The translations under genes were made by a program, and so were the position numbers. Below the pieces are notes generated by a model. The model saw nothing but the letters and a program-made list of their open reading frames with translations, was not told the origin of the DNA and did no database searches. Source: Thermotogota bacterium (lineage in GTDB: Bacteria > Thermotogota > Thermotogae > MWEM01). From it: 64,000 nucleotides of DNA. Where the stretch lies: positions 42,063-106,062 of the forward strand of contig DAOPKN010000005.1 of the NCBI GenBank assembly GCA_035391225.1, in the 5' to 3' direction. Each line of letters begins with the position of its first letter. Within the stretch, counting starts at the first letter, position 1. Below are positions 1 through 64,000 of the stretch, piece by piece.

Positions 1-159
1 GCGTTCCTGCAAGATGTTCTGGGTCATGACGTGAACATGTACGGGTACCCTGACCTTTTCTTCGGAGGCCCCAACATCATCGCGGTGGAAGAAGATGGCA
101 TGATCATCGGTGCGGGTTCGATTCGACGCAACGGAGCAGCTTCCGCGCCGGAAAAGTAA
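1..159 (+). CDS. 3' end of a gamma-glutamyltranspeptidase-like gene (partial; the upstream part lies outside the window)
   Basis: Frame-1 translation ...YPDLFFGGPNIIAVEEDGMIIGAGSIRRNGAASAPEK* resembles the conserved C-terminus of GGT small subunits. Stop TAA at 157-159. Confidence 0.45.
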   Translation, partial: AFLQDVLGHDVNMYGYPDLFFGGPNIIAVEEDGMIIGAGSIRRNGAASAPEK

Positions 160-178
160 TCAAGGAGGTGTATGACCC

Positions 179-733
179 GTGAAGAAAACGATCTTTGCCT
201 TTTTGTTCCTCACCTTGTTGGCTTTCTCCGTAGGATTTTCGGCGGAAGGACTCCATTTCGATGCACCCTTGTTTATCACCTCGGGGGGGCAATCCCCGGG
301 TGCGTTGCAGATGATGGTGCTCGCGAAAGCAGTGAAACTCGAATACGTTTTTGAAAAGATCCTGCCCGCTGCGGAATTTGACCCCTCTTCGTTCAAAAGT
401 GCCATGATCGTTGTGGGTGCAAGCGGAAAAGGGCTGGGTGCTGCTGGTATAGACGTGGATCAAGAAACCGAACGCGTGTTGGGAATTGCCACCCTTTGCC
501 AGGAAAACGGCATTCCCTTGATCCTGGTGCAGCTGGAAGGAGCTGCCCGCCGCGGACCCTCGTCCGACATCATCCTGGATGCCCTGGCCCCCTTTGCCAG
601 TGCCCTTTTCGTCAAGGCTGACGCCAACGAGGATGCCAAGTTCACCACCTTGGGCGAGGAATACGAAATTCCGCTGGTGCTTTTCGAGAAAACCACCGAC
701 ATGCGGGACCTTTTGAAAGATTACTTCTTCTAA
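179..733 (+). CDS. Hypothetical Sec-secreted protein (184 aa)
   Basis: GTG start 10 nt after AGGAGG (163-168). N-terminal signal peptide MKKTIFAFLFLTLLAFSVGFSA. No recognisable catalytic motif. Confidence 0.55.
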   Translation: MKKTIFAFLFLTLLAFSVGFSAEGLHFDAPLFITSGGQSPGALQMMVLAKAVKLEYVFEKILPAAEFDPSSFKSAMIVVGASGKGLGAAGIDVDQETERVLGIATLCQENGIPLILVQLEGAARRGPSSDIILDALAPFASALFVKADANEDAKFTTLGEEYEIPLVLFEKTTDMRDLLKDYFF

Positions 734-779
734 GCCACGTCACCGCGCGGGATGCGTTCCCGCGCGGTTCATTTTTCTG

Positions 780-1862
780 TTGGGAGTGAGCAAATTGAAA
801 AGATGCATCTTGGCGGGCATGGTGATTGCCCTGCTGGCCAGTCTTTCCTTCAGTGCGTTTCTGTACCCGGATATTCGCCCCGGTTACGGTGTCACCGGCC
901 AGGGGTGGATTTCGGATTACTTCCCCCCGCTCCGGGGAACCAACATGGACACCCCGCTTTTCTTCATGGACAGCGGGAAACCCGGTGCGACCTTCCTGCT
1001 CATCGGGGGGACCCATGCCCGGGAGATCGCCGGAACCACAGCTGCCACCATTTTCCTGGAAAACGTGCAGGTGACGCAGGGCCGGGTCATCGTGCTGCCC
1101 TTTGCGAACCGAAGCGCGCTATCCATCGAGGACGAGCTGGGGAGTTCCCCCCATTTCCTCTTGGTGGAAGGCAAAAGCGGCCCACGTTTCTTGGTGTACG
1201 GTGATCGCAGGACAGATATCCGGGACCAGGGGATCGCTGATCCGGAGGTTTTCGTCCACGATCCCTCCGGCATGGAGATCGCCGACGGAGCCGAAAGCCG
1301 CAACCTGAACCGCAATTACCCCGGCAAACCCGATGGGAACCCCACGCAGCAACTGGCTTTTGCTATCCTGGAAATGATTCGCTCGGAAGACGTGGATTTC
1401 TGCCTGGACATGCACGAGAGTGGAACCCCCGACCGGGTGGAGTTGGAATCCGGCGAGGTGTACGGGGGAAGCCGCCTTGCGTACATGTTGGTGTGCCATC
1501 CACAAGGACTGGAAATCGGGGCCATGGCACTCTTCGAGATGGAAGACCTGGGGATTTCCATGCAGTTGGAAGAGTCCAGTACGGAATTCCGTGGGTTGAG
1601 CCACCGAGAGATCGGCGACCATTCGGATTGCCTCTCGTTCTTGTCCGAATCTCCCAACCCTGGTCAGGATCGCTGGAGAAAAGACCCCGATGTGTTGACG
1701 GACCCCGTGTATTCCCTCGCGCACCGTGTGGGTATGCACTACGAGGTCATCCGCGCGCTTTTCACTAATTACGAACTGTGGATGGGAAACCCAGTTTGCG
1801 TGGAAGGGCTTCCCAGGGAATCAGAACTGGTTGCGCAAGGGATTGGGGCGTTCCTGAATTAA
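780..1862 (+). CDS. Succinylglutamate desuccinylase/aspartoacylase (AstE/AspA, M14-like) family zinc hydrolase, predicted exported
   Basis: N-terminal TM/signal segment. GGTHAREIAG motif typical of the AstE_AspA family. Second HE-containing motif DMHESG. Confidence 0.6.
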   Translation: MGVSKLKRCILAGMVIALLASLSFSAFLYPDIRPGYGVTGQGWISDYFPPLRGTNMDTPLFFMDSGKPGATFLLIGGTHAREIAGTTAATIFLENVQVTQGRVIVLPFANRSALSIEDELGSSPHFLLVEGKSGPRFLVYGDRRTDIRDQGIADPEVFVHDPSGMEIADGAESRNLNRNYPGKPDGNPTQQLAFAILEMIRSEDVDFCLDMHESGTPDRVELESGEVYGGSRLAYMLVCHPQGLEIGAMALFEMEDLGISMQLEESSTEFRGLSHREIGDHSDCLSFLSESPNPGQDRWRKDPDVLTDPVYSLAHRVGMHYEVIRALFTNYELWMGNPVCVEGLPRESELVAQGIGAFLN

Positions 1863-1886
1863 TCGAAACCGCAAAGAAGGGGGAGG

Positions 1887-3242
1887 TTGCTGTTGAACCC
1901 GGAATCCATTTACTTTTTCTTGATGCTGGGTAGTTTCGTTGCTCTTGCGGCGATCAAGGTACCCATTTCCGTTTCGCTGATGTTCTCTGCGTTGGTTGGG
2001 GCGCTCGCGAGCGGCCATTTCTTCCCGGTGCGTCACCTGGTGGAAGGTGGATTCGGGTATTTCGATGCCATCCTGGTGATTGCCACCGCCATGATCTTCA
2101 TGGAGAGCATTCGTTTTTCCGGGTTGTTGGAAGACATGGCCCGACGTCTCACCCGAACGTTTCACCGTCGCCCCCTTTTCCTGCTCATGGTGATGACCTT
2201 CTTCATCATGATTGCGGGAATGATCACGGGGTCTTCCTCCGCCGCGGTCTTGACCACTGGTGCCATCGCTTTCCCGGTGCTCACCGACCTGGGTTTCCGA
2301 AAACCCCGTGCTGGCGCATTGATCGCCATGGCTTCGATCTTCGGGATGATCGCCCCACCGATCAACATCCCCGCGATGATCATCGGGCAAGGCGTGGACA
2401 TGCCGTATATCGGTTTCACCGCACCCCTTCTTCTGCTGACCTTCCCGCTGGCGATCGCAACCGCGTTGCTCCTTGGCTTTCGTGTCGTGAAACCCGTGGA
2501 CGTGAGCAAGCTTCCCTCCCTGCCCCCCTGGAAAAAGGCCTGGGTGATGTACATTCCACTGGCATTACTCGTTGTGGGCATGGTTCTGGAAAATTCGCGC
2601 TTTTCCCTTTCCCTGGGACTGCCTTTGATTTTCCTTGCCTGCGCCATCGTGGCGAGCTTTTCGGGGAAGAAGAGCAGTTTCTGGAAAGTTTCGTTGCGCG
2701 CGCTCAAAGAATCCATCGGTATCCTCTCCATCTTGGTGGGTGTGGGCATGTTCATCCAGGTGATGACCCTGAACGGAACGCGCGGACTCATCGTGTCCTT
2801 CTTGAACGATTTACCCTCGGGGCTGGCTCTTCTGGGTATTGCGGTGGGGGTTCCGCTGTTCGGGGCGGTTTCTTCCTACGGTGCCGCATCGGTGTTGGGT
2901 GTGCCGTTCCTGTTGGCCTTCCTTGGGCAAAACGACATCATGGTGTGCTCGGCGCTCGCCCTTTTGGCCGGACTCGGGGACATGGTTCCCCCCACTGCTC
3001 TGGCTGGTATCTTTGCGGCGCATGTTGTCGGAGAGAAGAATTACTTCACCGTGTGGTGGCGTTCCATGCCTTCGTTCTTTCTCACAATGGTTTTCGCCAC
3101 GCTCGCCCTGGTCTTTTCGCGGGGTTTCGGGGACGTGGCAGGTTCTCCCCTCTTTCTCCCCCTTTTCCTGGGAGCCCTCGTGGTGCTGGGGTTGTTGTTG
3201 ATATGGGTTGACGGTGTGCGCCAGAGGAGGTGGGCGAAATGA
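1887..3242 (+). CDS. DctM-like (TRAP large-permease / ion-transporter superfamily) membrane permease
   Basis: TTG start. About 12 predicted TM helices. DctM-like signature stretch ...ESIRFSGLLEDMARRL...AGMITGSSSAAVLTTGAIAFPVLTDLGF...FGMIAPPINIPAMIIG. No dctP/dctQ adjacent. Confidence 0.55.
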   Translation: MLLNPESIYFFLMLGSFVALAAIKVPISVSLMFSALVGALASGHFFPVRHLVEGGFGYFDAILVIATAMIFMESIRFSGLLEDMARRLTRTFHRRPLFLLMVMTFFIMIAGMITGSSSAAVLTTGAIAFPVLTDLGFRKPRAGALIAMASIFGMIAPPINIPAMIIGQGVDMPYIGFTAPLLLLTFPLAIATALLLGFRVVKPVDVSKLPSLPPWKKAWVMYIPLALLVVGMVLENSRFSLSLGLPLIFLACAIVASFSGKKSSFWKVSLRALKESIGILSILVGVGMFIQVMTLNGTRGLIVSFLNDLPSGLALLGIAVGVPLFGAVSSYGAASVLGVPFLLAFLGQNDIMVCSALALLAGLGDMVPPTALAGIFAAHVVGEKNYFTVWWRSMPSFFLTMVFATLALVFSRGFGDVAGSPLFLPLFLGALVVLGLLLIWVDGVRQRRWAK

Positions 3243-3382
3243 TGTGGGTGTACAAAGTCATGCTGGTCTTCCTGGTGGCCGTTTTTCTCCGCATCGTGTA
3301 CCGGGATGCCAAGAAGTGGGACTGGGTGATGATTGGGATGATCCTGGTGCCCATGGTACTGCGCGTGCTGGGGGTAAAGTAA
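3239..3382 (+). CDS. Small (47 aa) single/double-TM membrane protein, translationally coupled to the preceding permease (ATGA overlap)
   Basis: ATG overlaps the TGA of the upstream permease. Sequence MMWVYKVMLVFLVAVFLRIVYRDAKKWDWVMIGMILVPMVLRVLGVK is hydrophobic. Ends immediately before a strong terminator. Not in the ORF track because it is under 60 aa. Confidence 0.35.
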   Translation: MMWVYKVMLVFLVAVFLRIVYRDAKKWDWVMIGMILVPMVLRVLGVK

Positions 3383-3384
3383 AA

Positions 3385-3415
3385 CGAAGGCCGCGGAAGC
3401 GGCCTTCGTTTTTTG
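3385..3415. terminator. Bidirectional rho-independent terminator
   Basis: CGAAGGCCGC-GGAA-GCGGCCTTCG hairpin followed by TTTTTTG. A-tract on the other side serves the convergent minus-strand gene. Confidence 0.8.
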
Positions 3416-3432
3416 CAAGGGGCTTGGGAGAC

Positions 3433-4152
3433 TTATTGCAGGAACATCTCGAGCACTTCAATGGCGTTGGGGGAAAGGAAGAGCATGTACAGCGTGTCGG
3501 TTGCGTTGTAGCCTTGCAGCGGGCCCATGTTGTTGCGCAGTACCCTGCCGGGAAGTCCTTCGGTGTCTTCACCCGCTTGGGAGATGCGATCGCGTACCCG
3601 TTCGGCGATTTGCCCCGCGTTGGGCAGCACCTTCTGTGCCCGTTCCTTCACTTGCCGCACCAGCATCGGGTTGTTTTCCACGGCTTGCTGTACCTTCTCC
3701 ATAACGGGGGCAGCGCGCTCCTTCAACTGGGCAATCGCGTGCAGCTTGTAGTTTTCCACCTGTGCGGCGGTGAAGATGGTTTTCATTTCCTCCACGTACT
3801 CTTCCACGGCGGTTTTTCCATTTTCCACAGCGGTTTCCGCCTCACCGTGCAAGCGTTGGGCTTCTTCCACGTTGCCGTCCACCATTTGTGCCAGCGCGTC
3901 TTCCAGGTAATGCGTTCCGTTGTCCTTGATTCCATCCAGTTTCTCTCGGGTGGCCAGTGCCAGATCGTGTACCTGTGCGATCTGTTCCGGTGTCATTTCC
4001 AGCACGTTCACCAGTTCGGCGATGCGGTATTGCATCTGCAGTGCCACGATCTCGGCATTTTCCTCGGTCAGCATCGCTTGCCCCAGTGGCAGTGCGAACG
4101 TCATTCCCACGAGTACCAGTAGTGTTGCTCCCATCATCATTGCTTTCTTCAT
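3433..4152 (-). CDS. Hypothetical exported alpha-helical protein (239 aa), own transcription unit downstream of the flagellar operon
   Basis: Signal peptide MKKAMMMGATLLVLVGMTFALPLGQA. E/A/Q/V-rich helical body. RBS GGAGGTGA upstream. Separated from flgJ-like by a terminator. Confidence 0.55.
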   Translation of the reverse strand: MKKAMMMGATLLVLVGMTFALPLGQAMLTEENAEIVALQMQYRIAELVNVLEMTPEQIAQVHDLALATREKLDGIKDNGTHYLEDALAQMVDGNVEEAQRLHGEAETAVENGKTAVEEYVEEMKTIFTAAQVENYKLHAIAQLKERAAPVMEKVQQAVENNPMLVRQVKERAQKVLPNAGQIAERVRDRISQAGEDTEGLPGRVLRNNMGPLQGYNATDTLYMLFLSPNAIEVLEMFLQ

Positions 4153-4220
4153 TTCCGTTCACCTCCGAATTTGTTTTTACATCCCGAGTATACCGATCGG
4201 AACATAAAGAAAGCGTGAAG

Positions 4221-4246
4221 AAAAAAACCCCCAGAAAATCAGGGGG
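4221..4246 (-). terminator. Rho-independent terminator ending the flagellar rod/ring operon
   Basis: CCCCC-AGAAAATCA-GGGGG hairpin with a 7-nt A-tract on the plus strand (T-tract on the minus strand), immediately 3' of the flgJ-like stop. Confidence 0.7.
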
Positions 4247-4577
4247 TTGTGCGAGCGGTTTGCTTGACTTGGCGGTACACGGCTTCTCCCATTTGCTTGA
4301 GCGTTTGCCGTGCCGCCACCTGCGCGTACTCGTCGTAGAGCATCTGGCGGAACCAACTTTCGCCGAAGCCTTCACCCATCAATCCACTTCGGGGGATGGC
4401 TTCGTCCATGTCCTTGAAGATCTTGGACAGGAAAACGGAAACGAACTCGTTCACCGCTTCGCGCAACTGGGTATCTTGCAGGTCTTTCTGTGAAGAAACG
4501 CGGGTCAGGGCATTTTGGGTGGACTGGATCCGCGTGGAAGTATGGTCAACCGGGGGGATGAGGGCATCCATCTGCAC
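4239..4577 (-). CDS. flgJ: Flagellar rod-binding protein (FlgJ N-terminal 'Rod_binding' domain only)
   Basis: 112 aa. Motif NEFVSVFLSKIFKDM matches the rod-binding domain consensus (E-F-E-S-V-F-L-x-x-M-L-K-x-M). Positioned after flgI as in many non-enteric operons. Confidence 0.65.
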   Translation of the reverse strand: MQMDALIPPVDHTSTRIQSTQNALTRVSSQKDLQDTQLREAVNEFVSVFLSKIFKDMDEAIPRSGLMGEGFGESWFRQMLYDEYAQVAARQTLKQMGEAVYRQVKQTARTTP

Positions 4578-4582
4578 ACCCC

Positions 4583-5593
4583 CTACATCATGATGACCTG
4601 GGCGTGCAACACCCCGGCATCTTTCATGGCTTGGACAACGGCAACGATATCTTGTGGCGTGGCTCCCACCGCTTTGAGTGCGGTGATCAGGTTCTGAATG
4701 GAGCTTTCGGGCCCCGGGTTGTCGCCCTCGGTGACCATGCCGTTGCGAATGGTGATGTTGAACCCGCCGTAGGACACGGAGAAGTCGTCTACCTTCACCT
4801 CGCCCCCCATCACGATGGTCCCGGTGCGCTCGTTGATCACCACGCGGGCCACCACGTCGGGCACCACTTCCACTTCCTCCACGATGGAAAGGAAGGTGAT
4901 CAGGTCATCCACGAAAACATCCGGCACCTTGACCTTGATGGTGGAAGCATCCAGCGCGCGGGAAATGCTTTCGCCGAAGCGGGTATTGAGTGCCTGCGAA
5001 ACACGGGCGGCTGTTGTGAAGTCAGGATTGAGAAGCAACAGCGAAATCGAGTTGGCGTCCACGATTTCGGTGGGGATTTCCTTTTCCACGATGGCGCCTC
5101 CGGGCATGGTGGCAACCACGGGGTAACGCGTTTGCAGGTTGATCGAAGACTTCACGTCGTCCCCACCCAGGCTCAACTGCCCCTGGGCCACCGCGTACAC
5201 AACACCGTCTGCACCGTACAGCGGGGTTTGCAGCAGCACACCGTTTGCCAACGATTGGGCATCCCCGATGGAGGAAACTTGCACGTCCAGGCGCATGCCT
5301 TCCTTGAAGAAGGGGGGGATGTCGGCGGTCACCATCACCAGCGCGGTGTTTTCCGATTCCAGGTCGCTCTGGGTGACGGCGATCCCGAAATTCTTTAGCA
5401 TGTTGCTCAGCAACGTGGAAGGAACGCTTCCGGAGTCTCCCGTGCCGTCCAACCCTACGACAAGCCCAACGCCAAAGAGCTGGTTGTCCCGGGCACCGCG
5501 GAAGCGGGCGATGTCTTTCAACCGCACGAGGGCGCCGAGCGATAGCCCCACCCCCAAAAGCAGAATCAGTGAAACGAGCAAAATCTTCTTCAT
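4583..5593 (-). CDS. flgI: Flagellar P-ring protein FlgI
   Basis: Signal peptide plus LKDIARFRGARDNQLFGVGLVVGLDGTGDSG N-terminal signature of FlgI. 336 aa. Confidence 0.9.
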   Translation of the reverse strand: MKKILLVSLILLLGVGLSLGALVRLKDIARFRGARDNQLFGVGLVVGLDGTGDSGSVPSTLLSNMLKNFGIAVTQSDLESENTALVMVTADIPPFFKEGMRLDVQVSSIGDAQSLANGVLLQTPLYGADGVVYAVAQGQLSLGGDDVKSSINLQTRYPVVATMPGGAIVEKEIPTEIVDANSISLLLLNPDFTTAARVSQALNTRFGESISRALDASTIKVKVPDVFVDDLITFLSIVEEVEVVPDVVARVVINERTGTIVMGGEVKVDDFSVSYGGFNITIRNGMVTEGDNPGPESSIQNLITALKAVGATPQDIVAVVQAMKDAGVLHAQVIMM

Positions 5594-6204
5594 TAGAAAA
5601 TCACCCCTGCCAGTCCGGAAAGGATAAAGCCGATCCAGTTATCTTCCGACGGATCTTGCTGGAACACCACGTCCCCGTTGTACCAGAGCTTTGCGTCCGC
5701 AATCTTGAACGAGTCGATGGTGTTTTCCGCGGAAATGTCGGCGGGGCGCACCAAACCCTCGATCACCAGTTCCCTGCGGTCTTGCCCCACCTTGACCTCT
5801 TTTCGTCCCATGATCTTGAGGTTGCCGTTCTCGTTGATTTCCTGAACGATGGCGGCGATCTTTGCGGTTACCTGGGATTTCACCGTATTGGCCGTTTCGG
5901 ATACCTGCGCATCTTCCTCTCCGCCCATGGGAATGAAGTCGGAAAGATCAATGTTGCTGATATTTTTGATGATGGATAGCGTGGAAGTAAGCAAACCACC
6001 CGCCTTGTCATCGGTTTGGTCGCTTTGGTTCATGGTCATGCTTTCCACGATGAGAATGGTGAGGATATCTCCCACCTGGTATGCCTTGTTGTCGGAAAAA
6101 AGGTTCTTGAATTGTTGGTTCCCAGAGCTCTGCCACAGCGAGGTGGAAAAAACGAATGTCCCCCACCAAAGCACCGTGACCAACAAAACGAGTGTTCTTT
6201 TCAT
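5593..6204 (-). CDS. flgH: Flagellar L-ring protein FlgH
   Basis: 203 aa with signal/lipoprotein-like N-terminus and YQVGDILTILIVE...GNLKIMGRKEVKVGQD motifs typical of FlgH. Overlaps the flgI start (ATGA). Confidence 0.85.
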   Translation of the reverse strand: MKRTLVLLVTVLWWGTFVFSTSLWQSSGNQQFKNLFSDNKAYQVGDILTILIVESMTMNQSDQTDDKAGGLLTSTLSIIKNISNIDLSDFIPMGGEEDAQVSETANTVKSQVTAKIAAIVQEINENGNLKIMGRKEVKVGQDRRELVIEGLVRPADISAENTIDSFKIADAKLWYNGDVVFQQDPSEDNWIGFILSGLAGVIF

Positions 6205-6221
6205 GTTGCCTCCAACGGGTG

Positions 6222-7298
6222 TTATTCCCCCAGAATGGTGAGTATCGGCCCGGGGTCGATCCTCCCACGAACCAGGATACCGGTGTCATTGTTGCGCGCC
6301 GAAACGATATCTCCCAGCTTGGCATCCGCCAAAAGCGTGACGAAGGTCGAGACACGCACCCCCCCAAGCGAAATCATCGCGACGATGGTTTGCCCCTTGC
6401 GCACGTACGGCGGAGGTTCCAGCATGGAATCGGTCAAAACCGTTCCGGCGGGAAGGTACCGCCGCGCCACGAAGCCGTCTGGGAAGGTTTCCGGGGTGTA
6501 GGCCCCGAGGTTCTCGAAATAATTGCGCTCCTCGAAACGAATGGAATCGGAACCAACGACATCCTTGTACTGGATATTTCTCTGGGCCAGTGCAACCTTC
6601 CTTAACCATTGGGGGCGGACTTTTCCCATCCAGTTGCCCTTGATCTCCGGTGCCCGAAGTTGAACCAGGAAAACCCCCGGCGAAAAGGGAGAAAAGGATA
6701 CCGTTGTCTGTTTGGGCCAGAGGAGTTCCGAAACGGGTAAAGCATCGAGGCATTCAAACAGAATGGAAGTGCTGGGTGTGGATTCCCGAAGGGACGCGGG
6801 GAGGTATTGCTCCAAGAAGGCTTCTCGTAGGAAAGCAAGGGTTTGCACACTATCCCCTTCTGGAGGATTCGCAGAAACGGGTCCGGTGGAAGAGGAATCG
6901 GGACGCACCGCGGACGTGGATTGGCCCCGCACAACCTGGATTTGTTCGAAATCCACGGGTTCTACCTGGAAAGCAGTGGAAAGCATGGCTTGCAACCGGG
7001 AGCGCACGTAATCGCTGTCCAGCGTGAGCACGCGCCCTGCCAAGGGAGCGTAGCCGAAGATCAACGGGTAAAATTCCTTCTGTAACGTGGGGTCGGGAAG
7101 GAGAACTTCAAAGAAATCGGAGAAGAAAATGCGCGATTGCTCGAAGGGGATCAAAACGTTTTGCTGTAACTGCAACACCACCACGGTAACGGTAGCATCC
7201 GTTGCAATAGGAGATGGTTGTTCCCCGAATGCTGGGTTCGCAAGAACAACCATCGCCAAGAGAAGAAAAAACCAGAATGCGTGGAAGCGCTCCGTCAA
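6222..7298 (-). CDS. flgA: Flagellar basal-body P-ring formation chaperone FlgA (long N-terminal extension)
   Basis: C-terminal SAF/ChapFlgA-like segment ...KGQTIVAMISLGGVRVSTFVTLLADAKLGDIVSARNNDTGILVRGRI... Signal peptide present. Position between fliE and flgH. Confidence 0.65.
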   Translation of the reverse strand: MTERFHAFWFFLLLAMVVLANPAFGEQPSPIATDATVTVVVLQLQQNVLIPFEQSRIFFSDFFEVLLPDPTLQKEFYPLIFGYAPLAGRVLTLDSDYVRSRLQAMLSTAFQVEPVDFEQIQVVRGQSTSAVRPDSSSTGPVSANPPEGDSVQTLAFLREAFLEQYLPASLRESTPSTSILFECLDALPVSELLWPKQTTVSFSPFSPGVFLVQLRAPEIKGNWMGKVRPQWLRKVALAQRNIQYKDVVGSDSIRFEERNYFENLGAYTPETFPDGFVARRYLPAGTVLTDSMLEPPPYVRKGQTIVAMISLGGVRVSTFVTLLADAKLGDIVSARNNDTGILVRGRIDPGPILTILGE

Positions 7299-7624
7299 AG
7301 CTGCATCCGCATGATTTCCTGGTACGCGGACACGATCTTGTTGCGCACTTCCAGCGTGAGACGCAACGACATCGCAGCTTTTTCCGCGGAGACCATCACG
7401 TCGTGAATGCTGGAAAGCTTGCCGGCGGCAAAATCATCTGCAGCTGCTTCCGCCACTTTTTGATCTTTGTTGACTTGTTCCATCGCCTGGTTCAGGATCT
7501 TGGCGAAATCGGGTTGCTCGGTACTCTTTTGCACCTTGGAGGCGTCCTCTCGCTGGATGCGCTCCAGGCGTTGGATGGATCCCAACCCGCTCAGGTTCGA
7601 AATGGGATCGATTGGAGAGGCCAT
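7295..7624 (-). CDS. fliE: Flagellar hook-basal body protein FliE
   Basis: 109 aa. C-terminus ...LTLEVRNKIVSAYQEIMRMQL is the FliE signature. Confidence 0.9.
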   Translation of the reverse strand: MASPIDPISNLSGLGSIQRLERIQREDASKVQKSTEQPDFAKILNQAMEQVNKDQKVAEAAADDFAAGKLSSIHDVMVSAEKAAMSLRLTLEVRNKIVSAYQEIMRMQL

Positions 7625-7627
7625 GTA

Positions 7628-8068
7628 TTACCCTCCCTTCCCAATTTGCAGCGCCGCGTTGGCGAACGCCTTGGTTGTATTCAAAGCAGATACGTTTGCT
7701 TCGTATGCCCGCTGGGCATTGATCAGGTCAACCATCTCGCGCAGCACGTTCACGTTGGGCATTTGCACGTAGCCGTTTTCGTCAGCATCGGGATGGGATG
7801 GATCGTACACCATGCGGAAAGGCCCGGAATCGGCTTCCACGCGCGCAACACGTACACCGGCAAGAGAGGCCACATCGGGTGGATTCAACTCGTCCACCGC
7901 GTTTTGGAAGGCTTCCGCAAACAGCACGGCGCGCCGGCGGTAGGGGCCACCTTCCTCGGTCCGGGTGGTTTCGGCGTTGGCGATATTCGAGGCGATGACG
8001 TCCAACCGGAAGCGTTGGGCGGTCATTCCCGAAGCGCTGATGTTCACCGTATCCATGAAGTCTAACAT
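7628..8068 (-). CDS. flgC: Flagellar basal-body rod protein FlgC
   Basis: SASGMTAQRFRLDVIASNIANAETTR ... VQMPNVNVLREMVDLINAQRAYEAN signature. Confidence 0.9.
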   Translation of the reverse strand: MLDFMDTVNISASGMTAQRFRLDVIASNIANAETTRTEEGGPYRRRAVLFAEAFQNAVDELNPPDVASLAGVRVARVEADSGPFRMVYDPSHPDADENGYVQMPNVNVLREMVDLINAQRAYEANVSALNTTKAFANAALQIGKGG

Positions 8069-8070
8069 AC

Positions 8071-8481
8071 TTACCGCGTTCCTTTCAAGATGATGTTGTA
8101 GCGGACGATGTTTTGGTCCATCAACCGTGCCAGTGTTTGGTACCGCAAACTATTGGCGGCCATGACGGCCATTTCCTGGTCAATGTCCACGTTGTTCCCG
8201 TCGTTTGTGATCCACGTGTTGCGAACACTGCCCATGCGCGCCTGCACATCCTCGATGTTCTCGGGGTAGTTGGAGAAGTGGCGCGGGTCTTCCTTCTTGA
8301 TGCGTAACTCCTGCGGAGAAAGGGCCTCGCGCAACACGTCTTCGAACACGACTTCCTTTCTCTTGTACCCGGGAGTTTCGGCGTTTGCGATGTTCTGGGA
8401 AATCACCCGGTGACGGAGGGCACTTGCATCCATCGCGGATGACAGTGTTACGAAATTCGAGTTGAACAATCCTCCTGCCAT
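8071..8481 (-). CDS. flgB: Flagellar basal-body rod protein FlgB (start trimmed to MAGGLFNS; ORF track shows a longer spurious N-extension to 8751)
   Basis: LRHRVISQNIANAETPGYKRKEVVFEDVL... rod-protein N-terminal motif. Plus strand 8461-8481 is GTTGAACAATCCTCCTGCCAT (the reverse complement of ATG GCA GGA GGA TTG TTC AAC). Confidence 0.85.
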   Translation of the reverse strand: MAGGLFNSNFVTLSSAMDASALRHRVISQNIANAETPGYKRKEVVFEDVLREALSPQELRIKKEDPRHFSNYPENIEDVQARMGSVRNTWITNDGNNVDIDQEMAVMAANSLRYQTLARLMDQNIVRYNIILKGTR

Positions 8482-8624
8482 GGCACACCCCTTTCCCGTT
8501 GATTTTCCAGCGCTGTATTCTTCTACGGTGTTTTGGGGATTTCCTAAGGGAATCCATGCGGACATTCTGGTACAATTCGGAGGGAAGATTCCACAACTTT
8601 GCATTTCAAGGAGGCGTTTTGTGC

Positions 8625-9371
8625 ATGCTAAAGCTTTTCTTGCCCACGGTGGATTCCACAAACCGATACCTGTTGGAGCATGCTGCTTTTCTTCCCCACT
8701 TTTGCGTGCTGCGCGCGGGATGCCAATCTGCCGGACGCGGGCGCTTTGCACGCAACTGGGTCTCCCCGGTGGGAGGATTATGGTTTTCCTTGCTGCTCAA
8801 ACACTTCCCCCTTCCCCGGAACGTGATTCCCTCGTTGCTGGCACTGGCGGGGTTGGATGTGCTGGAAAAGCTCTGCGGCAAGGGGTTCTGGCTGAAGTGG
8901 CCCAACGATATCGTTTTTTCCACGGGGACGCCTTCCGCCGACGGGAAGGTGGCGGGAATCTTGGGCCAATTCTGCGGCCAGGGGGAAAAGGGTGTGCTCG
9001 TGGTGGGAATGGGGATGAACATCAACAACGCCGTTCCCGGCAAACTGGATTTTCCCGCAGTGTCCCTTCGAGACGTTTGCCACCAGCACCGGGAAGTTGT
9101 TCCGGTGTATTTTGCCCTCCTCGAAGCGTTCCAGGAGAATTGGAATCGTTTCGAACCCGGTGCATGGAAAAGGCGCGTGCGCCAAAAGAGTTACTTCCAC
9201 GGCGGCGAACGCGTTTCGTTGCATTGCGCGCTTTCGGAAAAGCGGTGGGAAGGAACCCTGGTAGATACCCCCGTGGAGGCGCTGGAACTGGTCCTTGATT
9301 CGGGTGAGAGCAAATCCTTCCAGGCAGGAGACGTCCGGAAGGTTCGGGTGGAAAGGGGAAGTTCCCGCTAA
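8625..9371 (+). CDS. birA: Biotin--[acetyl-CoA-carboxylase] ligase BirA (group I, no N-terminal HTH)
   Basis: ATG at 8625 with AGGAGG at 8609-8614. Motifs LDSTNRYL, AGRGRFARNWVSPVGG, KWPNDI. ORF track start 8499 is an upstream in-frame extension. Confidence 0.8.
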   Translation: MLKLFLPTVDSTNRYLLEHAAFLPHFCVLRAGCQSAGRGRFARNWVSPVGGLWFSLLLKHFPLPRNVIPSLLALAGLDVLEKLCGKGFWLKWPNDIVFSTGTPSADGKVAGILGQFCGQGEKGVLVVGMGMNINNAVPGKLDFPAVSLRDVCHQHREVVPVYFALLEAFQENWNRFEPGAWKRRVRQKSYFHGGERVSLHCALSEKRWEGTLVDTPVEALELVLDSGESKSFQAGDVRKVRVERGSSR

Positions 9372-9438
9372 TACGTTTTGTTTCCTAACCTTTTTGTGCT
9401 ATACTTTCCGGTGGTTCTTTCGCCAACCGGAGGGAAAC

Positions 9439-10656
9439 ATGCACAAATCCGCACGCCATCTTTTGCTGTACACGATAGTCACCGCCTTTGCCAACAACAT
9501 CTTCAACGTCATCCTAAACCTGTTCCTGCGGGAAATCAATCTCACCAACGGGCAGATCGGAAACATAACCAGTGCCCAACTCTGGGGTGCGGCGATCCTG
9601 GGATTGCTGGTGAGCACGCTGGCGGACATGTTCGGGCGGCGGCGCATTTTGCTGCTGTCTTCCGTGGTCATTCCCCTCTTCTCCATTCTCCTGGTATTCC
9701 AAAAAGAAATGCCTGCCTTGTTGGTGCTTTCCTTCTTGCGGGGTGGATTCCTCGTGGTTTCGTTTACCGTGGTGCAGGCGCTCATGGTGACGCTTTCCGA
9801 AACCCGCCACCGGGCCAAGTTGTTTGGCTTGAATATGGGGTTGATGATGGGAAGCGGGGTACTGGGGAATTTCCTGGGAGGATGGATGGGCGACACGTTG
9901 GGGTTGCAGCCCACGCTCGTGGTTTCCATGGTTCTGTTCTTCGTTTCCTTCTTCCCGCTGTTGCGTATTCAAGCGGTAGAGCCGGTACGCCGGCTGAAAC
10001 ACGTTTTCGATTTTTCCGGGTTCTCCCTCGGCCAAAAACGCATCTTGTTCTTCCACTACATGACCACGGTGACGGTGGGATTCGGGGCGGGTTTGTTCAT
10101 CCACTTTGGGAACTTGATCTTCAAGGATCTGTTCGACATGTCGGCGACGGGTATCGGCATCGCGCTTTCGGTCGCACAACTGGGGACGGCCTTTGGCAAT
10201 AGTTTTGCCCACCGCCTGGGAAACCGCTTCGGTCCACTGGAATTCCGGTTGCTCACCCAGGCACTTGTGGTGCCATTGATGGTGGGATTGGTGTTGGTGC
10301 GCAATCCTTTCGTGTTCACGGTGCTCTACGCTCTTCGCTTCGTGCTGATGAACACCGCCACACCCATTTTTGCGTCCATCGTGAACTCCAGTATCCCCTC
10401 CGAATCCATCTCCACGATTTCCGGCATCAACTCGTTCTTGAACAACGCGGTACGGGGGGTAGCCGCCATGCTCTTCGGTTTCATCGTGGGAGCGAGCATC
10501 GAAGGGTATAACTTGCTGTTTTCGATCTCCACGGTTTTTTACGGGGCAAACGTGCTGATTGCTTTCTTCATCCTCAAGCTCTACCGGGATGACCCCGTGG
10601 TACAGTCGCTGTTCACGAAGAGAGCTGGGAAAAGTGGGAGATCGAGCCGCGGATAA
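9439..10656 (+). CDS. MFS transporter
   Basis: ATG at 9439 after GGAGGG. 12 predicted TMs. MFS motif A-like LADMFGRRRILL. Upstream extended -10 TGcTATACT at about 9395-9403. Confidence 0.75.
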   Translation: MHKSARHLLLYTIVTAFANNIFNVILNLFLREINLTNGQIGNITSAQLWGAAILGLLVSTLADMFGRRRILLLSSVVIPLFSILLVFQKEMPALLVLSFLRGGFLVVSFTVVQALMVTLSETRHRAKLFGLNMGLMMGSGVLGNFLGGWMGDTLGLQPTLVVSMVLFFVSFFPLLRIQAVEPVRRLKHVFDFSGFSLGQKRILFFHYMTTVTVGFGAGLFIHFGNLIFKDLFDMSATGIGIALSVAQLGTAFGNSFAHRLGNRFGPLEFRLLTQALVVPLMVGLVLVRNPFVFTVLYALRFVLMNTATPIFASIVNSSIPSESISTISGINSFLNNAVRGVAAMLFGFIVGASIEGYNLLFSISTVFYGANVLIAFFILKLYRDDPVVQSLFTKRAGKSGRSSRG

Positions 10657-11263
10657 TCTCTTCCACTCCGCGAAGCATGGTTTCAAAGGAGAGGCTGGCG
10701 AACTCCGACCGATCCAACACGTGTTCGTGAAGGAACGGCACGTGGACAAACCCGCTCAGGGTGTGGGCGAAGCCCGGTGTAGTGGGGGAAAGGACGTGTC
10801 GGGATAGGTGTAATCCGAGGTACATCACGTAGTTGCAAAGGTAGGTCCCCGCGCTGTTGGAAAGAACCGCGGGGACCTTTTTCTCGTGAAGGCGTTGCAG
10901 TAACGGGCGAATGGGAAGCGTGGAGAAGTACGCCGCCGGACCTCCGGGAACGATGGGTTCATCGCGGAAGTGGCTTCCGTCGTTGTCCGGGATGCGCGTG
11001 TCCAACACGTTGAGGGCAACGCGTTCCAGCGTGATGTGACGGGCGCGTGCGCTGAGGCCAACGCTCACCAGCACATGGGGTTGCACCTCGTGGAGCAACG
11101 CGCCAAACCCTTCCCGGTTTTTTTCCACGGAAACGGGGAGGATGCGTCCCATTACCTGCCAGTTTTCCACCTGCAACCCGTCAAGCGCTGCGATCAGGTC
11201 ACAAGATGGGTTGACCTTTTCCTTTCCAAAGGGTTCGAAACCCGTTACCAGCAACCGGTGCAT
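10613..11263 (-). CDS. pcp: Pyroglutamyl-peptidase I (pyrrolidone-carboxylate peptidase)
   Basis: LVTGFEPFG N-terminal motif. Catalytic Cys context SNSAGTYLCNYVMY. His in GFVHVPF. Start trimmed to MHRLLVTGF (ORF track 11311). 3' end overlaps the convergent MFS gene by 44 nt. Confidence 0.8.
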   Translation of the reverse strand: MHRLLVTGFEPFGKEKVNPSCDLIAALDGLQVENWQVMGRILPVSVEKNREGFGALLHEVQPHVLVSVGLSARARHITLERVALNVLDTRIPDNDGSHFRDEPIVPGGPAAYFSTLPIRPLLQRLHEKKVPAVLSNSAGTYLCNYVMYLGLHLSRHVLSPTTPGFAHTLSGFVHVPFLHEHVLDRSEFASLSFETMLRGVEEIIRGSISHFSQLSS

Positions 11264-11267
11264 CTGC

Positions 11268-11642
11268 TCAGAAATTGCTGAAAGCTTCGCCCGAAACGGA
11301 AATGGTTCCACGCCCCACGAACGGAACGAAGTAGGTGATCACGAAATCCCAAATGGTGAAGCCGTAGCTGATCTCCAGGTTCTTGGCAAAGGCGCCTCCC
11401 CGGGCAAATACCTCCGGTCCAATCATTTTGTCCAGGTTCTCGTGGGGCCGGGACATCGGGAAAAGGATGGGATCGATAATGAACCACAATTCCTGGGATG
11501 CTTCGAACTTCCCGACAGGTGTTCCGATAATGTTGGGGAAGTACCCCAGGTTTCCATCCGCCGTTTTGAAGAGCATGGAACAAGAACTGAACACCAGCAC
11601 GAGAGCAACGAACACGAGCAACAGCACGAACTTTTTCATCAA
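11268..11642 (-). CDS. Hypothetical lipoprotein (124 aa)
   Basis: Signal peptide ending in a lipobox-like VFSSC. No known domain recognised. Confidence 0.45.
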   Translation of the reverse strand: MMKKFVLLLVFVALVLVFSSCSMLFKTADGNLGYFPNIIGTPVGKFEASQELWFIIDPILFPMSRPHENLDKMIGPEVFARGGAFAKNLEISYGFTIWDFVITYFVPFVGRGTISVSGEAFSNF

Positions 11643-11651
11643 ACTCCCCCT

Positions 11652-12158
11652 TTATTTGGATGGTTCTTGCACTTGCAACGGGTAGATACCCCCACGGTAT
11701 GCAAGGGAAAGGGTGGGGTGCAGCATTCGATTTACCCCCACGGCAACTTGCACGCCACCGATGGGAGAAACGGGAATCATCATGCCGGCCTCCACGAAGA
11801 GATCCCAGTGCTCCAATCCCAGATTGCCCAGCAGGGAAATATACCCCCCAAACTGGATTCCGTAGGATTCGTTCAGGGTTTCGAACACCACCCATTCCAC
11901 TCCCGCAGAAACGTAGGGCTTTTTGAAGGACATGATCCCCATGCCGCCGCGAAAACGAAACGGGGAAAACCAGGAAGGACCGTACACCGCGTTGAAGGAG
12001 AGATCCACGATGTCCCGTTTCTTATCCACTTCCGGCAAAAGGAAAAAATCGGGTTTCACTTCCAATATCAACCCAATAAAATCTTCACTAAAGGTCCGAG
12101 CGGAAACCGAAACACACAAAAAACAGGCCGCCAGGCAAACCAGGCTTTTCCAGCGCAT
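11652..12158 (-). CDS. Hypothetical exported protein (168 aa), possibly beta-rich outer-membrane associated
   Basis: Signal peptide MRWKSLVCLAACFLCVSVSA. Alternating hydrophobic pattern. C-terminal aromatic residue region. Confidence 0.45.
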   Translation of the reverse strand: MRWKSLVCLAACFLCVSVSARTFSEDFIGLILEVKPDFFLLPEVDKKRDIVDLSFNAVYGPSWFSPFRFRGGMGIMSFKKPYVSAGVEWVVFETLNESYGIQFGGYISLLGNLGLEHWDLFVEAGMMIPVSPIGGVQVAVGVNRMLHPTLSLAYRGGIYPLQVQEPSK

Positions 12159-12259
12159 TACGCTTCTCCCTTCCTCCCACTGCCCCGATTATATCACACG
12201 CATTGCCCACGATGGTACCCTGGAAATCCGAAGGCTGGAAATCGGAAATGTCTATGTAA

Positions 12260-12288
12260 TTGACAATTTTCGTCATAGGTGATATAAT
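12260..12288 (+). promoter_or_regulatory. Near-perfect sigma-70 promoter (TTGACA-N17-TATAAT) for the XRE-cupin regulator / speHE unit
   Basis: TTGACA at 12260-12265, 17-nt spacer, TATAAT at 12283-12288. Read directly from the sequence. Confidence 0.75.
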
Positions 12289-12307
12289 GCGCCGTCTGGT
12301 GACGAAC

Positions 12308-12328
12308 TTTGTCAAATAAAGCGACAAA
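12308..12328 (+). promoter_or_regulatory. Palindromic operator TTTGTC-N9-GACAAA in the 5' UTR of the XRE-cupin regulator gene (likely autoregulatory site)
   Basis: Perfect 6-bp inverted repeat between the promoter -10 and the RBS (AAAAAGGA at about 12334). Confidence 0.5.
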
Positions 12329-12345
12329 CTCCCAAAAAGGATGGA

Positions 12346-12882
12346 ATGATGACCCCAGGAGAGAAGATTCGCAAACTTAGGCTGGCAAAGGGATTGACCC
12401 AAGAAGACGTGGCCGCGCGAGCGGACCTGGCCCGAAGTTTCATTTCGCAGGTGGAAACGGGAAAAACCTCTCCCACGCTGGACAACTTGGAACGCATTCT
12501 CAAGGCAGTGGGAAGTGGCCTCAAAGATTTCTTTTCGGATGCCCAGCAGGAAATGGTGGTATACAAGCGGGAAGAGCGTATTCCCGTGTACGACGAACCC
12601 AAAGGCATTCGCTCCGAGATGCTCATGGACGAGGTGGAGAGCAAGAAAATCGATGCTTTCTTGGTAACGTTGGAACCTCGCGCCCAAACAGAAGAGGAAG
12701 ATTACCACGAAGGAGACGAGTTTGGTTTCGTGTTGGATGGCCAGGCGCAGTTGGTACTGGATGGAAAACCATTTTCGGTGCGCAAGGGAGATTGTTTCTA
12801 CTACCGCGCCGACAAGAAGCATTTTCTGGAAAACAATTCCACGAAGCGAAAATGCATGATTCTATGGATTAAGATCGACTAA
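12346..12882 (+). CDS. XRE-family HTH transcriptional regulator with C-terminal cupin domain (PuuR-like)
   Basis: HTH_3 [35 protein letters not shown]-terminal cupin-like beta region. Located directly upstream of speH-speE. Confidence 0.8.
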
Positions 12883-12908
12883 CCGATAGACACTTCACCC
12901 GGAAGGAG

Positions 12909-13310
12909 TTGGGATCATTGAAAGCCCTTGGAAAACACCTGATCGCCGAATTTTTTGAATGCAACCAATCCGCGTTGAATAACGTGCAAGTTGTGGAGGA
13001 ATCCATGAAAAGTGCTGCCCTTTTGGCAGGAGCCACGATCGTGGACAGCAGTTTCCACAAGTTTTTGCCACACGGAGTGAGTGGCGTAGTGGTCGTGTCA
13101 GAATCGCACTTGGCGATTCATACCTGGCCGGAATACGGGTACGCTGCGGTCGATGTTTTTACCTGTGGGGACCACGTGGATCCCTGGGTGGCTTTCGATT
13201 ACCTCAAGCAAGTGTTCGAAGCAGGGCGCACGAGTACCGACGAGTTCAAGAGGGGTCGTTACCTGGAAATCGGAATCGAAGAGAGTGCGCCTTACAAGGT
13301 GGGGGCTTGA
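12909..13310 (+). CDS. speH: S-adenosylmethionine decarboxylase proenzyme (SpeH/SpeD class 1A)
   Basis: TTG start after [18 protein letters not shown]-terminus and [14 protein letters not shown] with the Glu-Ser self-cleavage site. Confidence 0.85.
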
Positions 13311-14173
13311 TGGATCCGAAAGAGCTGTCGCATTTGCGCTTCGAGGAAACGTTTCAGGGAGGGCATGCTGGGGTTTTCTTTTCCGTGTCCCGCGTGCTTT
13401 TTTCCGAGCAAACTCCTTTCCAAAGGATCGATATCTTGCAAACCCCCTACCTGGGGAGAGTTTTCGCCTTGGACGGCATTACGCAAACGGTGGATGCCTT
13501 CGAGTTCATGTACCACGAGATGCTGGTGCATGTTGCCCTTTTTGCGCACCCCTGTCCCCGGAAAGTGCTCGTCATCGGTGGGGGGGATGGGGGAACCCTG
13601 CGCGAGGTGCTCAAGCATCCCAGCGTACAAGAGGCCTGGTTGGTAGAAATCGACGAAAAGGTTGTGCAAGCTGCGCGCGAGTGGCTTCCCAAACTTTCCT
13701 CTTCCTTTTCCGATCCCCGATCCAAGATCCTGTTCCGGGATGGGGCCCAACTGGTGGGGGAATTTCCCAACACCTTCGATGCAATCTTGATCGATTCCAC
13801 AGATCCCACCGCGGGAGAAGGGGGTACCCTTTTTACCCCGGAATTCTATAAAAACTGCTTGCAGGCACTGACCCCGCAGGGTTTCCTCGTGGCGCAAACG
13901 GAAGATCCGGTGTTCGATCGTAGTTGGCTGGAAATGGCCTTTTCGCGCATCCACTCCGTGTTCCCCCAGACCATGCTGTACACGGGTTTTTCGCCGCAAT
14001 ACCCCTCCGGTTTTTGGACCTACACCATCGCATCAAAGCAACTCGACCCTCGCCAGATCCGTTCCAACGTTTCCGCCGCACACATGAAATTGCAGTACTA
14101 CAACCCCGCACTGCATCTTGCCAGTTTTTGCCTTCCCACCTTTCTCCAGCAAATCTTGGAGAAGCTGCGGTAA
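13307..14173 (+). CDS. speE: Spermidine synthase (polyamine aminopropyltransferase)
   Basis: [30 protein letters not shown] motifs. ATGA overlap with speH. Confidence 0.9.
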
Positions 14174-14280
14174 AAACCCCTCTTTTTGTGGCACACGGAT
14201 TCCCCCAAAAACAGCGAGAAGGGGAGAGAATATGGTAAGATAACCCAAGGAGAGCCAGGGAATGTCCTGGTATAACAAAA

Positions 14281-15648
14281 ATGGGAAAGACATTTTGGAG
14301 TTCGCTTTTCTTTCAGGGAGTTGGAATCGGTTTGGTTTTTTTCCCAGGATTGTTGCAGATCCTGGGAGTTTCGCTTTTTGGGGTGGGCTTCTTTTTTCTG
14401 GCCCGCTCGCTTGTGCACGGCATTCGGAGGGAAACCCAGTATTCTCGGGCTCTTTCCGAAAGTTCCATGCGTGTTGAGCAGCTGGAAGTGGAGAACGAAA
14501 CGCTGCAAGCCCGCGCCCACGAGTGCAATTTGATGGTCCGTGAGCGGGACGAGTCTTTCCAAAAGGTCGAATCCTTGCGGGAAGGCATGGAACGCATCAT
14601 CGCCCTTACCTCGCACATGTCGTTGGCCGTGCAGGAAGACAACGATGGCTTCTTGAAAGAACTGCTCGAGATGTTGATGGTGCTCGTTCCCAAGGCGGAT
14701 TATGGAAGTATCTCCCTGGTGGAAGGTGCGCAGTGGCGGTACGTTCATGCCATCGGGCACAACATCGAGAAACTCAAGGAGCTTGCGCTGGATGCATCCC
14801 TTCTGTTTCCCATCGAATCCGTTTCGCTCGTGGAGGATATCCTGCGCAAGGACAGGGAGTTCTTGCCCGAGGATACGCACGAGAAACTTACGCAGGCAAC
14901 ACTCCCGGTGAATTACTCGCTGTTGAGTCGTTTGAAAATTGGCCACGAGACGGTAGGGAATGTCTCGCTGGATATTGCTTCGGAAAGTGATAAAAACTTC
15001 GATTCCAACGATATCCGCATCTTGGAGTCCTTTTCCAACGTGGCATCTGCTTTCTTGGCCATGCAGAAGTACTCCATCAAGCAAGGCCGCTTCCAGAAAG
15101 AACTGATCATGTCCATGATCCGCATGTTGGAACTCCACGACCCCTACACCAAGGGACACTCGGAGAACGTTGCCCAATTGTCTGCACAGGTTGCCGAGGA
15201 GCTGGGTTGGAGCAAGGAACGGGTCGCACGCGTGTATTGGTCGGGGTTGGTGCACGATGTGGGCAAGATCCTGGTTCCGGGCGCTATCCTGACCAAAACA
15301 GGCCGGCTTACCGCCGAAGAGTTCCAAATCATCCGCATGCATCCAGTGTGGGGTGCGCAGGTGTTGGATACTTCCACTGACTTGAAAGATATCGCCAACT
15401 ACGTCCGTTTCCACCACGAGCGTTGGGACGGTCGTGGCTACCCCGAGGGGATGGCGGGGCCAGAAGTCCCGATGATTTCGCGGGTGTTGGCCATTGCCGA
15501 TTGTTTCGATGCCATGACCAGTGATCGACCGTATCGCAAAGGGGTTGCCCCAAACGATGCCCTTTCCGAGTTGCAAAAGGAAGCGGGAAAGCAGTTCGAC
15601 CCCAAGTTCGTGGAGGTTTTCACCAAGATCCAACGCCGGTACACGTAA
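14281..15648 (+). CDS. Membrane-anchored GAF-like / HD-GYP domain protein (predicted c-di-GMP phosphodiesterase)
   Basis: Two N-terminal TMs. HD motif HDPYTKGHSENVAQLS...HD. HHERWDGRGYP (HD-GYP signature). Confidence 0.8.
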   Translation: MGKTFWSSLFFQGVGIGLVFFPGLLQILGVSLFGVGFFFLARSLVHGIRRETQYSRALSESSMRVEQLEVENETLQARAHECNLMVRERDESFQKVESLREGMERIIALTSHMSLAVQEDNDGFLKELLEMLMVLVPKADYGSISLVEGAQWRYVHAIGHNIEKLKELALDASLLFPIESVSLVEDILRKDREFLPEDTHEKLTQATLPVNYSLLSRLKIGHETVGNVSLDIASESDKNFDSNDIRILESFSNVASAFLAMQKYSIKQGRFQKELIMSMIRMLELHDPYTKGHSENVAQLSAQVAEELGWSKERVARVYWSGLVHDVGKILVPGAILTKTGRLTAEEFQIIRMHPVWGAQVLDTSTDLKDIANYVRFHHERWDGRGYPEGMAGPEVPMISRVLAIADCFDAMTSDRPYRKGVAPNDALSELQKEAGKQFDPKFVEVFTKIQRRYT

Positions 15649-15672
15649 TTCTTTCCCATATTCCCAAAAGAG

Positions 15673-17415
15673 GTGTTTTTCTTGATCCGAAAATTCATAG
15701 CGTACTACCGCCCCCATTGGAAGCTCTTTTCCATTGATTTGACGTGTGCCTTCCTGATGGCGGGAATTGACTTGGTTTTTCCGCAGTACACGCGAAAAGC
15801 CCTTGACTCCTTCATCCCCGAGGGAAACGTGCGGGGTTTGGTGATCGCTGCCATCGTGCTGGGGGCTCTGTTCTCGCTGCGCGCGCTCTTCAATTACATC
15901 GTGGACTACTGGGGGCATGTTCTGGGCACGCGCATGGAATACGACATGCGCAAGGACATCTTTTCGCACCTGCAAACGCTTTCCTTCAGTTACTTCGATA
16001 AGGTGCGCACCGGGAAGATCATGTCCCGCATCGTCAACGACCTCAACGAAATGACGGAATTGGCCCACCACGGTCCCGAAGACCTCTTCCTGTCCCTGGT
16101 CACGCTGGTAGGTGCGTTTGTGCTTTTGTTGCTCACCAACGTACCGCTCACGTTGATCACCTTTTCCTTCATTCCGGTGATGCTCTGGTTTGGCATCATC
16201 AAGCGCCGGAAGATGTCGCGGGCCTTCCGCGAGGTGCGCAAGCGCATTGCGGACGTGAATGCCCAGTTGGAGAACAGCATCTCGGGGATCCGAGAGGCCC
16301 AATCGTTTACCAACGAGGAGTTCGAGATGGAGAAGTTCAACGTGGGGAACGACGAGTTTCGACGGTCGCGCGAGAGTGCTTTCAAGACCATGGCAGAAAT
16401 GACCTCGGGCATCCATTACCTTTCCAACATCCTGAAGGTGCTGGTGTTGGGCCTGGGAGGGTTTTTCTGCTTCAAGGGTTGGATCACTCCCGGTGTGTTG
16501 GTGGCCTTTTTCTTGTACATCGAGATTTTTTTCCAACCCATTCGCCGGCTCATGCAATTCTCCCAGATGTTTGAATCCGGAATGGCAGGTTTCGAGCGTT
16601 TCGTGGAAGTCATGGAGATTCGGCCCGAGATCCAGGATGCTCCCGATGCCCGGGAGATAGAGAACGTGGCGGGGAACATCCAGTTTGAGAACGTTTCCTT
16701 CTCCTACGATGGGAGCGAACCCGTGCTCGATCGGGTTTCGCTGCAAATTCCGCACGGCAAGACCATTGCCGTCGTTGGCCCCTCGGGGGGAGGCAAAACC
16801 ACGTTATGCCACCTCATTCCCCGTTTCTACGAGGCCACCGAGGGAGATATCACGTTGGATGGGGTGCCCATCAAGCGCATCACGCTGGAAAGCTTGCGGC
16901 GGAATATCGGTTTCGTGCAACAGGATATCTTCCTCTTTGCGGGAACGATCCGCGATAACATCGCCTACGGCAAGGGAAACGCCAGCGAAGAGGAGATTAT
17001 CCAGGCTGCAAAGCACGCACGCATTCACGACTTCATCACCACGCTGGAGAAGGGCTACGATTCGTACATCGGGGAAAGAGGCATCCTACTGTCCGGTGGC
17101 CAAAAGCAGCGTATTGCCATTGCACGCGTGTTCTTGAAGAATCCCCCGGTTCTCATTTTGGACGAGGCAACCTCCGCGCTGGACAACGAAACGGAACAAA
17201 TGATCCAAAAGTCCCTGGAAGACCTTTCCCGCGGTCGTACCACCCTCGTGATTGCCCACCGGCTTTCCACGATCCAAAACGCCGACGAAATCCTGGTGAT
17301 CGTGAACGGGCGCATCCTGGAACGAGGTAACCACGCTTCGTTGCTGCAAGAAGATGGACATTACGCACGGTTGTACCGTTCGCAGATGAAAGGGTTCATC
17401 CCCGATGACCTGTAA
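15673..17415 (+). CDS. ABC exporter, fused permease-ATPase half transporter (MsbA/type I exporter family)
   Basis: GTG start. 6 TM N-domain. Walker A GPSGGGKTT. LSGGQKQRIAIARVFL signature. Walker B ILDEATSALD. Confidence 0.85.
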   Translation: MFFLIRKFIAYYRPHWKLFSIDLTCAFLMAGIDLVFPQYTRKALDSFIPEGNVRGLVIAAIVLGALFSLRALFNYIVDYWGHVLGTRMEYDMRKDIFSHLQTLSFSYFDKVRTGKIMSRIVNDLNEMTELAHHGPEDLFLSLVTLVGAFVLLLLTNVPLTLITFSFIPVMLWFGIIKRRKMSRAFREVRKRIADVNAQLENSISGIREAQSFTNEEFEMEKFNVGNDEFRRSRESAFKTMAEMTSGIHYLSNILKVLVLGLGGFFCFKGWITPGVLVAFFLYIEIFFQPIRRLMQFSQMFESGMAGFERFVEVMEIRPEIQDAPDAREIENVAGNIQFENVSFSYDGSEPVLDRVSLQIPHGKTIAVVGPSGGGKTTLCHLIPRFYEATEGDITLDGVPIKRITLESLRRNIGFVQQDIFLFAGTIRDNIAYGKGNASEEEIIQAAKHARIHDFITTLEKGYDSYIGERGILLSGGQKQRIAIARVFLKNPPVLILDEATSALDNETEQMIQKSLEDLSRGRTTLVIAHRLSTIQNADEILVIVNGRILERGNHASLLQEDGHYARLYRSQMKGFIPDDL

Positions 17416-18103
17416 GTTGGGCAAAAACCTTTGCAGGAGCACGAAGTGGTTTTTGGGGCTCGCGTTGCTCCTTTTCTTCGGGACCCACGCGTTTGCAAAC
17501 AACGACCCCATCCTGGTGGAAGTGTTTTCTTCCTGTTTCTGCGAACCTTGTGAGCAACTCAACCAGCCACTCCTGGAATGGCAACGCTCCCACCAAGACG
17601 CGCTCGTGGTGAGTTTTCACCTGTGGCAAGACGCTCTGGAGGTTCCGGGTGGGGAAGAGCGGTCGGATTTCTACGCGCTTTCTTCCCTTCCTGGTTTCGT
17701 GGTGCAGGGAAACCAGAAGTGGGTGGGCAGTATTTCGCATTTCCCCGCAACCCTGGAATCCGCCCTGGGGGTGGAGAAAAACCGGTTTCGCCCGGATTAC
17801 GGTATGCAAGCAAGCGTGGAGTTTTCCAGTACCCAGGCCCGCTTCGATGTTTCGCTTTCCAAGCAGTATTCCAGGGGGCAGATCGTGGGCCTTGCGGTGC
17901 AGAAAAGCGTGTTCGTGGAGGGAACGCGCTACTCCAACGTGGTGCGGGAAATCCAGGTGATCCCCTGGAAAAACCAACCAACTCAAATGGTCTTCTCCGC
18001 GCGAAAGGAATGGACCGGAAACAACGTGCTGTTTGCCGTGCTTTTCCAGGACACCCGTTCGGGGAAAGTGTACCACTTGCAAGTGTTTGAGCCCGATTGG
18101 TAA
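17405..18103 (+). CDS. Exported thioredoxin-like protein, DUF1223-like
   Basis: ATG overlaps the exporter 3' end. Signal peptide. VEVFSSCFCEPCE resembles the DUF1223 VELFTSQGCSSCP motif. Family call is from memory. Confidence 0.4.
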   Translation: MTCKLGKNLCRSTKWFLGLALLLFFGTHAFANNDPILVEVFSSCFCEPCEQLNQPLLEWQRSHQDALVVSFHLWQDALEVPGGEERSDFYALSSLPGFVVQGNQKWVGSISHFPATLESALGVEKNRFRPDYGMQASVEFSSTQARFDVSLSKQYSRGQIVGLAVQKSVFVEGTRYSNVVREIQVIPWKNQPTQMVFSARKEWTGNNVLFAVLFQDTRSGKVYHLQVFEPDW

Positions 18104-18130
18104 GCAAACGAAGGGAGAAACAGAGAAGGC

Positions 18131-19381
18131 ATGGAATCTCCACCGAAGAAAGATGTGCAGTTCTACCGGTTTGCCGCCTACGGTTTCCTAAAGAATCTTC
18201 GCTTTTTCGAACCGTTCCTCGTGCTTTTCTTCCGCGACCAGGGTTTTTCCTTCTTGCAGATCGGCTTCTTCTTCTCCGTTCGTGAGGTGTCCACCAACCT
18301 TTTGGAAATTCCCACCGGGGTGGTGGCGGATCTTTTTGGAAGGCGCATCTCTATGGTACTTTCCATGGTGGGGTACCTGCTCTCTTTCGGCCTTTTCTTT
18401 TTCTTTCCCACTTTGGCCTGGATCTTCGTGGCCATGGTTTTCTTTGCCGTGGGGGAGGCCTTTCGCACGGGTACGCACAAGGCCATGATCTTGGAATACC
18501 TTCGGTTGAAAGGTTGGGGCAAGTGGAAAGCCAGCTACTACGGTTCGACCCGTGCGGCTTCCCAGCTGGGGTCCGCCGCGAACGCTCTCATCGCTGCGGG
18601 GCTCGTTTTCTTCTCGGGTTCCTACCGCATCGTTTTTGTTGCCTCCATGGTGCCCTACTTCTTGAACCTCCTCAACCTTGCTTCTTACCCTAAGGTCCTT
18701 GACGGCGAACGATCCCCAGGTAGCAGCCGGGCCACCTTGGGGCAATTCTTCCAGGTTTTCACCAATCCCCGGGCACTGCAAGGGCTATTGAACGGGGCCA
18801 CCTTCGATGCTTTTTTCGAGGTAGCGGGAAACTTTTTGCAGCCCATCTTGAAAAGCCTTGCACTCGCGTTGCCCGTTTTCCTTTTCTTGGAAGGGCAGCA
18901 GCGGGAAGCCATCGTGATCGGTGTCGCCTTCTTCGGGATTTACCTTGCAACCAGCCTGGCATCCGCACGAGCCGGGCACTTCCAGCAGAAGGTGGGATCC
19001 GCGGAAAAGGCACTCAACGCTACGTTCCTGTTGGGGGTTGCGTTGCTTACCTTTTCGGGTGTGTTCGTACTGTGGGGTTTTTCCATCGGGAGCGTGGCCG
19101 CTTTCTTTGGGTTGTACCTTTTGCACAACTTGCGCCGCCCTCTCACGGTTTCGTACGTAAGTGACCAGATCCACCATCGTACGATGGCAAGTGGACTCTC
19201 CGTGGAATCGAGCTTGAAAACTCTTCTGATGGCGATTTGTGCGCCCATTGCGGGTTGGGTGGCGGACCGTTTTGGAATCGGCTGGGCGCTGCTTTCCGGA
19301 GGCATCGTGCTGGGAGGCTTGTTTTTCGTGCTGCGCTTCACCAGGCCCTCATTCCCTCGAATCACAGGGGAAGAAGGGTAA
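18131..19381 (+). CDS. MFS transporter
   Basis: 12 TMs. Motif ADLFGRRISM. Confidence 0.75.
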   Translation: MESPPKKDVQFYRFAAYGFLKNLRFFEPFLVLFFRDQGFSFLQIGFFFSVREVSTNLLEIPTGVVADLFGRRISMVLSMVGYLLSFGLFFFFPTLAWIFVAMVFFAVGEAFRTGTHKAMILEYLRLKGWGKWKASYYGSTRAASQLGSAANALIAAGLVFFSGSYRIVFVASMVPYFLNLLNLASYPKVLDGERSPGSSRATLGQFFQVFTNPRALQGLLNGATFDAFFEVAGNFLQPILKSLALALPVFLFLEGQQREAIVIGVAFFGIYLATSLASARAGHFQQKVGSAEKALNATFLLGVALLTFSGVFVLWGFSIGSVAAFFGLYLLHNLRRPLTVSYVSDQIHHRTMASGLSVESSLKTLLMAICAPIAGWVADRFGIGWALLSGGIVLGGLFFVLRFTRPSFPRITGEEG

Positions 19382-19383
19382 CA

Positions 19384-20778
19384 ATGCCCACTTCTTCCCC
19401 GTGTAATGCCGTGGTGGTTCTTTCCTCTTTCTTTGACTTGGGATCCCTGGAAGCCTTCCTGCGAAACCTGCTTCTTCCACCCGCAACAACCCTTTTCGTG
19501 GCGCAACGCTTGGCACCCGATTTTCCCGGCTTACTGGAAAGGGTCATACAGCGGAGCAGCAAGTACCCCGTGCGTTTCCCTTTGCCAGGAGAGAAGGTTT
19601 TGGATGGGGTGGTCTACCCTTACCCCGTGGGGTCGCAAAATGGCGTGATGCTCAGCGGTGAATCCTTCCAGCGGCAGCTTCGTCCGGTCTTTTCCCTTTT
19701 CTTCCGTTCCTTGCTCGAGGCTGAAAGAAAGGTTGCACTGGTTGTCCTGGGTGGGTTGGGAAATGAGTTTCCGGGTATGGTCGATCTCCTTTCCTGGTGG
19801 GATGGGCCTTTGCTGGTGCAGGATCCTGCTTCCACGCCGTTTCGGGCTCTTCCCGTGCTGGTGCAGCAAAAGCGTTTCGTCCAGCGGATGCTTCCCCCGG
19901 ACCAACTGGGTAGCTCCTTGGAAGAGCTTTTCCCGGGGCACAACGGAACTGCTCCCCCCCCCTCTTCCGCTCGCGACGTGCACTTTGCTCCTGCCTTCCT
20001 TCCGCGCGTGTTTTCCGCCCTCCGGGAGCATACCGGAAGAAACCTGGATCGTTACCGGAAAAATACCATAGTGCGCAGAATCGAGCGGCGCATGATCCTG
20101 CTGGGGATTTCCCAGGCAGCAAGCTACGTGGAACTGCTGCAAGCCTCCGCGGAAGAAGCCAATTCGCTGTTGCACCACCTACAAATCCATGTGACCTCTT
20201 TTTTCCGTGATCCGGGGGCATTCGAGGCACTGGCACAGCAAGCCCTTCCGCTTTTGGGTCATGACTCTGGGAGCACGAAGCTGTGGGTCGCGGGTTGTTC
20301 CACTGGCCAAGAAGCGTTCAGCCTGGCAATGCTTTTCCAGGAGCGATGGGGGCCAGCCGCTTCGGAAAAAGTGCACATTGTTGCCAGCGATGTGGACCCT
20401 GCCTCGCTGCAGTTCGCACGGCAGGCCGTTTACGCAACGCAACAGTGCGAGGGAATTCCAACCCCTCTCTTGCAGCGATTCTTTCACAAGGTGGGAAACG
20501 GGTACCAACCCCGTAGCTTGTTGCGTGACATGGTGGAATTCAAAATGCACGATGTACTCGTGGATCCCCCCCTTCTCCACGTGGACCTGGTGAGTTGCCG
20601 CAACCTGTTGATCTACCTGGAACCCTCCCTCCAGCAGGAAGTACTCTCGCTTTTCCATTTCTCCCTTCGTCCTGGTGGCTTGCTGTTCCTCGGGAAGAGC
20701 GAATCAACGCGGAAAATGGCTACCTACTTCCATCCACTTGTTCCACGATGGAAAATTTTCCGCCGCAAAAAAAAGTAA
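19384..20778 (+). CDS. CheB-like (apparently degenerate) methylesterase domain fused to CheR-type MCP methyltransferase
   Basis: ATG at 19384 (3 nt after the MFS stop). C-terminal CheR motifs LWVAGCSTGQEAFSLAMLF and CRNLLIYL. N-terminal ~190 aa aligns in outline to CheB_methylest but lacks the GASTGG catalytic-Ser motif. ORF track start 19237 is an upstream extension. Confidence 0.7.
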   Translation: MPTSSPCNAVVVLSSFFDLGSLEAFLRNLLLPPATTLFVAQRLAPDFPGLLERVIQRSSKYPVRFPLPGEKVLDGVVYPYPVGSQNGVMLSGESFQRQLRPVFSLFFRSLLEAERKVALVVLGGLGNEFPGMVDLLSWWDGPLLVQDPASTPFRALPVLVQQKRFVQRMLPPDQLGSSLEELFPGHNGTAPPPSSARDVHFAPAFLPRVFSALREHTGRNLDRYRKNTIVRRIERRMILLGISQAASYVELLQASAEEANSLLHHLQIHVTSFFRDPGAFEALAQQALPLLGHDSGSTKLWVAGCSTGQEAFSLAMLFQERWGPAASEKVHIVASDVDPASLQFARQAVYATQQCEGIPTPLLQRFFHKVGNGYQPRSLLRDMVEFKMHDVLVDPPLLHVDLVSCRNLLIYLEPSLQQEVLSLFHFSLRPGGLLFLGKSESTRKMATYFHPLVPRWKIFRRKKK

Positions 20779-20793
20779 CCCCCGCAAGGGGGG
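20767..20793. terminator. Hairpin terminator (CCCCC-GCAA-GGGGG) between the convergent cheBR-like and amidohydrolase genes; strongest for the minus-strand operon
   Basis: A8 tract at 20767-20774 followed by the G/C hairpin at 20779-20793. On the minus strand this reads hairpin plus T8. Confidence 0.6.
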
Positions 20794-20823
20794 TTATCCG
20801 AGTTGCTTCGTTTGGTAGATCGT

Positions 20824-21975
20824 TTAGCGCGAAAGCCACCCGTCCACGTTGTTCCATACCACGCGGGACCTGGCGTCAAAGGGATGGCCATCCCAAAGGC
20901 ACATCATGGGGACCTTCCCTTCTTCCAATGTTCCGTAGCTTTCCTCCAGCTGCAGGATTTTCGCAGGGTTGATGGTGAGCGATTCGAGCATGGCCTTCTC
21001 CGAGGCACCGTATTGCACTCCCAGGCCAGCCTGGATGCGCAGCACCTCGGCGGGGAAAACCGGGTGATCGCTCATGCAGCCAAAAAGGATACCGGCTTTC
21101 TCTGCGGCACCGTAGGTGCGGTAGGTCATCTCGCGCAATTCCACCTTGGGGCGGCTTCCCATGTATGGTCCGAGAAAAACCGGGATCTCGTTCTGCTTGA
21201 GCTCGTCGGCCACCTTGATCAGCTCGGTTGCGTGTTCGATCACGATGTTGATGTCGAATTCCTTCTTGATACGAATGGCGGTCAGCATATCTTCCGCGCG
21301 GTGGCAGTGGATGCGTGCAGGGATTTCTTTTTCCAGTACGAGTTGGGCAACTTCCATCTTCAGGTCAGTTTCGCTGAACGGTTTGCCTTCCTTTTCGGCT
21401 TTTTCTTTCTTCTGCATGTAGTTCAACCCGTCAAAGAAGAACTTGCGCATCACCGCGGCTGTTCCCATGCGGGTCACCGGCATTTTCTTGTATTCCTGGT
21501 ACACGCGCTTGGGGTTTTCCCCGGTGGCCATCTTCAACCCGCAGTCCGCTCGGATCACCTTGTCTTCCAGCAAGTTGGAACGGGTGTACTTGGCGATGAA
21601 TCCCAGCCCCCCCACTGGGTTGGCACTCCCGGGAAGCACGCAGTACATCATCACGCCACCGCGGGCGGACTCCTCGATCCCCATGTCCGTCGGGACGAAG
21701 GCATCCATGCAGCGCACGTCGGCCGTGACGGGGTCAGAATACTCGTTCACGTCGTCGTACTCCCAGCCGTAGCCTTCGGGCATCAAGCCGATGTGGGAAT
21801 GCCCGTCGATGAAACCAGGCATCAGGAGCCCGCCCTTTCCATCCAACGTTTCCTCTGCAGTTCCCTGCACCTTGGGCCCCACTTCGAGGATGCTGCTTTC
21901 GTCGAAGAGAAGTTCGCCTTCGAAGGGTTCGGAAGAAATGGGAAAGATCTTGACGTTCGTAATGCGTTTCTTCAT
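20824..21975 (-). CDS. Amidohydrolase-superfamily metal-dependent hydrolase, paralog 3 of a tandem triplet
   Basis: N-terminal small beta domain then GFIDGHSHIG (HxH metal motif). Later CHRAED and EHATE motifs shared with the two upstream paralogs. Confidence 0.75.
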   Translation of the reverse strand: MKKRITNVKIFPISSEPFEGELLFDESSILEVGPKVQGTAEETLDGKGGLLMPGFIDGHSHIGLMPEGYGWEYDDVNEYSDPVTADVRCMDAFVPTDMGIEESARGGVMMYCVLPGSANPVGGLGFIAKYTRSNLLEDKVIRADCGLKMATGENPKRVYQEYKKMPVTRMGTAAVMRKFFFDGLNYMQKKEKAEKEGKPFSETDLKMEVAQLVLEKEIPARIHCHRAEDMLTAIRIKKEFDINIVIEHATELIKVADELKQNEIPVFLGPYMGSRPKVELREMTYRTYGAAEKAGILFGCMSDHPVFPAEVLRIQAGLGVQYGASEKAMLESLTINPAKILQLEESYGTLEEGKVPMMCLWDGHPFDARSRVVWNNVDGWLSR

Positions 21976-23129
21976 AGTACCAACTCCTGTTTTGAAGAAT
22001 CAAAGGCCACCTTGCCGTTGACCAGCGTGAACAGCAACCGGTGGGTGGGATCGAGCACGTCCCGGTCACACACCAGCAGGTCCCCGTCCTTTCCCTTTTC
22101 GATGCTTCCAATGCGGTCTGCTAATCCCAGGTTGCGCGCGGGATTGATCGTGATGGCCCGCAACGCCAGGTCTCCTGAAAGCCCGTGGTGCATGGCCAGC
22201 CCCGCTTGGATCGGAAGGTTAAGGATGGGAATCACGGGGTCGTCGGTGATCAGGCTGATATCGGAAATGCCCGCCTTTTCCAGGATCCCCGGAGTGCGAA
22301 GCGTGCGGTTGTTCACCTCGATCTTGTAGCGCGCGGTGAACATGGGTCCCACCGCGAGCTCCACGCCTTTTTCCGCCAACAGATCCGCGATGAGGTGGGA
22401 CTCGGTGGCATGCTCGAAGCTCAGCTGGAAACCAAACTCGTCGCGGATGCGCAAGATCGTGAGCATGTCATCCGCACGGTGGGCATGCACGTGTGCCTTG
22501 AACTCCCCATCCAAGACCTGCAATAGAGCCTCGTTCTTGGGATCGAATCCTTTCTCGTCTTTCTTCTTGCGGTAAGCGATCGCGTCAGAGAAAGCTTTTC
22601 GGATCACCGCCGCTGTTCCCATGCGGGTCATGATCTTCTTGGATTCCTGGTGGGTTTTCTTGGGATTTTCCCCCATGGCCATCTTCATGCCGGAGCGTTC
22701 CAGCAGCACGCGTTCTTGGTAGGGCACGTCCAAGTCGTTTTTGAGGGTGACGCCGAACCCCCCGATGGGATTCGCACTGCCAGGGAAGATGTTGAGGGTG
22801 GTGACCCCGGCGCTGATCGCGTAGCGGAAGCCTTCGTCGAAAGGCTTCACCCCGTCCATCGCGAGCAACTGCGGCGTGACGGGATCGGACCACTCGTTCA
22901 CGTCGTTGTCGCTTACCTGGTTGGTCTTCTCCCCGTGGATCCCGATGTGGCAATGCTCTTCCACCAATCCCGGGAACACGTGGAGACCAGAAGCCTCGAT
23001 CAATGTATCTGCCTTCACTTGGATGCCGGGTTCCACCCCGACGATTTTCCCGTCCTCCACGAGGATGTCACCCACGAAAGAAGGAGACGTCACCGGGTGG
23101 ATGGTTCCGTTTTTAATGAGCGTCTTCAT
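21972..23129 (-). CDS. Amidohydrolase-superfamily metal-dependent hydrolase, paralog 2 (start trimmed to MKTLIKNG)
   Basis: GLVEEHCHIG HxH motif. TRMGTAAVIRKAF and HVHAHRADDMLTILRIRDEFGFQLSFEHATE colinear with paralogs 1 and 3. RBS GGGAGGTG upstream of the trimmed start. 17-nt overlap with the upstream gene. Confidence 0.75.
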   Translation of the reverse strand: MKTLIKNGTIHPVTSPSFVGDILVEDGKIVGVEPGIQVKADTLIEASGLHVFPGLVEEHCHIGIHGEKTNQVSDNDVNEWSDPVTPQLLAMDGVKPFDEGFRYAISAGVTTLNIFPGSANPIGGFGVTLKNDLDVPYQERVLLERSGMKMAMGENPKKTHQESKKIMTRMGTAAVIRKAFSDAIAYRKKKDEKGFDPKNEALLQVLDGEFKAHVHAHRADDMLTILRIRDEFGFQLSFEHATESHLIADLLAEKGVELAVGPMFTARYKIEVNNRTLRTPGILEKAGISDISLITDDPVIPILNLPIQAGLAMHHGLSGDLALRAITINPARNLGLADRIGSIEKGKDGDLLVCDRDVLDPTHRLLFTLVNGKVAFDSSKQELVL

Positions 23130-24285
23130 CCCATTCACCTCCCACGACTTTCCCCTGGATGTAGGTGTTTTCCACCACGGATAACACGTCGAAAAAACCA
23201 GACGAAAGGACCATGAAGTCTGCGTCCAATCCAGCGGAGAGCGAACCCACACGATCCTCGATTCCCAGGATCTTGGCGGCATTTCGGGTGAGCAGGTCCA
23301 CGATTTGGGCTTCCGAGAGCTCCAACCTGGCCAGTATCCAGGGTTGCACGCGGATCAGGGACAGCGGGATCACGGGTGCGTCGGTCATTAGGGAAAGAAG
23401 CAATCCCTGGTCCTGCAAGATCTGCACGCTGTGGAACGTAAGGTCGTAGGTTTGGAACGAGCGTGCACACACGTTGAGTGGGCCAAGTATTGCCGGGACC
23501 CCAAGCGAACGGGCGAACTCCGGGTTCGTGTGGAGCGCCGTGGCGTGGTCGAGCACGTACTCGAAACCGAACTCGGAGGAAATGCGTGCGATGGTTTCGA
23601 TGTCTTCCATGTTGGCCACGTGGATGCGGGCCATCGCCTTGTGGTCCAGCAGCTCCTGGAGCAACCGCGTTTCCAGGTCATTTCCCCTTTCTTCTTCGGG
23701 TTTCTTGGCCTGGTTCTGGGCTTTCACCAGTTGTTCCCGAAGCAAGGCCCCCACGGCCATGCGCGTAAAAGGAGATTTCTTCTGCCCTTGCCAGAACCAG
23801 GATGGGTTCCGCCCGAATGCCATTTTCACCAGTTTCTTGGGTGTGGGAACGACCATCTTGTCCACGTTCTTCCCCGCGGTCTTGATCACAACGCCTTCGC
23901 CACCAATCACGTTGCTCGAGCCAGGTAACACGCAAACCGTGGTCACCCCGGCGTTTCTCGCACTGCGCAACCCCGCGTCCAGCGGGTTGATTGCGTCGAT
24001 GGCGCGCACAGATGGCGTGGCGGGAGAACTGTATTCGTTGGTATCGTTTCCCGCTTCCCATCCCGTCATTTCCTCGAAAATCCCCACGTGGGTGTGGGGG
24101 TCGATCATTCCCGGGTACACGTACTTGCCCTCCAGGTCAATTACCCGGGTGTCCCCTGAAGGTTGTAGATCCGTGCCAAAAGAAACGAAGCGCCCGTTTT
24201 CCACGCGAAAATCCAGTCGTTGCAGGCGGTCGTCCTTCCAAACTTGGCCACCTTTGAAAAGTTCCAAGTGTACCACCCCTTTCAA
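23113..24285 (-). CDS. Amidohydrolase-superfamily metal-dependent hydrolase, paralog 1
   Basis: GMIDPHTHVG HxH motif. Colinear with the other two (TRMAVGALLREQL, ARIHVANMEDIETIARISSEFGFEYVLDHATA). TTG/GTG start region. Confidence 0.7.
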   Translation of the reverse strand: MKGVVHLELFKGGQVWKDDRLQRLDFRVENGRFVSFGTDLQPSGDTRVIDLEGKYVYPGMIDPHTHVGIFEEMTGWEAGNDTNEYSSPATPSVRAIDAINPLDAGLRSARNAGVTTVCVLPGSSNVIGGEGVVIKTAGKNVDKMVVPTPKKLVKMAFGRNPSWFWQGQKKSPFTRMAVGALLREQLVKAQNQAKKPEEERGNDLETRLLQELLDHKAMARIHVANMEDIETIARISSEFGFEYVLDHATALHTNPEFARSLGVPAILGPLNVCARSFQTYDLTFHSVQILQDQGLLLSLMTDAPVIPLSLIRVQPWILARLELSEAQIVDLLTRNAAKILGIEDRVGSLSAGLDADFMVLSSGFFDVLSVVENTYIQGKVVGGEWDEDAH

Positions 24286-24376
24286 AATCCAATTCTATCA
24301 TAAAATACGCTTTCCGAAGAAAAAGTGCGCGCCAAATGTGTTACAATCCCTGTATCTGGACGAAGGGGGAAAGGGT

Positions 24377-25834
24377 ATGAAAAAAAACGAGAAGGTTTCC
24401 CTGGCAACCAAGCTTTTCTTCGGGGCCGGGGACATTTTTGGCGGGGGCGCTTTCAACATCGTGAACTTCTTCTACGCCATTTTTTTAACCGATGTTGTTA
24501 AGCTTAACATGGTGTACGTGGCACCGATCTTCTTGATCGGAAAGGTCTGGGATGCGGTGACTGACCCGTTCATGGGGCAGATTTCCGACCATACGCGCAC
24601 GCGTTGGGGACGTCGAAGACCCTACTTCCTTGCGGGTATCGGGTTGATCTTCCTCTCCTTTTTCCTGCTTTGGTTCCCGGTGGATTTCGCGGGGCAGGGT
24701 GGGCGATTCGCGTACGTTCTCGGGGCCTACCTTTTCTTCAATACCGTGGTCACCCTGGTGATGGTGCCCTACCAGGCCATGACCGCGGAAATTTCGCTGG
24801 ACTACCACGAACGCACGTCCATCAACTCCATCCGCCTCATCTTCTCGTTGGGGTCCTCCTTGGTGTGCGCGCTGTTCCCCATGATGATCGTGAACCGCTT
24901 TTCCCCGGACGTGCGCACCGGCTACATCGTGATGGCGCTGGTGTTCGGCGTGTTGTTTGCGCTTCCCTGGATCGGGGTTTTTGCCGTGAGCAAGGAGCGC
25001 AAGGAATTCCAGGGGGGCTCACGCGGTTTTTCGCTCAAGCAAATGATCGTGCAACCGTTGCAGATCAAGTGTTTCCGCCAGTTGCTCTGGATGTTCATGG
25101 CCGCGTACCTCTCCATGGACATCGTGTCGATGATTTTTGCCTACTACATGAAATACTACCTGGTGAAACCCAACCTTTTGCCGCTGGTGCTGGGCACGCT
25201 GCTGGCGGTGGAAATCCTGGCCATTCCGCTGTATGCAATGATCGCCAAGAGAACTTCGAAGACCCGCGCCTACATCATCGGCTCGCTGGTGTGGTCGGTG
25301 GGCGGGGTGATGGTTTTCTTCCTGCCGGCAACGGCTCCTTCCTGGACGATCTTCGCGATGGCGGCGCTGATCGGTGCAGGCGTGAGCGCCGCGGCTGTGA
25401 TGCCCCATACCATTTTTGGTGACGTCACCGACGTGGGAGAACTGGCCTTTGGCGAACGCCGCGAAGGCAACTTCAGCGGATTGATTACCTTTGCCCGCAA
25501 GCTGGCCTCCGGGGTTGCTATCGCGCTTGTGACAGCCATTCTGGGCTGGATGGGGTACCTCAACCCGGTGGAAACCGTGGAAAACGGTGTGCGCACCGTA
25601 ACCGAACAGGTGCAACCTTCCGGGGTACTGCTCGCCATTCGTATCGTATTGGCGTTCGTTCCCATTGCCCTGCTCGTGGTGGGGATTTGGGCCGCTTCCC
25701 GTTTCCCGCTGGATTCCAAGACACACGGCGAACTCATTGCTTTTTTGGGCAAGCAACGCCAAAAGGGCAAGGGGAAAAAGACCGATCCCTCCTCTGAGGC
25801 GGAGCGAGAAGCCTTGGTTCGAAAACTGGTGTAA
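24377..25834 (+). CDS. GPH-family (glycoside-pentoside-hexuronide:cation symporter, MFS_2) transporter; candidate sulfosugar/glycoside importer
   Basis: ATG at 24377 after GAAGGGGGAAAGGG. GPH-like N-terminus ...DPFMGQISDHTRTRWGRRRPY. 12 TMs. The 786-aa ORF-track frame is an upstream read-through. Confidence 0.75.
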   Translation: MKKNEKVSLATKLFFGAGDIFGGGAFNIVNFFYAIFLTDVVKLNMVYVAPIFLIGKVWDAVTDPFMGQISDHTRTRWGRRRPYFLAGIGLIFLSFFLLWFPVDFAGQGGRFAYVLGAYLFFNTVVTLVMVPYQAMTAEISLDYHERTSINSIRLIFSLGSSLVCALFPMMIVNRFSPDVRTGYIVMALVFGVLFALPWIGVFAVSKERKEFQGGSRGFSLKQMIVQPLQIKCFRQLLWMFMAAYLSMDIVSMIFAYYMKYYLVKPNLLPLVLGTLLAVEILAIPLYAMIAKRTSKTRAYIIGSLVWSVGGVMVFFLPATAPSWTIFAMAALIGAGVSAAAVMPHTIFGDVTDVGELAFGERREGNFSGLITFARKLASGVAIALVTAILGWMGYLNPVETVENGVRTVTEQVQPSGVLLAIRIVLAFVPIALLVVGIWAASRFPLDSKTHGELIAFLGKQRQKGKGKKTDPSSEAEREALVRKLV

Positions 25835-25839
25835 CGGGG

Positions 25840-26760
25840 ATGACACTTACCCTGGTAGTTTCGCTTACCGTTCTTTCGCTGGTGTGGAGCAGCTACTACA
25901 CCAGCGCGGGGATGGTTGCTGGCAGCATTTCTCCGTTTCTACTGGGGATCTTGATTCGCTTGGTTACCCTGGTGTTCTTTTCGATTGTCTTCGGGGTACA
26001 GCGCAAGCTCAAGCGGTTGCTTGCCGTGCGTGGAGTCCTGGGGGGGCTGATCCTGGTGGGGCTGCTGGGTTTCTCGCTGGACATCACGGCGTTCCTGGGG
26101 CTGCGCTTTTCCAGCGCCACCGACGGGTCCATCCTGCTAAAAATGGACTTGATCTTTGCCAACATCCTCACCAGCCTGATCTGGCGGAAACACCTGGGTT
26201 GGCAAAACTGGTCGTTCACCGGTGTTGCCCTGGTGGGGGTGTTCTGCGTGTTGGGCATCTCCCCCGCGAACCTGGAACCCGGGTCTTGGGGTAACCTGTT
26301 TTTCATCCTGAGCGCGTTTTTCATCGCACTCAACGCCTTCGTGATCCAGCGGTTGCAGCACCATCGCAGCAACCCGGTCCCGGATGGGGTGATTGCCTTT
26401 TACAACAATGCCGTGACGTTGCTTTTCTTTTCGGCAACTTGGGTGCTCTTCGACCGGGGAAGCGGGGGTCCCGTGAGCGGGTGGCAACCGGGTATCGTGG
26501 TTCCCGTGCTCGTGGCAGGGATTTGCCAGTCGCTGCTCTACCTGTTGTACTACTACAACCTGCGCCGACTGCCGGTCTGGGTGGTGAAGCTGTTTTTGCT
26601 GCAAATTCCCGTTTTCACAGCCCTCTTCGAGTGGGGACTGAGCGGGAGTGCCCCGACACGCCTGCAGTGGTTGGGTATGGGCTTAATTCTTTCCAGCTCA
26701 GCGGGCATTCTGCTGTCGGGGAAGAAGAAAGGATTCGTGGGAAACGTTTCCGGGAGGTGA
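25840..26760 (+). CDS. EamA/DMT-superfamily transporter (10 TM drug/metabolite exporter)
   Basis: Two EamA-like 5-TM repeats. 306 aa. Sits between the importer and the Fe-ADH. Confidence 0.65.
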   Translation: MTLTLVVSLTVLSLVWSSYYTSAGMVAGSISPFLLGILIRLVTLVFFSIVFGVQRKLKRLLAVRGVLGGLILVGLLGFSLDITAFLGLRFSSATDGSILLKMDLIFANILTSLIWRKHLGWQNWSFTGVALVGVFCVLGISPANLEPGSWGNLFFILSAFFIALNAFVIQRLQHHRSNPVPDGVIAFYNNAVTLLFFSATWVLFDRGSGGPVSGWQPGIVVPVLVAGICQSLLYLLYYYNLRRLPVWVVKLFLLQIPVFTALFEWGLSGSAPTRLQWLGMGLILSSSAGILLSGKKKGFVGNVSGR

Positions 26761-26766
26761 TTTGTT

Positions 26767-27909
26767 TTGCATCATGGTTCTTTTCCAGCTACACCCAAAA
26801 CATTCGATTGGTGGATACCCACCACGATTCACTTTGGTGGGGGGTTGGGTGGGGCTTCGCGGGCACTGGCAAAAAAGAACGTTCTGGTGGTCTCCGACGC
26901 GGTTCTGAAAAAGCTGGGTGCCGTACAAAAACTGGTGGACTCCTTGCAAGGGGTCGCGGGTGTCCACTTTTTCTGTGACGTGCAACCCAACCCCACGCTG
27001 GGCAACGTGGAAGAAGCCACGCAGCTCGCGCGCGCCAACGGGGTAGATGCCGTGGTCGGTTTCGGCGGGGGGAGTGCGCTGGACGTGGCCAAAGCGGTGG
27101 CCTGCATGGTGGGAGAAGAAGGCCCATTCTCCGAGTTCTGGAACGGGGAACGCTCCTTTTCCAACAGGCGGCCATTGCTGGTGGCTATTCCCACCACGGC
27201 CGGAACGGGGAGCGAGGTGACCTCGGTGGGGGTGTATTCGGCGCCGGAACTACAGGCGAAGAAGGCAATCGGTTCGCCCCATTTCTGGCCGGATTTCGCG
27301 GTGGTAGACCCGTATTGGACGCTGTCGGTTCCCCCGGGGGGCACGGTGTCCACCGGTTTGGATGCGTTTTCCCATGCTCTGGAGGCCTTTTGGGCGTCCT
27401 CTTCACAGCCGCTGAGCCAGGCGTTTGCCCGCGAGGCCATGCGCACCCTTTTCGGAAACTTGGAGACCGCGTTCCAAGATGGTTCCAACGAGCAAGCTCG
27501 GGCTGCGTTGAGCCGGGCCTCGCTGATGGCGGGTATGGCCTTTTCCCAGACCCGCACCACGCTTCTGCATGCCATCAGCTACCCCCTCACGGCATGGTAC
27601 GGCGTGCCCCACGGCCTTGCCTGCATTGTTACCCTGCGTCCCGTGCTGGAGTGGGTGCACGAAACACGCCCGGAAGTGTGCGAGGAGGTGGCCCGGGCGG
27701 TTGGTTTCCCGACCTACGGGGAGTTCCGCGCACCCTTCTTTGAATGGCTGGACCGGTTGGGTGTTCCGAAACGGCTCCAGGAGCTGGGAATCCCCGAAAC
27801 GGACATCCCACGCCTGGCAGAGGAAAGCTTGAAACCCCCCATCGTGCAGCTGACCCCGCGCGTTCCCTCGCGGGAGCAAATGCAGCAACTGTTCCGATCG
27901 ATTTTCTAA
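26767..27909 (+). CDS. Iron-containing (group III) alcohol dehydrogenase; candidate aldehyde reductase
   Basis: TTG start 9 nt after GGGAGG. GFGGGSALDVAKAVA dinucleotide-fold motif. Metal-binding His motifs HALEAF, LLHAISYPL. Confidence 0.8.
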   Translation: MHHGSFPATPKTFDWWIPTTIHFGGGLGGASRALAKKNVLVVSDAVLKKLGAVQKLVDSLQGVAGVHFFCDVQPNPTLGNVEEATQLARANGVDAVVGFGGGSALDVAKAVACMVGEEGPFSEFWNGERSFSNRRPLLVAIPTTAGTGSEVTSVGVYSAPELQAKKAIGSPHFWPDFAVVDPYWTLSVPPGGTVSTGLDAFSHALEAFWASSSQPLSQAFAREAMRTLFGNLETAFQDGSNEQARAALSRASLMAGMAFSQTRTTLLHAISYPLTAWYGVPHGLACIVTLRPVLEWVHETRPEVCEEVARAVGFPTYGEFRAPFFEWLDRLGVPKRLQELGIPETDIPRLAEESLKPPIVQLTPRVPSREQMQQLFRSIF

Positions 27910-27940
27910 AAACATCACATACGAATTGGAGTGAGAAAAC

Positions 27941-28768
27941 ATGGATCCAAACAGGATAGCATTCCTGCAAGAAAAGGCGACGGACATCCGTTGCCTGGTG
28001 CTGGAATCCATTGGAAAGCTTGGCGTGGGACACATCGGAGGCTCTCTTTCCATCGTGGATGCCCTCACGGTGCTCTACCACGAAATCATGCGCCTGGACC
28101 CGTCCAACCCGAAATGGGAGGAGCGCGACCGCTTCGTCCTTTCGAAAGGGCACGGTGGCCCAGGGGTGTACGCGGTGCTTGCCGACAAGGGCTATTTCCC
28201 CGTGGAATGGCTGGACACGTTGAATGGCCCGGATACGTTGCTCCCTTCCCACTGCGACCGGTTGCGCACCCCCGGTATCGACATGACAGCGGGTTCTTTG
28301 GGACAAGGTTTGTCCGCTGCCGCGGGCATGGCTCTTGCCGCGAAACGTGACGGAAAAGGTGTGCGGGTGTACGCCATTATCGGGGATGGCGAAAGCCAAG
28401 AAGGGCAGGTATGGGAAGCGGCGATGTTTGCCCGGCAGTACCAGCTGGACAACTTGACGGCTTTCACCGATTACAACCACCAACAAATCGATGGAACCAT
28501 TTCCGAGGTCAACGAACTCGAACCGCTGGCCGACAAGTGGCGGAGCTTTGGTTGGAACGTGATGGAAATCGACGGCCATGACATCGAGGCGATCGAAGCG
28601 GCCATTCGCTTGGGGCAAAAGCAGAAAGGCAAGCCCAGCATGATCATCCTGCACACCATCAAGGCGAAGGGGGCCTATTTTTGCGAGGGAAAAACAGCGT
28701 CGCACAACATGCCCATCAGCGAAGAACAATGGAAGACGGCGGTACAAAAGCTGCGGGGGGAGGAATGA
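27941..28768 (+). CDS. Transketolase, N-terminal (TPP-binding PP domain) subunit
   Basis: GHIGGSLSIVDALTVLYH. IGDGESQEGQVWEAAMFA (TPP/Mg GDG motif). Confidence 0.85.
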   Translation: MDPNRIAFLQEKATDIRCLVLESIGKLGVGHIGGSLSIVDALTVLYHEIMRLDPSNPKWEERDRFVLSKGHGGPGVYAVLADKGYFPVEWLDTLNGPDTLLPSHCDRLRTPGIDMTAGSLGQGLSAAAGMALAAKRDGKGVRVYAIIGDGESQEGQVWEAAMFARQYQLDNLTAFTDYNHQQIDGTISEVNELEPLADKWRSFGWNVMEIDGHDIEAIEAAIRLGQKQKGKPSMIILHTIKAKGAYFCEGKTASHNMPISEEQWKTAVQKLRGEE

Positions 28769-28770
28769 AC

Positions 28771-29718
28771 ATGGCGAGCAATCCACAACTGCGACAGGTG
28801 TACACCCAGTGGCTGGTGGAAAAAGCCGCGCAAGATCCGAGGTTGTTCGTGGTGGAAGCGGACCTGATGGGTGCCTCCGGAACAAAACCTTTCCGGGAAG
28901 CCTACCCCGAACGTTTCGTGGACACGGGTGTGGCAGAAGCCAACATGATGGGCGTGGCCGCTGGACTGGCCAACATGGGGAAAATCCCGTTCGCGCACTC
29001 TTTCACTCCCTTTGCGACCCGTAGGGCGTTCGACCAGGTGACCATTTCCATCGCCTACGCGGACTTGAACGTCAAGATCGGTGGAACGGATCCCGGCGTG
29101 ACCGCGGAGCTCAACGGTGGCACGCACATGAGCTTCGAAGATGCAGGACTCATGCGTGGGCTGGCCAACATGATCGTGGTGGAACCTGCAGACCAAGTAC
29201 AGCTCCTCGCGTTGCTCCCCCAGGTGTTCGAACACGAGGGCCCGGTGTACATGCGGCTACACCGCAAGAACACCGAGGTGTTCGTGGACGAAGGCATGCC
29301 TTTCACACTCGGGAAGATCGCTACGTTGCGCGCGGGAACCGACGTAACGTTGGTGTGCAGCGGGTTGATGATTCCGGGAACGCTGGAGGCAGCACGCATC
29401 TTGGCAGGGAAGGGCATTTCTGCACGGGTATTGAACATGCACACGCTCAAACCCGTGGACGAAACCACCCTGGTGGAAGCGGCGCGGCAAACCGGTGCCA
29501 TGGTAACCGTGGAAAATCACAGTGTTCTCAACGGATGGGGAAGCGCAGTGTGCGAAACCCTTGCGGCCTTTTGCCCTGTGCCCGTGCTGCGTATCGGGGT
29601 GCAGGACCATTTCGGCGAGGTGGGAAGTACCGATTTCCTGCTGGAGAAATACCACATGACCCCGCCGTACATCGTGGAAGCCGCGCAACAGGCCATCGCG
29701 CTCAAGGCAAAGCGCTGA
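28771..29718 (+). CDS. Transketolase, C-terminal (Pyr + TKC domain) subunit
   Basis: ATG at 28771, 7 nt after GGGGGGAGG. GVAEANMMGVAAGLA motif. 3 nt after the N-subunit stop. Confidence 0.85.
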   Translation: MASNPQLRQVYTQWLVEKAAQDPRLFVVEADLMGASGTKPFREAYPERFVDTGVAEANMMGVAAGLANMGKIPFAHSFTPFATRRAFDQVTISIAYADLNVKIGGTDPGVTAELNGGTHMSFEDAGLMRGLANMIVVEPADQVQLLALLPQVFEHEGPVYMRLHRKNTEVFVDEGMPFTLGKIATLRAGTDVTLVCSGLMIPGTLEAARILAGKGISARVLNMHTLKPVDETTLVEAARQTGAMVTVENHSVLNGWGSAVCETLAAFCPVPVLRIGVQDHFGEVGSTDFLLEKYHMTPPYIVEAAQQAIALKAKR

Positions 29719-29725
29719 AGGGACG

Positions 29726-31822
29726 GTGAACGCCATGGGTTTCTTCCTGGTGAATGGGGATATGTTCGCTGTGCGGGACAGCGAAGACGAGGCACAGCAA
29801 TGGTTGCTGGAGCATTCCCTGGAATCGCCCGCATTCTTCGTGGGAGTGGGGGATGCCACCATCAGCATGCGCAAGGGGAATTTCACCATCGACCCCGCAT
29901 TGGAATGCCGCCTGCCCCTTCGGCACTGGCAGGTTCTCGAACAAGGTCCAGGTGTTCTGGGTATTCGATTCTTGCACGAGGGAGAGGTTGCGTTGCAGGC
30001 ACGCTTCCAGTTGGAAAAGGGTAGGGTACGCGTGGAGCTCTCCGCCCTTTCCAAGCGCTGGAATCGCTTTTGGATGCGGGTTCCTTCCTCCCCGGAAGAG
30101 AAGGTGTTTGGCTGCGGCGAGCAGTTCAGTTTCTTGAACCTGCGCGGCAAAAGGGTGCCGTTGTGGACCAGCGAACAGGGGGTGGGAAGGAACAAGAATA
30201 CCCTGGTGACCTTTTTCGCCGATGCGCTGGATGGTGCCGGGGGCGATTGGCACACCACGTACTTTCCGCAGCCCACGTTCGTGACTTCCACGCGAAAGTG
30301 GCTGCATTCTTCGGGTAGCGCGCAAGCCTACCTCGATTTCCGCAATCCGCGCTGGTTCGAACTCGAATGCTGGGAAATCCCCCCGGTAGTGTGGTTGGGT
30401 TCTTCCCCAAGTTGGGAAGCGTATTGCACGAGCATCACATCCCTCGTGGGAAAGCAACCACCGCTTGCCGAATGGAGCATGGATGGAGCTTGGCTCGGGT
30501 TGCAAGGTGGAACCGACGTCGTGCAGCGAAAGATCGAGGCCGCCCAGTCACACGGGGTGCAGGTTTGTGGGCTCTGGATCCAGGACTGGGAGGGGAAACG
30601 CATCACCGCTTTTGGCAAGCAGTTGATGTGGAACTGGGTGTTTGACCCCTCCATGTACCCCGAACTGCCAGAGCGTATCCGCGAATGGAAGGAACAGGGA
30701 ATCCGCGTGCTGGGGTACATCAACCCATTCCTCGCACTGGAAGGAAGCCTGTATCGCGAAGCATCCGAGAAAGGATACCTGGTGCAAAAACCCGGTGGGG
30801 GGGAGTACCACGTGGTGGTGACTACTTTCCCTGCCGCCATGCTGGATTTGACAAACCCGGAAGCATTGGAGTGGATCCGTAGGGTGATCCGGGAGAACAT
30901 GATTGGCATTGGTTTGTCGGGATGGATGTGCGATTACGGGGAATATTTGCCCACCGACGCGGTGCTCTTTTCGGGGGAAAGCGCGCACTCCTTCCACAAC
31001 CGCTACCCCGCTGTTTGGGCACAGACCAATTGGCAGGCCGTTTGCGAGGCGGGCAAGCAAGAACAAATCGTTTTCTTTACCCGGGCGGGGTTTACAGGTA
31101 TCCAGGCACACACCCCCCTGGTTTGGGCGGGAGACCAGACGGTCAACTGGGACAAGGACGACGGGTTGCCTTCCACCATCCCCGCGGCTCTGTCGCTTGG
31201 CCTGTGCGGAATCGGTGTGCATCACTCCGACCTGGGAGGTTTCACCACGCTGGACATCCCGGTGCAGGTGGAAGGGAAACACTACGAAGGTCTCGGGCGC
31301 GTTGCCCGCAGCAAGGAATTGTTCCTGCGCTGGTTGGAGATGAGTGCCTTCACCCCCGTGATGCGCACGCACGAAGGCAACTGGCCGCATCTGAATTGGC
31401 AATTCGACTCCGACGAACCAACGTTGCTCGCGTACGCCCGCTTTTCCCAGATCCACGCGCACCTCAAACCCTACTTCCAGGAACTGCTTCGCGTGTACCA
31501 GCAGACAGGCCTTCCCCTGATGCGCCCCATGTTCTTTTCCAGCGAGGAGGAGCAAGCCTGGGAAGTGCAAGACCAATTCCTGTTGGGAGAGGAGTTGCTC
31601 GTCGCACCCGTGGTGGAGAGGCAAGCAACGGAACGAGAAGTGTTCTTCCCCACCGGCAGCTGGGTGCACCTGTTCACGGAAGAAGAGTTCGGGCCTGGGA
31701 AGAGCAAGGTCGCGGCCCCGTTGGGAACCCCCCCGGTTTTCTTCCGGCAGGGAGGATGTTTCGCATCCCTCTTTCAAGCCCTTTCGAAACGGCAAACACA
31801 ACCAAAGGAGGAAAAAGGATGA
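29726..31822 (+). CDS. Glycoside hydrolase family 31 alpha-glycosidase (YicI/YihQ-like; candidate sulfoquinovosidase)
   Basis: 698 aa. WIQDWEG. Candidate nucleophile GWMCDYGE (Asp ~403) and acid/base WAGDQT (Asp ~470). The 67-residue spacing equals that remembered for E. coli YihQ and YicI. Confidence 0.8.
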   Translation: MNAMGFFLVNGDMFAVRDSEDEAQQWLLEHSLESPAFFVGVGDATISMRKGNFTIDPALECRLPLRHWQVLEQGPGVLGIRFLHEGEVALQARFQLEKGRVRVELSALSKRWNRFWMRVPSSPEEKVFGCGEQFSFLNLRGKRVPLWTSEQGVGRNKNTLVTFFADALDGAGGDWHTTYFPQPTFVTSTRKWLHSSGSAQAYLDFRNPRWFELECWEIPPVVWLGSSPSWEAYCTSITSLVGKQPPLAEWSMDGAWLGLQGGTDVVQRKIEAAQSHGVQVCGLWIQDWEGKRITAFGKQLMWNWVFDPSMYPELPERIREWKEQGIRVLGYINPFLALEGSLYREASEKGYLVQKPGGGEYHVVVTTFPAAMLDLTNPEALEWIRRVIRENMIGIGLSGWMCDYGEYLPTDAVLFSGESAHSFHNRYPAVWAQTNWQAVCEAGKQEQIVFFTRAGFTGIQAHTPLVWAGDQTVNWDKDDGLPSTIPAALSLGLCGIGVHHSDLGGFTTLDIPVQVEGKHYEGLGRVARSKELFLRWLEMSAFTPVMRTHEGNWPHLNWQFDSDEPTLLAYARFSQIHAHLKPYFQELLRVYQQTGLPLMRPMFFSSEEEQAWEVQDQFLLGEELLVAPVVERQATEREVFFPTGSWVHLFTEEEFGPGKSKVAAPLGTPPVFFRQGGCFASLFQALSKRQTQPKEEKG

Positions 31823-32295
31823 AAAAGATCGCCATCGGTTCGGATAAGTCCGGCTTTCCTTTGAAGGAAGCCTTGAAAGAATACCTGGTATCCCAGGGTT
31901 TCGAGGTACAAGACCTGGGCATGCAGAACATGGAGGATTTCCAGGCGTACTACCAGGTAGCGCCCAAGGTTGCGCAGAAGGTACAAAGCGGTGAGGTGCA
32001 ACGTGGGGTGCTATGCTGCGGCACGGGCATGGGTATGGCCATCGTGGCCAACAAGTTCAAGGGAGTGTACGCCGCCGTGGTGGAAGGAAGCTACTGTGCC
32101 AAGATGGCCAAGGTCATCAACCGAGCCAACGTTCTCACCATGGGGGGATGGGTGGTGGCTCCCCAGCAGGGAATCGACATGCTGCAGCGATGGCTGGAAG
32201 CCTCGCCCGGTGAAGGATTTCCACCCGACCGCCAGGATTTTTTAGAAAACGCCTTTGGAAAAGTGCAGGAAATCGAAGAACAACAATTCAAGTAA
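31819..32295 (+). CDS. RpiB/LacA/LacB-family sugar(-phosphate) isomerase; candidate sulfosugar isomerase
   Basis: ATGA overlap with the GH31 stop. MKKIAIGSDKSGF...GVLCCGTGMGMAIVANKFKGVYAAVV matches the RpiB fold signature. The 457-aa ORF-track frame is an upstream extension. Confidence 0.8.
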   Translation: MKKIAIGSDKSGFPLKEALKEYLVSQGFEVQDLGMQNMEDFQAYYQVAPKVAQKVQSGEVQRGVLCCGTGMGMAIVANKFKGVYAAVVEGSYCAKMAKVINRANVLTMGGWVVAPQQGIDMLQRWLEASPGEGFPPDRQDFLENAFGKVQEIEEQQFK

Positions 32296-32317
32296 ACCCC
32301 CTTCCGGGGGTTTTTTT
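32294..32317 (+). terminator. Strong rho-independent terminator closing the transketolase/GH31/isomerase operon
   Basis: CCCCC-TTCC-GGGGG hairpin followed by T7, immediately after the isomerase stop. Confidence 0.85.
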
Positions 32318-32352
32318 ATGGTAGAATGGGAAAAATAGCGGGAGGGCATACG

Positions 32353-34020
32353 TTGAAAAGGGCTGCGTCGTTGATGGGGCGTATCTTGCGGAATAATTTC
32401 TTCTGGATGCTGGTGATCGGGCTGGGAATCTGGATGTTCGGGAATTTCAGCTTCATGGGGTTTTACAATCAATTTATCTTCCAACCCCTCTTCGAGACCA
32501 ACACCCAGAGCGTTTTTACCTTGCAACGCACGTGGAACCAGACCATCACCGGGCAAAATTTTTCCACCCACCAATTCCTTGCGGCCACGCTCGAGCACGT
32601 TGCGCAACAGCTCAGCGGCCCCCAAAAATGGCAGGCTCAAGACATCTCGGAGTACCTTTCCCGACAAATCCCCGGCATTCCCCAACTCGAGGACATCAAC
32701 TGGTACTTGATTTCCCCGGAGGGGATTATCGTGCAAACGGATTACCCAAACGACCTCGGGTTGGATATTCCCGCGGTGGTACCCCAGTACTGGAAACTCC
32801 TGGACAAGCTGCAACCCGGCGAACTGCGCCTGGAACCCCTATTGTTTGAGACCCAAACCAACCGCCCCCGCTTCTACGGCTACATCCGGCTCGACGACGG
32901 CTCGTTTCTGGAGATCGGCCTGGCCATGGGTTCCGAACTGGTCGAACAACTGGAACGTGAGATCCAATCCCTGGTGGCAGGTCTTCCCTACCTGCAATCC
33001 ATAGACGCCTACAGCATCCTCTTTCTCCCGTACGGTGACGCTCCGGAGATTTCCTCCGAGGAGAAACAATACTTCAAGCAGACCGAGGATAACAGGGATT
33101 TCATTTCCGTGGAAAAACCTGGCGGGCAGTTCTTCGTGTACCAAAATCCCATTCTTCCCGAGGGCAACCCGGTGATCAATTCCATGCTGCGCGTGCGCAT
33201 GCACCTGGACTTCAGCAAGCTCATCCTTTACCGCAACCTTTTCCTGGCTTTCATCAACGTGTCCTTCGGCTTGATCGCTTTCGTGCTGCTTTTCACCAAT
33301 TACCGGATCATTCACCGCTTCCTCGCGGGGTTGCGCGCCATTATCCGGTCCATTGTTGCGTTCGAGAAAGACCCGGAGCGCCAGCTGCCCGAGTTTCCCA
33401 GCTGCAAGTTTTCGGAACTGGGCGAGCTGAATGCCTCTTTCCAGCAGATGGCGATGGAGATCCACACCCAAATCCACCTGCAGAACCGCGTGAACCAGAA
33501 CCTCGAGAAGAACCTCCTGAAACAGAAGAAGCTGGAGGAAGAGCTGCAAGAAATGGTCATTACCGACGAACTCACCGGCATACACAATCGGAGATTCGCG
33601 TTGGAATACCTGGAACGCCAGCTGCGAAACGGCCCACGCCCCATTACCGTTTGTTTCGTGGACATCGATGCGTTCAAGAAAATCAACGACACACACGGCC
33701 ACCACATGGGGGACCGCGTATTGAAGCGTATCGCCAGTATCTTGCAAAGCTCCATTCGCGCAGAGGACATGGTGGGACGCATCGGGGGGGACGAGTTTGC
33801 CCTTGCGTTCATCTCGATGGAGCCTGCCCAGGCGCGTATCGTGATGGAACGCATCTCCACGCTTCTGAAAAACGATCCCCTCTCGGACGAATTGGGAAGC
33901 CCGTTGGGTATCAGTTTTGGTTTGTCCACCGTCCACAGCGGTGAGCGGGTGTCACTGGAGGAACTGCTTCGGGAAGCCGACCTGAAAATGTACGGGCAGA
34001 GGAAGAACAAGGAAGGCTAA
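32353..34020 (+). CDS. Membrane sensor diguanylate cyclase (periplasmic sensor domain + TM + GGDEF)
   Basis: RIGGDEF active-site motif. TM segments flank a ~270-aa extracytoplasmic region. Preferred start is TTG at 32353, 6 nt after GGGAGGG. The ORF-track ATG 32326 lies only 9 nt after the terminator with no RBS. Confidence 0.75.
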   Translation: MKRAASLMGRILRNNFFWMLVIGLGIWMFGNFSFMGFYNQFIFQPLFETNTQSVFTLQRTWNQTITGQNFSTHQFLAATLEHVAQQLSGPQKWQAQDISEYLSRQIPGIPQLEDINWYLISPEGIIVQTDYPNDLGLDIPAVVPQYWKLLDKLQPGELRLEPLLFETQTNRPRFYGYIRLDDGSFLEIGLAMGSELVEQLEREIQSLVAGLPYLQSIDAYSILFLPYGDAPEISSEEKQYFKQTEDNRDFISVEKPGGQFFVYQNPILPEGNPVINSMLRVRMHLDFSKLILYRNLFLAFINVSFGLIAFVLLFTNYRIIHRFLAGLRAIIRSIVAFEKDPERQLPEFPSCKFSELGELNASFQQMAMEIHTQIHLQNRVNQNLEKNLLKQKKLEEELQEMVITDELTGIHNRRFALEYLERQLRNGPRPITVCFVDIDAFKKINDTHGHHMGDRVLKRIASILQSSIRAEDMVGRIGGDEFALAFISMEPAQARIVMERISTLLKNDPLSDELGSPLGISFGLSTVHSGERVSLEELLREADLKMYGQRKNKEG

Positions 34021-34079
34021 ACGGCTCTCCAGCCCCGAAACCACTCCCAGCATAGGCTGTTGTGCAGTGCCCTTCCCTC

Positions 34080-35042
34080 TCAAGCACCCTTTTTTCCGAG
34101 GTGCACCGTGAAGGTAGTCCCCACCATCCAGGTGGATTGGAATTCCACCTTGTACCCCGCGAGTTCCGAAAGGTACTTCACGATGGGAAGCCCCAGTCCA
34201 GACCCCTTGGCATGTTTCACCGCGTCCACCCCACGGAAAAAACGCTCGAAAATCCGGATGTTCTCGTTTTCCCGGATGCCAATCCCGAAGTCTTTCACCT
34301 GGATCTTGCCCGCGCGCACGCTCACCTGCACATCCGACCCGTCGTGGGAATACTTGATGGCGTTGGAAACAAGGTTTCGAAGAATGGTGTAGAGCACGAA
34401 GCGGTCGGCTTCGAACGTGTTGACCTTGCACTCCCATTTCACGCTGATGTTCTTCTTTCGGGCTTTCTCTTCCAGGTCGAGCAGTACTTCCTCGATGACT
34501 TTCTGCGGGGAGAGGATTTCGGGACGAAGCGAGTAATTCCCGAATTCCGCCAGTGTCAGCAGCGAAAGCTGGGAAATGATCTTTTCGATCTTGTGCAACG
34601 AGCGCAGCGACTTGTCCACGAGTACTTCACGGTTTTCCTGCGTGCCGAAATCGCGGATCATCTGCACGTTGCCGATGGCCACGGAAAGCGGTGTGCGCAA
34701 CTCGTGGGAGATGGACGTGACGATGTCGGTTTTGACCTTCTTCAGAAGCTCCCACTCCGAGCGGTCAAACAGGATGAGAAGGTGGTTCTCGGGGTTGTAC
34801 TCCAGCCGGCAGTAGCGTGCGCTGGTGTTGAACAAGTAGATGTTTCCCTCGTAGCTAAAGGGTTTCTGCCCAAGCACACTCCGGGTGAATTCGTCGATGG
34901 CATCGAAGGAAAACGAGGATAGAACTTCTTTTCCCTCCTGCAGCCCCAGTTCCCGCGCCCGTTGGTTGGTCTCCGTAACCAGCATGCCTTGCAAGCGTGC
35001 CAGGGCTTCCACGAGAGGGTCGAAATCCCCCAGCGAAAACAC
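34080..35042 (-). CDS. Sensor histidine kinase, soluble (no TM), PhoR-like
   Basis: HisKA H-box SHELRTPL. HATPase_c N/G boxes (LVSNAIKYS, GSGLGLPIV). No predicted TM helices. Downstream of phoU/phoB-like genes. Confidence 0.8.
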   Translation of the reverse strand: MFSLGDFDPLVEALARLQGMLVTETNQRARELGLQEGKEVLSSFSFDAIDEFTRSVLGQKPFSYEGNIYLFNTSARYCRLEYNPENHLLILFDRSEWELLKKVKTDIVTSISHELRTPLSVAIGNVQMIRDFGTQENREVLVDKSLRSLHKIEKIISQLSLLTLAEFGNYSLRPEILSPQKVIEEVLLDLEEKARKKNISVKWECKVNTFEADRFVLYTILRNLVSNAIKYSHDGSDVQVSVRAGKIQVKDFGIGIRENENIRIFERFFRGVDAVKHAKGSGLGLPIVKYLSELAGYKVEFQSTWMVGTTFTVHLGKKGA

Positions 35043-35043
35043 C

Positions 35044-35727
35044 CTACTTCTCCTCCATGATCAGGTCCGCATCCTTGTTGAACTTGTAGCCGACGTTTCG
35101 CACAGTCTTGATCCAGTGCTTGCCCACCTTGGAGCGTACCGCGCTGATGTGAACATCCACCACACGATCGGTGATGTACTCGTCGTCGAACCAGAGTTTC
35201 TCGATAATCTCGTCGCGGGTGAAAATCTTCTTGGGTTGACGCGCAAGAAGGTAAAGGATTTCAAACTCCTTGGCGGTCATTTCGATCAGCTGGTCCTTGT
35301 ACTTCACGCAGTAGTTGTTGGGGAAGATCTGGAGGTTCCCGAAGGCCATAATGTCGTCGTCCTTCTTGATCCTCTTGAGAAGGGCGCGAACCCGTGCAAC
35401 CACTTCGCGCGGGTTGAAGGGCTTGGGAACGTAGTCGTCCGCACCCGCCTCGATGCCGAAAATGCGGTCCTTGTCCGTGCGTCGCGCCGAGAGCACGATG
35501 ATGCCGAGGTCCTTGTTCTTGGAACGAATGTAGGGTAACTCGTCGAAGGCCTCTCCATCGGGCAGCATGATATCCAACAGCATCAGGTCAACGGGGTTCT
35601 TCGAAAGCTGCTGGCGCATCTGCGCCATGCTCTCCGCTTCCAGGATGTCGTACTTCTCGATCGAAAGGTACGTTTTGAGGATGTCCCGTATGTCTGCTTC
35701 ATCCTCCACGATCAGAATGGTTGCCAT
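35044..35727 (-). CDS. OmpR/PhoB-family response regulator
   Basis: Receiver ILIVEDE...LLDIMLPDG. Winged-helix C-terminus (VHISAVRSKV). Confidence 0.85.
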   Translation of the reverse strand: MATILIVEDEADIRDILKTYLSIEKYDILEAESMAQMRQQLSKNPVDLMLLDIMLPDGEAFDELPYIRSKNKDLGIIVLSARRTDKDRIFGIEAGADDYVPKPFNPREVVARVRALLKRIKKDDDIMAFGNLQIFPNNYCVKYKDQLIEMTAKEFEILYLLARQPKKIFTRDEIIEKLWFDDEYITDRVVDVHISAVRSKVGKHWIKTVRNVGYKFNKDADLIMEEK

Positions 35728-36395
35728 TACATCTCCTCCACCAGGGAACTCAAATCCTTCCCCGTTTCAATATACACGATTTCTTCGCATAAATTGGTGG
35801 CATGGTCCGCGATACGTTCGATATCCCGCGCCAGAAGCAGCAGGATGGGAACCAGTCGCATGTCGAATCCCTCCGTGTTGAGTTGTTCCATCACGTAGTC
35901 ATCGATCTTTCGCTCCAATTCATCGACCAAAGAATCGGTTTTCCAAACCTCGATAGCCTTGTGAACGTTTCGTTCGCCGAATGCGGAAAAAGCGTCCTTG
36001 ATCATCTGCATCGAATGCCCGATCATCTGGCGCATCTGGGGGGGAGGGTTGAACACGATACTCCGGTCGAAAAGGGTGATGGCCTTTTGCGCGATGTTCA
36101 CCGAAAGGTCACCGATACGTTCGAGGTTGTTGGAAAACTTGATCATGGTGATGGTGTAGCGCAAGTCCTTGCCCATGGGGTTGAAGCGGGCTATGATCTG
36201 GTACACGGACTCCTCCACCTTTCGATTGATGTCGTCGATGGGATCGTCGAGCTTTTTTACGCGGATGGCCAAGCGCTCGTCCCCATCCTCGATCGCACGG
36301 ATCGACATCTCGAAAGACTCCAGCACCAGCGAAAGCAGCTTGGAGATATCCGCCTTCAGGATCAGTAACTCGTTGTCGAAATGAATCGTTTCCAC
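35727..36395 (-). CDS. phoU: Phosphate signalling complex protein PhoU
   Basis: Two PhoU repeats with ERIGDLSVNIAQ and ERIADHATNLCEEIVY. Confidence 0.85.
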   Translation of the reverse strand: METIHFDNELLILKADISKLLSLVLESFEMSIRAIEDGDERLAIRVKKLDDPIDDINRKVEESVYQIIARFNPMGKDLRYTITMIKFSNNLERIGDLSVNIAQKAITLFDRSIVFNPPPQMRQMIGHSMQMIKDAFSAFGERNVHKAIEVWKTDSLVDELERKIDDYVMEQLNTEGFDMRLVPILLLLARDIERIADHATNLCEEIVYIETGKDLSSLVEEM

Positions 36396-36426
36396 CGTTC
36401 TTCTCTCCTTTTTTCCGGGTAAGGGT

Positions 36427-37212
36427 TCAGCTGATCTTCCCCATCAGGTAATTTTCGGTGAGGGATTGCTCGGGTTGCTTGACGATGCGTGCAGTGGGAC
36501 CGGTTTCCACCAGTTCTCCCCTGTACATGAACACCATGAAATCCGAAATGCGCACAGCTTGGGCCAAGTTATGGGTGACGATCAGGATGGTGTACTTCTC
36601 GGAGAGTTCCTCCAGCAGGATCTCGATGTTCTGCGTGGCGATGGGATCCAACGCCGATGTGGGTTCGTCCAGCAGGATCACCTCGGGGTCCACCGCAAGC
36701 GCCCTCGCGATACAGAGCCGTTGCTGTTGCCCTCCGGAAAGGGATGTGGCAGGCTTGGAAAGCTCGTCCTTTACTTCGTCCCACAACGAGGCCTGTACCA
36801 GCGCTTCTTCCACCCTTTCCCCCAAGGAGCGTTTGCCGCGCATGCGGTGGATCTTGGGGCCAAACGCCACGTTGTCGTAGATCGACATGGGGAAAGGAGT
36901 GGGTTTCTGGAACACCATTCCCACTTTCTTGCGGTATGCCGTAAGGTCCAGTTCCTTTTCGAAGATATCCTGTCCCTCGAAGAGGATCCTTCCCTCGGTG
37001 CGAAAACCGAAGATCGTGTCGTTGATGCGATTGATACTACGCAGAAGCGTTGATTTTCCACATCCCGAGGGGCCAATGATGGCGGTGATCCGGTTCTTGG
37101 GAAAAGACACCGTGACATCCTTCACCCCCACTTTCTGTCCGTAGAACGCGGAAAAATCCTGTACCGAAATGATATCATCGCGCATGGTTTTTCCTCCTGA
37201 AGCGAAACGCAA
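36427..37212 (-). CDS. pstB: Phosphate ABC transporter ATP-binding protein PstB
   Basis: PstB-specific VGMVFQKPTPFPMSIYDNVAFG. Walker A GPSGCGKST. LSGGQQQRLCIARA. Confidence 0.9.
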   Translation of the reverse strand: MRFASGGKTMRDDIISVQDFSAFYGQKVGVKDVTVSFPKNRITAIIGPSGCGKSTLLRSINRINDTIFGFRTEGRILFEGQDIFEKELDLTAYRKKVGMVFQKPTPFPMSIYDNVAFGPKIHRMRGKRSLGERVEEALVQASLWDEVKDELSKPATSLSGGQQQRLCIARALAVDPEVILLDEPTSALDPIATQNIEILLEELSEKYTILIVTHNLAQAVRISDFMVFMYRGELVETGPTARIVKQPEQSLTENYLMGKIS

Positions 37213-38029
37213 CCAGGTAAATCGCCAAAACGAGCAGAAGAAGGAACGCGGAGGTTCCCTTGGCCATCCACTGAGCGTCTTTGCCGTATGCCATTGTGAT
37301 GTAGTAGATGTGCGAGGGAAGTGTCATCACCGGGTCTCCCAACCCACTCGGATACTGCGTGGCATAGAAAACAGCTCCCGTGAGAAGAACTGGGGCGGTT
37401 TCTCCCATTACCCGCCCTCCACCAATCAGGCAGGCGGTGATGATCCGCGCGCGGGAAAAGGGAAGAAGGATGCGGAAGATCACTTCCGTCTTGCGGGCAC
37501 CCAGCGCATACCCCGATTCGCGGAGTGCAACGGGAACTGCCGCGAGCGCTTCTTTCACCGCAGAGGAGATCACGGGAAGCGTCATCAACGACAGCGTGAG
37601 GCTACCCGCGAGGATAGAAGTCCCCAGCCCCATCGTGATGCAGAACAGCGAAAGCCCAAAGAGCCCGAAAACAATGGAAGGCACGCCTCCCAGGGCCGTG
37701 ATGGATACGTTGAGAAAGGTTCCCAACTTGGAATGGCCCGCGTACTCGCTCAAGTACACCCCGGTGAGAATGCCAACCGGAATGGCCAGAAGGAGGCTGA
37801 AAAGAAGAATGATAAGGGTTCCCAGGATGGCGGGCAAGATCCCCCCTTGTTCCATCCCCTGGCGGGGAACTTGGCTGAAGAACTCCCAGCTGAAGTACCG
37901 GGCTCCATCGATGAAAAACATCGCGAACAGCAACACCACGCTCAAGAAGACGAGGTAAGCTACTACACGGAACAAAAACGCGATCCAGCTATCTTTCCGC
38001 ATTGGGAAATCCCCCCTTCCATGGCTCAA
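37175..38029 (-). CDS. pstA: Phosphate ABC transporter permease PstA
   Basis: 6-TM permease with the EAA-like motif. Order pstC-pstA-pstB. Confidence 0.8.
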   Translation of the reverse strand: MSHGRGDFPMRKDSWIAFLFRVVAYLVFLSVVLLFAMFFIDGARYFSWEFFSQVPRQGMEQGGILPAILGTLIILLFSLLLAIPVGILTGVYLSEYAGHSKLGTFLNVSITALGGVPSIVFGLFGLSLFCITMGLGTSILAGSLTLSLMTLPVISSAVKEALAAVPVALRESGYALGARKTEVIFRILLPFSRARIITACLIGGGRVMGETAPVLLTGAVFYATQYPSGLGDPVMTLPSHIYYITMAYGKDAQWMAKGTSAFLLLLVLAIYLVAFRFRRKNHAR

Positions 38030-38952
38030 GCCTTCCCGTTGCTTTTTCCCACGATCTTGCGGGATGCCAGCGTGAGCAGGAACGAAAAGGACAGGAGAAT
38101 CAAACCGGCGCTGAAAAGGGCACTGTAATGGAGGCTGTGAAGCTCCACTTCCCCCATTTCACTGGCGATGGCAGCGGTCAGCGGGCGCACCGGGTCAAAC
38201 AGCGAAAGGGGAATGATGGCTGCTCCCCCCGCCACCATCAAGACCACCATGGTCTCCCCGATGATGCGGTTCACGGTCAACACGGCGGCATTGAGGATAC
38301 CGGATAGCGAAGCCCGGCTCACCACCTTCCATCCCGCGGTGAAACGTGTGGACCCGAGCGCAAGCGCACCTTCTTTCAACGATCGATCAACCCCGCAAAG
38401 TGCTTCGTGCATCAGCGATGCGGTGTAGGGAAGAGCGAGGATGGTCAACGCCAGTGATGCCACCAGCAGGTTCTCTGGGGAATACACCCCGATTCTCAGC
38501 ATCCACGGTGAAACGTACAGCAGAAAGAAGGATCCGATGAGCACCGAGGGAACACCAGCCAACAGGTCGATGGCGGATTTGATCATTCTTTGCTCCCGGG
38601 GGGTGGCATACTCGTACAGGAAAAAGGCGGTGACGTATCCAAGGGGAAGAACAAACACGCTGCTCAACAGGGTTACCAGCAGCGAATCCACGATCATGGC
38701 CAACATACCGAATTCGGGCGGATCACAAGTGGGATACCAGTAGGGACTGGTGAAAAACGTTCCGCCGACCGCAAGCAACGAGGGTATGGCTTCTTTGAGG
38801 ATGAACCCCGTTAACAGGACAAGCACGAGGATCCCGGTCAGCGCAAAAAGAAAAATGATCCCCGTGTTCCAGCGATGCACGAAAACCCTTCGATCCAAGG
38901 ACACACACTCCCCGGGGGTCAGGAATTTGGAAGACCCCCTTTCGTGAAACAT
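38026..38952 (-). CDS. pstC: Phosphate ABC transporter permease PstC
   Basis: 6-TM permease. Overlaps pstA (ATGA-type coupling). First gene of the pst unit. No pstS upstream. Confidence 0.8.
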   Translation of the reverse strand: MFHERGSSKFLTPGECVSLDRRVFVHRWNTGIIFLFALTGILVLVLLTGFILKEAIPSLLAVGGTFFTSPYWYPTCDPPEFGMLAMIVDSLLVTLLSSVFVLPLGYVTAFFLYEYATPREQRMIKSAIDLLAGVPSVLIGSFFLLYVSPWMLRIGVYSPENLLVASLALTILALPYTASLMHEALCGVDRSLKEGALALGSTRFTAGWKVVSRASLSGILNAAVLTVNRIIGETMVVLMVAGGAAIIPLSLFDPVRPLTAAIASEMGEVELHSLHYSALFSAGLILLSFSFLLTLASRKIVGKSNGKA

Positions 38953-38997
38953 TGTAAAAGAAGTCTTTTGGGTTTTCGTGAGTCTTTGTGAACTTTT

Positions 38998-39789
38998 TTA
39001 TCCCGGAGCTTTTGTGCCCGGAGGGGGGTACAAAACCTGGGGACGGGAAACCACTGGATGTGGAATCACCAGCGCCCGAACTCCGTACACGCGCTGGATC
39101 AAGTCCGCATCGAGTACTTCGCCGGGTGTACCTTGGGAAACCAGTTTTCCCGACTGGAACACCGCGATCTGGTCGCAGAAAAGCGAGGCCAGGTTGATCT
39201 CGTGGAACACACCCACCACGCAGGTTCCTTCCTCGCGGTTCCGCAGGCTCACCTGCTCCATGAGTTGCTGCACGTGTCCCGGATCGAGGTGTGCCACGAA
39301 TTCATCCAGCAGCAGCACGGGGGTTTGCTGCGCGAAACACTTGGCGATCAATACCCGTTGCTTCTCTCCACCACTCAATTGTTGGAAGACATGCTCTTCG
39401 AAGCCGCAAAGATCAGCGCGTTCCAGCGACCGGGCAACGATGGATGCATCCGAAACCCTCTCCGAACCCAGGAAACCCAGGTAAGGGGTGCGCCCCATGG
39501 AAACGATCTCTTCCACGGTAAAATCGTAGGCGGGGGAAAAGTCCTGCAGCACGGCGGAAACCAACCTTGCGAGTTGCTTGCGCGGGATGCTTCCCACACG
39601 TTGGCCGTCTACCCGGATCTCTCCGGACCAAGGCTTGAGCAACCCGAGGATCAATTTCACCAGGGTACTCTTCCCGGAACCATTTGGCCCGATGATGCCA
39701 AAGATCTTTCTCCGGGGAATGCGCAGCGACAAACCTTCGAACAGTGGTTTGGTGTCGTAGCCAAAAGTCACGTTGGAAATTTCGATCAT
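38998..39789 (-). CDS. Orphan ABC transporter ATP-binding protein (FepC/BtuD/HmuV-like type)
   Basis: Walker A GPNGSGKST. Signature QLSGGEKQRVLIA. Walker B LLLDEFVAHLD. 263 aa with no MalK-type C-terminal domain. 8-nt overlap with the upstream GH13 gene. Confidence 0.75.
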   Translation of the reverse strand: MIEISNVTFGYDTKPLFEGLSLRIPRRKIFGIIGPNGSGKSTLVKLILGLLKPWSGEIRVDGQRVGSIPRKQLARLVSAVLQDFSPAYDFTVEEIVSMGRTPYLGFLGSERVSDASIVARSLERADLCGFEEHVFQQLSGGEKQRVLIAKCFAQQTPVLLLDEFVAHLDPGHVQQLMEQVSLRNREEGTCVVGVFHEINLASLFCDQIAVFQSGKLVSQGTPGEVLDADLIQRVYGVRALVIPHPVVSRPQVLYPPPGTKAPG

Positions 39790-39795
39790 GCGAGC

Positions 39796-41415
39796 CTATC
39801 CCTTGCGGGTGAGTTCCACGATTTTCACCTCGAAAGGTTCCAGGACCAACTCGCGTTGCACCGGGATACTTGGCCCCTTCTTCGAGGAAAACAAGACCTT
39901 GCCGAACTCCCACTCCCTGGCAACCCGACGGACCTGCCGGGATTCGGAGAAATTCAACAGGATACCAACACCCGTTCCATCGTGGACTCGACAGAAACTC
40001 AGCAACTGGGCATCGTTGGGTTCCATCCATTCCAGCTTCCCCCACTTGAGCGCATCGCAGGCACGGCGCAACCGCAACAACTGCCGGGTGAAGTTGAGCA
40101 TCGAGTGTGGATCTTTCTCCTGCGACACCACGTTCACCCATTCCTTGTTGGGGTGCACGGGTAGCCAGGGAGTCCCCTCCGAAAAGCCAGCCACCGGACC
40201 ATCGTCCCACTGCATCGGGGTGCGGCAACCATCGCGCCCAGGAACCTGTGGCCAGAGGTTCTTTCCCTGTGGATCCACGATTTGGTCGAAGGGGATAACC
40301 GCCTCTTCCATCCCCAGTTCCTCCCCGTAGTACAAGAAGGGGGTGCCCCGCAGTGTGAGCAGCAAGGCAAGCAAGACCTTTGCCCGCTCCACGCGGTGCC
40401 CGTCGTCGGGCAAGCGGGAAAGGAAACGGGGAGAATCGTGGTTGCCCAGAACGTAACTTGGCCAGGAAAGGGTGCTGAAAAGCTCCTCGCAGCGCGCAAC
40501 GTGCTGCCGGTAAACCTGGGGATCAAAACTCCCCAGATCCTTGAAGACGAAGTTGAACGCGAGGTCCAATCGCCCGGGCTTGGTGTACTCCAGGAACTGG
40601 AACATCCCCCCATCCGTGATCACTTCCCCCACGCCCATTGCACCGGGGAAGTCGTGGAGGGTATCGGCGATGGCTTCCACCGCGAGAAGCGTTTCAGGTC
40701 GATCGCGGTCAAACACGTGGAAGAAACGCGCAAACTCCGGAACGTTGGGAGCATGGGGGCAGGGTGGATTGTCCCGCAGCGCCTGGTCCTTGAAGAAAAG
40801 GTTCACCACGTCGAAGCGAAATCCATCCACCCCCTTCTCCAACCAGAAGCGAAGAGAATCCATCACCGCGTTTTGCACTTCGGGGTTTCGCCAATTCAAG
40901 TCAGGTTGCCCGGGCACGAACAAGTGCAGGTAATACTGACCGCGGCCTTCGTCCCATTCCCAGGCACTGCCCCCGAAGTACGAGAGCCAGTTGTTGGGTG
41001 GCTTTCCCCGCTCACCATCCACCCAAATGAACCAATCTGCCTTGGGGTTCTCCCGCGAGGAGCGGGACGCGACAAACCACGGATGCTCGTCGGAGGTGTG
41101 GTTGTATACCTGGTCGATGATCACGCGCAATCCCCTGTCGTGGGCTGCCTTCAACAACTCGTCGAAGTCTTCCATGCTGCCAAATACCGGGTCGATGGCG
41201 CAATAATCCGAAATATCGTAGCCGAAATCCTTCATGGGGGAACGGAAAAACGGGGAAAGCCAGATGGCATCGACCCCCAGCGAAGCGATGTACTCCAATT
41301 TGCACGTGATGCCCTTCAGGTCACCAGTGCCATCTCCGTTTGCGTCGAAAAAACTGCGGGGGTATACCTGGTACACCACCGCTCCTTTCCACCACGGTCT
41401 CTGTTGGGTATGCAA
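39796..41415 (-). CDS. GH13 alpha-glucosidase / oligo-1,6-glucosidase
   Basis: WWKGAVVYQVYPRSFFDANGDGTGDLKGI...GVDAIWLSPFFRSPMKDFGYDISDY. Catalytic regions GFRFDVV and EELGM. Confidence 0.85.
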   Translation of the reverse strand: MHTQQRPWWKGAVVYQVYPRSFFDANGDGTGDLKGITCKLEYIASLGVDAIWLSPFFRSPMKDFGYDISDYCAIDPVFGSMEDFDELLKAAHDRGLRVIIDQVYNHTSDEHPWFVASRSSRENPKADWFIWVDGERGKPPNNWLSYFGGSAWEWDEGRGQYYLHLFVPGQPDLNWRNPEVQNAVMDSLRFWLEKGVDGFRFDVVNLFFKDQALRDNPPCPHAPNVPEFARFFHVFDRDRPETLLAVEAIADTLHDFPGAMGVGEVITDGGMFQFLEYTKPGRLDLAFNFVFKDLGSFDPQVYRQHVARCEELFSTLSWPSYVLGNHDSPRFLSRLPDDGHRVERAKVLLALLLTLRGTPFLYYGEELGMEEAVIPFDQIVDPQGKNLWPQVPGRDGCRTPMQWDDGPVAGFSEGTPWLPVHPNKEWVNVVSQEKDPHSMLNFTRQLLRLRRACDALKWGKLEWMEPNDAQLLSFCRVHDGTGVGILLNFSESRQVRRVAREWEFGKVLFSSKKGPSIPVQRELVLEPFEVKIVELTRKG

Positions 41416-41615
41416 CGCAATCCCTCCCTTGAATCGCCGATTCTGTTCCCTTTGATTCTAACACAAATCGGATGCGAGAAAAGCCGAGGATACCAAGGAT
41501 TTCGGCGAAAACCGTCACAAAATAGTCAAATCGAAAGGAATTGGGCGATTTCCTGGATTATTTACCCTTCTTCAAGGTATTTTGGGTTTTTGTATTTGGA
41601 ACGATGGTGTTATAA

Positions 41616-41629
41616 TGGAAGCGTTTCCA
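41616..41629 (+). promoter_or_regulatory. LacI-family operator TGGAAGCGTTTCCA abutting a TATAAT -10 upstream of the LacI regulator/sugar ABC operon
   Basis: Near-palindromic 14-mer with central CG, matching the LacI/CcpA-type consensus TGnAAnCGnTTnCA. TATAAT at 41611-41616. Confidence 0.5.
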
Positions 41630-41657
41630 ACGAATTGACTCCGAGGAAGGCAAGACG

Positions 41658-42650
41658 ATGGATCACAAGAAGGTCACCATAAAAGACGTAGCGAAGGAAG
41701 CCCGTGTTGGAATTGGAACTGTTTCCAGAGTTTTGAACGCGGGAGTAGTGAATCCAAAGACACGGGAAAGGGTGCAAAAGGCGATCGACAAGCTGGGGTA
41801 CCAACCCAATTTTTTTGCCCGCCAGCTTGCCGGTGGAAAATCCCGGAGAATCCTCGCGTTGATTCCCGAGGTGAAAACCGAATTCCACTGGCGCATCCTG
41901 GAAACCTTCGACGCTTGCCTGGATAGAAAGGATTACCAGAGCATCATTTACCCCCTGACATCCATGAAACGATTTGAAAACCTCGTCTCAAACATGTCGT
42001 TCGCGCAGGAAGTGGAAGGAATTGCCCTTTTGACCATCAACGCGGATATCCTGGACGATTTTTGGGATTCCCAGCTTCCCGTGGTGCTCATCGAGCAGAA
42101 GCATCCCGATCTTCCCTGCGTTTTCCTCAACAACTACCGGGGGGGGAAACTAGCCGCCCAGCACTTGATTTCCAAGGATGCCACCGATTTTTTTGCGTTG
42201 TACTCCGTGGTGGAAAACCCCCTCGTAGACCCGTTGCACATGGAAGAACGCCTTGGTGGATTCCGCGATGTTTTGGAACAGGAAAACCGTTCCCTTTCCA
42301 AGGATCAAATCGTGTACGGTGATTTCGCCCTCGGACCTTCGCACGCCAAGCTCACGGAAATCCTTACCAAGTACGAGCGCCCCGGCATTTTTGCCTTGAC
42401 CGATAATTTCGCCCTGTTCTTGTTGCAAGTGGCTTCCTCGCTGGGGAAAGTCCCCGCGAAGGATTTCCTGCTCGTGGGGTACGATAACCAGTCCTGGGCG
42501 GAAAAAGTGGGACTCACCACGATTGAGCAACCCATTGACGATTTCGGAGATATTGGCGCCCAGCTCATACTGGAACGCATCCTGACCCCTGAAAAACCCA
42601 TTCGCCAAATCGAGTTCAACCCGCAACTGATTTTGCGTGCGACAACATAA
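41658..42650 (+). CDS. LacI-family transcriptional regulator
   Basis: HTH TIKDVAKEARVGIGTVSRVLN. Periplasmic-binding-fold C-domain. Confidence 0.85.
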   Translation: MDHKKVTIKDVAKEARVGIGTVSRVLNAGVVNPKTRERVQKAIDKLGYQPNFFARQLAGGKSRRILALIPEVKTEFHWRILETFDACLDRKDYQSIIYPLTSMKRFENLVSNMSFAQEVEGIALLTINADILDDFWDSQLPVVLIEQKHPDLPCVFLNNYRGGKLAAQHLISKDATDFFALYSVVENPLVDPLHMEERLGGFRDVLEQENRSLSKDQIVYGDFALGPSHAKLTEILTKYERPGIFALTDNFALFLLQVASSLGKVPAKDFLLVGYDNQSWAEKVGLTTIEQPIDDFGDIGAQLILERILTPEKPIRQIEFNPQLILRATT

Positions 42651-42674
42651 TTTTCTTCAAAGGGTGGTGAATTA

Positions 42675-43748
42675 ATGGCCAAAAAGCAATCAAGCCTGTT
42701 GCTCAAACGCCAACAGAGCCTGGCGATCAAGCTACTGCTTCCGACCTTCATCGTGCTGGGTCTCGTGGCGATCTACCCCCTCGGGGATGTGTTCGTAACC
42801 AGTTTCACCGACCGTGAATTTGCGGGCGGGGAGGACAATACAACCGACTTCGTTGGCTTCCAGAATTACTTCTCGCTACTGGGTTTTACCTTCAAGGAAT
42901 TGCCCCCCGTGCTCAACGACGATGGCACCCAGAAAATCGATGAAAAGACGGGAGAACCCGTGTACGAAAGGGCAATCCGTGTTCTTCCCCGGGATCCCTA
43001 CCGCTACCGCGAACTGAGCCAGTTTAACTGGTTTGGAAAGAGAATCGTGGTGGGTGCACGGAACCCCGATTTTCTAAAGGCCATTTGGAACACCCTTGTT
43101 TTCACCGTGTTGTCGGTTTTCTTGGAAACGTTGCTCGGGTTGTTCATCGCGTTGGTCGTGAACAGTAATTTCAAAGCCAAGGGAGCACTACGTACCACCA
43201 TGCTGGTTCCCTGGGCCGTGATCACCGTTGTGTCTGCCCGGATCTGGGAATGGATGCTCCAACCCGGGAACATCGGGTTCTTCAACATGTTGCTGTTCCG
43301 GCTCGGTCTTGGGGACGGCCAAGCTTCCTTCCTCACCTCTGCCGCGCTGCAGATGCCATCCATGGTGATGGTCGACGTGTGGAAGACGACCCCCTACATG
43401 GCGCTACTGATCCTTGCCGGGTTACAGACCATCCCCAAGGAACTGTACGAGGCGGCAAACGTGGATGGAGCGCACAAGGTTCGCCAATTTTTCTCCATCA
43501 CTTTCCCACTTCTCCGCCCCGCACTCGCCGTAGCCTTAATCTTCCGAACCCTGGATGCTCTCCGTGTTTTCGACGTGTTCCAGGTTCTGCTGGGAAGCAA
43601 GATGTATTCCATGGCTTCCTACAATTACTTCCAGTTGATACAGAACCGCCAGATGGGGCTGGCTTCCGCGATCGGTGTGATCATCTTCATCTTCATTGCG
43701 GTGTTTGCCGTCATCTACATGCGCTTGATGGGGGTGGATAAAGAATGA
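42675..43748 (+). CDS. Sugar ABC transporter permease (CUT1, MalF/UgpA-like)
   Basis: 6 TM with long first periplasmic loop. EAA motif region LLAGLQTIPKELYEAANVDGA. Confidence 0.8.
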   Translation: MAKKQSSLLLKRQQSLAIKLLLPTFIVLGLVAIYPLGDVFVTSFTDREFAGGEDNTTDFVGFQNYFSLLGFTFKELPPVLNDDGTQKIDEKTGEPVYERAIRVLPRDPYRYRELSQFNWFGKRIVVGARNPDFLKAIWNTLVFTVLSVFLETLLGLFIALVVNSNFKAKGALRTTMLVPWAVITVVSARIWEWMLQPGNIGFFNMLLFRLGLGDGQASFLTSAALQMPSMVMVDVWKTTPYMALLILAGLQTIPKELYEAANVDGAHKVRQFFSITFPLLRPALAVALIFRTLDALRVFDVFQVLLGSKMYSMASYNYFQLIQNRQMGLASAIGVIIFIFIAVFAVIYMRLMGVDKE

Positions 43749-44611
43749 CACGCAAGAAAACGAAGCAGCTCATTTCCAAGATCCTTTTCTACATCCTGAT
43801 CGTGGTCATCTTTTTCTACCTGTTGTTCCCCTTCTACTGGGCGCTGAATTCCTCGCTGAAAAGCGAAGCGCAGTTGTCCCAAACCCCCGCGACGTTCATC
43901 CCACGGGATGCGAACGGCAAGATCTCGATCTTCTGGAACAACTACGCCAGCATCTTTGCCAACGCGACGTTCGTACGCAGTATCTTCAACAGTATCATCG
44001 TGGCGGGGAGCACAACGCTGGTATCGCTCCTAATCGGCTCCTTTTCTGCCTTCGCGTTGGGAAAATTGTATTTCAAGGGCAAGAAGGTCACGCTCTACTT
44101 GATCCTCTCCATGACCATGTTTCCCCAGGTCACCGTTTTGAGCGGGTTGTACGCGGTCATCACCACCTTGAACCTGGCGGCGGTTCCCAGCATGATCCTG
44201 ACGTACATGATTTTCACGCTTCCGTTTACCACCTGGGTATTGACCACGTTCTTCAAGCAATTGCCCAATGAAATCATGCAATCGGCTCAAGTCGACGGTG
44301 CCACGCCTTTCCAGACCTTCTGGATGATCCTGCTGCCACTCACCGCCCCGGCGCTTGTCACCACAGGGTTATTGGCCTTCATCGCGGCTTGGAACGAGTA
44401 CCTGTTCGCCTTGACCTTCACCTCCATCGAGCCAACCGCGCGTACCATTCCCGTGGCCATCTCGATGTTCTCCGGAACCATTGCACGGCAGGAACCCTTT
44501 GGGGAAATCATGGCCGCCGCTGTGATGGTTACCATCCCAGTCGTTCTGCTGGTGTTGATCTTCCAGCGAAAGATCGTCGCGGGGTTAACCGCTGGCGCGG
44601 TAAAAGGATAG
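43745..44611 (+). CDS. Sugar ABC transporter permease (CUT1, MalG/UgpE-like)
   Basis: 6 TM. EAA motif region IMQSAQVDGATPFQTFWMILLP. Confidence 0.8.
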   Translation: MTRKKTKQLISKILFYILIVVIFFYLLFPFYWALNSSLKSEAQLSQTPATFIPRDANGKISIFWNNYASIFANATFVRSIFNSIIVAGSTTLVSLLIGSFSAFALGKLYFKGKKVTLYLILSMTMFPQVTVLSGLYAVITTLNLAAVPSMILTYMIFTLPFTTWVLTTFFKQLPNEIMQSAQVDGATPFQTFWMILLPLTAPALVTTGLLAFIAAWNEYLFALTFTSIEPTARTIPVAISMFSGTIARQEPFGEIMAAAVMVTIPVVLLVLIFQRKIVAGLTAGAVKG

Positions 44612-44669
44612 AATTCGCCAAAAAAGCTTGGGCGAAAGCCCAATACAACTTAGAAAGAGGAGGTTCACT

Positions 44670-45941
44670 ATGAAGAAATTTCTGTTGGTTTTGACCCTGG
44701 TTACCTTTCTTCTCAGTGTTAGCTTTGGAGCGGTAACGCTCACCGTGGCGGCTGGTGCCGTTGGAATCGAGCTCGAACTGGCCCAACAAGCCGCCGAGGA
44801 ATTCATGGCGCTGTACCCGGGGGTTGAAGTCAAGGTTCTGGAAACCCCTGATCTTGCAACCGACCGCCTTGGCCTGTACCTGCAGTTCTTCGAAGCCAAG
44901 AGTTCCGAGGTTGACGTGTACCAGATCGATGTCATCTGGCCCGGCGACTTGGCACAACACCTTGTTGACCTGTACCAGTACGGTGGACACGACTACGCGG
45001 GCAACCACTTCCCGGCGATCATCGAAAACAACACCGTGGATGGCAAGCTCATCGGTATCCCCTGGTTCACCGATGCTGGACTGCTGTACTACCGCACCGA
45101 TCTTCTGGAGAAGTACGGGTACGACCATCCTCCCGCAACCTGGGACGAACTCGAAGAGATGGCAAAGACCGTGCAAGCTGGCGAAAAGGCCAACAACCCC
45201 GACTTCTGGGGCTTCGTGTTCCAAGGCAACGCTTACGAAGGCCTGACCTGTGACGCCCTGGAATGGGTTGCTTCCAACGGTGGCGGTACCATCATCAACA
45301 CCGATAAGCAGATCACCATTGCCAATTCCAAGGCTGCGGAAATCCTGGAACAGGTGCGCGGTTGGATCGGCACCATTGCTCCCGAGGGTGTTCTTGGCTT
45401 CGCCGAAGAAGACGCCCGCAAGGTGTTCCAAGGTGGAAATGCCCTGTTCATGAGGAACTGGCCCTACGCATGGAGCCTGGGACAATCCGACGACAGCGCC
45501 GTGAAAGGCCTGTTCGGAGCATGCCCACTTCCTGCCGGAGACAGTGGCAAGGGTGCTGCCGCTCTCGGTGGCTGGCAGCTGGCCGTCAGCAAGTACTCCA
45601 AGAACCCCGCACTTGCTGCCCAACTGGCATTCTACCTGGCGAACTACGAGAACCAGAAGAAGCGCGCCATCATCGGGTCCTACAACCCCACCATCATGTC
45701 CCTGTACCAGGATCCTGACGTTCTCGAAGCAACGCCCATCTTCGGAAGCCTGTACGACGTGTTCATCAACGCAACTGCTCGCCCGTCCACCGCTTCCGCA
45801 CCTCGCTACAACGAAGTTTCCACACTGTTCTTCCAAGCCGTCCACAGCGTGATCAGCGGCGAAGAAGAAGCCATGACCGCCCTGGAAAACCTCGCGCTTG
45901 ACCTGGAAGAAGTAACCGGGTTCGAGGTCATCTGGGAATAA
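44670..45941 (+). CDS. Sugar ABC transporter substrate-binding protein (family 1 SBP)
   Basis: ATG at 44670 after AAAGAGGAGG. Signal peptide MKKFLLVLTLVTFLLSVSFG. SBP_bac_1-like body. Confidence 0.8.
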   Translation: MKKFLLVLTLVTFLLSVSFGAVTLTVAAGAVGIELELAQQAAEEFMALYPGVEVKVLETPDLATDRLGLYLQFFEAKSSEVDVYQIDVIWPGDLAQHLVDLYQYGGHDYAGNHFPAIIENNTVDGKLIGIPWFTDAGLLYYRTDLLEKYGYDHPPATWDELEEMAKTVQAGEKANNPDFWGFVFQGNAYEGLTCDALEWVASNGGGTIINTDKQITIANSKAAEILEQVRGWIGTIAPEGVLGFAEEDARKVFQGGNALFMRNWPYAWSLGQSDDSAVKGLFGACPLPAGDSGKGAAALGGWQLAVSKYSKNPALAAQLAFYLANYENQKKRAIIGSYNPTIMSLYQDPDVLEATPIFGSLYDVFINATARPSTASAPRYNEVSTLFFQAVHSVISGEEEAMTALENLALDLEEVTGFEVIWE

Positions 45942-45951
45942 GTACTCCAGC

Positions 45952-45987
45952 AAAAAAAAAGGAGCCCGAAAAGGGCTCCTTTTTTTC
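45952..45987. terminator. Strong bidirectional rho-independent terminator
   Basis: A9 - GGAGCCC-GAAAA-GGGCTCC - T7. Separates the sugar ABC operon from the convergent oxidoreductase operon. Confidence 0.85.
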
Positions 45988-45993
45988 TTTCCT

Positions 45994-46545
45994 TTACATC
46001 TGTTTCCGTGCTTCTTCCATCCCTCGATCCAACGCCTGGCAATTCATGTCCAGCAACTGGGCTTTCTTGCCGGTGAGCTTCTTTTCCAACGCTTTCACCA
46101 CGCTATCCTTCGAAACAACGTTGGTGGCCTGGATGTACGCTCCCAGCACTACCATGTTCGCTACCTTTGGATTGCCAATGGCCTCCGCGATGGCGTTCGC
46201 GTCCACGCTCACCATTCGGATGTCGGTGCGTTCGGGTTTGCGGTCCACAACCGATGAGTTGATGATGAGCCATCCATTGGGAACGATTTGCCCTTCGAAC
46301 TTGATGAGTGAGGGGATGTTCATCACCACCACTTCGCTGGGTTGGTCCACCACGGGAGATCCCACGGCGTTCTCGTCGTCTACCACGATGGAACAGTTCG
46401 CGGTTCCCCCACGCATTTCGGGTCCATAGGAAGGCATCCAGGTGACTTGCTTGTTTTCCAACATTCCCGCGTAGGTCACCAGCTGGCCCATCAACATCAC
46501 GCCCTGCCCCCCGAATCCGGAAATGATCGCAGTATGCATGCTCAT
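45994..46545 (-). CDS. 2-oxoacid:ferredoxin oxidoreductase, gamma subunit
   Basis: AIISGFGGQGVMLMGQLVTYAG N-terminal motif of POR/VOR gamma subunits. Confidence 0.85.
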   Translation of the reverse strand: MSMHTAIISGFGGQGVMLMGQLVTYAGMLENKQVTWMPSYGPEMRGGTANCSIVVDDENAVGSPVVDQPSEVVVMNIPSLIKFEGQIVPNGWLIINSSVVDRKPERTDIRMVSVDANAIAEAIGNPKVANMVVLGAYIQATNVVSKDSVVKALEKKLTGKKAQLLDMNCQALDRGMEEARKQM

Positions 46546-47297
46546 TTCGCATCACCCACCTTGTCCACGAAAACCCCCAGTGGGAACTCTTCCAGCATGT
46601 TCTTCTTCGCCCACTCCACCGATTCTACCGGGGAAAGACCCCAGTTGGTGGGGCAAGTGGAAACCACTTCCACGAGCGAATAGCCCAAACCCTTTTGCTG
46701 TGCGATGAAGGCCTTCTTGATCGCTTTCTTTGCCTGCAGAATGTCCTTTGGGCTGAGCAGGCTCACACGCTGCAAGAATGCCACCCCCTTGAGCCCTTGC
46801 AGCATCTCGCACACGTGGATGGGATATCCCACGTCGTTGACATCCCGACCGTAGGGAGAAGTGGTGGTTTTCATGCCCTCCAGGGTCGTGGGAGCCATCT
46901 GCCCCCCTGTCATACCGTAAATGGCGTTGTTGATGAAAATCGTGGTGATCTTTTCCCCCCGATTCGCGGTGTGAATGGTTTCCGCGGTACCGATGGCTGC
47001 AAGGTCACCATCGCCCTGGTAGGTAAACACGGTGAGGTCGGGGCGCGCGCGTTTCATGCCAGTGGCAACCGCAGTTGCCCTTCCGTGCGCGGCTACGGTT
47101 CCATCCACGTCGAAGAACTCGTAGGCGAACACCGAGCAGCCTACGGGGGCTGTCATAAGCGTTTTTCCGCGCAATTCGAGTTCATCGAGCACTTCGGAGA
47201 TCAGCCGGTGGGCCACTCCGTGAAGGCAACCGGGGCAATAGGTAAATTCCTTTTCGTGGAGGGACTTTGGACGTTTCATGTGCACCTTGGTTTGCAT
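46542..47297 (-). CDS. 2-oxoacid:ferredoxin oxidoreductase, beta (TPP-binding) subunit
   Basis: Start trimmed to MQTKVHMKRP. TAATG overlap with the alpha stop. CPGCLHG and TYQGDGDLAAIG (TPP GDG motif). ORF-track start 47507 is an in-frame extension. Confidence 0.85.
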   Translation of the reverse strand: MQTKVHMKRPKSLHEKEFTYCPGCLHGVAHRLISEVLDELELRGKTLMTAPVGCSVFAYEFFDVDGTVAAHGRATAVATGMKRARPDLTVFTYQGDGDLAAIGTAETIHTANRGEKITTIFINNAIYGMTGGQMAPTTLEGMKTTTSPYGRDVNDVGYPIHVCEMLQGLKGVAFLQRVSLLSPKDILQAKKAIKKAFIAQQKGLGYSLVEVVSTCPTNWGLSPVESVEWAKKNMLEEFPLGVFVDKVGDAK

Positions 47298-48361
47298 TAC
47301 TCCACCTCCCATTCCCGTTTCAGCGCTTGCAGTACTTCCGTGGGTGTGGGAACAACCCCGCCCATGCGTCCGTAGAAGGGTGTGGGCACGCGGCCTTCCA
47401 CCGCAAGGCGAACGTCCTCGAGCATCTGCCCTGCGCTCATTTCCACCGTCATCACCATTTGGAGTTTTTCTGCAGCCTGGCGAATGGCCGCGTATGGGAA
47501 GGGCCACAGCGTGATGGGGCGGATAAGCCCTACGCGCAAACCCTCGGCACGTGCCATTTGCACAACGGTTTTGATGATGCGTGCCATGGTTCCGTATGCC
47601 ACGAAGGCAACCTGGGCATCTTCCATCTGGTACGATTCGAAACGGGTCTCGTTCTTTTCCACTTCGCGGTAGGTTTTTTGGTACCCGATGTTCATTTCTT
47701 CCAGTTTCACAGGATCGATGTCAAACGAGGTTATCTTGTACGATTCCCGCCCTTCGCTTCCGCGCATCGCCCAATGCATGTGGCGTTCGTGGTCATGGCG
47801 GGGTTTCATTTCCGGCAAGCACACGGGTTCCATCATTTGCCCCAACAAACCGTCCGCCATGATCAACGCGGGCACCCGGTACGTGTCGGCGAGGTCGAAT
47901 GCCAGCGAAACGTGGTCCACCGCTTCTTGCAACGTGGAAGGCGCAAGCACGATCAAGTGGTAATCCCCGTGGCCACCACCCTTCGTGCCCTGGAAGTAGT
48001 CGGACTGGGCAGGTTGAATATCCCCCAGCCCAGGGCCTCCGCGCACCACGTTGATGAAAACGGAGGGCAATCGTGCACCCGCGATGTACGAAACCCCTTC
48101 CTGCATCAGCGAAAAACCCGGGGAAGACGTGGATGTGAACACGCGTGTTCCGGTACATGCCGCTCCGTACACCATGTTCACTGCCGCCACCTCGCTTTCT
48201 GCTTGCAAGAAGGTACCTTCTACCTCCGGAAGCCTGCGGGACATATACTCGGTCAATTCACTTTGCGGGGTGATGGGGTATCCAAAGTACAGCCGGCAAC
48301 CCGCCCGGATCGCGGCTTCCCCCATGGCTTCGGTGCCTTTCATCATCAATTGTTCATTCAT
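47297..48361 (-). CDS. 2-oxoacid:ferredoxin oxidoreductase, alpha subunit
   Basis: Start trimmed to MNEQLMMKGTEA with RBS AAGGGAGGAA. Typical GYPITPQSEL motif. Confidence 0.85.
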   Translation of the reverse strand: MNEQLMMKGTEAMGEAAIRAGCRLYFGYPITPQSELTEYMSRRLPEVEGTFLQAESEVAAVNMVYGAACTGTRVFTSTSSPGFSLMQEGVSYIAGARLPSVFINVVRGGPGLGDIQPAQSDYFQGTKGGGHGDYHLIVLAPSTLQEAVDHVSLAFDLADTYRVPALIMADGLLGQMMEPVCLPEMKPRHDHERHMHWAMRGSEGRESYKITSFDIDPVKLEEMNIGYQKTYREVEKNETRFESYQMEDAQVAFVAYGTMARIIKTVVQMARAEGLRVGLIRPITLWPFPYAAIRQAAEKLQMVMTVEMSAGQMLEDVRLAVEGRVPTPFYGRMGGVVPTPTEVLQALKREWEVE

Positions 48362-48375
48362 ACACGGTTCCTCCC

Positions 48376-48603
48376 TTACTCCTTGACAACCCGGTGCACC
48401 GTGATACAGGTATCCGGGCAGGTCAAGTAACAGAATCCACATCCCACGCACTTCTCTTCGGGGTCCACTTGTTGGGCGGGATGGTATCCCTTGGAGTTGA
48501 ACGAGGAAGCAAAGGCAATGATTTTCTGGGGGCATACGCTGATACACAACCCACAACCCTTGCAACGCTCGCCATCGATTTCGATCATGGCTCGTCTTGC
48601 CAT
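48376..48603 (-). CDS. 2-oxoacid:ferredoxin oxidoreductase, delta subunit (2x[4Fe-4S] ferredoxin)
   Basis: Start trimmed to MARRAMIEIDGERC with RBS GGAGGAG. Two CxxCxxCxxxCP clusters (CKGCGLCISVCP, CVGCGFCYLTCP). Confidence 0.8.
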   Translation of the reverse strand: MARRAMIEIDGERCKGCGLCISVCPQKIIAFASSFNSKGYHPAQQVDPEEKCVGCGFCYLTCPDTCITVHRVVKE

Positions 48604-48637
48604 CTTCTCTCCTCCTCTATGCATTTTTCTTCCTTTT

Positions 48638-51331
<2,694 letters not shown>

Positions 51332-51335
<4 letters not shown>

Positions 51336-52411
51336 TCTTTCACTCCTTGAAAAACAAAGGTCCTGGAATCCTCTTGGCCTTCCAGGACCCGCAAAGTCCC
51401 CGTAGCAAGGGCCTCTAGCTCGTCTTCTCCCGGAACAAGTGTGACCAGGGCAAAACGAGACACGTACCCTTTTATCTTTTCCACGAATTCCACGTGGTGG
51501 GCAATACCACCCGTCAAGATGATCGCGTCGATGTTTCCTTCCAGCACTGCGCACATTCCACCGATCTCCTTGCTAATCTGGAAAGCCATGGCTTCGATGA
51601 CCTCCGCGGCGTGGGGATCATTTCGTCCCATATCGTACGCTTTTTGGAAGCTATTGGTGTTGAGGTAGGCAGTAAGCCCACCTCTCTTGGTGAACAGTCG
51701 CTTGAGTTCCTTGTGTGCATACTCCCCGGAAAACGCCATCTTCACCACGTCGCCACATGGCAATGCGCCGGTTCGCTCGGGGCTGAACGGCCCCTCGTCG
51801 TTGGCGTTGTTCACGTCCACCAAGCGCCCGCGTCGCTGCGCGCCGATGGAGATACCCCCACCCAGATGGGCAACCACGAAATTGCATTCCGCGTAAGGTT
51901 TTCCGATTTCGCGGGCCACCTTGCGCGACACGGCCTTCATGTTCAACGCGTGTAACAAGCTTTTGCGGGGAATCTCGGGCAACCCGGAGTAGCGGGAAAG
52001 GGCATGGAACTCGTCCACAGACACCGGATCGGTGATAAAAGCTGGCTTGTGTACCGTTGTCGCAAACTCCCACGCAAGCACAGCCGCCAAGTTGGAGGCA
52101 TGTTCCACGGGCGAATGGTCTTTCAAGTACTCCACCATCTGTTCGTTCACCCGGTAGGTGCCGCTCTCGAGGGGCGGTAAAATTCCCCCGCGCGCGGCGA
52201 AAGCATCGAATTGGGACAGTTCGTACCCTGCATGATCCAGGAACTCCAAGATGTTTTTCTTGCGGAGGGGAACCTGCTGCATGAGGGATCCCAGGGTGGC
52301 CAATCGATCGCCATCATGCGCAATGCTCTGCTTGGTCACCAGGTGGTCGCCGTCGTAGATGGCAAGCTTGGTGGACGTCGACCCGGGGTTTATGGAAAGA
52401 ACCAACGGCAT
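51332..52411 (-). CDS. buk: Butyrate kinase, copy 2
   Basis: Start trimmed to [19 protein letters not shown] with RBS AAGGAG. Paralogous to copy 1 (shared blocks NFVVAH(M/L)[11 protein letters not shown](V/I)LTGG). Confidence 0.85.
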
Positions 52412-52412
52412 C

Positions 52413-53666
52413 TTAGTCCCCGTTCTCCTTTTGGTACGCATCGATGGCATCTGCGAGGCGCACGACACCTTCCTGGATTTCCGCTTCCGAGGGCAAGCAG
52501 AAGGAAAGGCGCATGCAATTGCCGTTGCTCTTCCCGTCCACCGAAAAGGCGGAACCGGGAATGAAAATAACCTTGCGTTCCTTGGCATATTCCAGCAACT
52601 CCACGGTATCGATGTGCTTGGGCAGGCAAACCCAGGTAAACAAGCCGCCACAGGGATTGGTCCAGGTGGTTCCCTCGAAATGGATCAAGTGTTTCTCGAA
52701 AGACTCCAGCATCACATCCCGTTTTGCCGCGTACACCTTCAAGGAGTTCTGCAAGACCTTCAATGGATCGTGGCGTTCCAAGTAACGCGCGGTAAGGCGT
52801 TGCAAAAGGGGAGATGTACACAGGTCCGCTGCTTGCTTTCCCATCACGATTTTGCGTACGACGTGGCGGTTTCCGATGACCATTCCCATGCGCAACCCAG
52901 GGGATAACACCTTGCTGAAGGTGTTTAGCAACAAAACCTGCTCCTGCAAACCACGTTGTTGCGCCAGGTGGTAAATCGTGGGAATCTTCTCTCCCTCGAA
53001 GCGAAGCAAACCGTAAGGGTCGTCTTCGATGACGGGGATCTTGTACTTCTCGGCGATATCCAGGATATGGTGACGCTTTTCCAGGCTCAACGTCAGACCG
53101 GTGGGATTGTCGAAGTTGCTCACCACGTACAGGAACTTGAAGCGCTCCAGCTCGTCGGCGCTCATCTTTTCCAGGCTATTCTCCAAGATCTGCAAATTGG
53201 GGCCATCTGGTTCCATGGGCAAGTTGATGAACTTGGGGGCGCGAATGCGAAAGGCACTGGCGGCTCCCAAGTACACTGGGTCGACGATGGCGCAGATACT
53301 GTCTTCGTCGAGGAACATGCGCCCGATGAGGTCCAACGCCTGCTGGGAACCGGAGGTAATCACGATCTGGTCGTCGCTCAACCCGTGGATGTTTTCATGA
53401 CGCTTGAGGTATTCCAAGTACTGCTGCTTGAGCAACGGGTCACCCTCGGTGGTTCCGTATTGCAGCGTGATTTGGTACTCCTCCAGAACGATCTCACGCG
53501 CAATTTCGGCAAGCTCAGCTCGCGGGAAGGTTTCCGGGTCGGGCACCCCCCCACCGAAAGAAATGAGCCCAGGGATGCTTGTCGCCTTGAGCAGTTCCCG
53601 GATAATATTCGCAGTGGTGCGTTTCGCGATCTTCGAAAGTTTTGATTCGATGACATCTCCGTTCAT
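52413..53666 (-). CDS. PLP-dependent aminotransferase, class I (ARO8/LysN-like)
   Basis: Start trimmed to MNGDVIESKLSK with RBS GGAGGTG. PLP-Lys context NTFSKVLSPGLRMG. First gene of the aminotransferase-buk2-ptb-buk1-ATPase-vorDABG unit. Confidence 0.8.
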   Translation of the reverse strand: MNGDVIESKLSKIAKRTTANIIRELLKATSIPGLISFGGGVPDPETFPRAELAEIAREIVLEEYQITLQYGTTEGDPLLKQQYLEYLKRHENIHGLSDDQIVITSGSQQALDLIGRMFLDEDSICAIVDPVYLGAASAFRIRAPKFINLPMEPDGPNLQILENSLEKMSADELERFKFLYVVSNFDNPTGLTLSLEKRHHILDIAEKYKIPVIEDDPYGLLRFEGEKIPTIYHLAQQRGLQEQVLLLNTFSKVLSPGLRMGMVIGNRHVVRKIVMGKQAADLCTSPLLQRLTARYLERHDPLKVLQNSLKVYAAKRDVMLESFEKHLIHFEGTTWTNPCGGLFTWVCLPKHIDTVELLEYAKERKVIFIPGSAFSVDGKSNGNCMRLSFCLPSEAEIQEGVVRLADAIDAYQKENGD

Positions 53667-53929
53667 TTGAACACCTCCATACCAGTTTCCCGATTTTGCT
53701 TTCACTACCATTGTATCAAAGCCAACGGGAAAAGAGCAAAAAAAGGGGCAAATTCTTATATTCTAATGAACTAACTTGCAGAAAAGAAAGAACATGCTCC
53801 GCCCACTCGTGCAAAAAAATTCACCGAGAAAAAAATTGCAGGTGCAACCGGAGAAGGATTTTCGAGAGATTTGCCCCAAAAAGGTGTACCATTGGGGTGA
53901 GGCTTTTTGATGGGGGAGGGATTCAAGAC

Positions 53930-55282
53930 ATGCTGATCATTTTCCAGCTGCTGGTACTGTGCCTGCTCATCTGGGTGTACTACAACCTCATCACCGGTCA
54001 CATGAGCAAGGCAGCTTCCGCCTTTGCTGCCGGGGCGCTGGTGTTGTCGTTCAACTCCATCTTCCAACTGGTACCCGGCCTTGACCTGGAACACCTCAGC
54101 CAGTTCGTGGATTTCAAGACCATTTCCCTTCTCGTGGGAATGATGTTGCTGATGCCCTTCGTGGAGAAATCGGGTTTCTTCCATTACATCGCTATCCAGG
54201 TGGTTCGCCTCAGCAAGGGAAGCTTGCTCGGGCTTTTCGTGATCACTTCCGTTGCCGTGGCGTTGAGTTCCGCCTTCTTGAACAACGTGAGCACGGTAAT
54301 GGTGTTTGTTCCCGTGATCCTCGCCATCCTCGACAGTATCGGCAAAAAACCATTTCCCTTCCTGATGATGATCGTGCTTTCTGCCAACCTTGGGGGAACA
54401 GCGACGCTCATCGGCGACCCCCCCAACATGATCATCGGCTTCGCGGCGAATAAGTCTTTCAGCGCGTTCCTGGTGAACGTTGCTCCCGCGGTGCTTCTTT
54501 CGCTTGCGGTCGTGCTGTGGATGATCCTCCGCAGGGAAAAAGGTTTCTTCCAGCTGGATGCCGAGGAAAAGAAGGCACTGCAATCCTTTCGAAACCAAGA
54601 CCCCAAAAGTGCCATCCGGGACAAGAAGCTGATGTTCCAATCCCTCGGGGTCTTCGCGGGTGCCATCATCGGGTTCATGCTTCCCCCGAGCTGGGGCGTG
54701 GATCCCGCCATCGTATCGCTGATCGCGGGGTCGATCCTGTTGATCATGCTAAAAACCGACACCCCAACCATGGAGGAAATCCTCAAGAAAATGGAATGGG
54801 GAACCCTCTTCTTTTTCATCGGCATGTTCACCCTGGTGTTTGCCCTACAGCAACTGGGATTCATCGATGGAATTGGAAAGCTGTTCCTGGCCCTCGGGGA
54901 AATGGGAGGCGCCTCCCCCGTTCTTGCAAACATCCTGCTGCTATTGACCATGGTTTGGATTCCCCTTTTTGCCGCGGGGATCATGGGTGCCGTTCCCATT
55001 GCCATGATCATGGTGCCCATCGTGCATTCACTTCTCCAACGGGCAGCGGAAGCCTCGATCGCCATTTCCCCGGATATCTGGTGGGCCCTCGTGCTGGGGG
55101 CTTGCTACGGGGGAAACCTCACGTTGGTGGCGGCAGCTGCAAACATCGTGGTTGCCGGAATGGTGGAAAGGATGCCAACGGGAAGGATGACGTTCCCCAC
55201 TTTCTTTCGTTACAGCTTCCCGCTGGTGATGGCCTCGGGGATCGTGGCTTCTGGCTACATCCTACTGAAGTACCTGCTGTAG
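53930..55282 (+). CDS. ArsB/NhaD-superfamily (CitMHS-like) membrane transporter
   Basis: ATG at 53930, 9 nt after GGGGGAGGG. About 12 TMs. Two-repeat topology with GDPPNMIIG-type motif. Confidence 0.7.
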   Translation: MLIIFQLLVLCLLIWVYYNLITGHMSKAASAFAAGALVLSFNSIFQLVPGLDLEHLSQFVDFKTISLLVGMMLLMPFVEKSGFFHYIAIQVVRLSKGSLLGLFVITSVAVALSSAFLNNVSTVMVFVPVILAILDSIGKKPFPFLMMIVLSANLGGTATLIGDPPNMIIGFAANKSFSAFLVNVAPAVLLSLAVVLWMILRREKGFFQLDAEEKKALQSFRNQDPKSAIRDKKLMFQSLGVFAGAIIGFMLPPSWGVDPAIVSLIAGSILLIMLKTDTPTMEEILKKMEWGTLFFFIGMFTLVFALQQLGFIDGIGKLFLALGEMGGASPVLANILLLLTMVWIPLFAAGIMGAVPIAMIMVPIVHSLLQRAAEASIAISPDIWWALVLGACYGGNLTLVAAAANIVVAGMVERMPTGRMTFPTFFRYSFPLVMASGIVASGYILLKYLL

Positions 55283-55295
55283 AACCCGGTGGTTC

Positions 55296-56555
55296 TTAGA
55301 TTTCCAACGGCTTGGTCTCGTGATCCTCGTAGCGAATCATGCGGCCTTCCCAGGTACGGATGGTGATGTACCCCTTTCCACGAGATACCAGGTATTGGGG
55401 GAGAAGGGGTGTCTTGCCGTACCCCCCCGGGGCGTTCACGATGAAAGTGGGAATGGCAAGACCCGAGGTGTACCCCCGCAGGTATTCCATGATCTCCAAA
55501 CCATCGTCCACGGAAGTGTTGAAATGCGTAGTGCCCCGCACGTGCTTGGCGTGGAAGATGTAGTAGGGGCGTACACGCACCTTCAAAAGGTCCTGGTTGA
55601 GCTTTTTCATCACGAAACGATCGTTGTTGATGCCGTTGAGCAACACCGCCTGGTTTCCCAGTGGGATTCCCGCGTTTGCCAGTCTTTCGCAGGCTTGCTT
55701 CATCTCGAAGGTGATTTCTTTCGGGTGGTTGGTGTGCGTGTTGATGTACAGCGGATGGTATTTCTGGAGCATGTCCACGAGTTCCTCGTCGATTCTCTGC
55801 GGCATGGTCACCAGGGTGCGCGAACCGATACGGATGATTTCCACATGCTCGATTTGCCGCAAAGCCCGCACGATCTTTTCCAAGTGGGGGGTGGGAAGGG
55901 TGAGAGGATCGCCACCGGTGATGAGTACATCGCGGATCTCCGGGTTTTGGCGGATGTAGGCGATGGACTCCTCGATTTCTTCCATCGGGCGGGGTACATC
56001 CTTCTCCCCGATATTGCGCCTTCTCTGGCAATGGCGGCAGTACATCGCGCATTCGTTGGTGACGTAGATGATCAACCGATCCGGGTAGCGCCGCGTGATC
56101 GCCCCCGCCGGGTTGGTATATTCCTCCGACATCGGGTCAAGTTGACCTTTCTTGCGCGAAATTTCGTGGCGTGTGGGTACACCCATCAGCCGAATGGGGC
56201 CCAAGGGTTCGTCGATGTCCATGAGGCTGGCGTAGTAAGGGGAAAGGGCCCAGCGATAGACCTTGCCCACCTGCTCCACGGCTTCCCGTACTTCCGGGGT
56301 GAGGTTCAAGATCTTTCCCAGGGTTTCCACGTCACGGATGCGGTTGCGAAGCTGCCAACGCCAATCGTCCCACTCTTGCTGGCTACCACCCAGTACCTGC
56401 AAGATGCGTTCCTTGTTTCGGGCAAATTCCTCCGCCAAGTCCATGCCATTGGGAATCTTTTTCTTGGCCTCCAAGTAATTGGAGATTCTCTTTTTTAGGA
56501 CCTCTGCCCTTTCCAGCGAAACGGCGCGCCGGTCCTTTTTCTCGTTTCCGCTCAT
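55296..56555 (-). CDS. kamA: Lysine 2,3-aminomutase (radical SAM, KamA family)
   Basis: CAMYCRHCQRRR radical-SAM cluster motif characteristic of KamA. GGDPLTLP. 419 aa. Confidence 0.85.
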   Translation of the reverse strand: MSGNEKKDRRAVSLERAEVLKKRISNYLEAKKKIPNGMDLAEEFARNKERILQVLGGSQQEWDDWRWQLRNRIRDVETLGKILNLTPEVREAVEQVGKVYRWALSPYYASLMDIDEPLGPIRLMGVPTRHEISRKKGQLDPMSEEYTNPAGAITRRYPDRLIIYVTNECAMYCRHCQRRRNIGEKDVPRPMEEIEESIAYIRQNPEIRDVLITGGDPLTLPTPHLEKIVRALRQIEHVEIIRIGSRTLVTMPQRIDEELVDMLQKYHPLYINTHTNHPKEITFEMKQACERLANAGIPLGNQAVLLNGINNDRFVMKKLNQDLLKVRVRPYYIFHAKHVRGTTHFNTSVDDGLEIMEYLRGYTSGLAIPTFIVNAPGGYGKTPLLPQYLVSRGKGYITIRTWEGRMIRYEDHETKPLEI

Positions 56556-56711
56556 TCTTTCCTCCTTTCAAAATCACATCACTCAAAATGACACCACGGG
56601 ACGGCCCGGTAAAACCGGACCTTTTGGCAAAACAAAAAGCTCCGCCCGTGGCGAAAATGCTTTTGTATTCACATACTCTGGCGAAAAATGCGTGTGTTTT
56701 CCGGGTGAGCC

Positions 56712-57575
56712 TTAGAGCGAATCCCAGATTTCGGTGACCAGGTTCTGGGTCACCTGCCGTCGATACCGGGCGGTGGATCGAACGTCCCCGATGGGGGAAA
56801 TCTTTTCCGCAATCGATGTGCGGACCTTTTCAAGGGTTGCGGCGTCACAGTGTGAGCCTGCCAGTTGGCCTTCCAGCTGGTGAAAACGAACGACAACGGG
56901 TGCAACCGAACCCGCGGCCAGCCGGATTTCTTCGATCACGAGTGGTTTTCCGGGTTCGTGGTCTTCCTCAGCGGCAAGCAACATACCAATGCTGGCAATG
57001 CTGATTGCCATAGCCTTTCGCTGCCCCACCTTCTTGAACCAGCTTCGGAAACGCTTGGGGGGTTTGGGCAACCAAATGGAGTGAATCCATTCACGTGAAA
57101 CATCCAACGAAGTTTTTCCCGGACCGACGATGAAATCTTCCACTGTTTGGTTTCGGAAGGAACCATCGGAAGCGTGGATTTCCAACTGCGCATCCAGCAA
57201 AACCAGTGCAAGCACGACGTCTCCAGCAGGAGATGCGTTGACCACGTTGCCTACGGGAGTTCCCCTGTTACGAATTTGCACGGACCCCACCTCGTTGGCG
57301 GCCTGGCGCAGCAAGGGGAAATGCTGGGCAATAGCGTGGCTTCCCAACAGGTGGGAATGCGTAACCCCTGCCAGTAACCGGAACCCCTCGGGTTCCTCCT
57401 CGATCGCATCGAAACCTTTCAAGTTTTGCAAGCTGATCAACTTCGTGGCGGGTAGCTTCCCCAAACGGCGTTTCACCAAAAGGTCGGTTCCGCCGTTCAA
57501 GATCACGCTTCCAGCTCCCAATTCCTGCAATAGGGCTTTCTCGGATGTGGGAAAAACCACTTGCAAACTGTCCAT
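56712..57575 (-). CDS. Orphan FAD-binding subunit of the molybdopterin (xanthine/CO) dehydrogenase family (CoxM/XdhB-like)
   Basis: Start trimmed to MDSLQVVFP with RBS GGAGGAAG. FAD_binding_5 motif ILNGGTDLLVK. No MoCo or Fe-S partner subunits in the window. Confidence 0.65.
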   Translation of the reverse strand: MDSLQVVFPTSEKALLQELGAGSVILNGGTDLLVKRRLGKLPATKLISLQNLKGFDAIEEEPEGFRLLAGVTHSHLLGSHAIAQHFPLLRQAANEVGSVQIRNRGTPVGNVVNASPAGDVVLALVLLDAQLEIHASDGSFRNQTVEDFIVGPGKTSLDVSREWIHSIWLPKPPKRFRSWFKKVGQRKAMAISIASIGMLLAAEEDHEPGKPLVIEEIRLAAGSVAPVVVRFHQLEGQLAGSHCDAATLEKVRTSIAEKISPIGDVRSTARYRRQVTQNLVTEIWDSL

Positions 57576-57734
57576 ACGCTTCCTCCGGGTTCCGTGATTT
57601 CCTTCATTATACCATATTCCAGGAAGGGGGGTGGGAAGAATGGCATCGCCAAATCCTACCACCCGTGATAACAACAGGAGTATACTCCCTTTGCCATATG
57701 TTGTCATCGCGTTTTGGAATTCTTTTCATTTCGC

Positions 57735-57763
57735 TTGAACCTTTGGGGCAAACGTGATATAAT
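57735..57763 (+). promoter_or_regulatory. Near-consensus sigma-70 promoter (TTGAAC-N17-TATAAT) for the LexA-like repressor gene
   Basis: TTGAAC at 57735-57740, 17-nt spacer, TATAAT at 57758-57763. Inverted repeat CCGACTTTTTCGG about 25 nt downstream. Confidence 0.65.
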
Positions 57764-57846
57764 ATGACACATATGGGAATCACTTCCCGACTTTTTCGGT
57801 CCTGGATTACCGAACGGAAAAACATTCCCCTGAAACGGGAGAAAGG

Positions 57847-58500
57847 ATGATTGGCGGAATGTTGCATAAGGAAGAAGGAAAAGAAACCATCGGAATGCGG
57901 CTGCGAAGGGCCCGCGAATCGAAGGGGCTACCCCGGCACGTGATTGCCGATGCTGCTGGCATTTCCACGAACGGATTGTACATGTACGAATCGGAGCGAA
58001 GGGGGCCTTCGGCGGTGTTGCTGCAGCGCCTGGCAGATGCCCTGGGTGTTTCCATCGCCTACCTGGCGGGAGAAACCGACCTGATGAATCCACCCCCAAA
58101 GGTCACGTCCAACCTCAAGATGTTCGAGGAAAACCTTGCCACGTTACCCGTTTACAGCTCTGTGAGTGCCGGATATGGCAGTATTCCCCTCGAGGAACCC
58201 ATCGACTTCATTCCCCGCCCCCCGGACATCAGCGGTGACATGTGGGTGGTGGTACGTGGCGATTCCATGTCTCCCAAAATCAACGATGGAGACCTGGTGC
58301 TGGTTTCGCGCGAGGCGCATATCGGCGAGAAAGACATCGTGGTGGTGATCATGGAAGGCGAAGCTTTGGTGAAGTGTATCGAGATGCATGGAGAAAGCAA
58401 AGTACTCACCTCGATCAATCCCGAGTATCCCCCGATCTACGACCATGGAACCACCTTCTTCCTCGTGGGAAAAGTGACCCACATGTTGAAGAACATCTGA
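57847..58500 (+). CDS. LexA-like repressor (XRE HTH + S24 peptidase domain)
   Basis: HTH MRLRRARESKGLPRHVIADAAGISTNGLYMYE. S24 domain with VVRGDSMSP (catalytic Ser) and downstream Lys. 217 aa. Confidence 0.75.
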   Translation: MIGGMLHKEEGKETIGMRLRRARESKGLPRHVIADAAGISTNGLYMYESERRGPSAVLLQRLADALGVSIAYLAGETDLMNPPPKVTSNLKMFEENLATLPVYSSVSAGYGSIPLEEPIDFIPRPPDISGDMWVVVRGDSMSPKINDGDLVLVSREAHIGEKDIVVVIMEGEALVKCIEMHGESKVLTSINPEYPPIYDHGTTFFLVGKVTHMLKNI

Positions 58501-58537
58501 GAAAAGAAGGGATAGAACGTTCTGCCGCAGCTTTTCT

Positions 58538-58568
58538 CCGCCGCACATTCGTGCGGCGTTTTCTTTTC
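58538..58568 (+). terminator. Rho-independent terminator after the LexA-like gene
   Basis: CGCCGCAC-ATTC-GTGCGGCG hairpin followed by TTTTCTTTTCC. Confidence 0.65.
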
Positions 58569-58774
58569 CCGGGGCACAACCCGAAAGTCCAGCACATGAG
58601 AAAACCGGGTCACTGCCGCGAAAAAGGGAGAAGGGATGCGGGAGCAAACTGGTATATACCAGAAACCTTCGAGAATCGCCCAACGGAAAACCTACGCGTG
58701 CCTAATGGGGATTGATCGCCTGTCGTTTCATGTGACCAAATTTGCAAATAAGCGGAAATCAATATATGATAAAA

Positions 58775-58801
58775 CCAGTGGTCTATACCGGAGGCCACTG
58801 G
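58775..58801 (+). promoter_or_regulatory. GntR/HutC-type operator (CCAGTGGTCTATACCGGAGGCCACTGG; core GGTCTATACC) overlapping the frlR-like promoter
   Basis: Core matches the HutC-subfamily consensus GT-N-TA-N-AC. Flanked by a 7-bp inverted repeat CCAGTGG/CCACTGG. 15 nt upstream of the GntR start codon. Confidence 0.55.
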
Positions 58802-58815
58802 GGAATGGAGGAGTC

Positions 58816-59550
58816 ATGGAAAGCGTGTTCTACCTGTTGCCCAAGTACCACCAAATCAAAGAGTTGCTCATTGAAAAAATTGAAAACGGGGAATTCAAGG
58901 CCGGAGACAAGCTTCCTTCCGAAAGGGACATCAGTGAAACGTACTCGGTGAGCCGTATGACGGCGCGCAAGGCGTTGCTCGAAGTGATCAACGCGGGGCA
59001 TGCTTTCACAAGGCCGGGGTGTGGAACGTACGTGAAGGAAAGGACCGTGGACAATTACCTGACAAGGCTCGAGGGCTTTTCCTACATGGTGAAGCGGAGT
59101 TCGGGGAAGGAAACGATTTCCCGGGAAATCCACAAGCAAGTCATTGAAGCGGACAGTATCCTGGCATTGAAGCTGAAAGTGCCCATTGGAACACCCATCA
59201 ACATGATCGCCCGGTCCCGGGTCGTGGACAACGAACCCATCGCCTTCGAGTATTCGTTTACGAAGGCCAGCGACTTTCCCGGTTTACTAAAGATCGATTT
59301 CAGTCGGAATTCCCTCTTTGAAACGATGACCAACAAGTACAACGTGGAGATTGTCCATGCTACGCAGACCCTGGAGATCGTGTACTCGGATTCCGAAGTC
59401 TCCGAGGTCCTGGAAGTGCCGAGGAAAACCGCCTTGTTCCTTTTCAAGGATGTCAGCGAGGACAAGGATGGAAGGCCAGTGGAATTTTGCGTGCGCTACG
59501 TGCGCGGAGACAAGTGCCATTTCCACAACGAAATCCACAAGGTGGAATGA
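58816..59550 (+). CDS. GntR-family (HutC/UTRA subfamily) transcriptional regulator, FrlR-like
   Basis: ATG at 58816. N-terminal wHTH (YHQIKELLIEKIENGEFKAGDKLPSERDISETYSVSRMTARKAL). C-terminal UTRA domain. Precedes the frlD-like kinase. Confidence 0.8.
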   Translation: MESVFYLLPKYHQIKELLIEKIENGEFKAGDKLPSERDISETYSVSRMTARKALLEVINAGHAFTRPGCGTYVKERTVDNYLTRLEGFSYMVKRSSGKETISREIHKQVIEADSILALKLKVPIGTPINMIARSRVVDNEPIAFEYSFTKASDFPGLLKIDFSRNSLFETMTNKYNVEIVHATQTLEIVYSDSEVSEVLEVPRKTALFLFKDVSEDKDGRPVEFCVRYVRGDKCHFHNEIHKVE

Positions 59551-59584
59551 AAATTTTCCCCCTTTCCAGTTGAAGGAGAAACGA

Positions 59585-60469
59585 ATGTTGAAAGCCATAG
59601 GGATCGGAGATAACGTTGTCGACAAGTACATACACCAAGGCATGATGTACCCCGGGGGAAACGCGTTGAATTTCAGTGTTTTCGCCAAGAAGCTCGGGGC
59701 ACAAGCAGCCTACATGGGCATTTTCGGGGATGACGAAGCGGCAAGCCACATCAAGGCAGTGCTGGATGAAATAGGCATCGATTATTCCCACAGCCTCTCG
59801 TTGCATGGGCCAAACGGTTTTGCCAGGGTGAGCCTGGAAGACGGCGAGCGCGTTTTCCTCCCGGGAAACAAGGGGGGTGTCAGCAAAAACCATCCTCCCT
59901 CTTTTGATCCAGAGGATTTGGCTTACATCAAAGGCTTCGATATCCTGCACACCAGCTGCTACAGCTACATCGAACCCCAACTGGAAACACTCGCTTCCAC
60001 GGGCGTACCCATTTCCTTCGACTTTTCTGATCGGCTTTCCGACGCGTACCTTTCCCAGGTAGGAAAAAGCATCCAGTTCGCTTTCCTTTCCTGCGGGGAC
60101 ATGGAAACCTCCCAGGTGAAAGAAAAAGTGAAAACAGCCGTCCAGGCTGGCTGCGTTTTTGCCGTGGCAAGCCGCGGTGGGAAAGGGGCCCTGTTTTTCA
60201 ACGGGGAGGAATACATCGAGCAGCACGCATTCCTCGTGAAGCCGGTGGACACGATGGGAGCAGGGGATTCGTTTTTGGCAGGCATGCTCATCGACTTACT
60301 GGGAAAGGACGCCTTGTTCACAAAAGACCCGGAGTTGATCAAGGAATCGATGGATTTCGCCGCGAGGAAGGCCGCCCAAACCTGCATGGTTAACGGAACG
60401 TTTGGTTACGGCAAAGCATACGAATCCTCCCGAACGATGGGAGTATCTCATAAGGAGGGATTGGAATGA
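59585..60469 (+). CDS. PfkB-family sugar kinase, fructoselysine/fructosamine 6-kinase (FrlD)-like
   Basis: ATG at 59585 after GAAGGAG. AIGIGDNVVDKY, GGNALNFSVF, DTMGAGDSFLAGML closely parallel E. coli FrlD (IGDNCVDIY / GGNAVNVAVY / DTMGAGDSFIAGFL, from memory). Confidence 0.75.
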   Translation: MLKAIGIGDNVVDKYIHQGMMYPGGNALNFSVFAKKLGAQAAYMGIFGDDEAASHIKAVLDEIGIDYSHSLSLHGPNGFARVSLEDGERVFLPGNKGGVSKNHPPSFDPEDLAYIKGFDILHTSCYSYIEPQLETLASTGVPISFDFSDRLSDAYLSQVGKSIQFAFLSCGDMETSQVKEKVKTAVQAGCVFAVASRGGKGALFFNGEEYIEQHAFLVKPVDTMGAGDSFLAGMLIDLLGKDALFTKDPELIKESMDFAARKAAQTCMVNGTFGYGKAYESSRTMGVSHKEGLE

Positions 60470-61728
60470 ACAAGAAGGTAATCACCATTTTGTTGATCAC
60501 TGTTTTCCTTGCCAGTGGTTTATTGCTGGCGGCAACAGTGAACCTGAAATTCTTGCACCGCTGGACGCAGGAACCCGACAGGTCATTCTTTGAAGAAGTC
60601 GTGAAGGAGTACGAGGCGTTGAACCCCAACGTCAAGATCGACATCCAAACTGTTTCCAACGATGCCTTCAAGGAAAAGATCAAGGTTATGCTCGGAACCG
60701 CCGAAGCTCCAGACGTATTCTTCACCTGGCCGGGCGAATTCACCAACCGCTTCATCCGCGCAGGAAACGTACTTGACATCACGCCCTACATGCTCGAAGA
60801 TGGCTCCATGTTCCATTACTACGGTTCACAGCTCATTCCCTTTGTCTACGAAGGTGCACTGTACGGGCTTCCCTACCGCCTGGACGGAAAAGTGTTCGTG
60901 TACAACAAGGAGATTTTTGCCCAAGCGGGAATTGATTCCGCACCGCAGACGCTGGACGAATTCATGGAAGACCTCGAAAAGCTGGCCGCACTCGGGATGA
61001 AGCCCATCGCGTTTGGGAACGAGAGGCCCTGGGCCGTGTCCCACTACATCGCGGCGCTGAACCAGAAGTCCGTTCCGGAAGAGATCTGGGAAATCGACAC
61101 CGACCCCGCCATCGGGACTTGGACCGATCCAGGATACGTGAAGGCCCTCGAAATCTACGAGGACCTGGTGCCCTACTTCAACAACTTCACCAACGCCCTG
61201 AAACACGACCAGGCACGGGTTGCCTTCATGCAAGGGCAGCACGCCATGATGTACCTGGAAATCGTGGAAATCCCCGAAATCGAACGGGATGGCCCCGCTG
61301 GCTTCATCGACAAGATCGGCGTGTTCCCGTTCCCCGCAACCGATGGACCTGGGAACCAGAGTTACCTCGTGGGATATCCCGAAGGATTCGTTGTTTCCTC
61401 CAAGACCAAGCATCCCGAAGAAGCCGTGGATTTCTTGAAATTCCTCACGGGCAAAGAGATGGGAAGGCTTGAGCTGGAAATGCTCGGTTGGTTCAACGGG
61501 ATCAAGAACCTTGTGTCCCCCGACGAAGTGAAACCCATCGTGTTCGAAACCACTCAGCTGATCCTTGATTCCGAAAAAATGGTGAACTGGCTCGATTCCT
61601 CGCTGCATGCCAAGATCTGGAGCGTGTACTCCGTGGAATTGCAGAAACTCACCGACTTGGTTACCACGCCCCAAAAGGCGATGGATGCCGTTATCAAGAT
61701 TGCCACGGAAGTCAGGAGCGAGTTCTGA
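60466..61728 (+). CDS. ABC transporter substrate-binding protein (family 1), likely fructosamine/Amadori-compound binding
   Basis: Signal peptide MNKKVITILLITVFLASGLLLA. SBP_bac_1 architecture. ATGA overlap with the kinase. Confidence 0.75.
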   Translation: MNKKVITILLITVFLASGLLLAATVNLKFLHRWTQEPDRSFFEEVVKEYEALNPNVKIDIQTVSNDAFKEKIKVMLGTAEAPDVFFTWPGEFTNRFIRAGNVLDITPYMLEDGSMFHYYGSQLIPFVYEGALYGLPYRLDGKVFVYNKEIFAQAGIDSAPQTLDEFMEDLEKLAALGMKPIAFGNERPWAVSHYIAALNQKSVPEEIWEIDTDPAIGTWTDPGYVKALEIYEDLVPYFNNFTNALKHDQARVAFMQGQHAMMYLEIVEIPEIERDGPAGFIDKIGVFPFPATDGPGNQSYLVGYPEGFVVSSKTKHPEEAVDFLKFLTGKEMGRLELEMLGWFNGIKNLVSPDEVKPIVFETTQLILDSEKMVNWLDSSLHAKIWSVYSVELQKLTDLVTTPQKAMDAVIKIATEVRSEF

Positions 61729-61796
61729 TTCGTTGAATTGCATCTTCTTCCCCGGGGTCGTCGTGGCCCCGGGGGAATTTTGAGTGGGGTTTTACA

Positions 61797-62669
61797 ATGA
61801 CAAGGAAAAGGTACCTGAATTACATGTACGTTCTTCCGGCAATTGCATTCGTGCTGGTGTTCGTGTACTTCCCCATCGTGATGAACTTTTACAACAGCCT
61901 GTTCCGCATGAACAGCTACAGCGATGCCAGGACGTTCGTTGGATTCAAGCATTACGTGAGGATGTTCAATGATCCCATCTTCTACACGGCGATCAAGAAC
62001 AACTTCCTGTATGCCGCGTTTTCCATTCTTTTTCAAGTAGGCCTCGGCATGGTTTTGGCCATTTTCCTCGAGGGCAGGTTTATTGGGAAAAGAATGGGAA
62101 CCTTTTTCCGGAACACCCTATTTATCCCCTCGATCATATCCATCCCGGCGGTTGCCCTGCTTTGGTACTTCATCTACAACCCGCAAATCGGCCTTCTGAA
62201 TGGAATACTTGGTGTAGTGGGACTAGATAGCCTCAAAACTGCCTGGCTCGCCAACCCGAAGACGGCCATCTACTCGGTGATCATGATGAGCCAGTGGCAG
62301 TATACCGGGTACATCATGGTACTGCTGGTGGTGGCGATCCAGAAAATCCCGCGGGAACTGTACGAGTCCGCGGTGATTGACGGGGCCAACGAGTTCCAAA
62401 AAGCAGTGTACATCACCATTCCATCGATAAAAAGCATGCTTGCGGTTACCACTATCATCACGTTCATTGGATCCTTCAAACTGTTCTCCGAGATCTACAT
62501 CATGACCGACGGGGGACCCTACAACACCACCCAGGTGCTCGGGGTGTACATGTATCGGGCGGCGTTCAAGTTCGATGAAATGGGGTATGGATCAGCCGTC
62601 GCCGTGATCATCTTCACCATCACATTCCTGGTTTCCATCCTACAACTCAAATCGTTCAAGAGTACCTGA
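61797..62669 (+). CDS. ABC transporter permease (CUT1, UgpA/MalF-like)
   Basis: 6 TMs. EAA-region AIQKIPRELYESAVIDGAN. Confidence 0.8.
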   Translation: MTRKRYLNYMYVLPAIAFVLVFVYFPIVMNFYNSLFRMNSYSDARTFVGFKHYVRMFNDPIFYTAIKNNFLYAAFSILFQVGLGMVLAIFLEGRFIGKRMGTFFRNTLFIPSIISIPAVALLWYFIYNPQIGLLNGILGVVGLDSLKTAWLANPKTAIYSVIMMSQWQYTGYIMVLLVVAIQKIPRELYESAVIDGANEFQKAVYITIPSIKSMLAVTTIITFIGSFKLFSEIYIMTDGGPYNTTQVLGVYMYRAAFKFDEMGYGSAVAVIIFTITFLVSILQLKSFKST

Positions 62670-62686
62670 GACTACAGGTCGGGGGA

Positions 62687-63529
62687 TTGCGTATGCTGAG
62701 AAGAAACCCATGGTACGTGTTCAATAAAACTTGGATCAACGCCCTGTTTTGGATCCTGATGATCATGATCATCTACCCGCTGTTTTGGATGATCATCAAC
62801 TCGCTGAAGACGAGTACGGAGCTTTTCATCAATTCCTTTGCCATGCCGGAAAAACCCCTTTTCAAGAACTACGTGGATGCATGGAACATGGGATTCGCCG
62901 ACTTCTTTTTGAACAGCATCCTGGTCACTGCCACCTCCGTTGCTGTTACGGTACTGCTTTCCGCGTTTTGCGCCTATGCACTGGCGAGGCTGGATATTCG
63001 TTTCAAAAACACGGTACTGTACCTGATCATCGGGGGGTTGCTGCTCTCGCCCCAGTCTGCCTTGATTTCCCTGTACCGCATATTCGATGTGCTCAACATC
63101 TACAACACCTACTTCGCGATGATTGTCCCCTATATCGCCTTCCGGATTCCCTTTGCCGTTTTCCTCATGTACGGGTATTTCAAAGATTTCCCCGGGGACT
63201 TGGAAGACGCTGCGCGCATAGACGGCTGCAGCACTTTCAAAACATTCCTAAAGATCGTCATGCCCATATCCAAGCCCATTTTAGCCGCTACCGCGATTGT
63301 ATCCTCCATCTTTACCTGGAACGAGTTCCTGTTTGCCCTCGTATTCATCGAAAGCGAAAACCTTGTCACCATACCGGTTGGCTTATCCAGGTTCCGAGAC
63401 GCGCTGCAGACAAACTGGACCGGCATGATGGCGGGGATCATCATTGCGAGCTTGCCCATGATCATAGCATTCTTATTCATGTCCAAAGCGTTTATCAGTG
63501 GACTCACCGCGGGTAGCGTGAAGGGATAA
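62687..63529 (+). CDS. ABC transporter permease (CUT1, UgpE/MalG-like)
   Basis: 6 TMs. EAA-region DLEDAARIDGCSTFKTFLKIVMP. Confidence 0.8.
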   Translation: MRMLRRNPWYVFNKTWINALFWILMIMIIYPLFWMIINSLKTSTELFINSFAMPEKPLFKNYVDAWNMGFADFFLNSILVTATSVAVTVLLSAFCAYALARLDIRFKNTVLYLIIGGLLLSPQSALISLYRIFDVLNIYNTYFAMIVPYIAFRIPFAVFLMYGYFKDFPGDLEDAARIDGCSTFKTFLKIVMPISKPILAATAIVSSIFTWNEFLFALVFIESENLVTIPVGLSRFRDALQTNWTGMMAGIIIASLPMIIAFLFMSKAFISGLTAGSVKG

Positions 63530-63553
63530 ATCCGATTAGGAGGGTAAAAAACA

Positions 63554-64000
63554 ATGGTTAAGAACGACAACGATGTCTACAAGAAGGTCCTTGAAGTAGG
63601 ATTGGCAAAGAGGAGTGAAATCGAGAAGACGGTCAAACAGATCTTCGACGACAACACCATCGAAAACATCTTCCTCGTAGGCTGCGGGGGATCGCTGGCA
63701 GTCATGCTGCCCTGCAAGTTCATCCTGGATGAAATTTCCGACATAACGACCAACGTGTACAACGCCTCGGAGTTTATCAACCTCAAGCCCAAGACGTTCA
63801 CGAAGAACTCGCTGGTGATCGTTTCCTCCTACTCGGGGAAGACACCGGAAACGGTGAAAGCCGCGCAGATGGCCAAGCAAATCGGCGCACCCACCATTGG
63901 TTTCATGGGAAAAGCCGACACACCGCTCGGGGAAGCCGTGGACTTCGTGTTCACCAACCACGCGGAGACCGGCGTCACCGATTCCAAGATCATCATGCTC
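63554..64000 (+). CDS. SIS-domain protein, FrlB-like fructosamine-6-phosphate deglycase (5' part; runs off the window end)
   Basis: ATG at 63554 after AGGAGGG. SIS motif FLVGCGGSLAVM and SYSGKTPET. Position after the ABC genes as in B. subtilis frlB-frlONM-frlD (order permuted). Confidence 0.65.
   Translation, partial: MVKNDNDVYKKVLEVGLAKRSEIEKTVKQIFDDNTIENIFLVGCGGSLAVMLPCKFILDEISDITTNVYNASEFINLKPKTFTKNSLVIVSSYSGKTPETVKAAQMAKQIGAPTIGFMGKADTPLGEAVDFVFTNHAETGVTDSKIIML

Follow-up and report, generated by a model that had tools for sequence, protein, structure and literature searches.

The closest described protein is that of PDB entry 3OOQ, an 'amidohydrolase from Thermotoga maritima MSB8' deposited by structural genomics without an assigned function and listed as a dihedral assembly (bioRxiv 10.64898/2026.08.06.736029). 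It is the only solved structure of its subgroup, and in the literature we found it mentioned only in a docking benchmark; searches for cd01309 or Met_dep_hydrolase_C gave no relevant match, and the cog1228 literature held nothing on this subgroup. A preprint on a metallo bile-salt hydrolase was considered as a lead and set aside, as it concerns a different family of roughly 600 aa. More distant are the cog1228 peptidases (the Xaa-Pro dipeptidases 3FEQ and 2P9B, and the L-Arg/Lys carboxypeptidase Cc2672, 3MTW) and isoaspartyl dipeptidase (IadA/5XGW), which are 17-21% identical to the proteins described here. The use of several amidohydrolase-superfamily enzymes in sequence on one ring is familiar from the s-triazine pathways (AtzA/AtzB/AtzC, TriA/TrzC), whose enzymes fall into other subgroups, did not arise as recent paralogs and form no coupled three-gene cassette; nothing in the present locus points to a triazine-like substrate. 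A closer likeness is found in the multi-domain or paired members of the 3OOQ family from Acidobacteriota, Planctomycetota, Armatimonadota and Aminicenantes (P0384, P0397, P0359; L057), which combine two or three copies of the same domain and are likewise uncharacterised.

Whereas the 3OOQ type is a single-copy gene in cultured Thermotogota and is listed as a dihedral multi-chain assembly, the window (the whole stretch of 64,000 nucleotides of a Thermotogota bacterium that was analysed) holds three diverged paralogs in one operon, here called A, B and C. They are head-to-tail open reading frames of the amidohydrolase superfamily on the minus strand (Table 1), as the earlier note had described, although their length, given there as 385-390 aa, is 383-385 aa. 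Gene A had been listed at 23113-24285, but comparison with 19 orthologous loci places its real start at TTG 24267, in agreement with the JGI gene call P0121 (384 aa). Similarly, the longest open reading frame of B extends to 23282, and the start aligning with its orthologs is ATG 23129; the B protein shows 100% identity to P0001, which is named 'MAG TPA: amidohydrolase family protein [Thermotogota bacterium]'. The coupling of the reading frames, also claimed before, is real: A and B overlap by 17 nt, and B and C by 4 nt (ATGA). No further paralogs of the three were found elsewhere in the window by tblastn.

Table 1. Coordinates of the triplet genes and of the control elements in and beside the operon (positions in the window).
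Feature	Position	Strand	Remarks
Gene A	23113..24267	-	first in operon; 384 aa; amidohydrolase paralog
Gene B	21972..23129	-	middle of operon; 385 aa
Gene C	20824..21975	-	last in operon; 383 aa
Ribosome-binding site of A, AAAGGGGTGG	24273..24282	-	5 nt upstream of TTG start
Ribosome-binding site of B, GGAGGTGA		-	6 nt upstream of ATG 23129
Extended -10 element of triplet operon, TGATAGAAT	24292..24300	-	read from sequence
TGTGTTACAAT element	24337-24347	+	faces GPH gene
Intrinsic terminator	20766..20796	-	8-bp G+C-rich hairpin, TAACCCCCCTTGCGGGGGTTA (20796-20776), then T-run

The unit has its own control elements. The terminator, which the earlier note rightly assigned to the triplet, follows 28 nt after the stop codon of C and extends into the 3' end of a convergent gene, CheB/CheR. 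Upstream of the aligned A start, AAGGGGTGA or AGGAGG is kept in all loci, and in the aligned loci gene A is preceded, at a distance of 25-50 nt, by an equivalent of the -10 element (TRTGRTAnAAT, judged by eye). A consensus promoter scan did not call the extended -10 of the triplet, because a good -35 is absent.

Regarding family membership, A, B and C all match Pfam Amidohydro_1 and Amidohydro_3 (PF01979 / PF07969) above the gathering score (32-71 bits, with cut-offs of 25 and 29.7), and have the (beta/alpha)8 barrel with an adjoining beta-sandwich. The three copies share 32-40% pairwise identity, with tblastn E-values between them of 1e-53 to 1e-78, far beyond chance. Each matches 3OOQ over its full length (E-values of 5e-84, 2e-119 and 8e-76 across the triplet; 402 bits for C, 286 for B and 259 for A), a similarity well separated from that to other members of the superfamily. 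By this full-length similarity the triplet belongs to a large uncharacterised amidohydrolase subgroup, the 3OOQ family, which comprises 618 representative clusters with a threshold of E <= 1e-30 and about 7000 with one of E <= 1e-3. It is hardly tenable that the three are ordinary copies of a known housekeeping enzyme (dihydroorotase, NagA, imidazolonepropionase, isoaspartyl or Xaa-Pro dipeptidase), even though JGI names them 'imidazolonepropionase-like amidohydrolase' and many NCBIfam models of such enzymes give weak partial matches, chiefly in the N- or C-terminal beta-sandwich. The best of these scores (30-67 bits) fall far short of the curated cut-offs (225-786 bits), none of which is reached by any of the three proteins, and in a PDB profile search the characterised enzymes were matched over terminal segments only. 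The profile check proposed in the earlier note therefore yielded no specific subgroup, with IadA, NagA, Xaa-Pro dipeptidase, deaminase and dihydroorotase models all far below cut-off; HutI, allantoinase/hydantoinase and PhnM models likewise gave no match at cut-off. In comparison with the cog1228 peptidases and isoaspartyl dipeptidase (5XGW, E. coli IadA), the triplet is far from the curated models, carries a helical insertion of roughly 30 residues between strands 4 and 5, and could not be aligned at the substrate-binding residues.

The scan of the genome collection retrieved 18 other species-level Thermotogota loci, 17 of them complete and in the order A-B-C, the remaining one (L027) being cut after B by the contig end, and two further complete loci came from metagenome contigs. 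With the window this gives 20 complete loci, and in 20/20 the three genes stand in the same order with overlapping frames, by 1-23 nt between A and B and always by 4 nt between B and C. Identity is 53-66% within the ortholog groups and 29-39% between them, and in a neighbour-joining tree the A, B and C subtrees are congruent, while C groups with the single-copy Thermotogota genes. C is thus ancestral-like, being the copy most similar to T. maritima 3OOQ and to the genes that cultured Thermotogota have singly, and the triplet has long remained intact in one group of uncultured Thermotogota. The C-type can stand alone, as one locus (L011) has, besides its coupled triplet, an additional C-like gene. 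The fixed order and overlapping frames in every locus are easier to reconcile with interdependence (a complex, or else an obligatory pathway) than with three free-standing isozymes.

The HxH motifs reported earlier, GFIDGHSHIG, GLVEEHCHIG and GMIDPHTHVG, are present as quoted, one in each copy. The further blocks described there as shared, TRMGTAAV(M/I)RK, HxHRA(E/D)DML and EHATE, occur in B and C only, the counterparts in A being TRMAVGALLRE, IHVANMED and DHATA. The residues H58, H60, K148, H216, H241 and D296 (A numbering) do not vary across 81 aligned family sequences, which include the A, B and C types, and are positioned at the ends of strands 1, 4, 5, 6 and 8 (strand positions from a model), as in the binuclear subtype. 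A profile alignment to E. coli IadA was tried as a means of transferring the ligand numbering, but locally it extends over the N-terminal sandwich alone, and a forced global alignment pairs K148 with K162 and is unreliable beyond; the strand-5 His was for this reason assigned from its invariance and the model strands. The binuclear centre would accordingly comprise the HxH pair (strand 1), a presumably carboxylated Lys (strand 4), a His each from strands 5 and 6, and an Asp (strand 8). Since each paralog has the complete set, each is most likely an active metallo-hydrolase, judged by its residues, and would act on a C-N (amide-type) bond.

The earlier note saw A, its third copy, diverge at the second metal-ligand block and took this to suggest sub-functionalisation or a non-catalytic copy. 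The loss of a ligand is not borne out: the first His of the block (H216 in A) is unchanged in 81/81 aligned family members, whereas at the second, changed in A, other family domains with all six ligands carry Y, A, G, E, S or I, so that it is not a canonical ligand. Sub-functionalisation, on the other hand, stands, as the copies form separate orthologous groups, each with fixed residues of its own about the active site. A lacks eight polar residues that are conserved in 3OOQ-type proteins and invariant in the single-copy family members (E153R/W, Y159W, H218A, R219N, E244A, K270S, E272Q and H297A); these sites include the His beside the strand-8 Asp and fall just after strands 4-8, according to predicted secondary structure rather than coordinates. 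Its pocket is marked by IHVANMED, GRNP, DHATA and TDAP. B changes fewer of the conserved sites, with VEEHCH and, in most B orthologs, R213H; its position 297 is Asp in the window genome and His in most B orthologs. C retains nearly all the family-consensus residues.

The loss of about eight polar residues in A, among them the second His of the HxHRAxD block, together with the frequency of ligand-less pseudo-domains as partners in the 3OOQ family, could be taken to mean that A is a non-catalytic pseudo-enzyme with a structural or regulatory role, leaving the chemistry to B and C. We consider this improbable: the six ligands, lost in every pseudo-domain of the fusion proteins, are invariant in 20 A orthologs; the replacement residues are fixed among these orthologs, which argues for a new constraint rather than decay; and the fusions P0367 and P0361 likewise have Ala at positions 218 and 297 in the domain that keeps all its ligands. 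A would rather combine a heavily remodelled pocket with a complete set of metal ligands.

In the window, the triplet divergently adjoins genes for GPH, EamA, Fe-ADH, a split transketolase, GH31 and RpiB-like proteins, and the GH31 protein is 43% identical to the E. coli sulfoquinovosidase YihQ. This adjacency led the earlier note to tie the hydrolases to the operon, and one may picture them as its accessory, under shared control and acting by deacylation or deamination on substituted sugars imported by the GPH transporter. The comparison of neighbourhoods largely refutes such a role, which we now hold to be very unlikely. Homologs of GPH, EamA, Fe-ADH, transketolase and RpiB were absent within 8-10 kb of the cassette in the 18 species-level and two metagenome loci, so the triplet does occur in relatives without the operon, an outcome the earlier note itself had named as refuting. 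A GH31 gene lies near the cassette only in L001, at 2.3 kb, and it is a different gene, 24% identical to that of the window. There is no conserved co-location of the cassette with a sulfoglycolysis-type cluster in the relatives, nor are any neighbours conserved around it beyond close relatives, one subclade having a PAS-like sensor upstream and HslV downstream. The single-copy relatives are also found in unrelated contexts: beside a dipeptide transporter with DppA (Geobacillus), in a pectin cluster (T. caldifontis), and next to an ABC-2 exporter (Kosmotoga) or DNA polymerase I (Mesotoga).

The control region between the two units tells the same way, since in every genome a conserved promoter belongs to the triplet itself. 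Between the triplet and the GPH transporter gene (start 24377), the divergent gap of 91 bp given in the earlier note applies to the former start of A; with the corrected one it is 109 bp. The extended -10-like TGtgTTACAAT noted there does exist, but it faces the GPH gene, and the triplet has a -10 element of its own, so that in the window the two divergent elements are separate, about 44 bp apart. Inspection of the divergent sequence recognised no shared operator, and an Rfam scan of the window, this shared region included, returned no element. Because the flanks are unrelated and the transporter and transketolase genes are absent near the other loci, a link to the neighbouring operon is unsupported, and the position of the triplet beside a sugar-sulfonate-type operon in the window genome looks accidental.

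The account we favour, while rating it somewhat short of an even chance, is that the triplet is an autonomous, vertically inherited operon of three anciently diverged, active paralogs of the 3OOQ family, with different specificities and no link to the adjacent operon. Transcription would run from the promoter through A, B and C to the terminator, and the overlapping frames would supply the three proteins together in fixed proportion. C, which corresponds to the lone gene of Thermotoga, Kosmotoga, Mesotoga and Petrotoga, would keep the ancestral substrate pocket, whereas the pocket of B would be mildly altered, and that of A heavily so, in polar residues on the loops above the barrel. Since the pockets differ in this graded manner, the three enzymes would be expected to take different but related small substrates, whether side by side or as successive steps. 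The substrate may be a carboxylate-bearing amide, for example a dipeptide or an N-acyl amino acid, a suggestion we put forward weakly. As signal peptides are absent, the proteins are probably cytoplasmic. Against this account count the signs of interdependence in every locus and the physical pairing of paralogous copies elsewhere in the family. A, B and C are best read as co-expressed and catalytically competent paralogs of diverged specificity, which may also co-assemble.

A stronger form of co-assembly is possible, and we entertain it tentatively: A, B and C could together make up one obligate hetero-oligomeric amidohydrolase, in which paralogs take the place of the identical subunits of the large dihedral T. 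maritima homo-oligomer, with three kinds of active site, or with A as a modified or regulatory subunit, and functional only when assembled. That the three genes always occur together, in one order and with overlapping frames, in 20 of 20 complete loci across deep divergence would agree with this, although four-nucleotide gene overlaps are common in compact operons generally. Also in favour, the 3OOQ entry contains 10 chains and is listed as dihedral, but ten subunits are not divisible by three, and the C-type occurs as a single gene in other Thermotogota and as the additional stand-alone copy in L011. Among the best 147 family representatives we found 34 fusions of two or three full-length domain copies, and at L057, a locus from Acidobacteriota, ligand-complete and ligand-less copies take turns over five adjacent genes, the last pair being fused; paralog pairing therefore recurs in the 3OOQ family. 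However, exactly one domain keeps the ligands in 34/34 fusions, whereas A, B and C all keep them, and positional homology of A, B and C to fusion domains 1, 2 and 3 was considered and rejected, as all three best match the active domain. The multi-domain members form one secreted polypeptide or active/inactive gene pairs, with one ligand-complete domain per protein, in contrast to the three separate, ligand-complete proteins without signal peptides of the Thermotogota triplet, which arose independently of them. The more specific proposal, that three subunits with intact metal centres and different pockets evolved into an obligate hetero-oligomer from a homo-decameric ancestor, seems to us rather unlikely. 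If true, this would set an 'all-active' case beside the active/pseudo-enzyme pairs and the -+- three-domain fusions that the family evolved repeatedly in other phyla, and the 3OOQ family would offer a natural series for the passage from homo-oligomers to obligate hetero-oligomers and pseudo-enzyme complexes.

Returning to the autonomous operon of diverged paralogs, the analysis removes a misleading link, in that the triplet hydrolases are not to be regarded as an extra step of the adjacent sugar-sulfonate-type pathway, and corrects the idea of a first copy with a defective metal site. It also defines three orthologous subfamilies in a large, uncharacterised amidohydrolase subgroup whose crystal structure dates from 2010. 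The subgroup repeatedly uses paralogous copies together, as a coupled triplet, as active/inactive pairs and as two- or three-domain fusions. Though of modest scientific value, this multi-copy pattern gives a handle for finding substrates and for studying the evolution from enzyme to pseudo-enzyme.

The earlier description of three head-to-tail amidohydrolase ORFs (A, B and C) on the minus strand, ending in a terminator of their own, was confirmed, except that the start of A needed a slight revision. For this gene TTG 24267 was assigned because of the comparison of 19 orthologous loci, a AAAGGGGTGG ribosome-binding site and the JGI gene call (384 aa). The longest ORF of B reaches 23282, and ATG 23129 is the start that matches all orthologs, preceded by a GGAGGTGA ribosome-binding site. 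In the window, the overlaps are 17 nt for A/B and 4 nt (ATGA) for B/C. The start codon of A is TTG (window 24265-24267) in 17 of 20 loci, with a strong ribosome-binding site ahead of it, and for B and C it is ATG in most cases; the TTG may be a conserved device for setting the A:B:C ratio. The terminator hairpin runs into the last codons of the convergent CheB/CheR gene, and could be active in both directions.

Features of the amidohydrolase triplet and its surroundings (window coordinates)
Feature	Position	Strand	Remarks
CheB-methylesterase/CheR-methyltransferase fusion	19237-20778	plus	513 aa; convergent with gene C
Terminator	20796-20776	minus	hairpin and T-run, 28 nt past the C stop
Gene C	20824-21975	minus	383 aa
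Gene B	21972-23129	minus	385 aa
Gene A, ORF as listed	23113-24285	minus	start corrected to TTG 24267
Extended -10 element upstream of A	24300-24292	minus	TGATAGAAT
Element facing the GPH transporter gene	24337-24347	plus	TGTGTTACAAT; separate from the extended -10 of A
GPH/MFS_2 transporter		plus	
EamA transporter		plus	
Fe-alcohol dehydrogenase		plus	
Split transketolase		plus	
GH31 glycosidase	29726-31822	plus	
RpiB-like protein		plus	

All three proteins score above the Pfam gathering thresholds of Amidohydro_1 and Amidohydro_3, and their pairwise identity is 32-40% (tblastn E between copies from 1e-53 to 1e-78). The NCBIfam models of known enzymes were rejected: their curated cut-offs are 225-786 bits, the best scores reached 30-67 bits, and most matches were confined to the terminal beta-sandwich. 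The sole close solved structure is PDB entry 3OOQ, a structural-genomics 'amidohydrolase from Thermotoga maritima MSB8' with no function given; scores against it are 402 bits for C, 286 for B and 259 for A. The entry has 10 chains, and bioRxiv 10.64898/2026.08.06.736029 lists it as a dihedral assembly. A profile of 81 family sequences matches 3OOQ with an E-value of 4e-159, whereas its best match among characterised amidohydrolases is 3e-19, in terminal segments, and therefore A, B and C belong to a separate subgroup within the superfamily, as yet uncharacterised. With B as query (E <= 1e-10) this subgroup yields no fewer than 6992 clusters at 90% identity, and with A (E <= 1e-30) 618 representatives at 50% identity; the public names of its proteins are automatic labels, generic or contradictory. 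That the triplet represents a known housekeeping enzyme is a weak proposal, which we regard as extremely improbable. A, B and C add new, uncharacterised members to a superfamily that is known and to a subgroup in which a structure has been solved, and are nothing categorically new; an earlier description of the conserved triplet or of the A subfamily was not found, as far as the literature could be searched.

The residues invariant in the 81 family sequences are H58, H60, D75, N77, E78, K148, R169, R177, H216, D222, H241, T243 and D296 (A numbering). In the predicted model, H58/H60, K148, H216, H241 and D296 lie at or just beyond the ends of strands 1, 4, 5, 6 and 8, in the classical binuclear arrangement of ligands known for the superfamily (Seibert and Raushel 2005). 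This ligand set is retained in A, B and C, and in 20/20 A orthologs. The HxH motifs quoted for the three copies in the earlier note are correct, and the blocks that it considered shared (TRMGTAAV.RK, HxHRAxDML and EHATE) are present in B and C and absent from A. The second His of HxHRAxD, at position 218, is missing in A, and its IHVANMED sequence had been read as the loss of the second metal-ligand block. This reading is incorrect, because other family domains with the full six ligands carry Y, A, G, E, S or I at position 218, and H216 is invariant in those. A pseudo-enzyme role for A is a weak and improbable explanation.

The B protein is 100% identical to one from an uncultured 'MAG TPA: Thermotogota bacterium', and the metagenome contigs with the closest B homologs all carry three adjacent amidohydrolase genes, with B in the centre. 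One genome per species was scanned with an alignment of A-type proteins as query, which yielded 18 Thermotogota MAG loci (labelled Thermotogaceae, Kosmotogales, Petrotogaceae or Thermotogota), all in the order A-B-C, one of which ends after B at the contig end. Identity is 53-66% within ortholog groups versus 29-39% between groups, and the A, B and C subtrees of a neighbour-joining tree show identical branching; the cassette has therefore long been inherited as one block. In all 20 complete loci, including the window, there is an overlap of 4 nt for B/C and of 1-23 nt for A/B, and the aligned loci present an extended -10 (TRTGRTAnAAT) and a strong ribosome-binding site ahead of A. One subclade (loci L001, L015-L017, L019 and L021-L024) has a common sequence, approximately TTCG(N)TA(N)(N)CTAATCA, ~45-70 nt upstream of A and just upstream of the -10, which is absent from the window and may represent a -35 region or the site of a regulator. 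L011 has, in addition to its triplet, a fourth copy (8380-9528) that is C-like, with 57% identity to C; it lies a short way upstream of A-B-C without being part of the coupled unit, and similar proteins (P0253-P0255) occur on other contigs.

Relative to positions that do not vary among 13 single-copy members, A carries the fixed changes E153R/W, Y159W, H218A, R219N, E244A, K270S, E272Q, H297A and G316R, B has fewer (D57E, R213H and Y160H, residues 218 and 297 being variable), and C almost none. C also clusters with single-copy genes of cultured Thermotogota, and is thus of the ancestral type, with B and A derived. Except for G316R, the changed sites, judging from the secondary structure of the predicted model, lie on the catalytic face, within a few residues after strands 4-8, and the remodelling of the A pocket appears to be real. 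Codon 297 of B (window 22240-22242) encodes an Asp beside the strand-8 ligand Asp (ITDDPV); this position is His in 16/20 B orthologs and in all C and single-copy proteins, and varies in the B group only.

The best-supported reading, which we hold tentatively at somewhat less than an even chance, is that of an autonomous operon, from which A, B and C would be produced in fixed proportion. Each paralog is a predicted catalytically competent metallo-amidohydrolase; the specificity of C would be the ancestral one, those of B and A new and related to it. For the substrate, a carboxylate-bearing amide is no more than a guess drawn from the nearest folds and the two invariant arginines.

In the other triplet loci, no homologs of the window's GPH, EamA, Fe-ADH, transketolase, GH31 or RpiB-like genes were found within 8-10 kb of the cassette, and the single GH31 near another triplet (L001) is a different enzyme, with 24% identity. 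An all-against-all comparison of flanking ORFs across the triplet loci revealed no neighbour kept beyond close relatives; outside the triplet clade the family is single-copy, in gene contexts without anything in common. Relatives with the triplet lack the operon genes nearby, an observation that the earlier note had named among those speaking against its functional tie to a sulfosugar-type operon, and the proposed link to sulfoglycolysis does not hold. Despite the adjacency in the window, a role of the triplet in the neighbouring pathway is a weak alternative and very improbable. Across its entire length, the window GH31 protein itself shares 43% identity with the E. coli sulfoquinovosidase YihQ. 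Of the YihQ sulfonate-binding residues, which we take to be R301, W304 and Y508, an ungapped alignment shows R301 replaced by Q (FGKQLMWNW) and Y508 by F (DLGGFTT), with W304 retained. For this operon the 'sulfosugar' label is a plausible but unproven one, and a different glycoside may be involved.

Elsewhere in the family, 34 of the best 147 representatives at 50% identity (query A) are proteins of 587-1514 aa with two or three copies of the domain, the second copy being partial in a few cases. Exactly one domain retains the six ligands in 34/34 fusions, the architectures (+, ligands kept; -, ligands missing) being +- (n=16), -+ (n=2) and -+- (n=16). Named cluster members belong to Acidobacteriota, Planctomycetota, Armatimonadota and Aminicenantes, and the fusion sequences inspected have, as judged by eye, signal-peptide-like N-terminal segments. 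The fusions fall within P0359-P0501 (e.g. P0384, P0397, P0445, P0359, P0360 and P0369), all uncharacterised. An Acidobacteriota metagenome contig (L057:787-8484) has five adjacent genes with six family domains, alternately ligand-complete and ligand-less (g1+, g2-, g3+, g4-, g5 domain 1+, g5 domain 2-), the last pair being fused, which suggests that its working unit is the active/pseudo-enzyme pair. Paralogous copies of the 3OOQ family are evidently repeatedly used together. A, B and C are each closest to the active domain of the fusions, so fusions and pairs arose independently of the Thermotogota triplet, and in contrast to the single ligand-complete domain of each fusion, A, B and C are all ligand-complete.

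This precedent of joint paralog use, together with the strict retention of the three genes and the coupling of their reading frames, speaks for the main rival explanation, in which A, B and C are putative subunits of one obligate hetero-oligomer. However, the metal sites are intact in all three proteins and C-type genes also stand alone, including the extra one in L011, and we regard such a complex as less likely than not, a little behind the best-supported reading. If true, it would be a finding of greater interest than the conserved triplet alone.

Follow-up and report, generated by a model that had tools for sequence, protein, structure and literature searches.

The analysed stretch of DNA (64 kb in full, referred to as the window) carries seven coupled genes on the forward strand between positions 24377 and 32295. 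They encode a GPH-family symporter, an EamA permease, an iron-type alcohol dehydrogenase (Fe-ADH), the N- and C-terminal subunits of a split transketolase (TK-N and TK-C), a GH31 glycosidase and an RpiB/LacAB-family isomerase. All seven reading frames are intact. TK-N/TK-C and GH31/RpiB overlap by 4 nt each and the remaining intergenic gaps measure 5, 6, 31 and 7 nt. The GH31 start was set to a GTG codon at 29726; public gene calls begin at the ATG at 29735, resulting in 695 aa. A two-hexamer consensus scan of the region returned no promoter upstream of the operon. Of the terminator-like sites in the region, the one closing the operon ranks first. Three independent assemblies (ENA ERZ795053, JGI 3300010349 and NCBI GCA_964594525.1) contain the identical operon. 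An earlier note on this DNA had described seven co-directional, tight or overlapping genes closed by a strong terminator, which is confirmed. It had also listed no transcription factor and no sugar kinase, and indeed neither a regulator nor a kinase is located within or adjoining the operon. One has to go ~27 kb from it to reach the first sugar kinase gene, which encodes a PfkB and belongs to a separate GntR/ABC cluster.

Table 1. Features of the operon and its surroundings (positions refer to the window).
Feature	Position	Strand	Evidence and remarks
Three amidohydrolase paralogs	20824-24285	-	divergent from operon, 91-nt spacer
Putative extended -10 promoter element (TGTGTTACAAT)	24337-24347	+	in 91-nt spacer, 30 nt 5' of GPH start codon; read from the sequence
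GPH-family (MFS_2) cation symporter	24377-25834	+	PF13347, E 4e-84
EamA/DMT permease	25840-26760	+	PF00892
Iron-type alcohol dehydrogenase	26767-27909	+	PF00465 and PF25137; TTG start
Transketolase N-terminal (TPP-binding) subunit, SqwG-like	27941-28768	+	PF00456, E 3e-54
Transketolase C-terminal (pyrimidine-binding) subunit, SqwH-like	28765-29718	+	PF02779 and PF02780
GH31 glycosidase, YihQ (sulfoquinovosidase) family	29726-31822	+	NCBIfam PRK10426, 844.8 bits vs cutoff 553
RpiB/LacAB-family isomerase, SqwI type, 4-deoxy-4-sulfoerythrose isomerase candidate	31819-32295	+	PF02502
Intrinsic terminator	32294-32320	+	8-pair hairpin 32294-32313 (AAACCCCC-TTCC-GGGGGTTT), then T-run

The seven-gene order is also found in Fervidobacterium gondwanense (L004), F. 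islandicum (L012) and the uncultured Thermotogota-like contigs L173 and L177-L180, in the same orientation in the latter group and with GPH lacking in L177 and L178. Identities amount to 41-79% for L173, L177 and L179 and to 34-68% for L004. Resolved by gene, the L173/L177-L180 group shares 63% with GPH (L173 and L179), 63-65% with TK-N, 66-67% with TK-C, 51-52% with GH31, 74-79% with RpiB and 41-43% with the ADH. In contrast to the window, these contigs have genes for a ROK regulator and SqvD at the start of the operon, where the window has the divergent amidohydrolase triplet. The Fervidobacterium clusters (GPH 54-55% identical) show the order MFS_2-EamA-ADH-TKN-TKC-GH31-...-RpiB as well, but add an upstream ABC transporter, SqvD between GH31 and RpiB and a downstream LacI regulator. 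Since the same genes recur in the same order in several other lineages at 34-79% amino acid identity, the arrangement is not due to chance.

Among the 80 closest TK-C relatives in species-representative genomes, a SqwI-type gene is present at 58 loci, directly downstream of TK-C in 47 of them. SqvD is found at 40, Fe-ADH at 34, EamA at 25 and YihQ at 24 of these loci. Caproiciproducens (L014) and Faecalicatena contorta (L031) share the EamA-ADH-TK-RpiB core, and for these genera there is culture, proteome or transcript evidence for the transketolase-dependent (sulfo-TK) degradation of the plant sulfosugar sulfoquinovose (PMC13219744, PMC11659671). Their bifurcated sulfo-TK/TAL clusters share EamA/DMT, Fe-ADH, TK-N, TK-C and the SqwI-type isomerase with the window; unlike the window they contain two transaldolases, DUF4867 and SqvD, rely on ABC import and often lack YihQ (PMC11659671, PMC13219744). 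The sulfo-TK cluster of Clostridium sp. MSTE9 (Liu et al. 2021; reviewed in PMC9594981, PMC12890257) could be compared by its published description. As far as this goes, it has SqwGH, SqwI and YihQ in common with the window, the Fe-ADH SqwF and an exporter for which the window holds candidates, no kinase and isethionate as expected product, whereas the window is without SqvD, SqvB/DUF4867 and a regulator and has a GPH symporter instead of ABC import.

GPH reaches 220.7 bits with TIGR00792 (gph), slightly below the cutoff of 231, and is presumed to import sulfoquinovose or sulfoquinovosyl-glycerol. The EamA gene lies directly 5' of Fe-ADH at many of the 25 transketolase loci that have it, and a drug/metabolite permease is part of the sulfoquinovose-induced Faecalicatena cluster (PMC11659671). 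We presume that it exports isethionate. Fe-ADH stays under every NCBIfam equivalog cutoff, including that of the sulfoacetaldehyde reductase SarD (197 of 700 bits). Its translation shows the metal-ligand Asp and His motifs and shares 34-43% identity with the ADH that occupies the corresponding place in sulfo-TK loci, making it a candidate for a SqwF-like sulfoacetaldehyde reductase. The low identity of ADH and EamA to their counterparts (34-43%), together with substrates that are only presumed, counts against a sulfo-TK assignment.

TK-N exhibits the GDG...N TPP motif and shares 59-68% of its residues with N subunits encoded at sulfo-TK loci. TK-C finds its best match among solved structures in the split transketolase of Carboxydothermus (6yaj); its identity amounts to 67% with L173/L179, 59% with the Caproiciproducens protein (L014) and 56% with that of F. 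contorta (L031). Hence two adjacent, overlapping genes encode subunits that are 56-68% identical to those of sulfo-TK clusters. A phylogeny of the transketolase subunits, which the earlier note had suggested as a check, was built for TK-C. It follows taxonomy: the window copy, on a long branch, groups with the stand-alone L008 and L009 and with cluster-resident copies alike. The tree was therefore rejected as a means to separate sulfo-TK from housekeeping enzymes, and with L008/L009 outside sulfo clusters among the nearest relatives in the genome collection the transketolase sequence alone is no proof of specificity. In other Thermotogota the split transketolase adjoins unrelated genes (Petrotoga L021) or stands alone (L009).

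The isomerase was likewise compared with RpiB sensu stricto. It stays below the RpiB cutoffs (TIGR01120, 118.8 vs 138.65; NF004051, 128.7 vs 135), and while Cys67 and Thr69 are kept, the catalytic and ring-opening His residues are replaced, His10 by Lys and His98 (C. thermocellum numbering) by Ile. Both the scores and the His residues set it apart from RpiB proper. It bears the signature GSDKSG...CGTG...(I/V)N.AN.L.MGGW and the C-terminal extension of a transketolase-linked clade, and this PF02502 isomerase is itself linked to a transketolase as in sulfo-TK. NCBIfam matches comprise DerI, RpiB and LacAB, a family that spans C4, C5 and C6 sugar-phosphate isomerases. With 79% identity to P0237 and 74% to P0240, both from sulfo-TK operons, SqwI surpasses the other proteins of the cluster in conservation by a wide margin (79% vs 41-52% for EamA, ADH and GH31).

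The GH31 enzyme scores 845 bits with the YihQ model but only 189 with alpha-xylosidase and 119 with MalA, and can be aligned over its full length to sulfoquinovosidases of known structure (E. coli YihQ 5aed, E 6e-196; 8r56, E 2e-209). An alpha-glucosidase or alpha-xylosidase type, which the earlier note had named as contrary evidence, is thus disfavored. The NCBI label of the protein reads 'alpha-glucosidase'. The catalytic D403 and D470 are kept, the equivalents of D405/D472 being invariant throughout an alignment of 121 sequences (the query and 120 homologs from databases). GH31 sulfoquinovosidases such as E. coli YihQ and the Agrobacterium SQase share a Q/E-RWY motif (PMC12780224, PMC8006165). 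Like these enzymes the window GH31 shows full-length homology, both catalytic Asp residues and conserved Q262, Q288 and W304. Unlike them it has Gln for R301 and Phe for Y508, followed by ~14 extra residues. The motif (Q288, R301, W304, Y508) therefore reads Q-Q-W-F, and the sulfonate triad is Q299-W302-F506 instead of R301-W304-Y508 in E. coli YihQ. Replacement of two of the three published sulfonate-binding residues counts against the sulfo-TK reading.

The suspicion of a missing sulfonate-binding Arg was thus justified, but R301Q turned out to be a clade-wide trait, present in 76 of the 121 sequences. Q-variant YihQ proteins reside in sulfo-EMP2 clusters with SqvD, PFK and aldolase (Alicyclobacillus, Desulfurispora, L175) and in sulfo-TK clusters, among them L173/L177-L180 and Fervidobacterium; hence the published YihQ motif is not universal in the family. 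Y508F is less common (10/121), and the L173/L177-L180 relatives keep Tyr at this position. Within the set of 121, the insertion after F506, at the pocket, is confined to the query and a database entry identical to it. A basic residue at the position of Arg143 (P145 in E. coli) occurs in 86% of Q-type vs 11% of R-type sequences. The Gln-type clade matters for marker surveys based on yihQ and for the understanding of sulfonate recognition.

The described sulfo-TK pathway uses two isomerases: the FucI-like SqvD generates sulfofructose, and the RpiB-type SqwI acts on sulfoerythrose/sulfoerythrulose (PMC9594981). SqvD (PF02952; SqvD/SftI) was found in the 64-kb window neither by tblastn with three seed proteins nor by an HMM built from 116 SqvD sequences. 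The same HMM recovered SqvD at 40 of the 80 TK-C loci and at five reference loci carrying the gene (173-669 bits). YihS, SqvB/DUF4867 or another sugar isomerase are not present in the 64 kb either, which leaves the encoded pathway incomplete. The earlier note had the single RpiB-type isomerase produce sulfofructose; this does not agree with the described pathway, where the step belongs to the missing SqvD. A protein-database search with Fervidobacterium SqvD gave no match attributable to this MAG, and P0231, a candidate whose source labels matched, was ruled out as SqvD locus of the organism, being an unrelated PTS/GH42/Dak locus. Scanning JGI metagenome contigs yielded 80 loci, none from sample 3300010349, a weak negative as the scan is biased to Fervidobacterium-type SqvD. 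L010 was rejected as a second SqvD-less case: the contig begins inside GPH, and the nearest relatives have SqvD upstream of GPH.

All five contigs recovered with the closest GH31 relative and the two closest RpiB relatives show the order ROK-SqvD-(GPH)-EamA-ADH-TK-GH31-RpiB, in full or from its beginning, with ROK-SqvD immediately 5' of the remaining block. The window locus corresponds to this operon without the ROK-SqvD pair at its 5' end, so that a single event accounts for the lack of both regulator and isomerase. We therefore consider it likely that the locus is a sulfo-TK operon of an uncultured Thermotogota, derived from the usual nine-gene operon of its lineage (ROK regulator, SqvD, GPH, EamA, Fe-ADH, TK-N, TK-C, YihQ, SqwI) by loss of two 5' genes. 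All steps of the following scheme are deduced from homology and synteny. A sulfoquinovose glycoside would be imported by the GPH symporter and cleaved by the YihQ-type GH31, releasing sulfoquinovose. Conversion to sulfofructose would fall to an enzyme outside the operon, most likely a SqvD-type isomerase elsewhere in the genome. The split transketolase would then transfer C1-C2 of sulfofructose to glyceraldehyde-3-phosphate, yielding xylulose-5-phosphate and sulfoerythrose. After isomerization of the latter to sulfoerythrulose by the RpiB-type SqwI, a second transketolase round may produce sulfoacetaldehyde, to be reduced to isethionate by Fe-ADH and exported by the EamA permease. No kinase would be needed, since the sulfonate group stands in for the phosphate. 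The proposal of the earlier note, a sulfo-TK operon that makes and exports isethionate, finds good support in the family assignments and the synteny, and the names it gave are correct: SqwGH for the transketolase, SqwI for the PF02502 isomerase and SqwF for the Fe-ADH reductase (PMC9594981). The pathway and its enzyme families are published (PMC9594981, PMC12890257) and sulfo-TK has already been reported in Thermotogae (PMC12890257); the locus does not hold a new pathway.

SqvD might alternatively be lost from the genome, with the SqwI-type RpiB catalyzing both sulfoquinovose and sulfoerythrose isomerization. SqvD is absent from the 64 kb while the other seven genes are intact and translationally coupled, and 12 of 35 SqwI loci with full flanks have no SqvD within the locus. 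The outstanding conservation of SqwI and the range of sugars handled by the RpiB/LacAB family fit this idea, and SqwI activity has never been measured directly (PMC9594981). However, SqwI proteins from operons that also contain SqvD are 74-79% identical to the window SqwI, and F130P is the sole lineage-specific change of the latter at a conserved position; there is hence no sign of a new function. RpiB enzymes prefer substrates whose hydroxyls at C2 and C3 point the same way, which suits erythrose but not the gluco configuration. Moreover the location of SqvD varies freely among relatives, some having it 5' of GPH and others between GH31 and RpiB, so that relocation elsewhere is plausible. We regard a single isomerase as improbable. 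Equally doubtful is the full combination of genome-wide SqvD loss, SqwI performing both aldose-ketose steps and a YihQ pocket with a moved Arg (Q299/F506, Arg143 as candidate replacement); if true, it would constitute a minimal seven-gene sulfo-TK pathway with one isomerase. Either way, the operon without SqvD and regulator is a natural test case for whether SqwI accepts sulfoquinovose too or another isomerase steps in.

The operon could also be a crippled or repurposed remnant that, after the rearrangement removing ROK-SqvD, cannot start from sulfoquinovose and either decays or uses sulfofructose or sulfoerythrulose released by neighboring organisms. It is 5'-truncated relative to all nearest relatives and left without regulator, its TK-C sits on a long branch, and its GH31 combines the less common Y508F with the private pocket insertion. 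Seven intact frames with overlapping stop and start codons, the clean terminator, the identity of the three assemblies and the retained catalytic residues of GH31, TK, ADH and isomerase make this reading unlikely, and the retained glycosidase itself argues that sulfoquinovose is still produced in the cell.

Finally, the transketolase could serve the breakdown of a sugar that carries no sulfonate (D-apiose or another alpha-glucoside), with GH31 as ordinary alpha-glucosidase or alpha-xylosidase. This would agree with the missing Arg and Tyr of the triad, the NCBI label and the unrelated surroundings of other split transketolases, but is very improbable given the YihQ-specific score, the Q-variant homologs in sulfo-EMP2 and sulfo-TK clusters, the kinase-free ~27 kb, a reductase and exporter pair that makes no sense for a neutral sugar and the SqvD of the nearest relatives. 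The D-apiose (AptAB) pathway was rejected on gene context, there being no apulose kinase in the cluster; its dismissal in the earlier note was correct, as no kinase lies in or beside the operon.

The divergent amidohydrolase triplet is a true neighbor of the operon, as had been pointed out. A homolog is found in no other sulfo locus examined, and no link to the pathway was detectable. We treat the triplet as a lineage-specific, unrelated neighbor, its only close match being a Thermotoga maritima structure of unknown function (3ooq).

The seven co-directional genes and strong terminator described in the earlier note are accurately placed. All genes lie on the + strand at 24377-32295, with intergenic gaps of 5, 6, 31 and 7 nt and a 4-nt overlap at two junctions, and a GGDEF gene is located 3' of the terminator. 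The source is an uncultured bacterium labelled Thermotogota by NCBI, and three independent assemblies carry the operon at 99-100% identity.

Features of the operon and its surroundings in the window
Feature	Position	Strand	Remark
Flagellar P-ring (FlgI), L-ring (FlgH) and FlgA chaperone genes	4583-7298	-	
Fused CheB methylesterase-CheR methyltransferase gene	19237-20778	+	convergent with amidohydrolases
Three tandem amidohydrolase paralogs	20824-24285	-	divergent from operon across 91-nt spacer
Extended -10-like element TGATAGAAT	~24290-24298	-	amidohydrolase side of spacer
GPH/MFS_2 symporter	24377-25834	+	
EamA permease	25840-26760	+	
Iron-type alcohol dehydrogenase (Fe-ADH)	26767-27909	+	
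Transketolase N subunit (TKN)	27941-28768	+	
Transketolase C subunit (TKC)	28765-29718	+	
GH31 glycosidase	29726-31822	+	
RpiB/LacAB-family isomerase	31819-32295	+	
Terminator-like hairpin, then T-run	32294-32313		closes operon; best-ranked such site of region
GntR-PfkB kinase-ABC (SBP, two permeases) sugar cluster	58636-63529	+	heading to window end

The TKC protein, which resembles the Carboxydothermus split transketolase, was used as query against species-representative genomes, and the contents of the 80 loci returned were counted. A SqwI-type isomerase is found in 58 of them, in 47 immediately 3' of TKC. SqvD, the FucI-like sulfoquinovose isomerase, occurs in 40/80, Fe-ADH in 34/80, EamA in 25/80 and a YihQ-type GH31 in 24/80. 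The loci stem from Clostridia, Izemoplasmatales, Erysipelotrichaceae, Spirochaetes and Thermotogae. Among them are one of a Caproiciproducens MAG (L014) and one of Faecalicatena contorta (L031); in both genera, degradation of sulfoquinovose by the transketolase route (sulfo-TK) is backed by data on growth, metabolites, transcripts and proteomes (PMC13219744, PMC11659671). As published, this pathway comprises SqvD, the split transketolase SqwGH, SqwI, the Fe-ADH SqwF and an exporter; reports of it cover Clostridia, Spirochaetes and Thermotogae (PMC9594981, PMC12890257). Taken together, the gene families, the related TKC loci and the published pathway identify the operon, as judged from sequence, as a sulfo-TK cluster, which upholds the reading of the earlier note. 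The pathway itself is known and already reported for the phylum. The sequence of the window ADH marks it as a generic Fe-ADH. The operon is indeed free of kinases, the nearest sugar kinase being a PfkB ~27 kb downstream in the separate GntR/ABC cluster.

The GH31 belongs to the YihQ family (NCBIfam PRK10426, 844.8 bits with a cutoff of 553; 189 bits for the alpha-xylosidase model) and, along its entire length, matches sulfoquinovosidases of solved structure (5aed, E 6e-196; 8r56; 6pnr; 5ohy). Mapped onto E. coli YihQ numbering, the pocket residues Q262, Q288, W304, D405 and D472 are conserved, while R301 is Gln and Y508 is Phe followed by a ~14-residue insertion; the published sulfoquinovosidase signature is Q/E-RWY (PMC12780224, PMC8006165). 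The sulfonate-binding Arg is thus missing, as suspected in the earlier note, but Gln is found at this position in 76/121 aligned sequences (120 database homologs and the query) and Phe at Y508 in 10/121. Such Q-type proteins lie within sulfo-EMP2 clusters (SqvD, PFK, class II aldolase) of Alicyclobacillus kakegawensis, Desulfurispora and the retrieved contig L175, and within sulfo-TK clusters of Fervidobacterium, other Thermotogota and a Sphaerochaetaceae MAG; R-type YihQ, with Arg, is found in sulfo-TK clusters of other phyla. Since Q-type proteins occupy both cluster types, the absent Arg reads as a trait of the clade and not as a pointer to a different substrate. Position 143 of the window GH31 (Arg143; P145 in E. 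coli YihQ) is basic in 86% of the Q-type sequences and in 11% of the R-type ones, switching together with R301Q, as do positions 335, 366, 371 and 577. Arg143 may be a relocated sulfonate ligand. In three sulfo-EMP2 clusters the Q-type YihQ adjoins a Peptidase_M24-family gene (L007:8784-9899, L175:10050-11168, L176:6515-7633), to which no role in sulfoglycolysis is assigned.

For the isomerase, the general RpiB/LacA/LacB model is the only one matched, and both RpiB cutoffs are not reached. Cys and Thr, the catalytic residues, are kept relative to RpiB of C. thermocellum and T. maritima; His10 is replaced by Lys and the second conserved His by Ile. These features are common to all RpiB-like genes found adjoining related transketolases, and so are a GGW motif and an extended C-terminus, the latter absent from the matched part of the two RpiB structures. 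This SqwI-type isomerase is the best-conserved protein of the cluster (79% versus 41-52% for EamA, ADH and GH31), and its position 130 is Pro in the window lineage and Phe in 117/119 relatives.

In the described pathway SqvD converts sulfoquinovose to sulfofructose, and SqwI (PF02502) is assigned to sulfoerythrose/sulfoerythrulose, an activity never directly measured (PMC9594981). No SqvD was detected in the 64-kb window, neither by tblastn with three divergent seed proteins nor, among all ORFs of at least 80 aa, by an HMM built from 116 SqvD sequences, which does detect SqvD in 40/80 TKC loci and five SqvD-carrying reference loci (173-669 bits). Pfam annotation and seed searches revealed neither DUF4867 nor a transaldolase, nor any sugar-isomerase domain, YihS-type or other, in the window. 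Indirect searches of a protein database and JGI contigs for SqvD elsewhere in the organism, which are weak negatives, traced none. Most likely a SqvD-type isomerase is supplied in trans; that a bifunctional SqwI performs sulfoquinovose isomerisation too seems rather unlikely.

The closest relatives of the GH31 (P0002, 52%) and of the isomerase (P0237, 79%; P0240, 74%) all stand in one operon form, ROK-SqvD-(GPH)-EamA-ADH-TKN-TKC-GH31-RpiB. The window keeps the last seven genes in unchanged order, whereas the divergent amidohydrolase triplet, confirmed here, stands in place of the ROK-SqvD pair. Therefore one 5' rearrangement explains two of the three oddities listed in the earlier note and covers the loss of the regulator, which is real, together with that of SqvD. 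In the Fervidobacterium cluster SqvD lies between GH31 and RpiB, and a LacI gene is located downstream of the cluster. As the position of SqvD varies in the group, its relocation within the genome would be the simplest expectation. Outright decay is not evident, given that none of the seven genes is disrupted and their coupling persists, which likewise argues against a stranded remnant, a reading we regard as improbable. By sequence, the window thus appears to hold a truncated sulfo-TK operon without cis-encoded sulfoquinovose isomerase and regulator and with a non-canonical Q-W-F YihQ pocket.

The amidohydrolases show HxH metal motifs and overlapping starts. We treat them as neighbours unrelated to the pathway, since homologs were found in no other sulfo locus examined and the only close match of the first one is a T. 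maritima structure (3ooq) of uncharacterised function. On their other side lies the fused CheB-CheR gene, and flagellar P- and L-ring genes are found at 4583-7298 in this genome labelled Thermotogota.

Split transketolases 55-65% identical to that of the window also exist outside sulfo clusters. One in Petrotoga (L021:6798-15939) neighbours a distinct GH31, an alpha/beta hydrolase, a FGGY kinase and GlpA-like oxidoreductases, another (L009:1363-3296) stands alone, adjoining HEAT-repeat and T2SS-F genes. Three Oscillospiraceae-type loci (L058, L069, L087) combine the TK-SqwI core with a NMT1/TauA-like ABC system ~1-7 kb upstream of the transketolase, and neither SqvD nor YihQ lies within 10 kb; two of these loci, L069 and L087, further hold Zn-ADH, EamA, Fe-ADH and two transaldolases. 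Here a different sulfonated substrate may enter the same core. In the closest sulfo-TK relative, on two uncultured Thermotogota-like contigs (L177:10756-12108, L178:10756-12108), a 450-aa PAF-acetylhydrolase/PETase-like alpha/beta hydrolase is encoded immediately 3' of SqwI and could be a lipase deacylating the sulfolipid SQDG.
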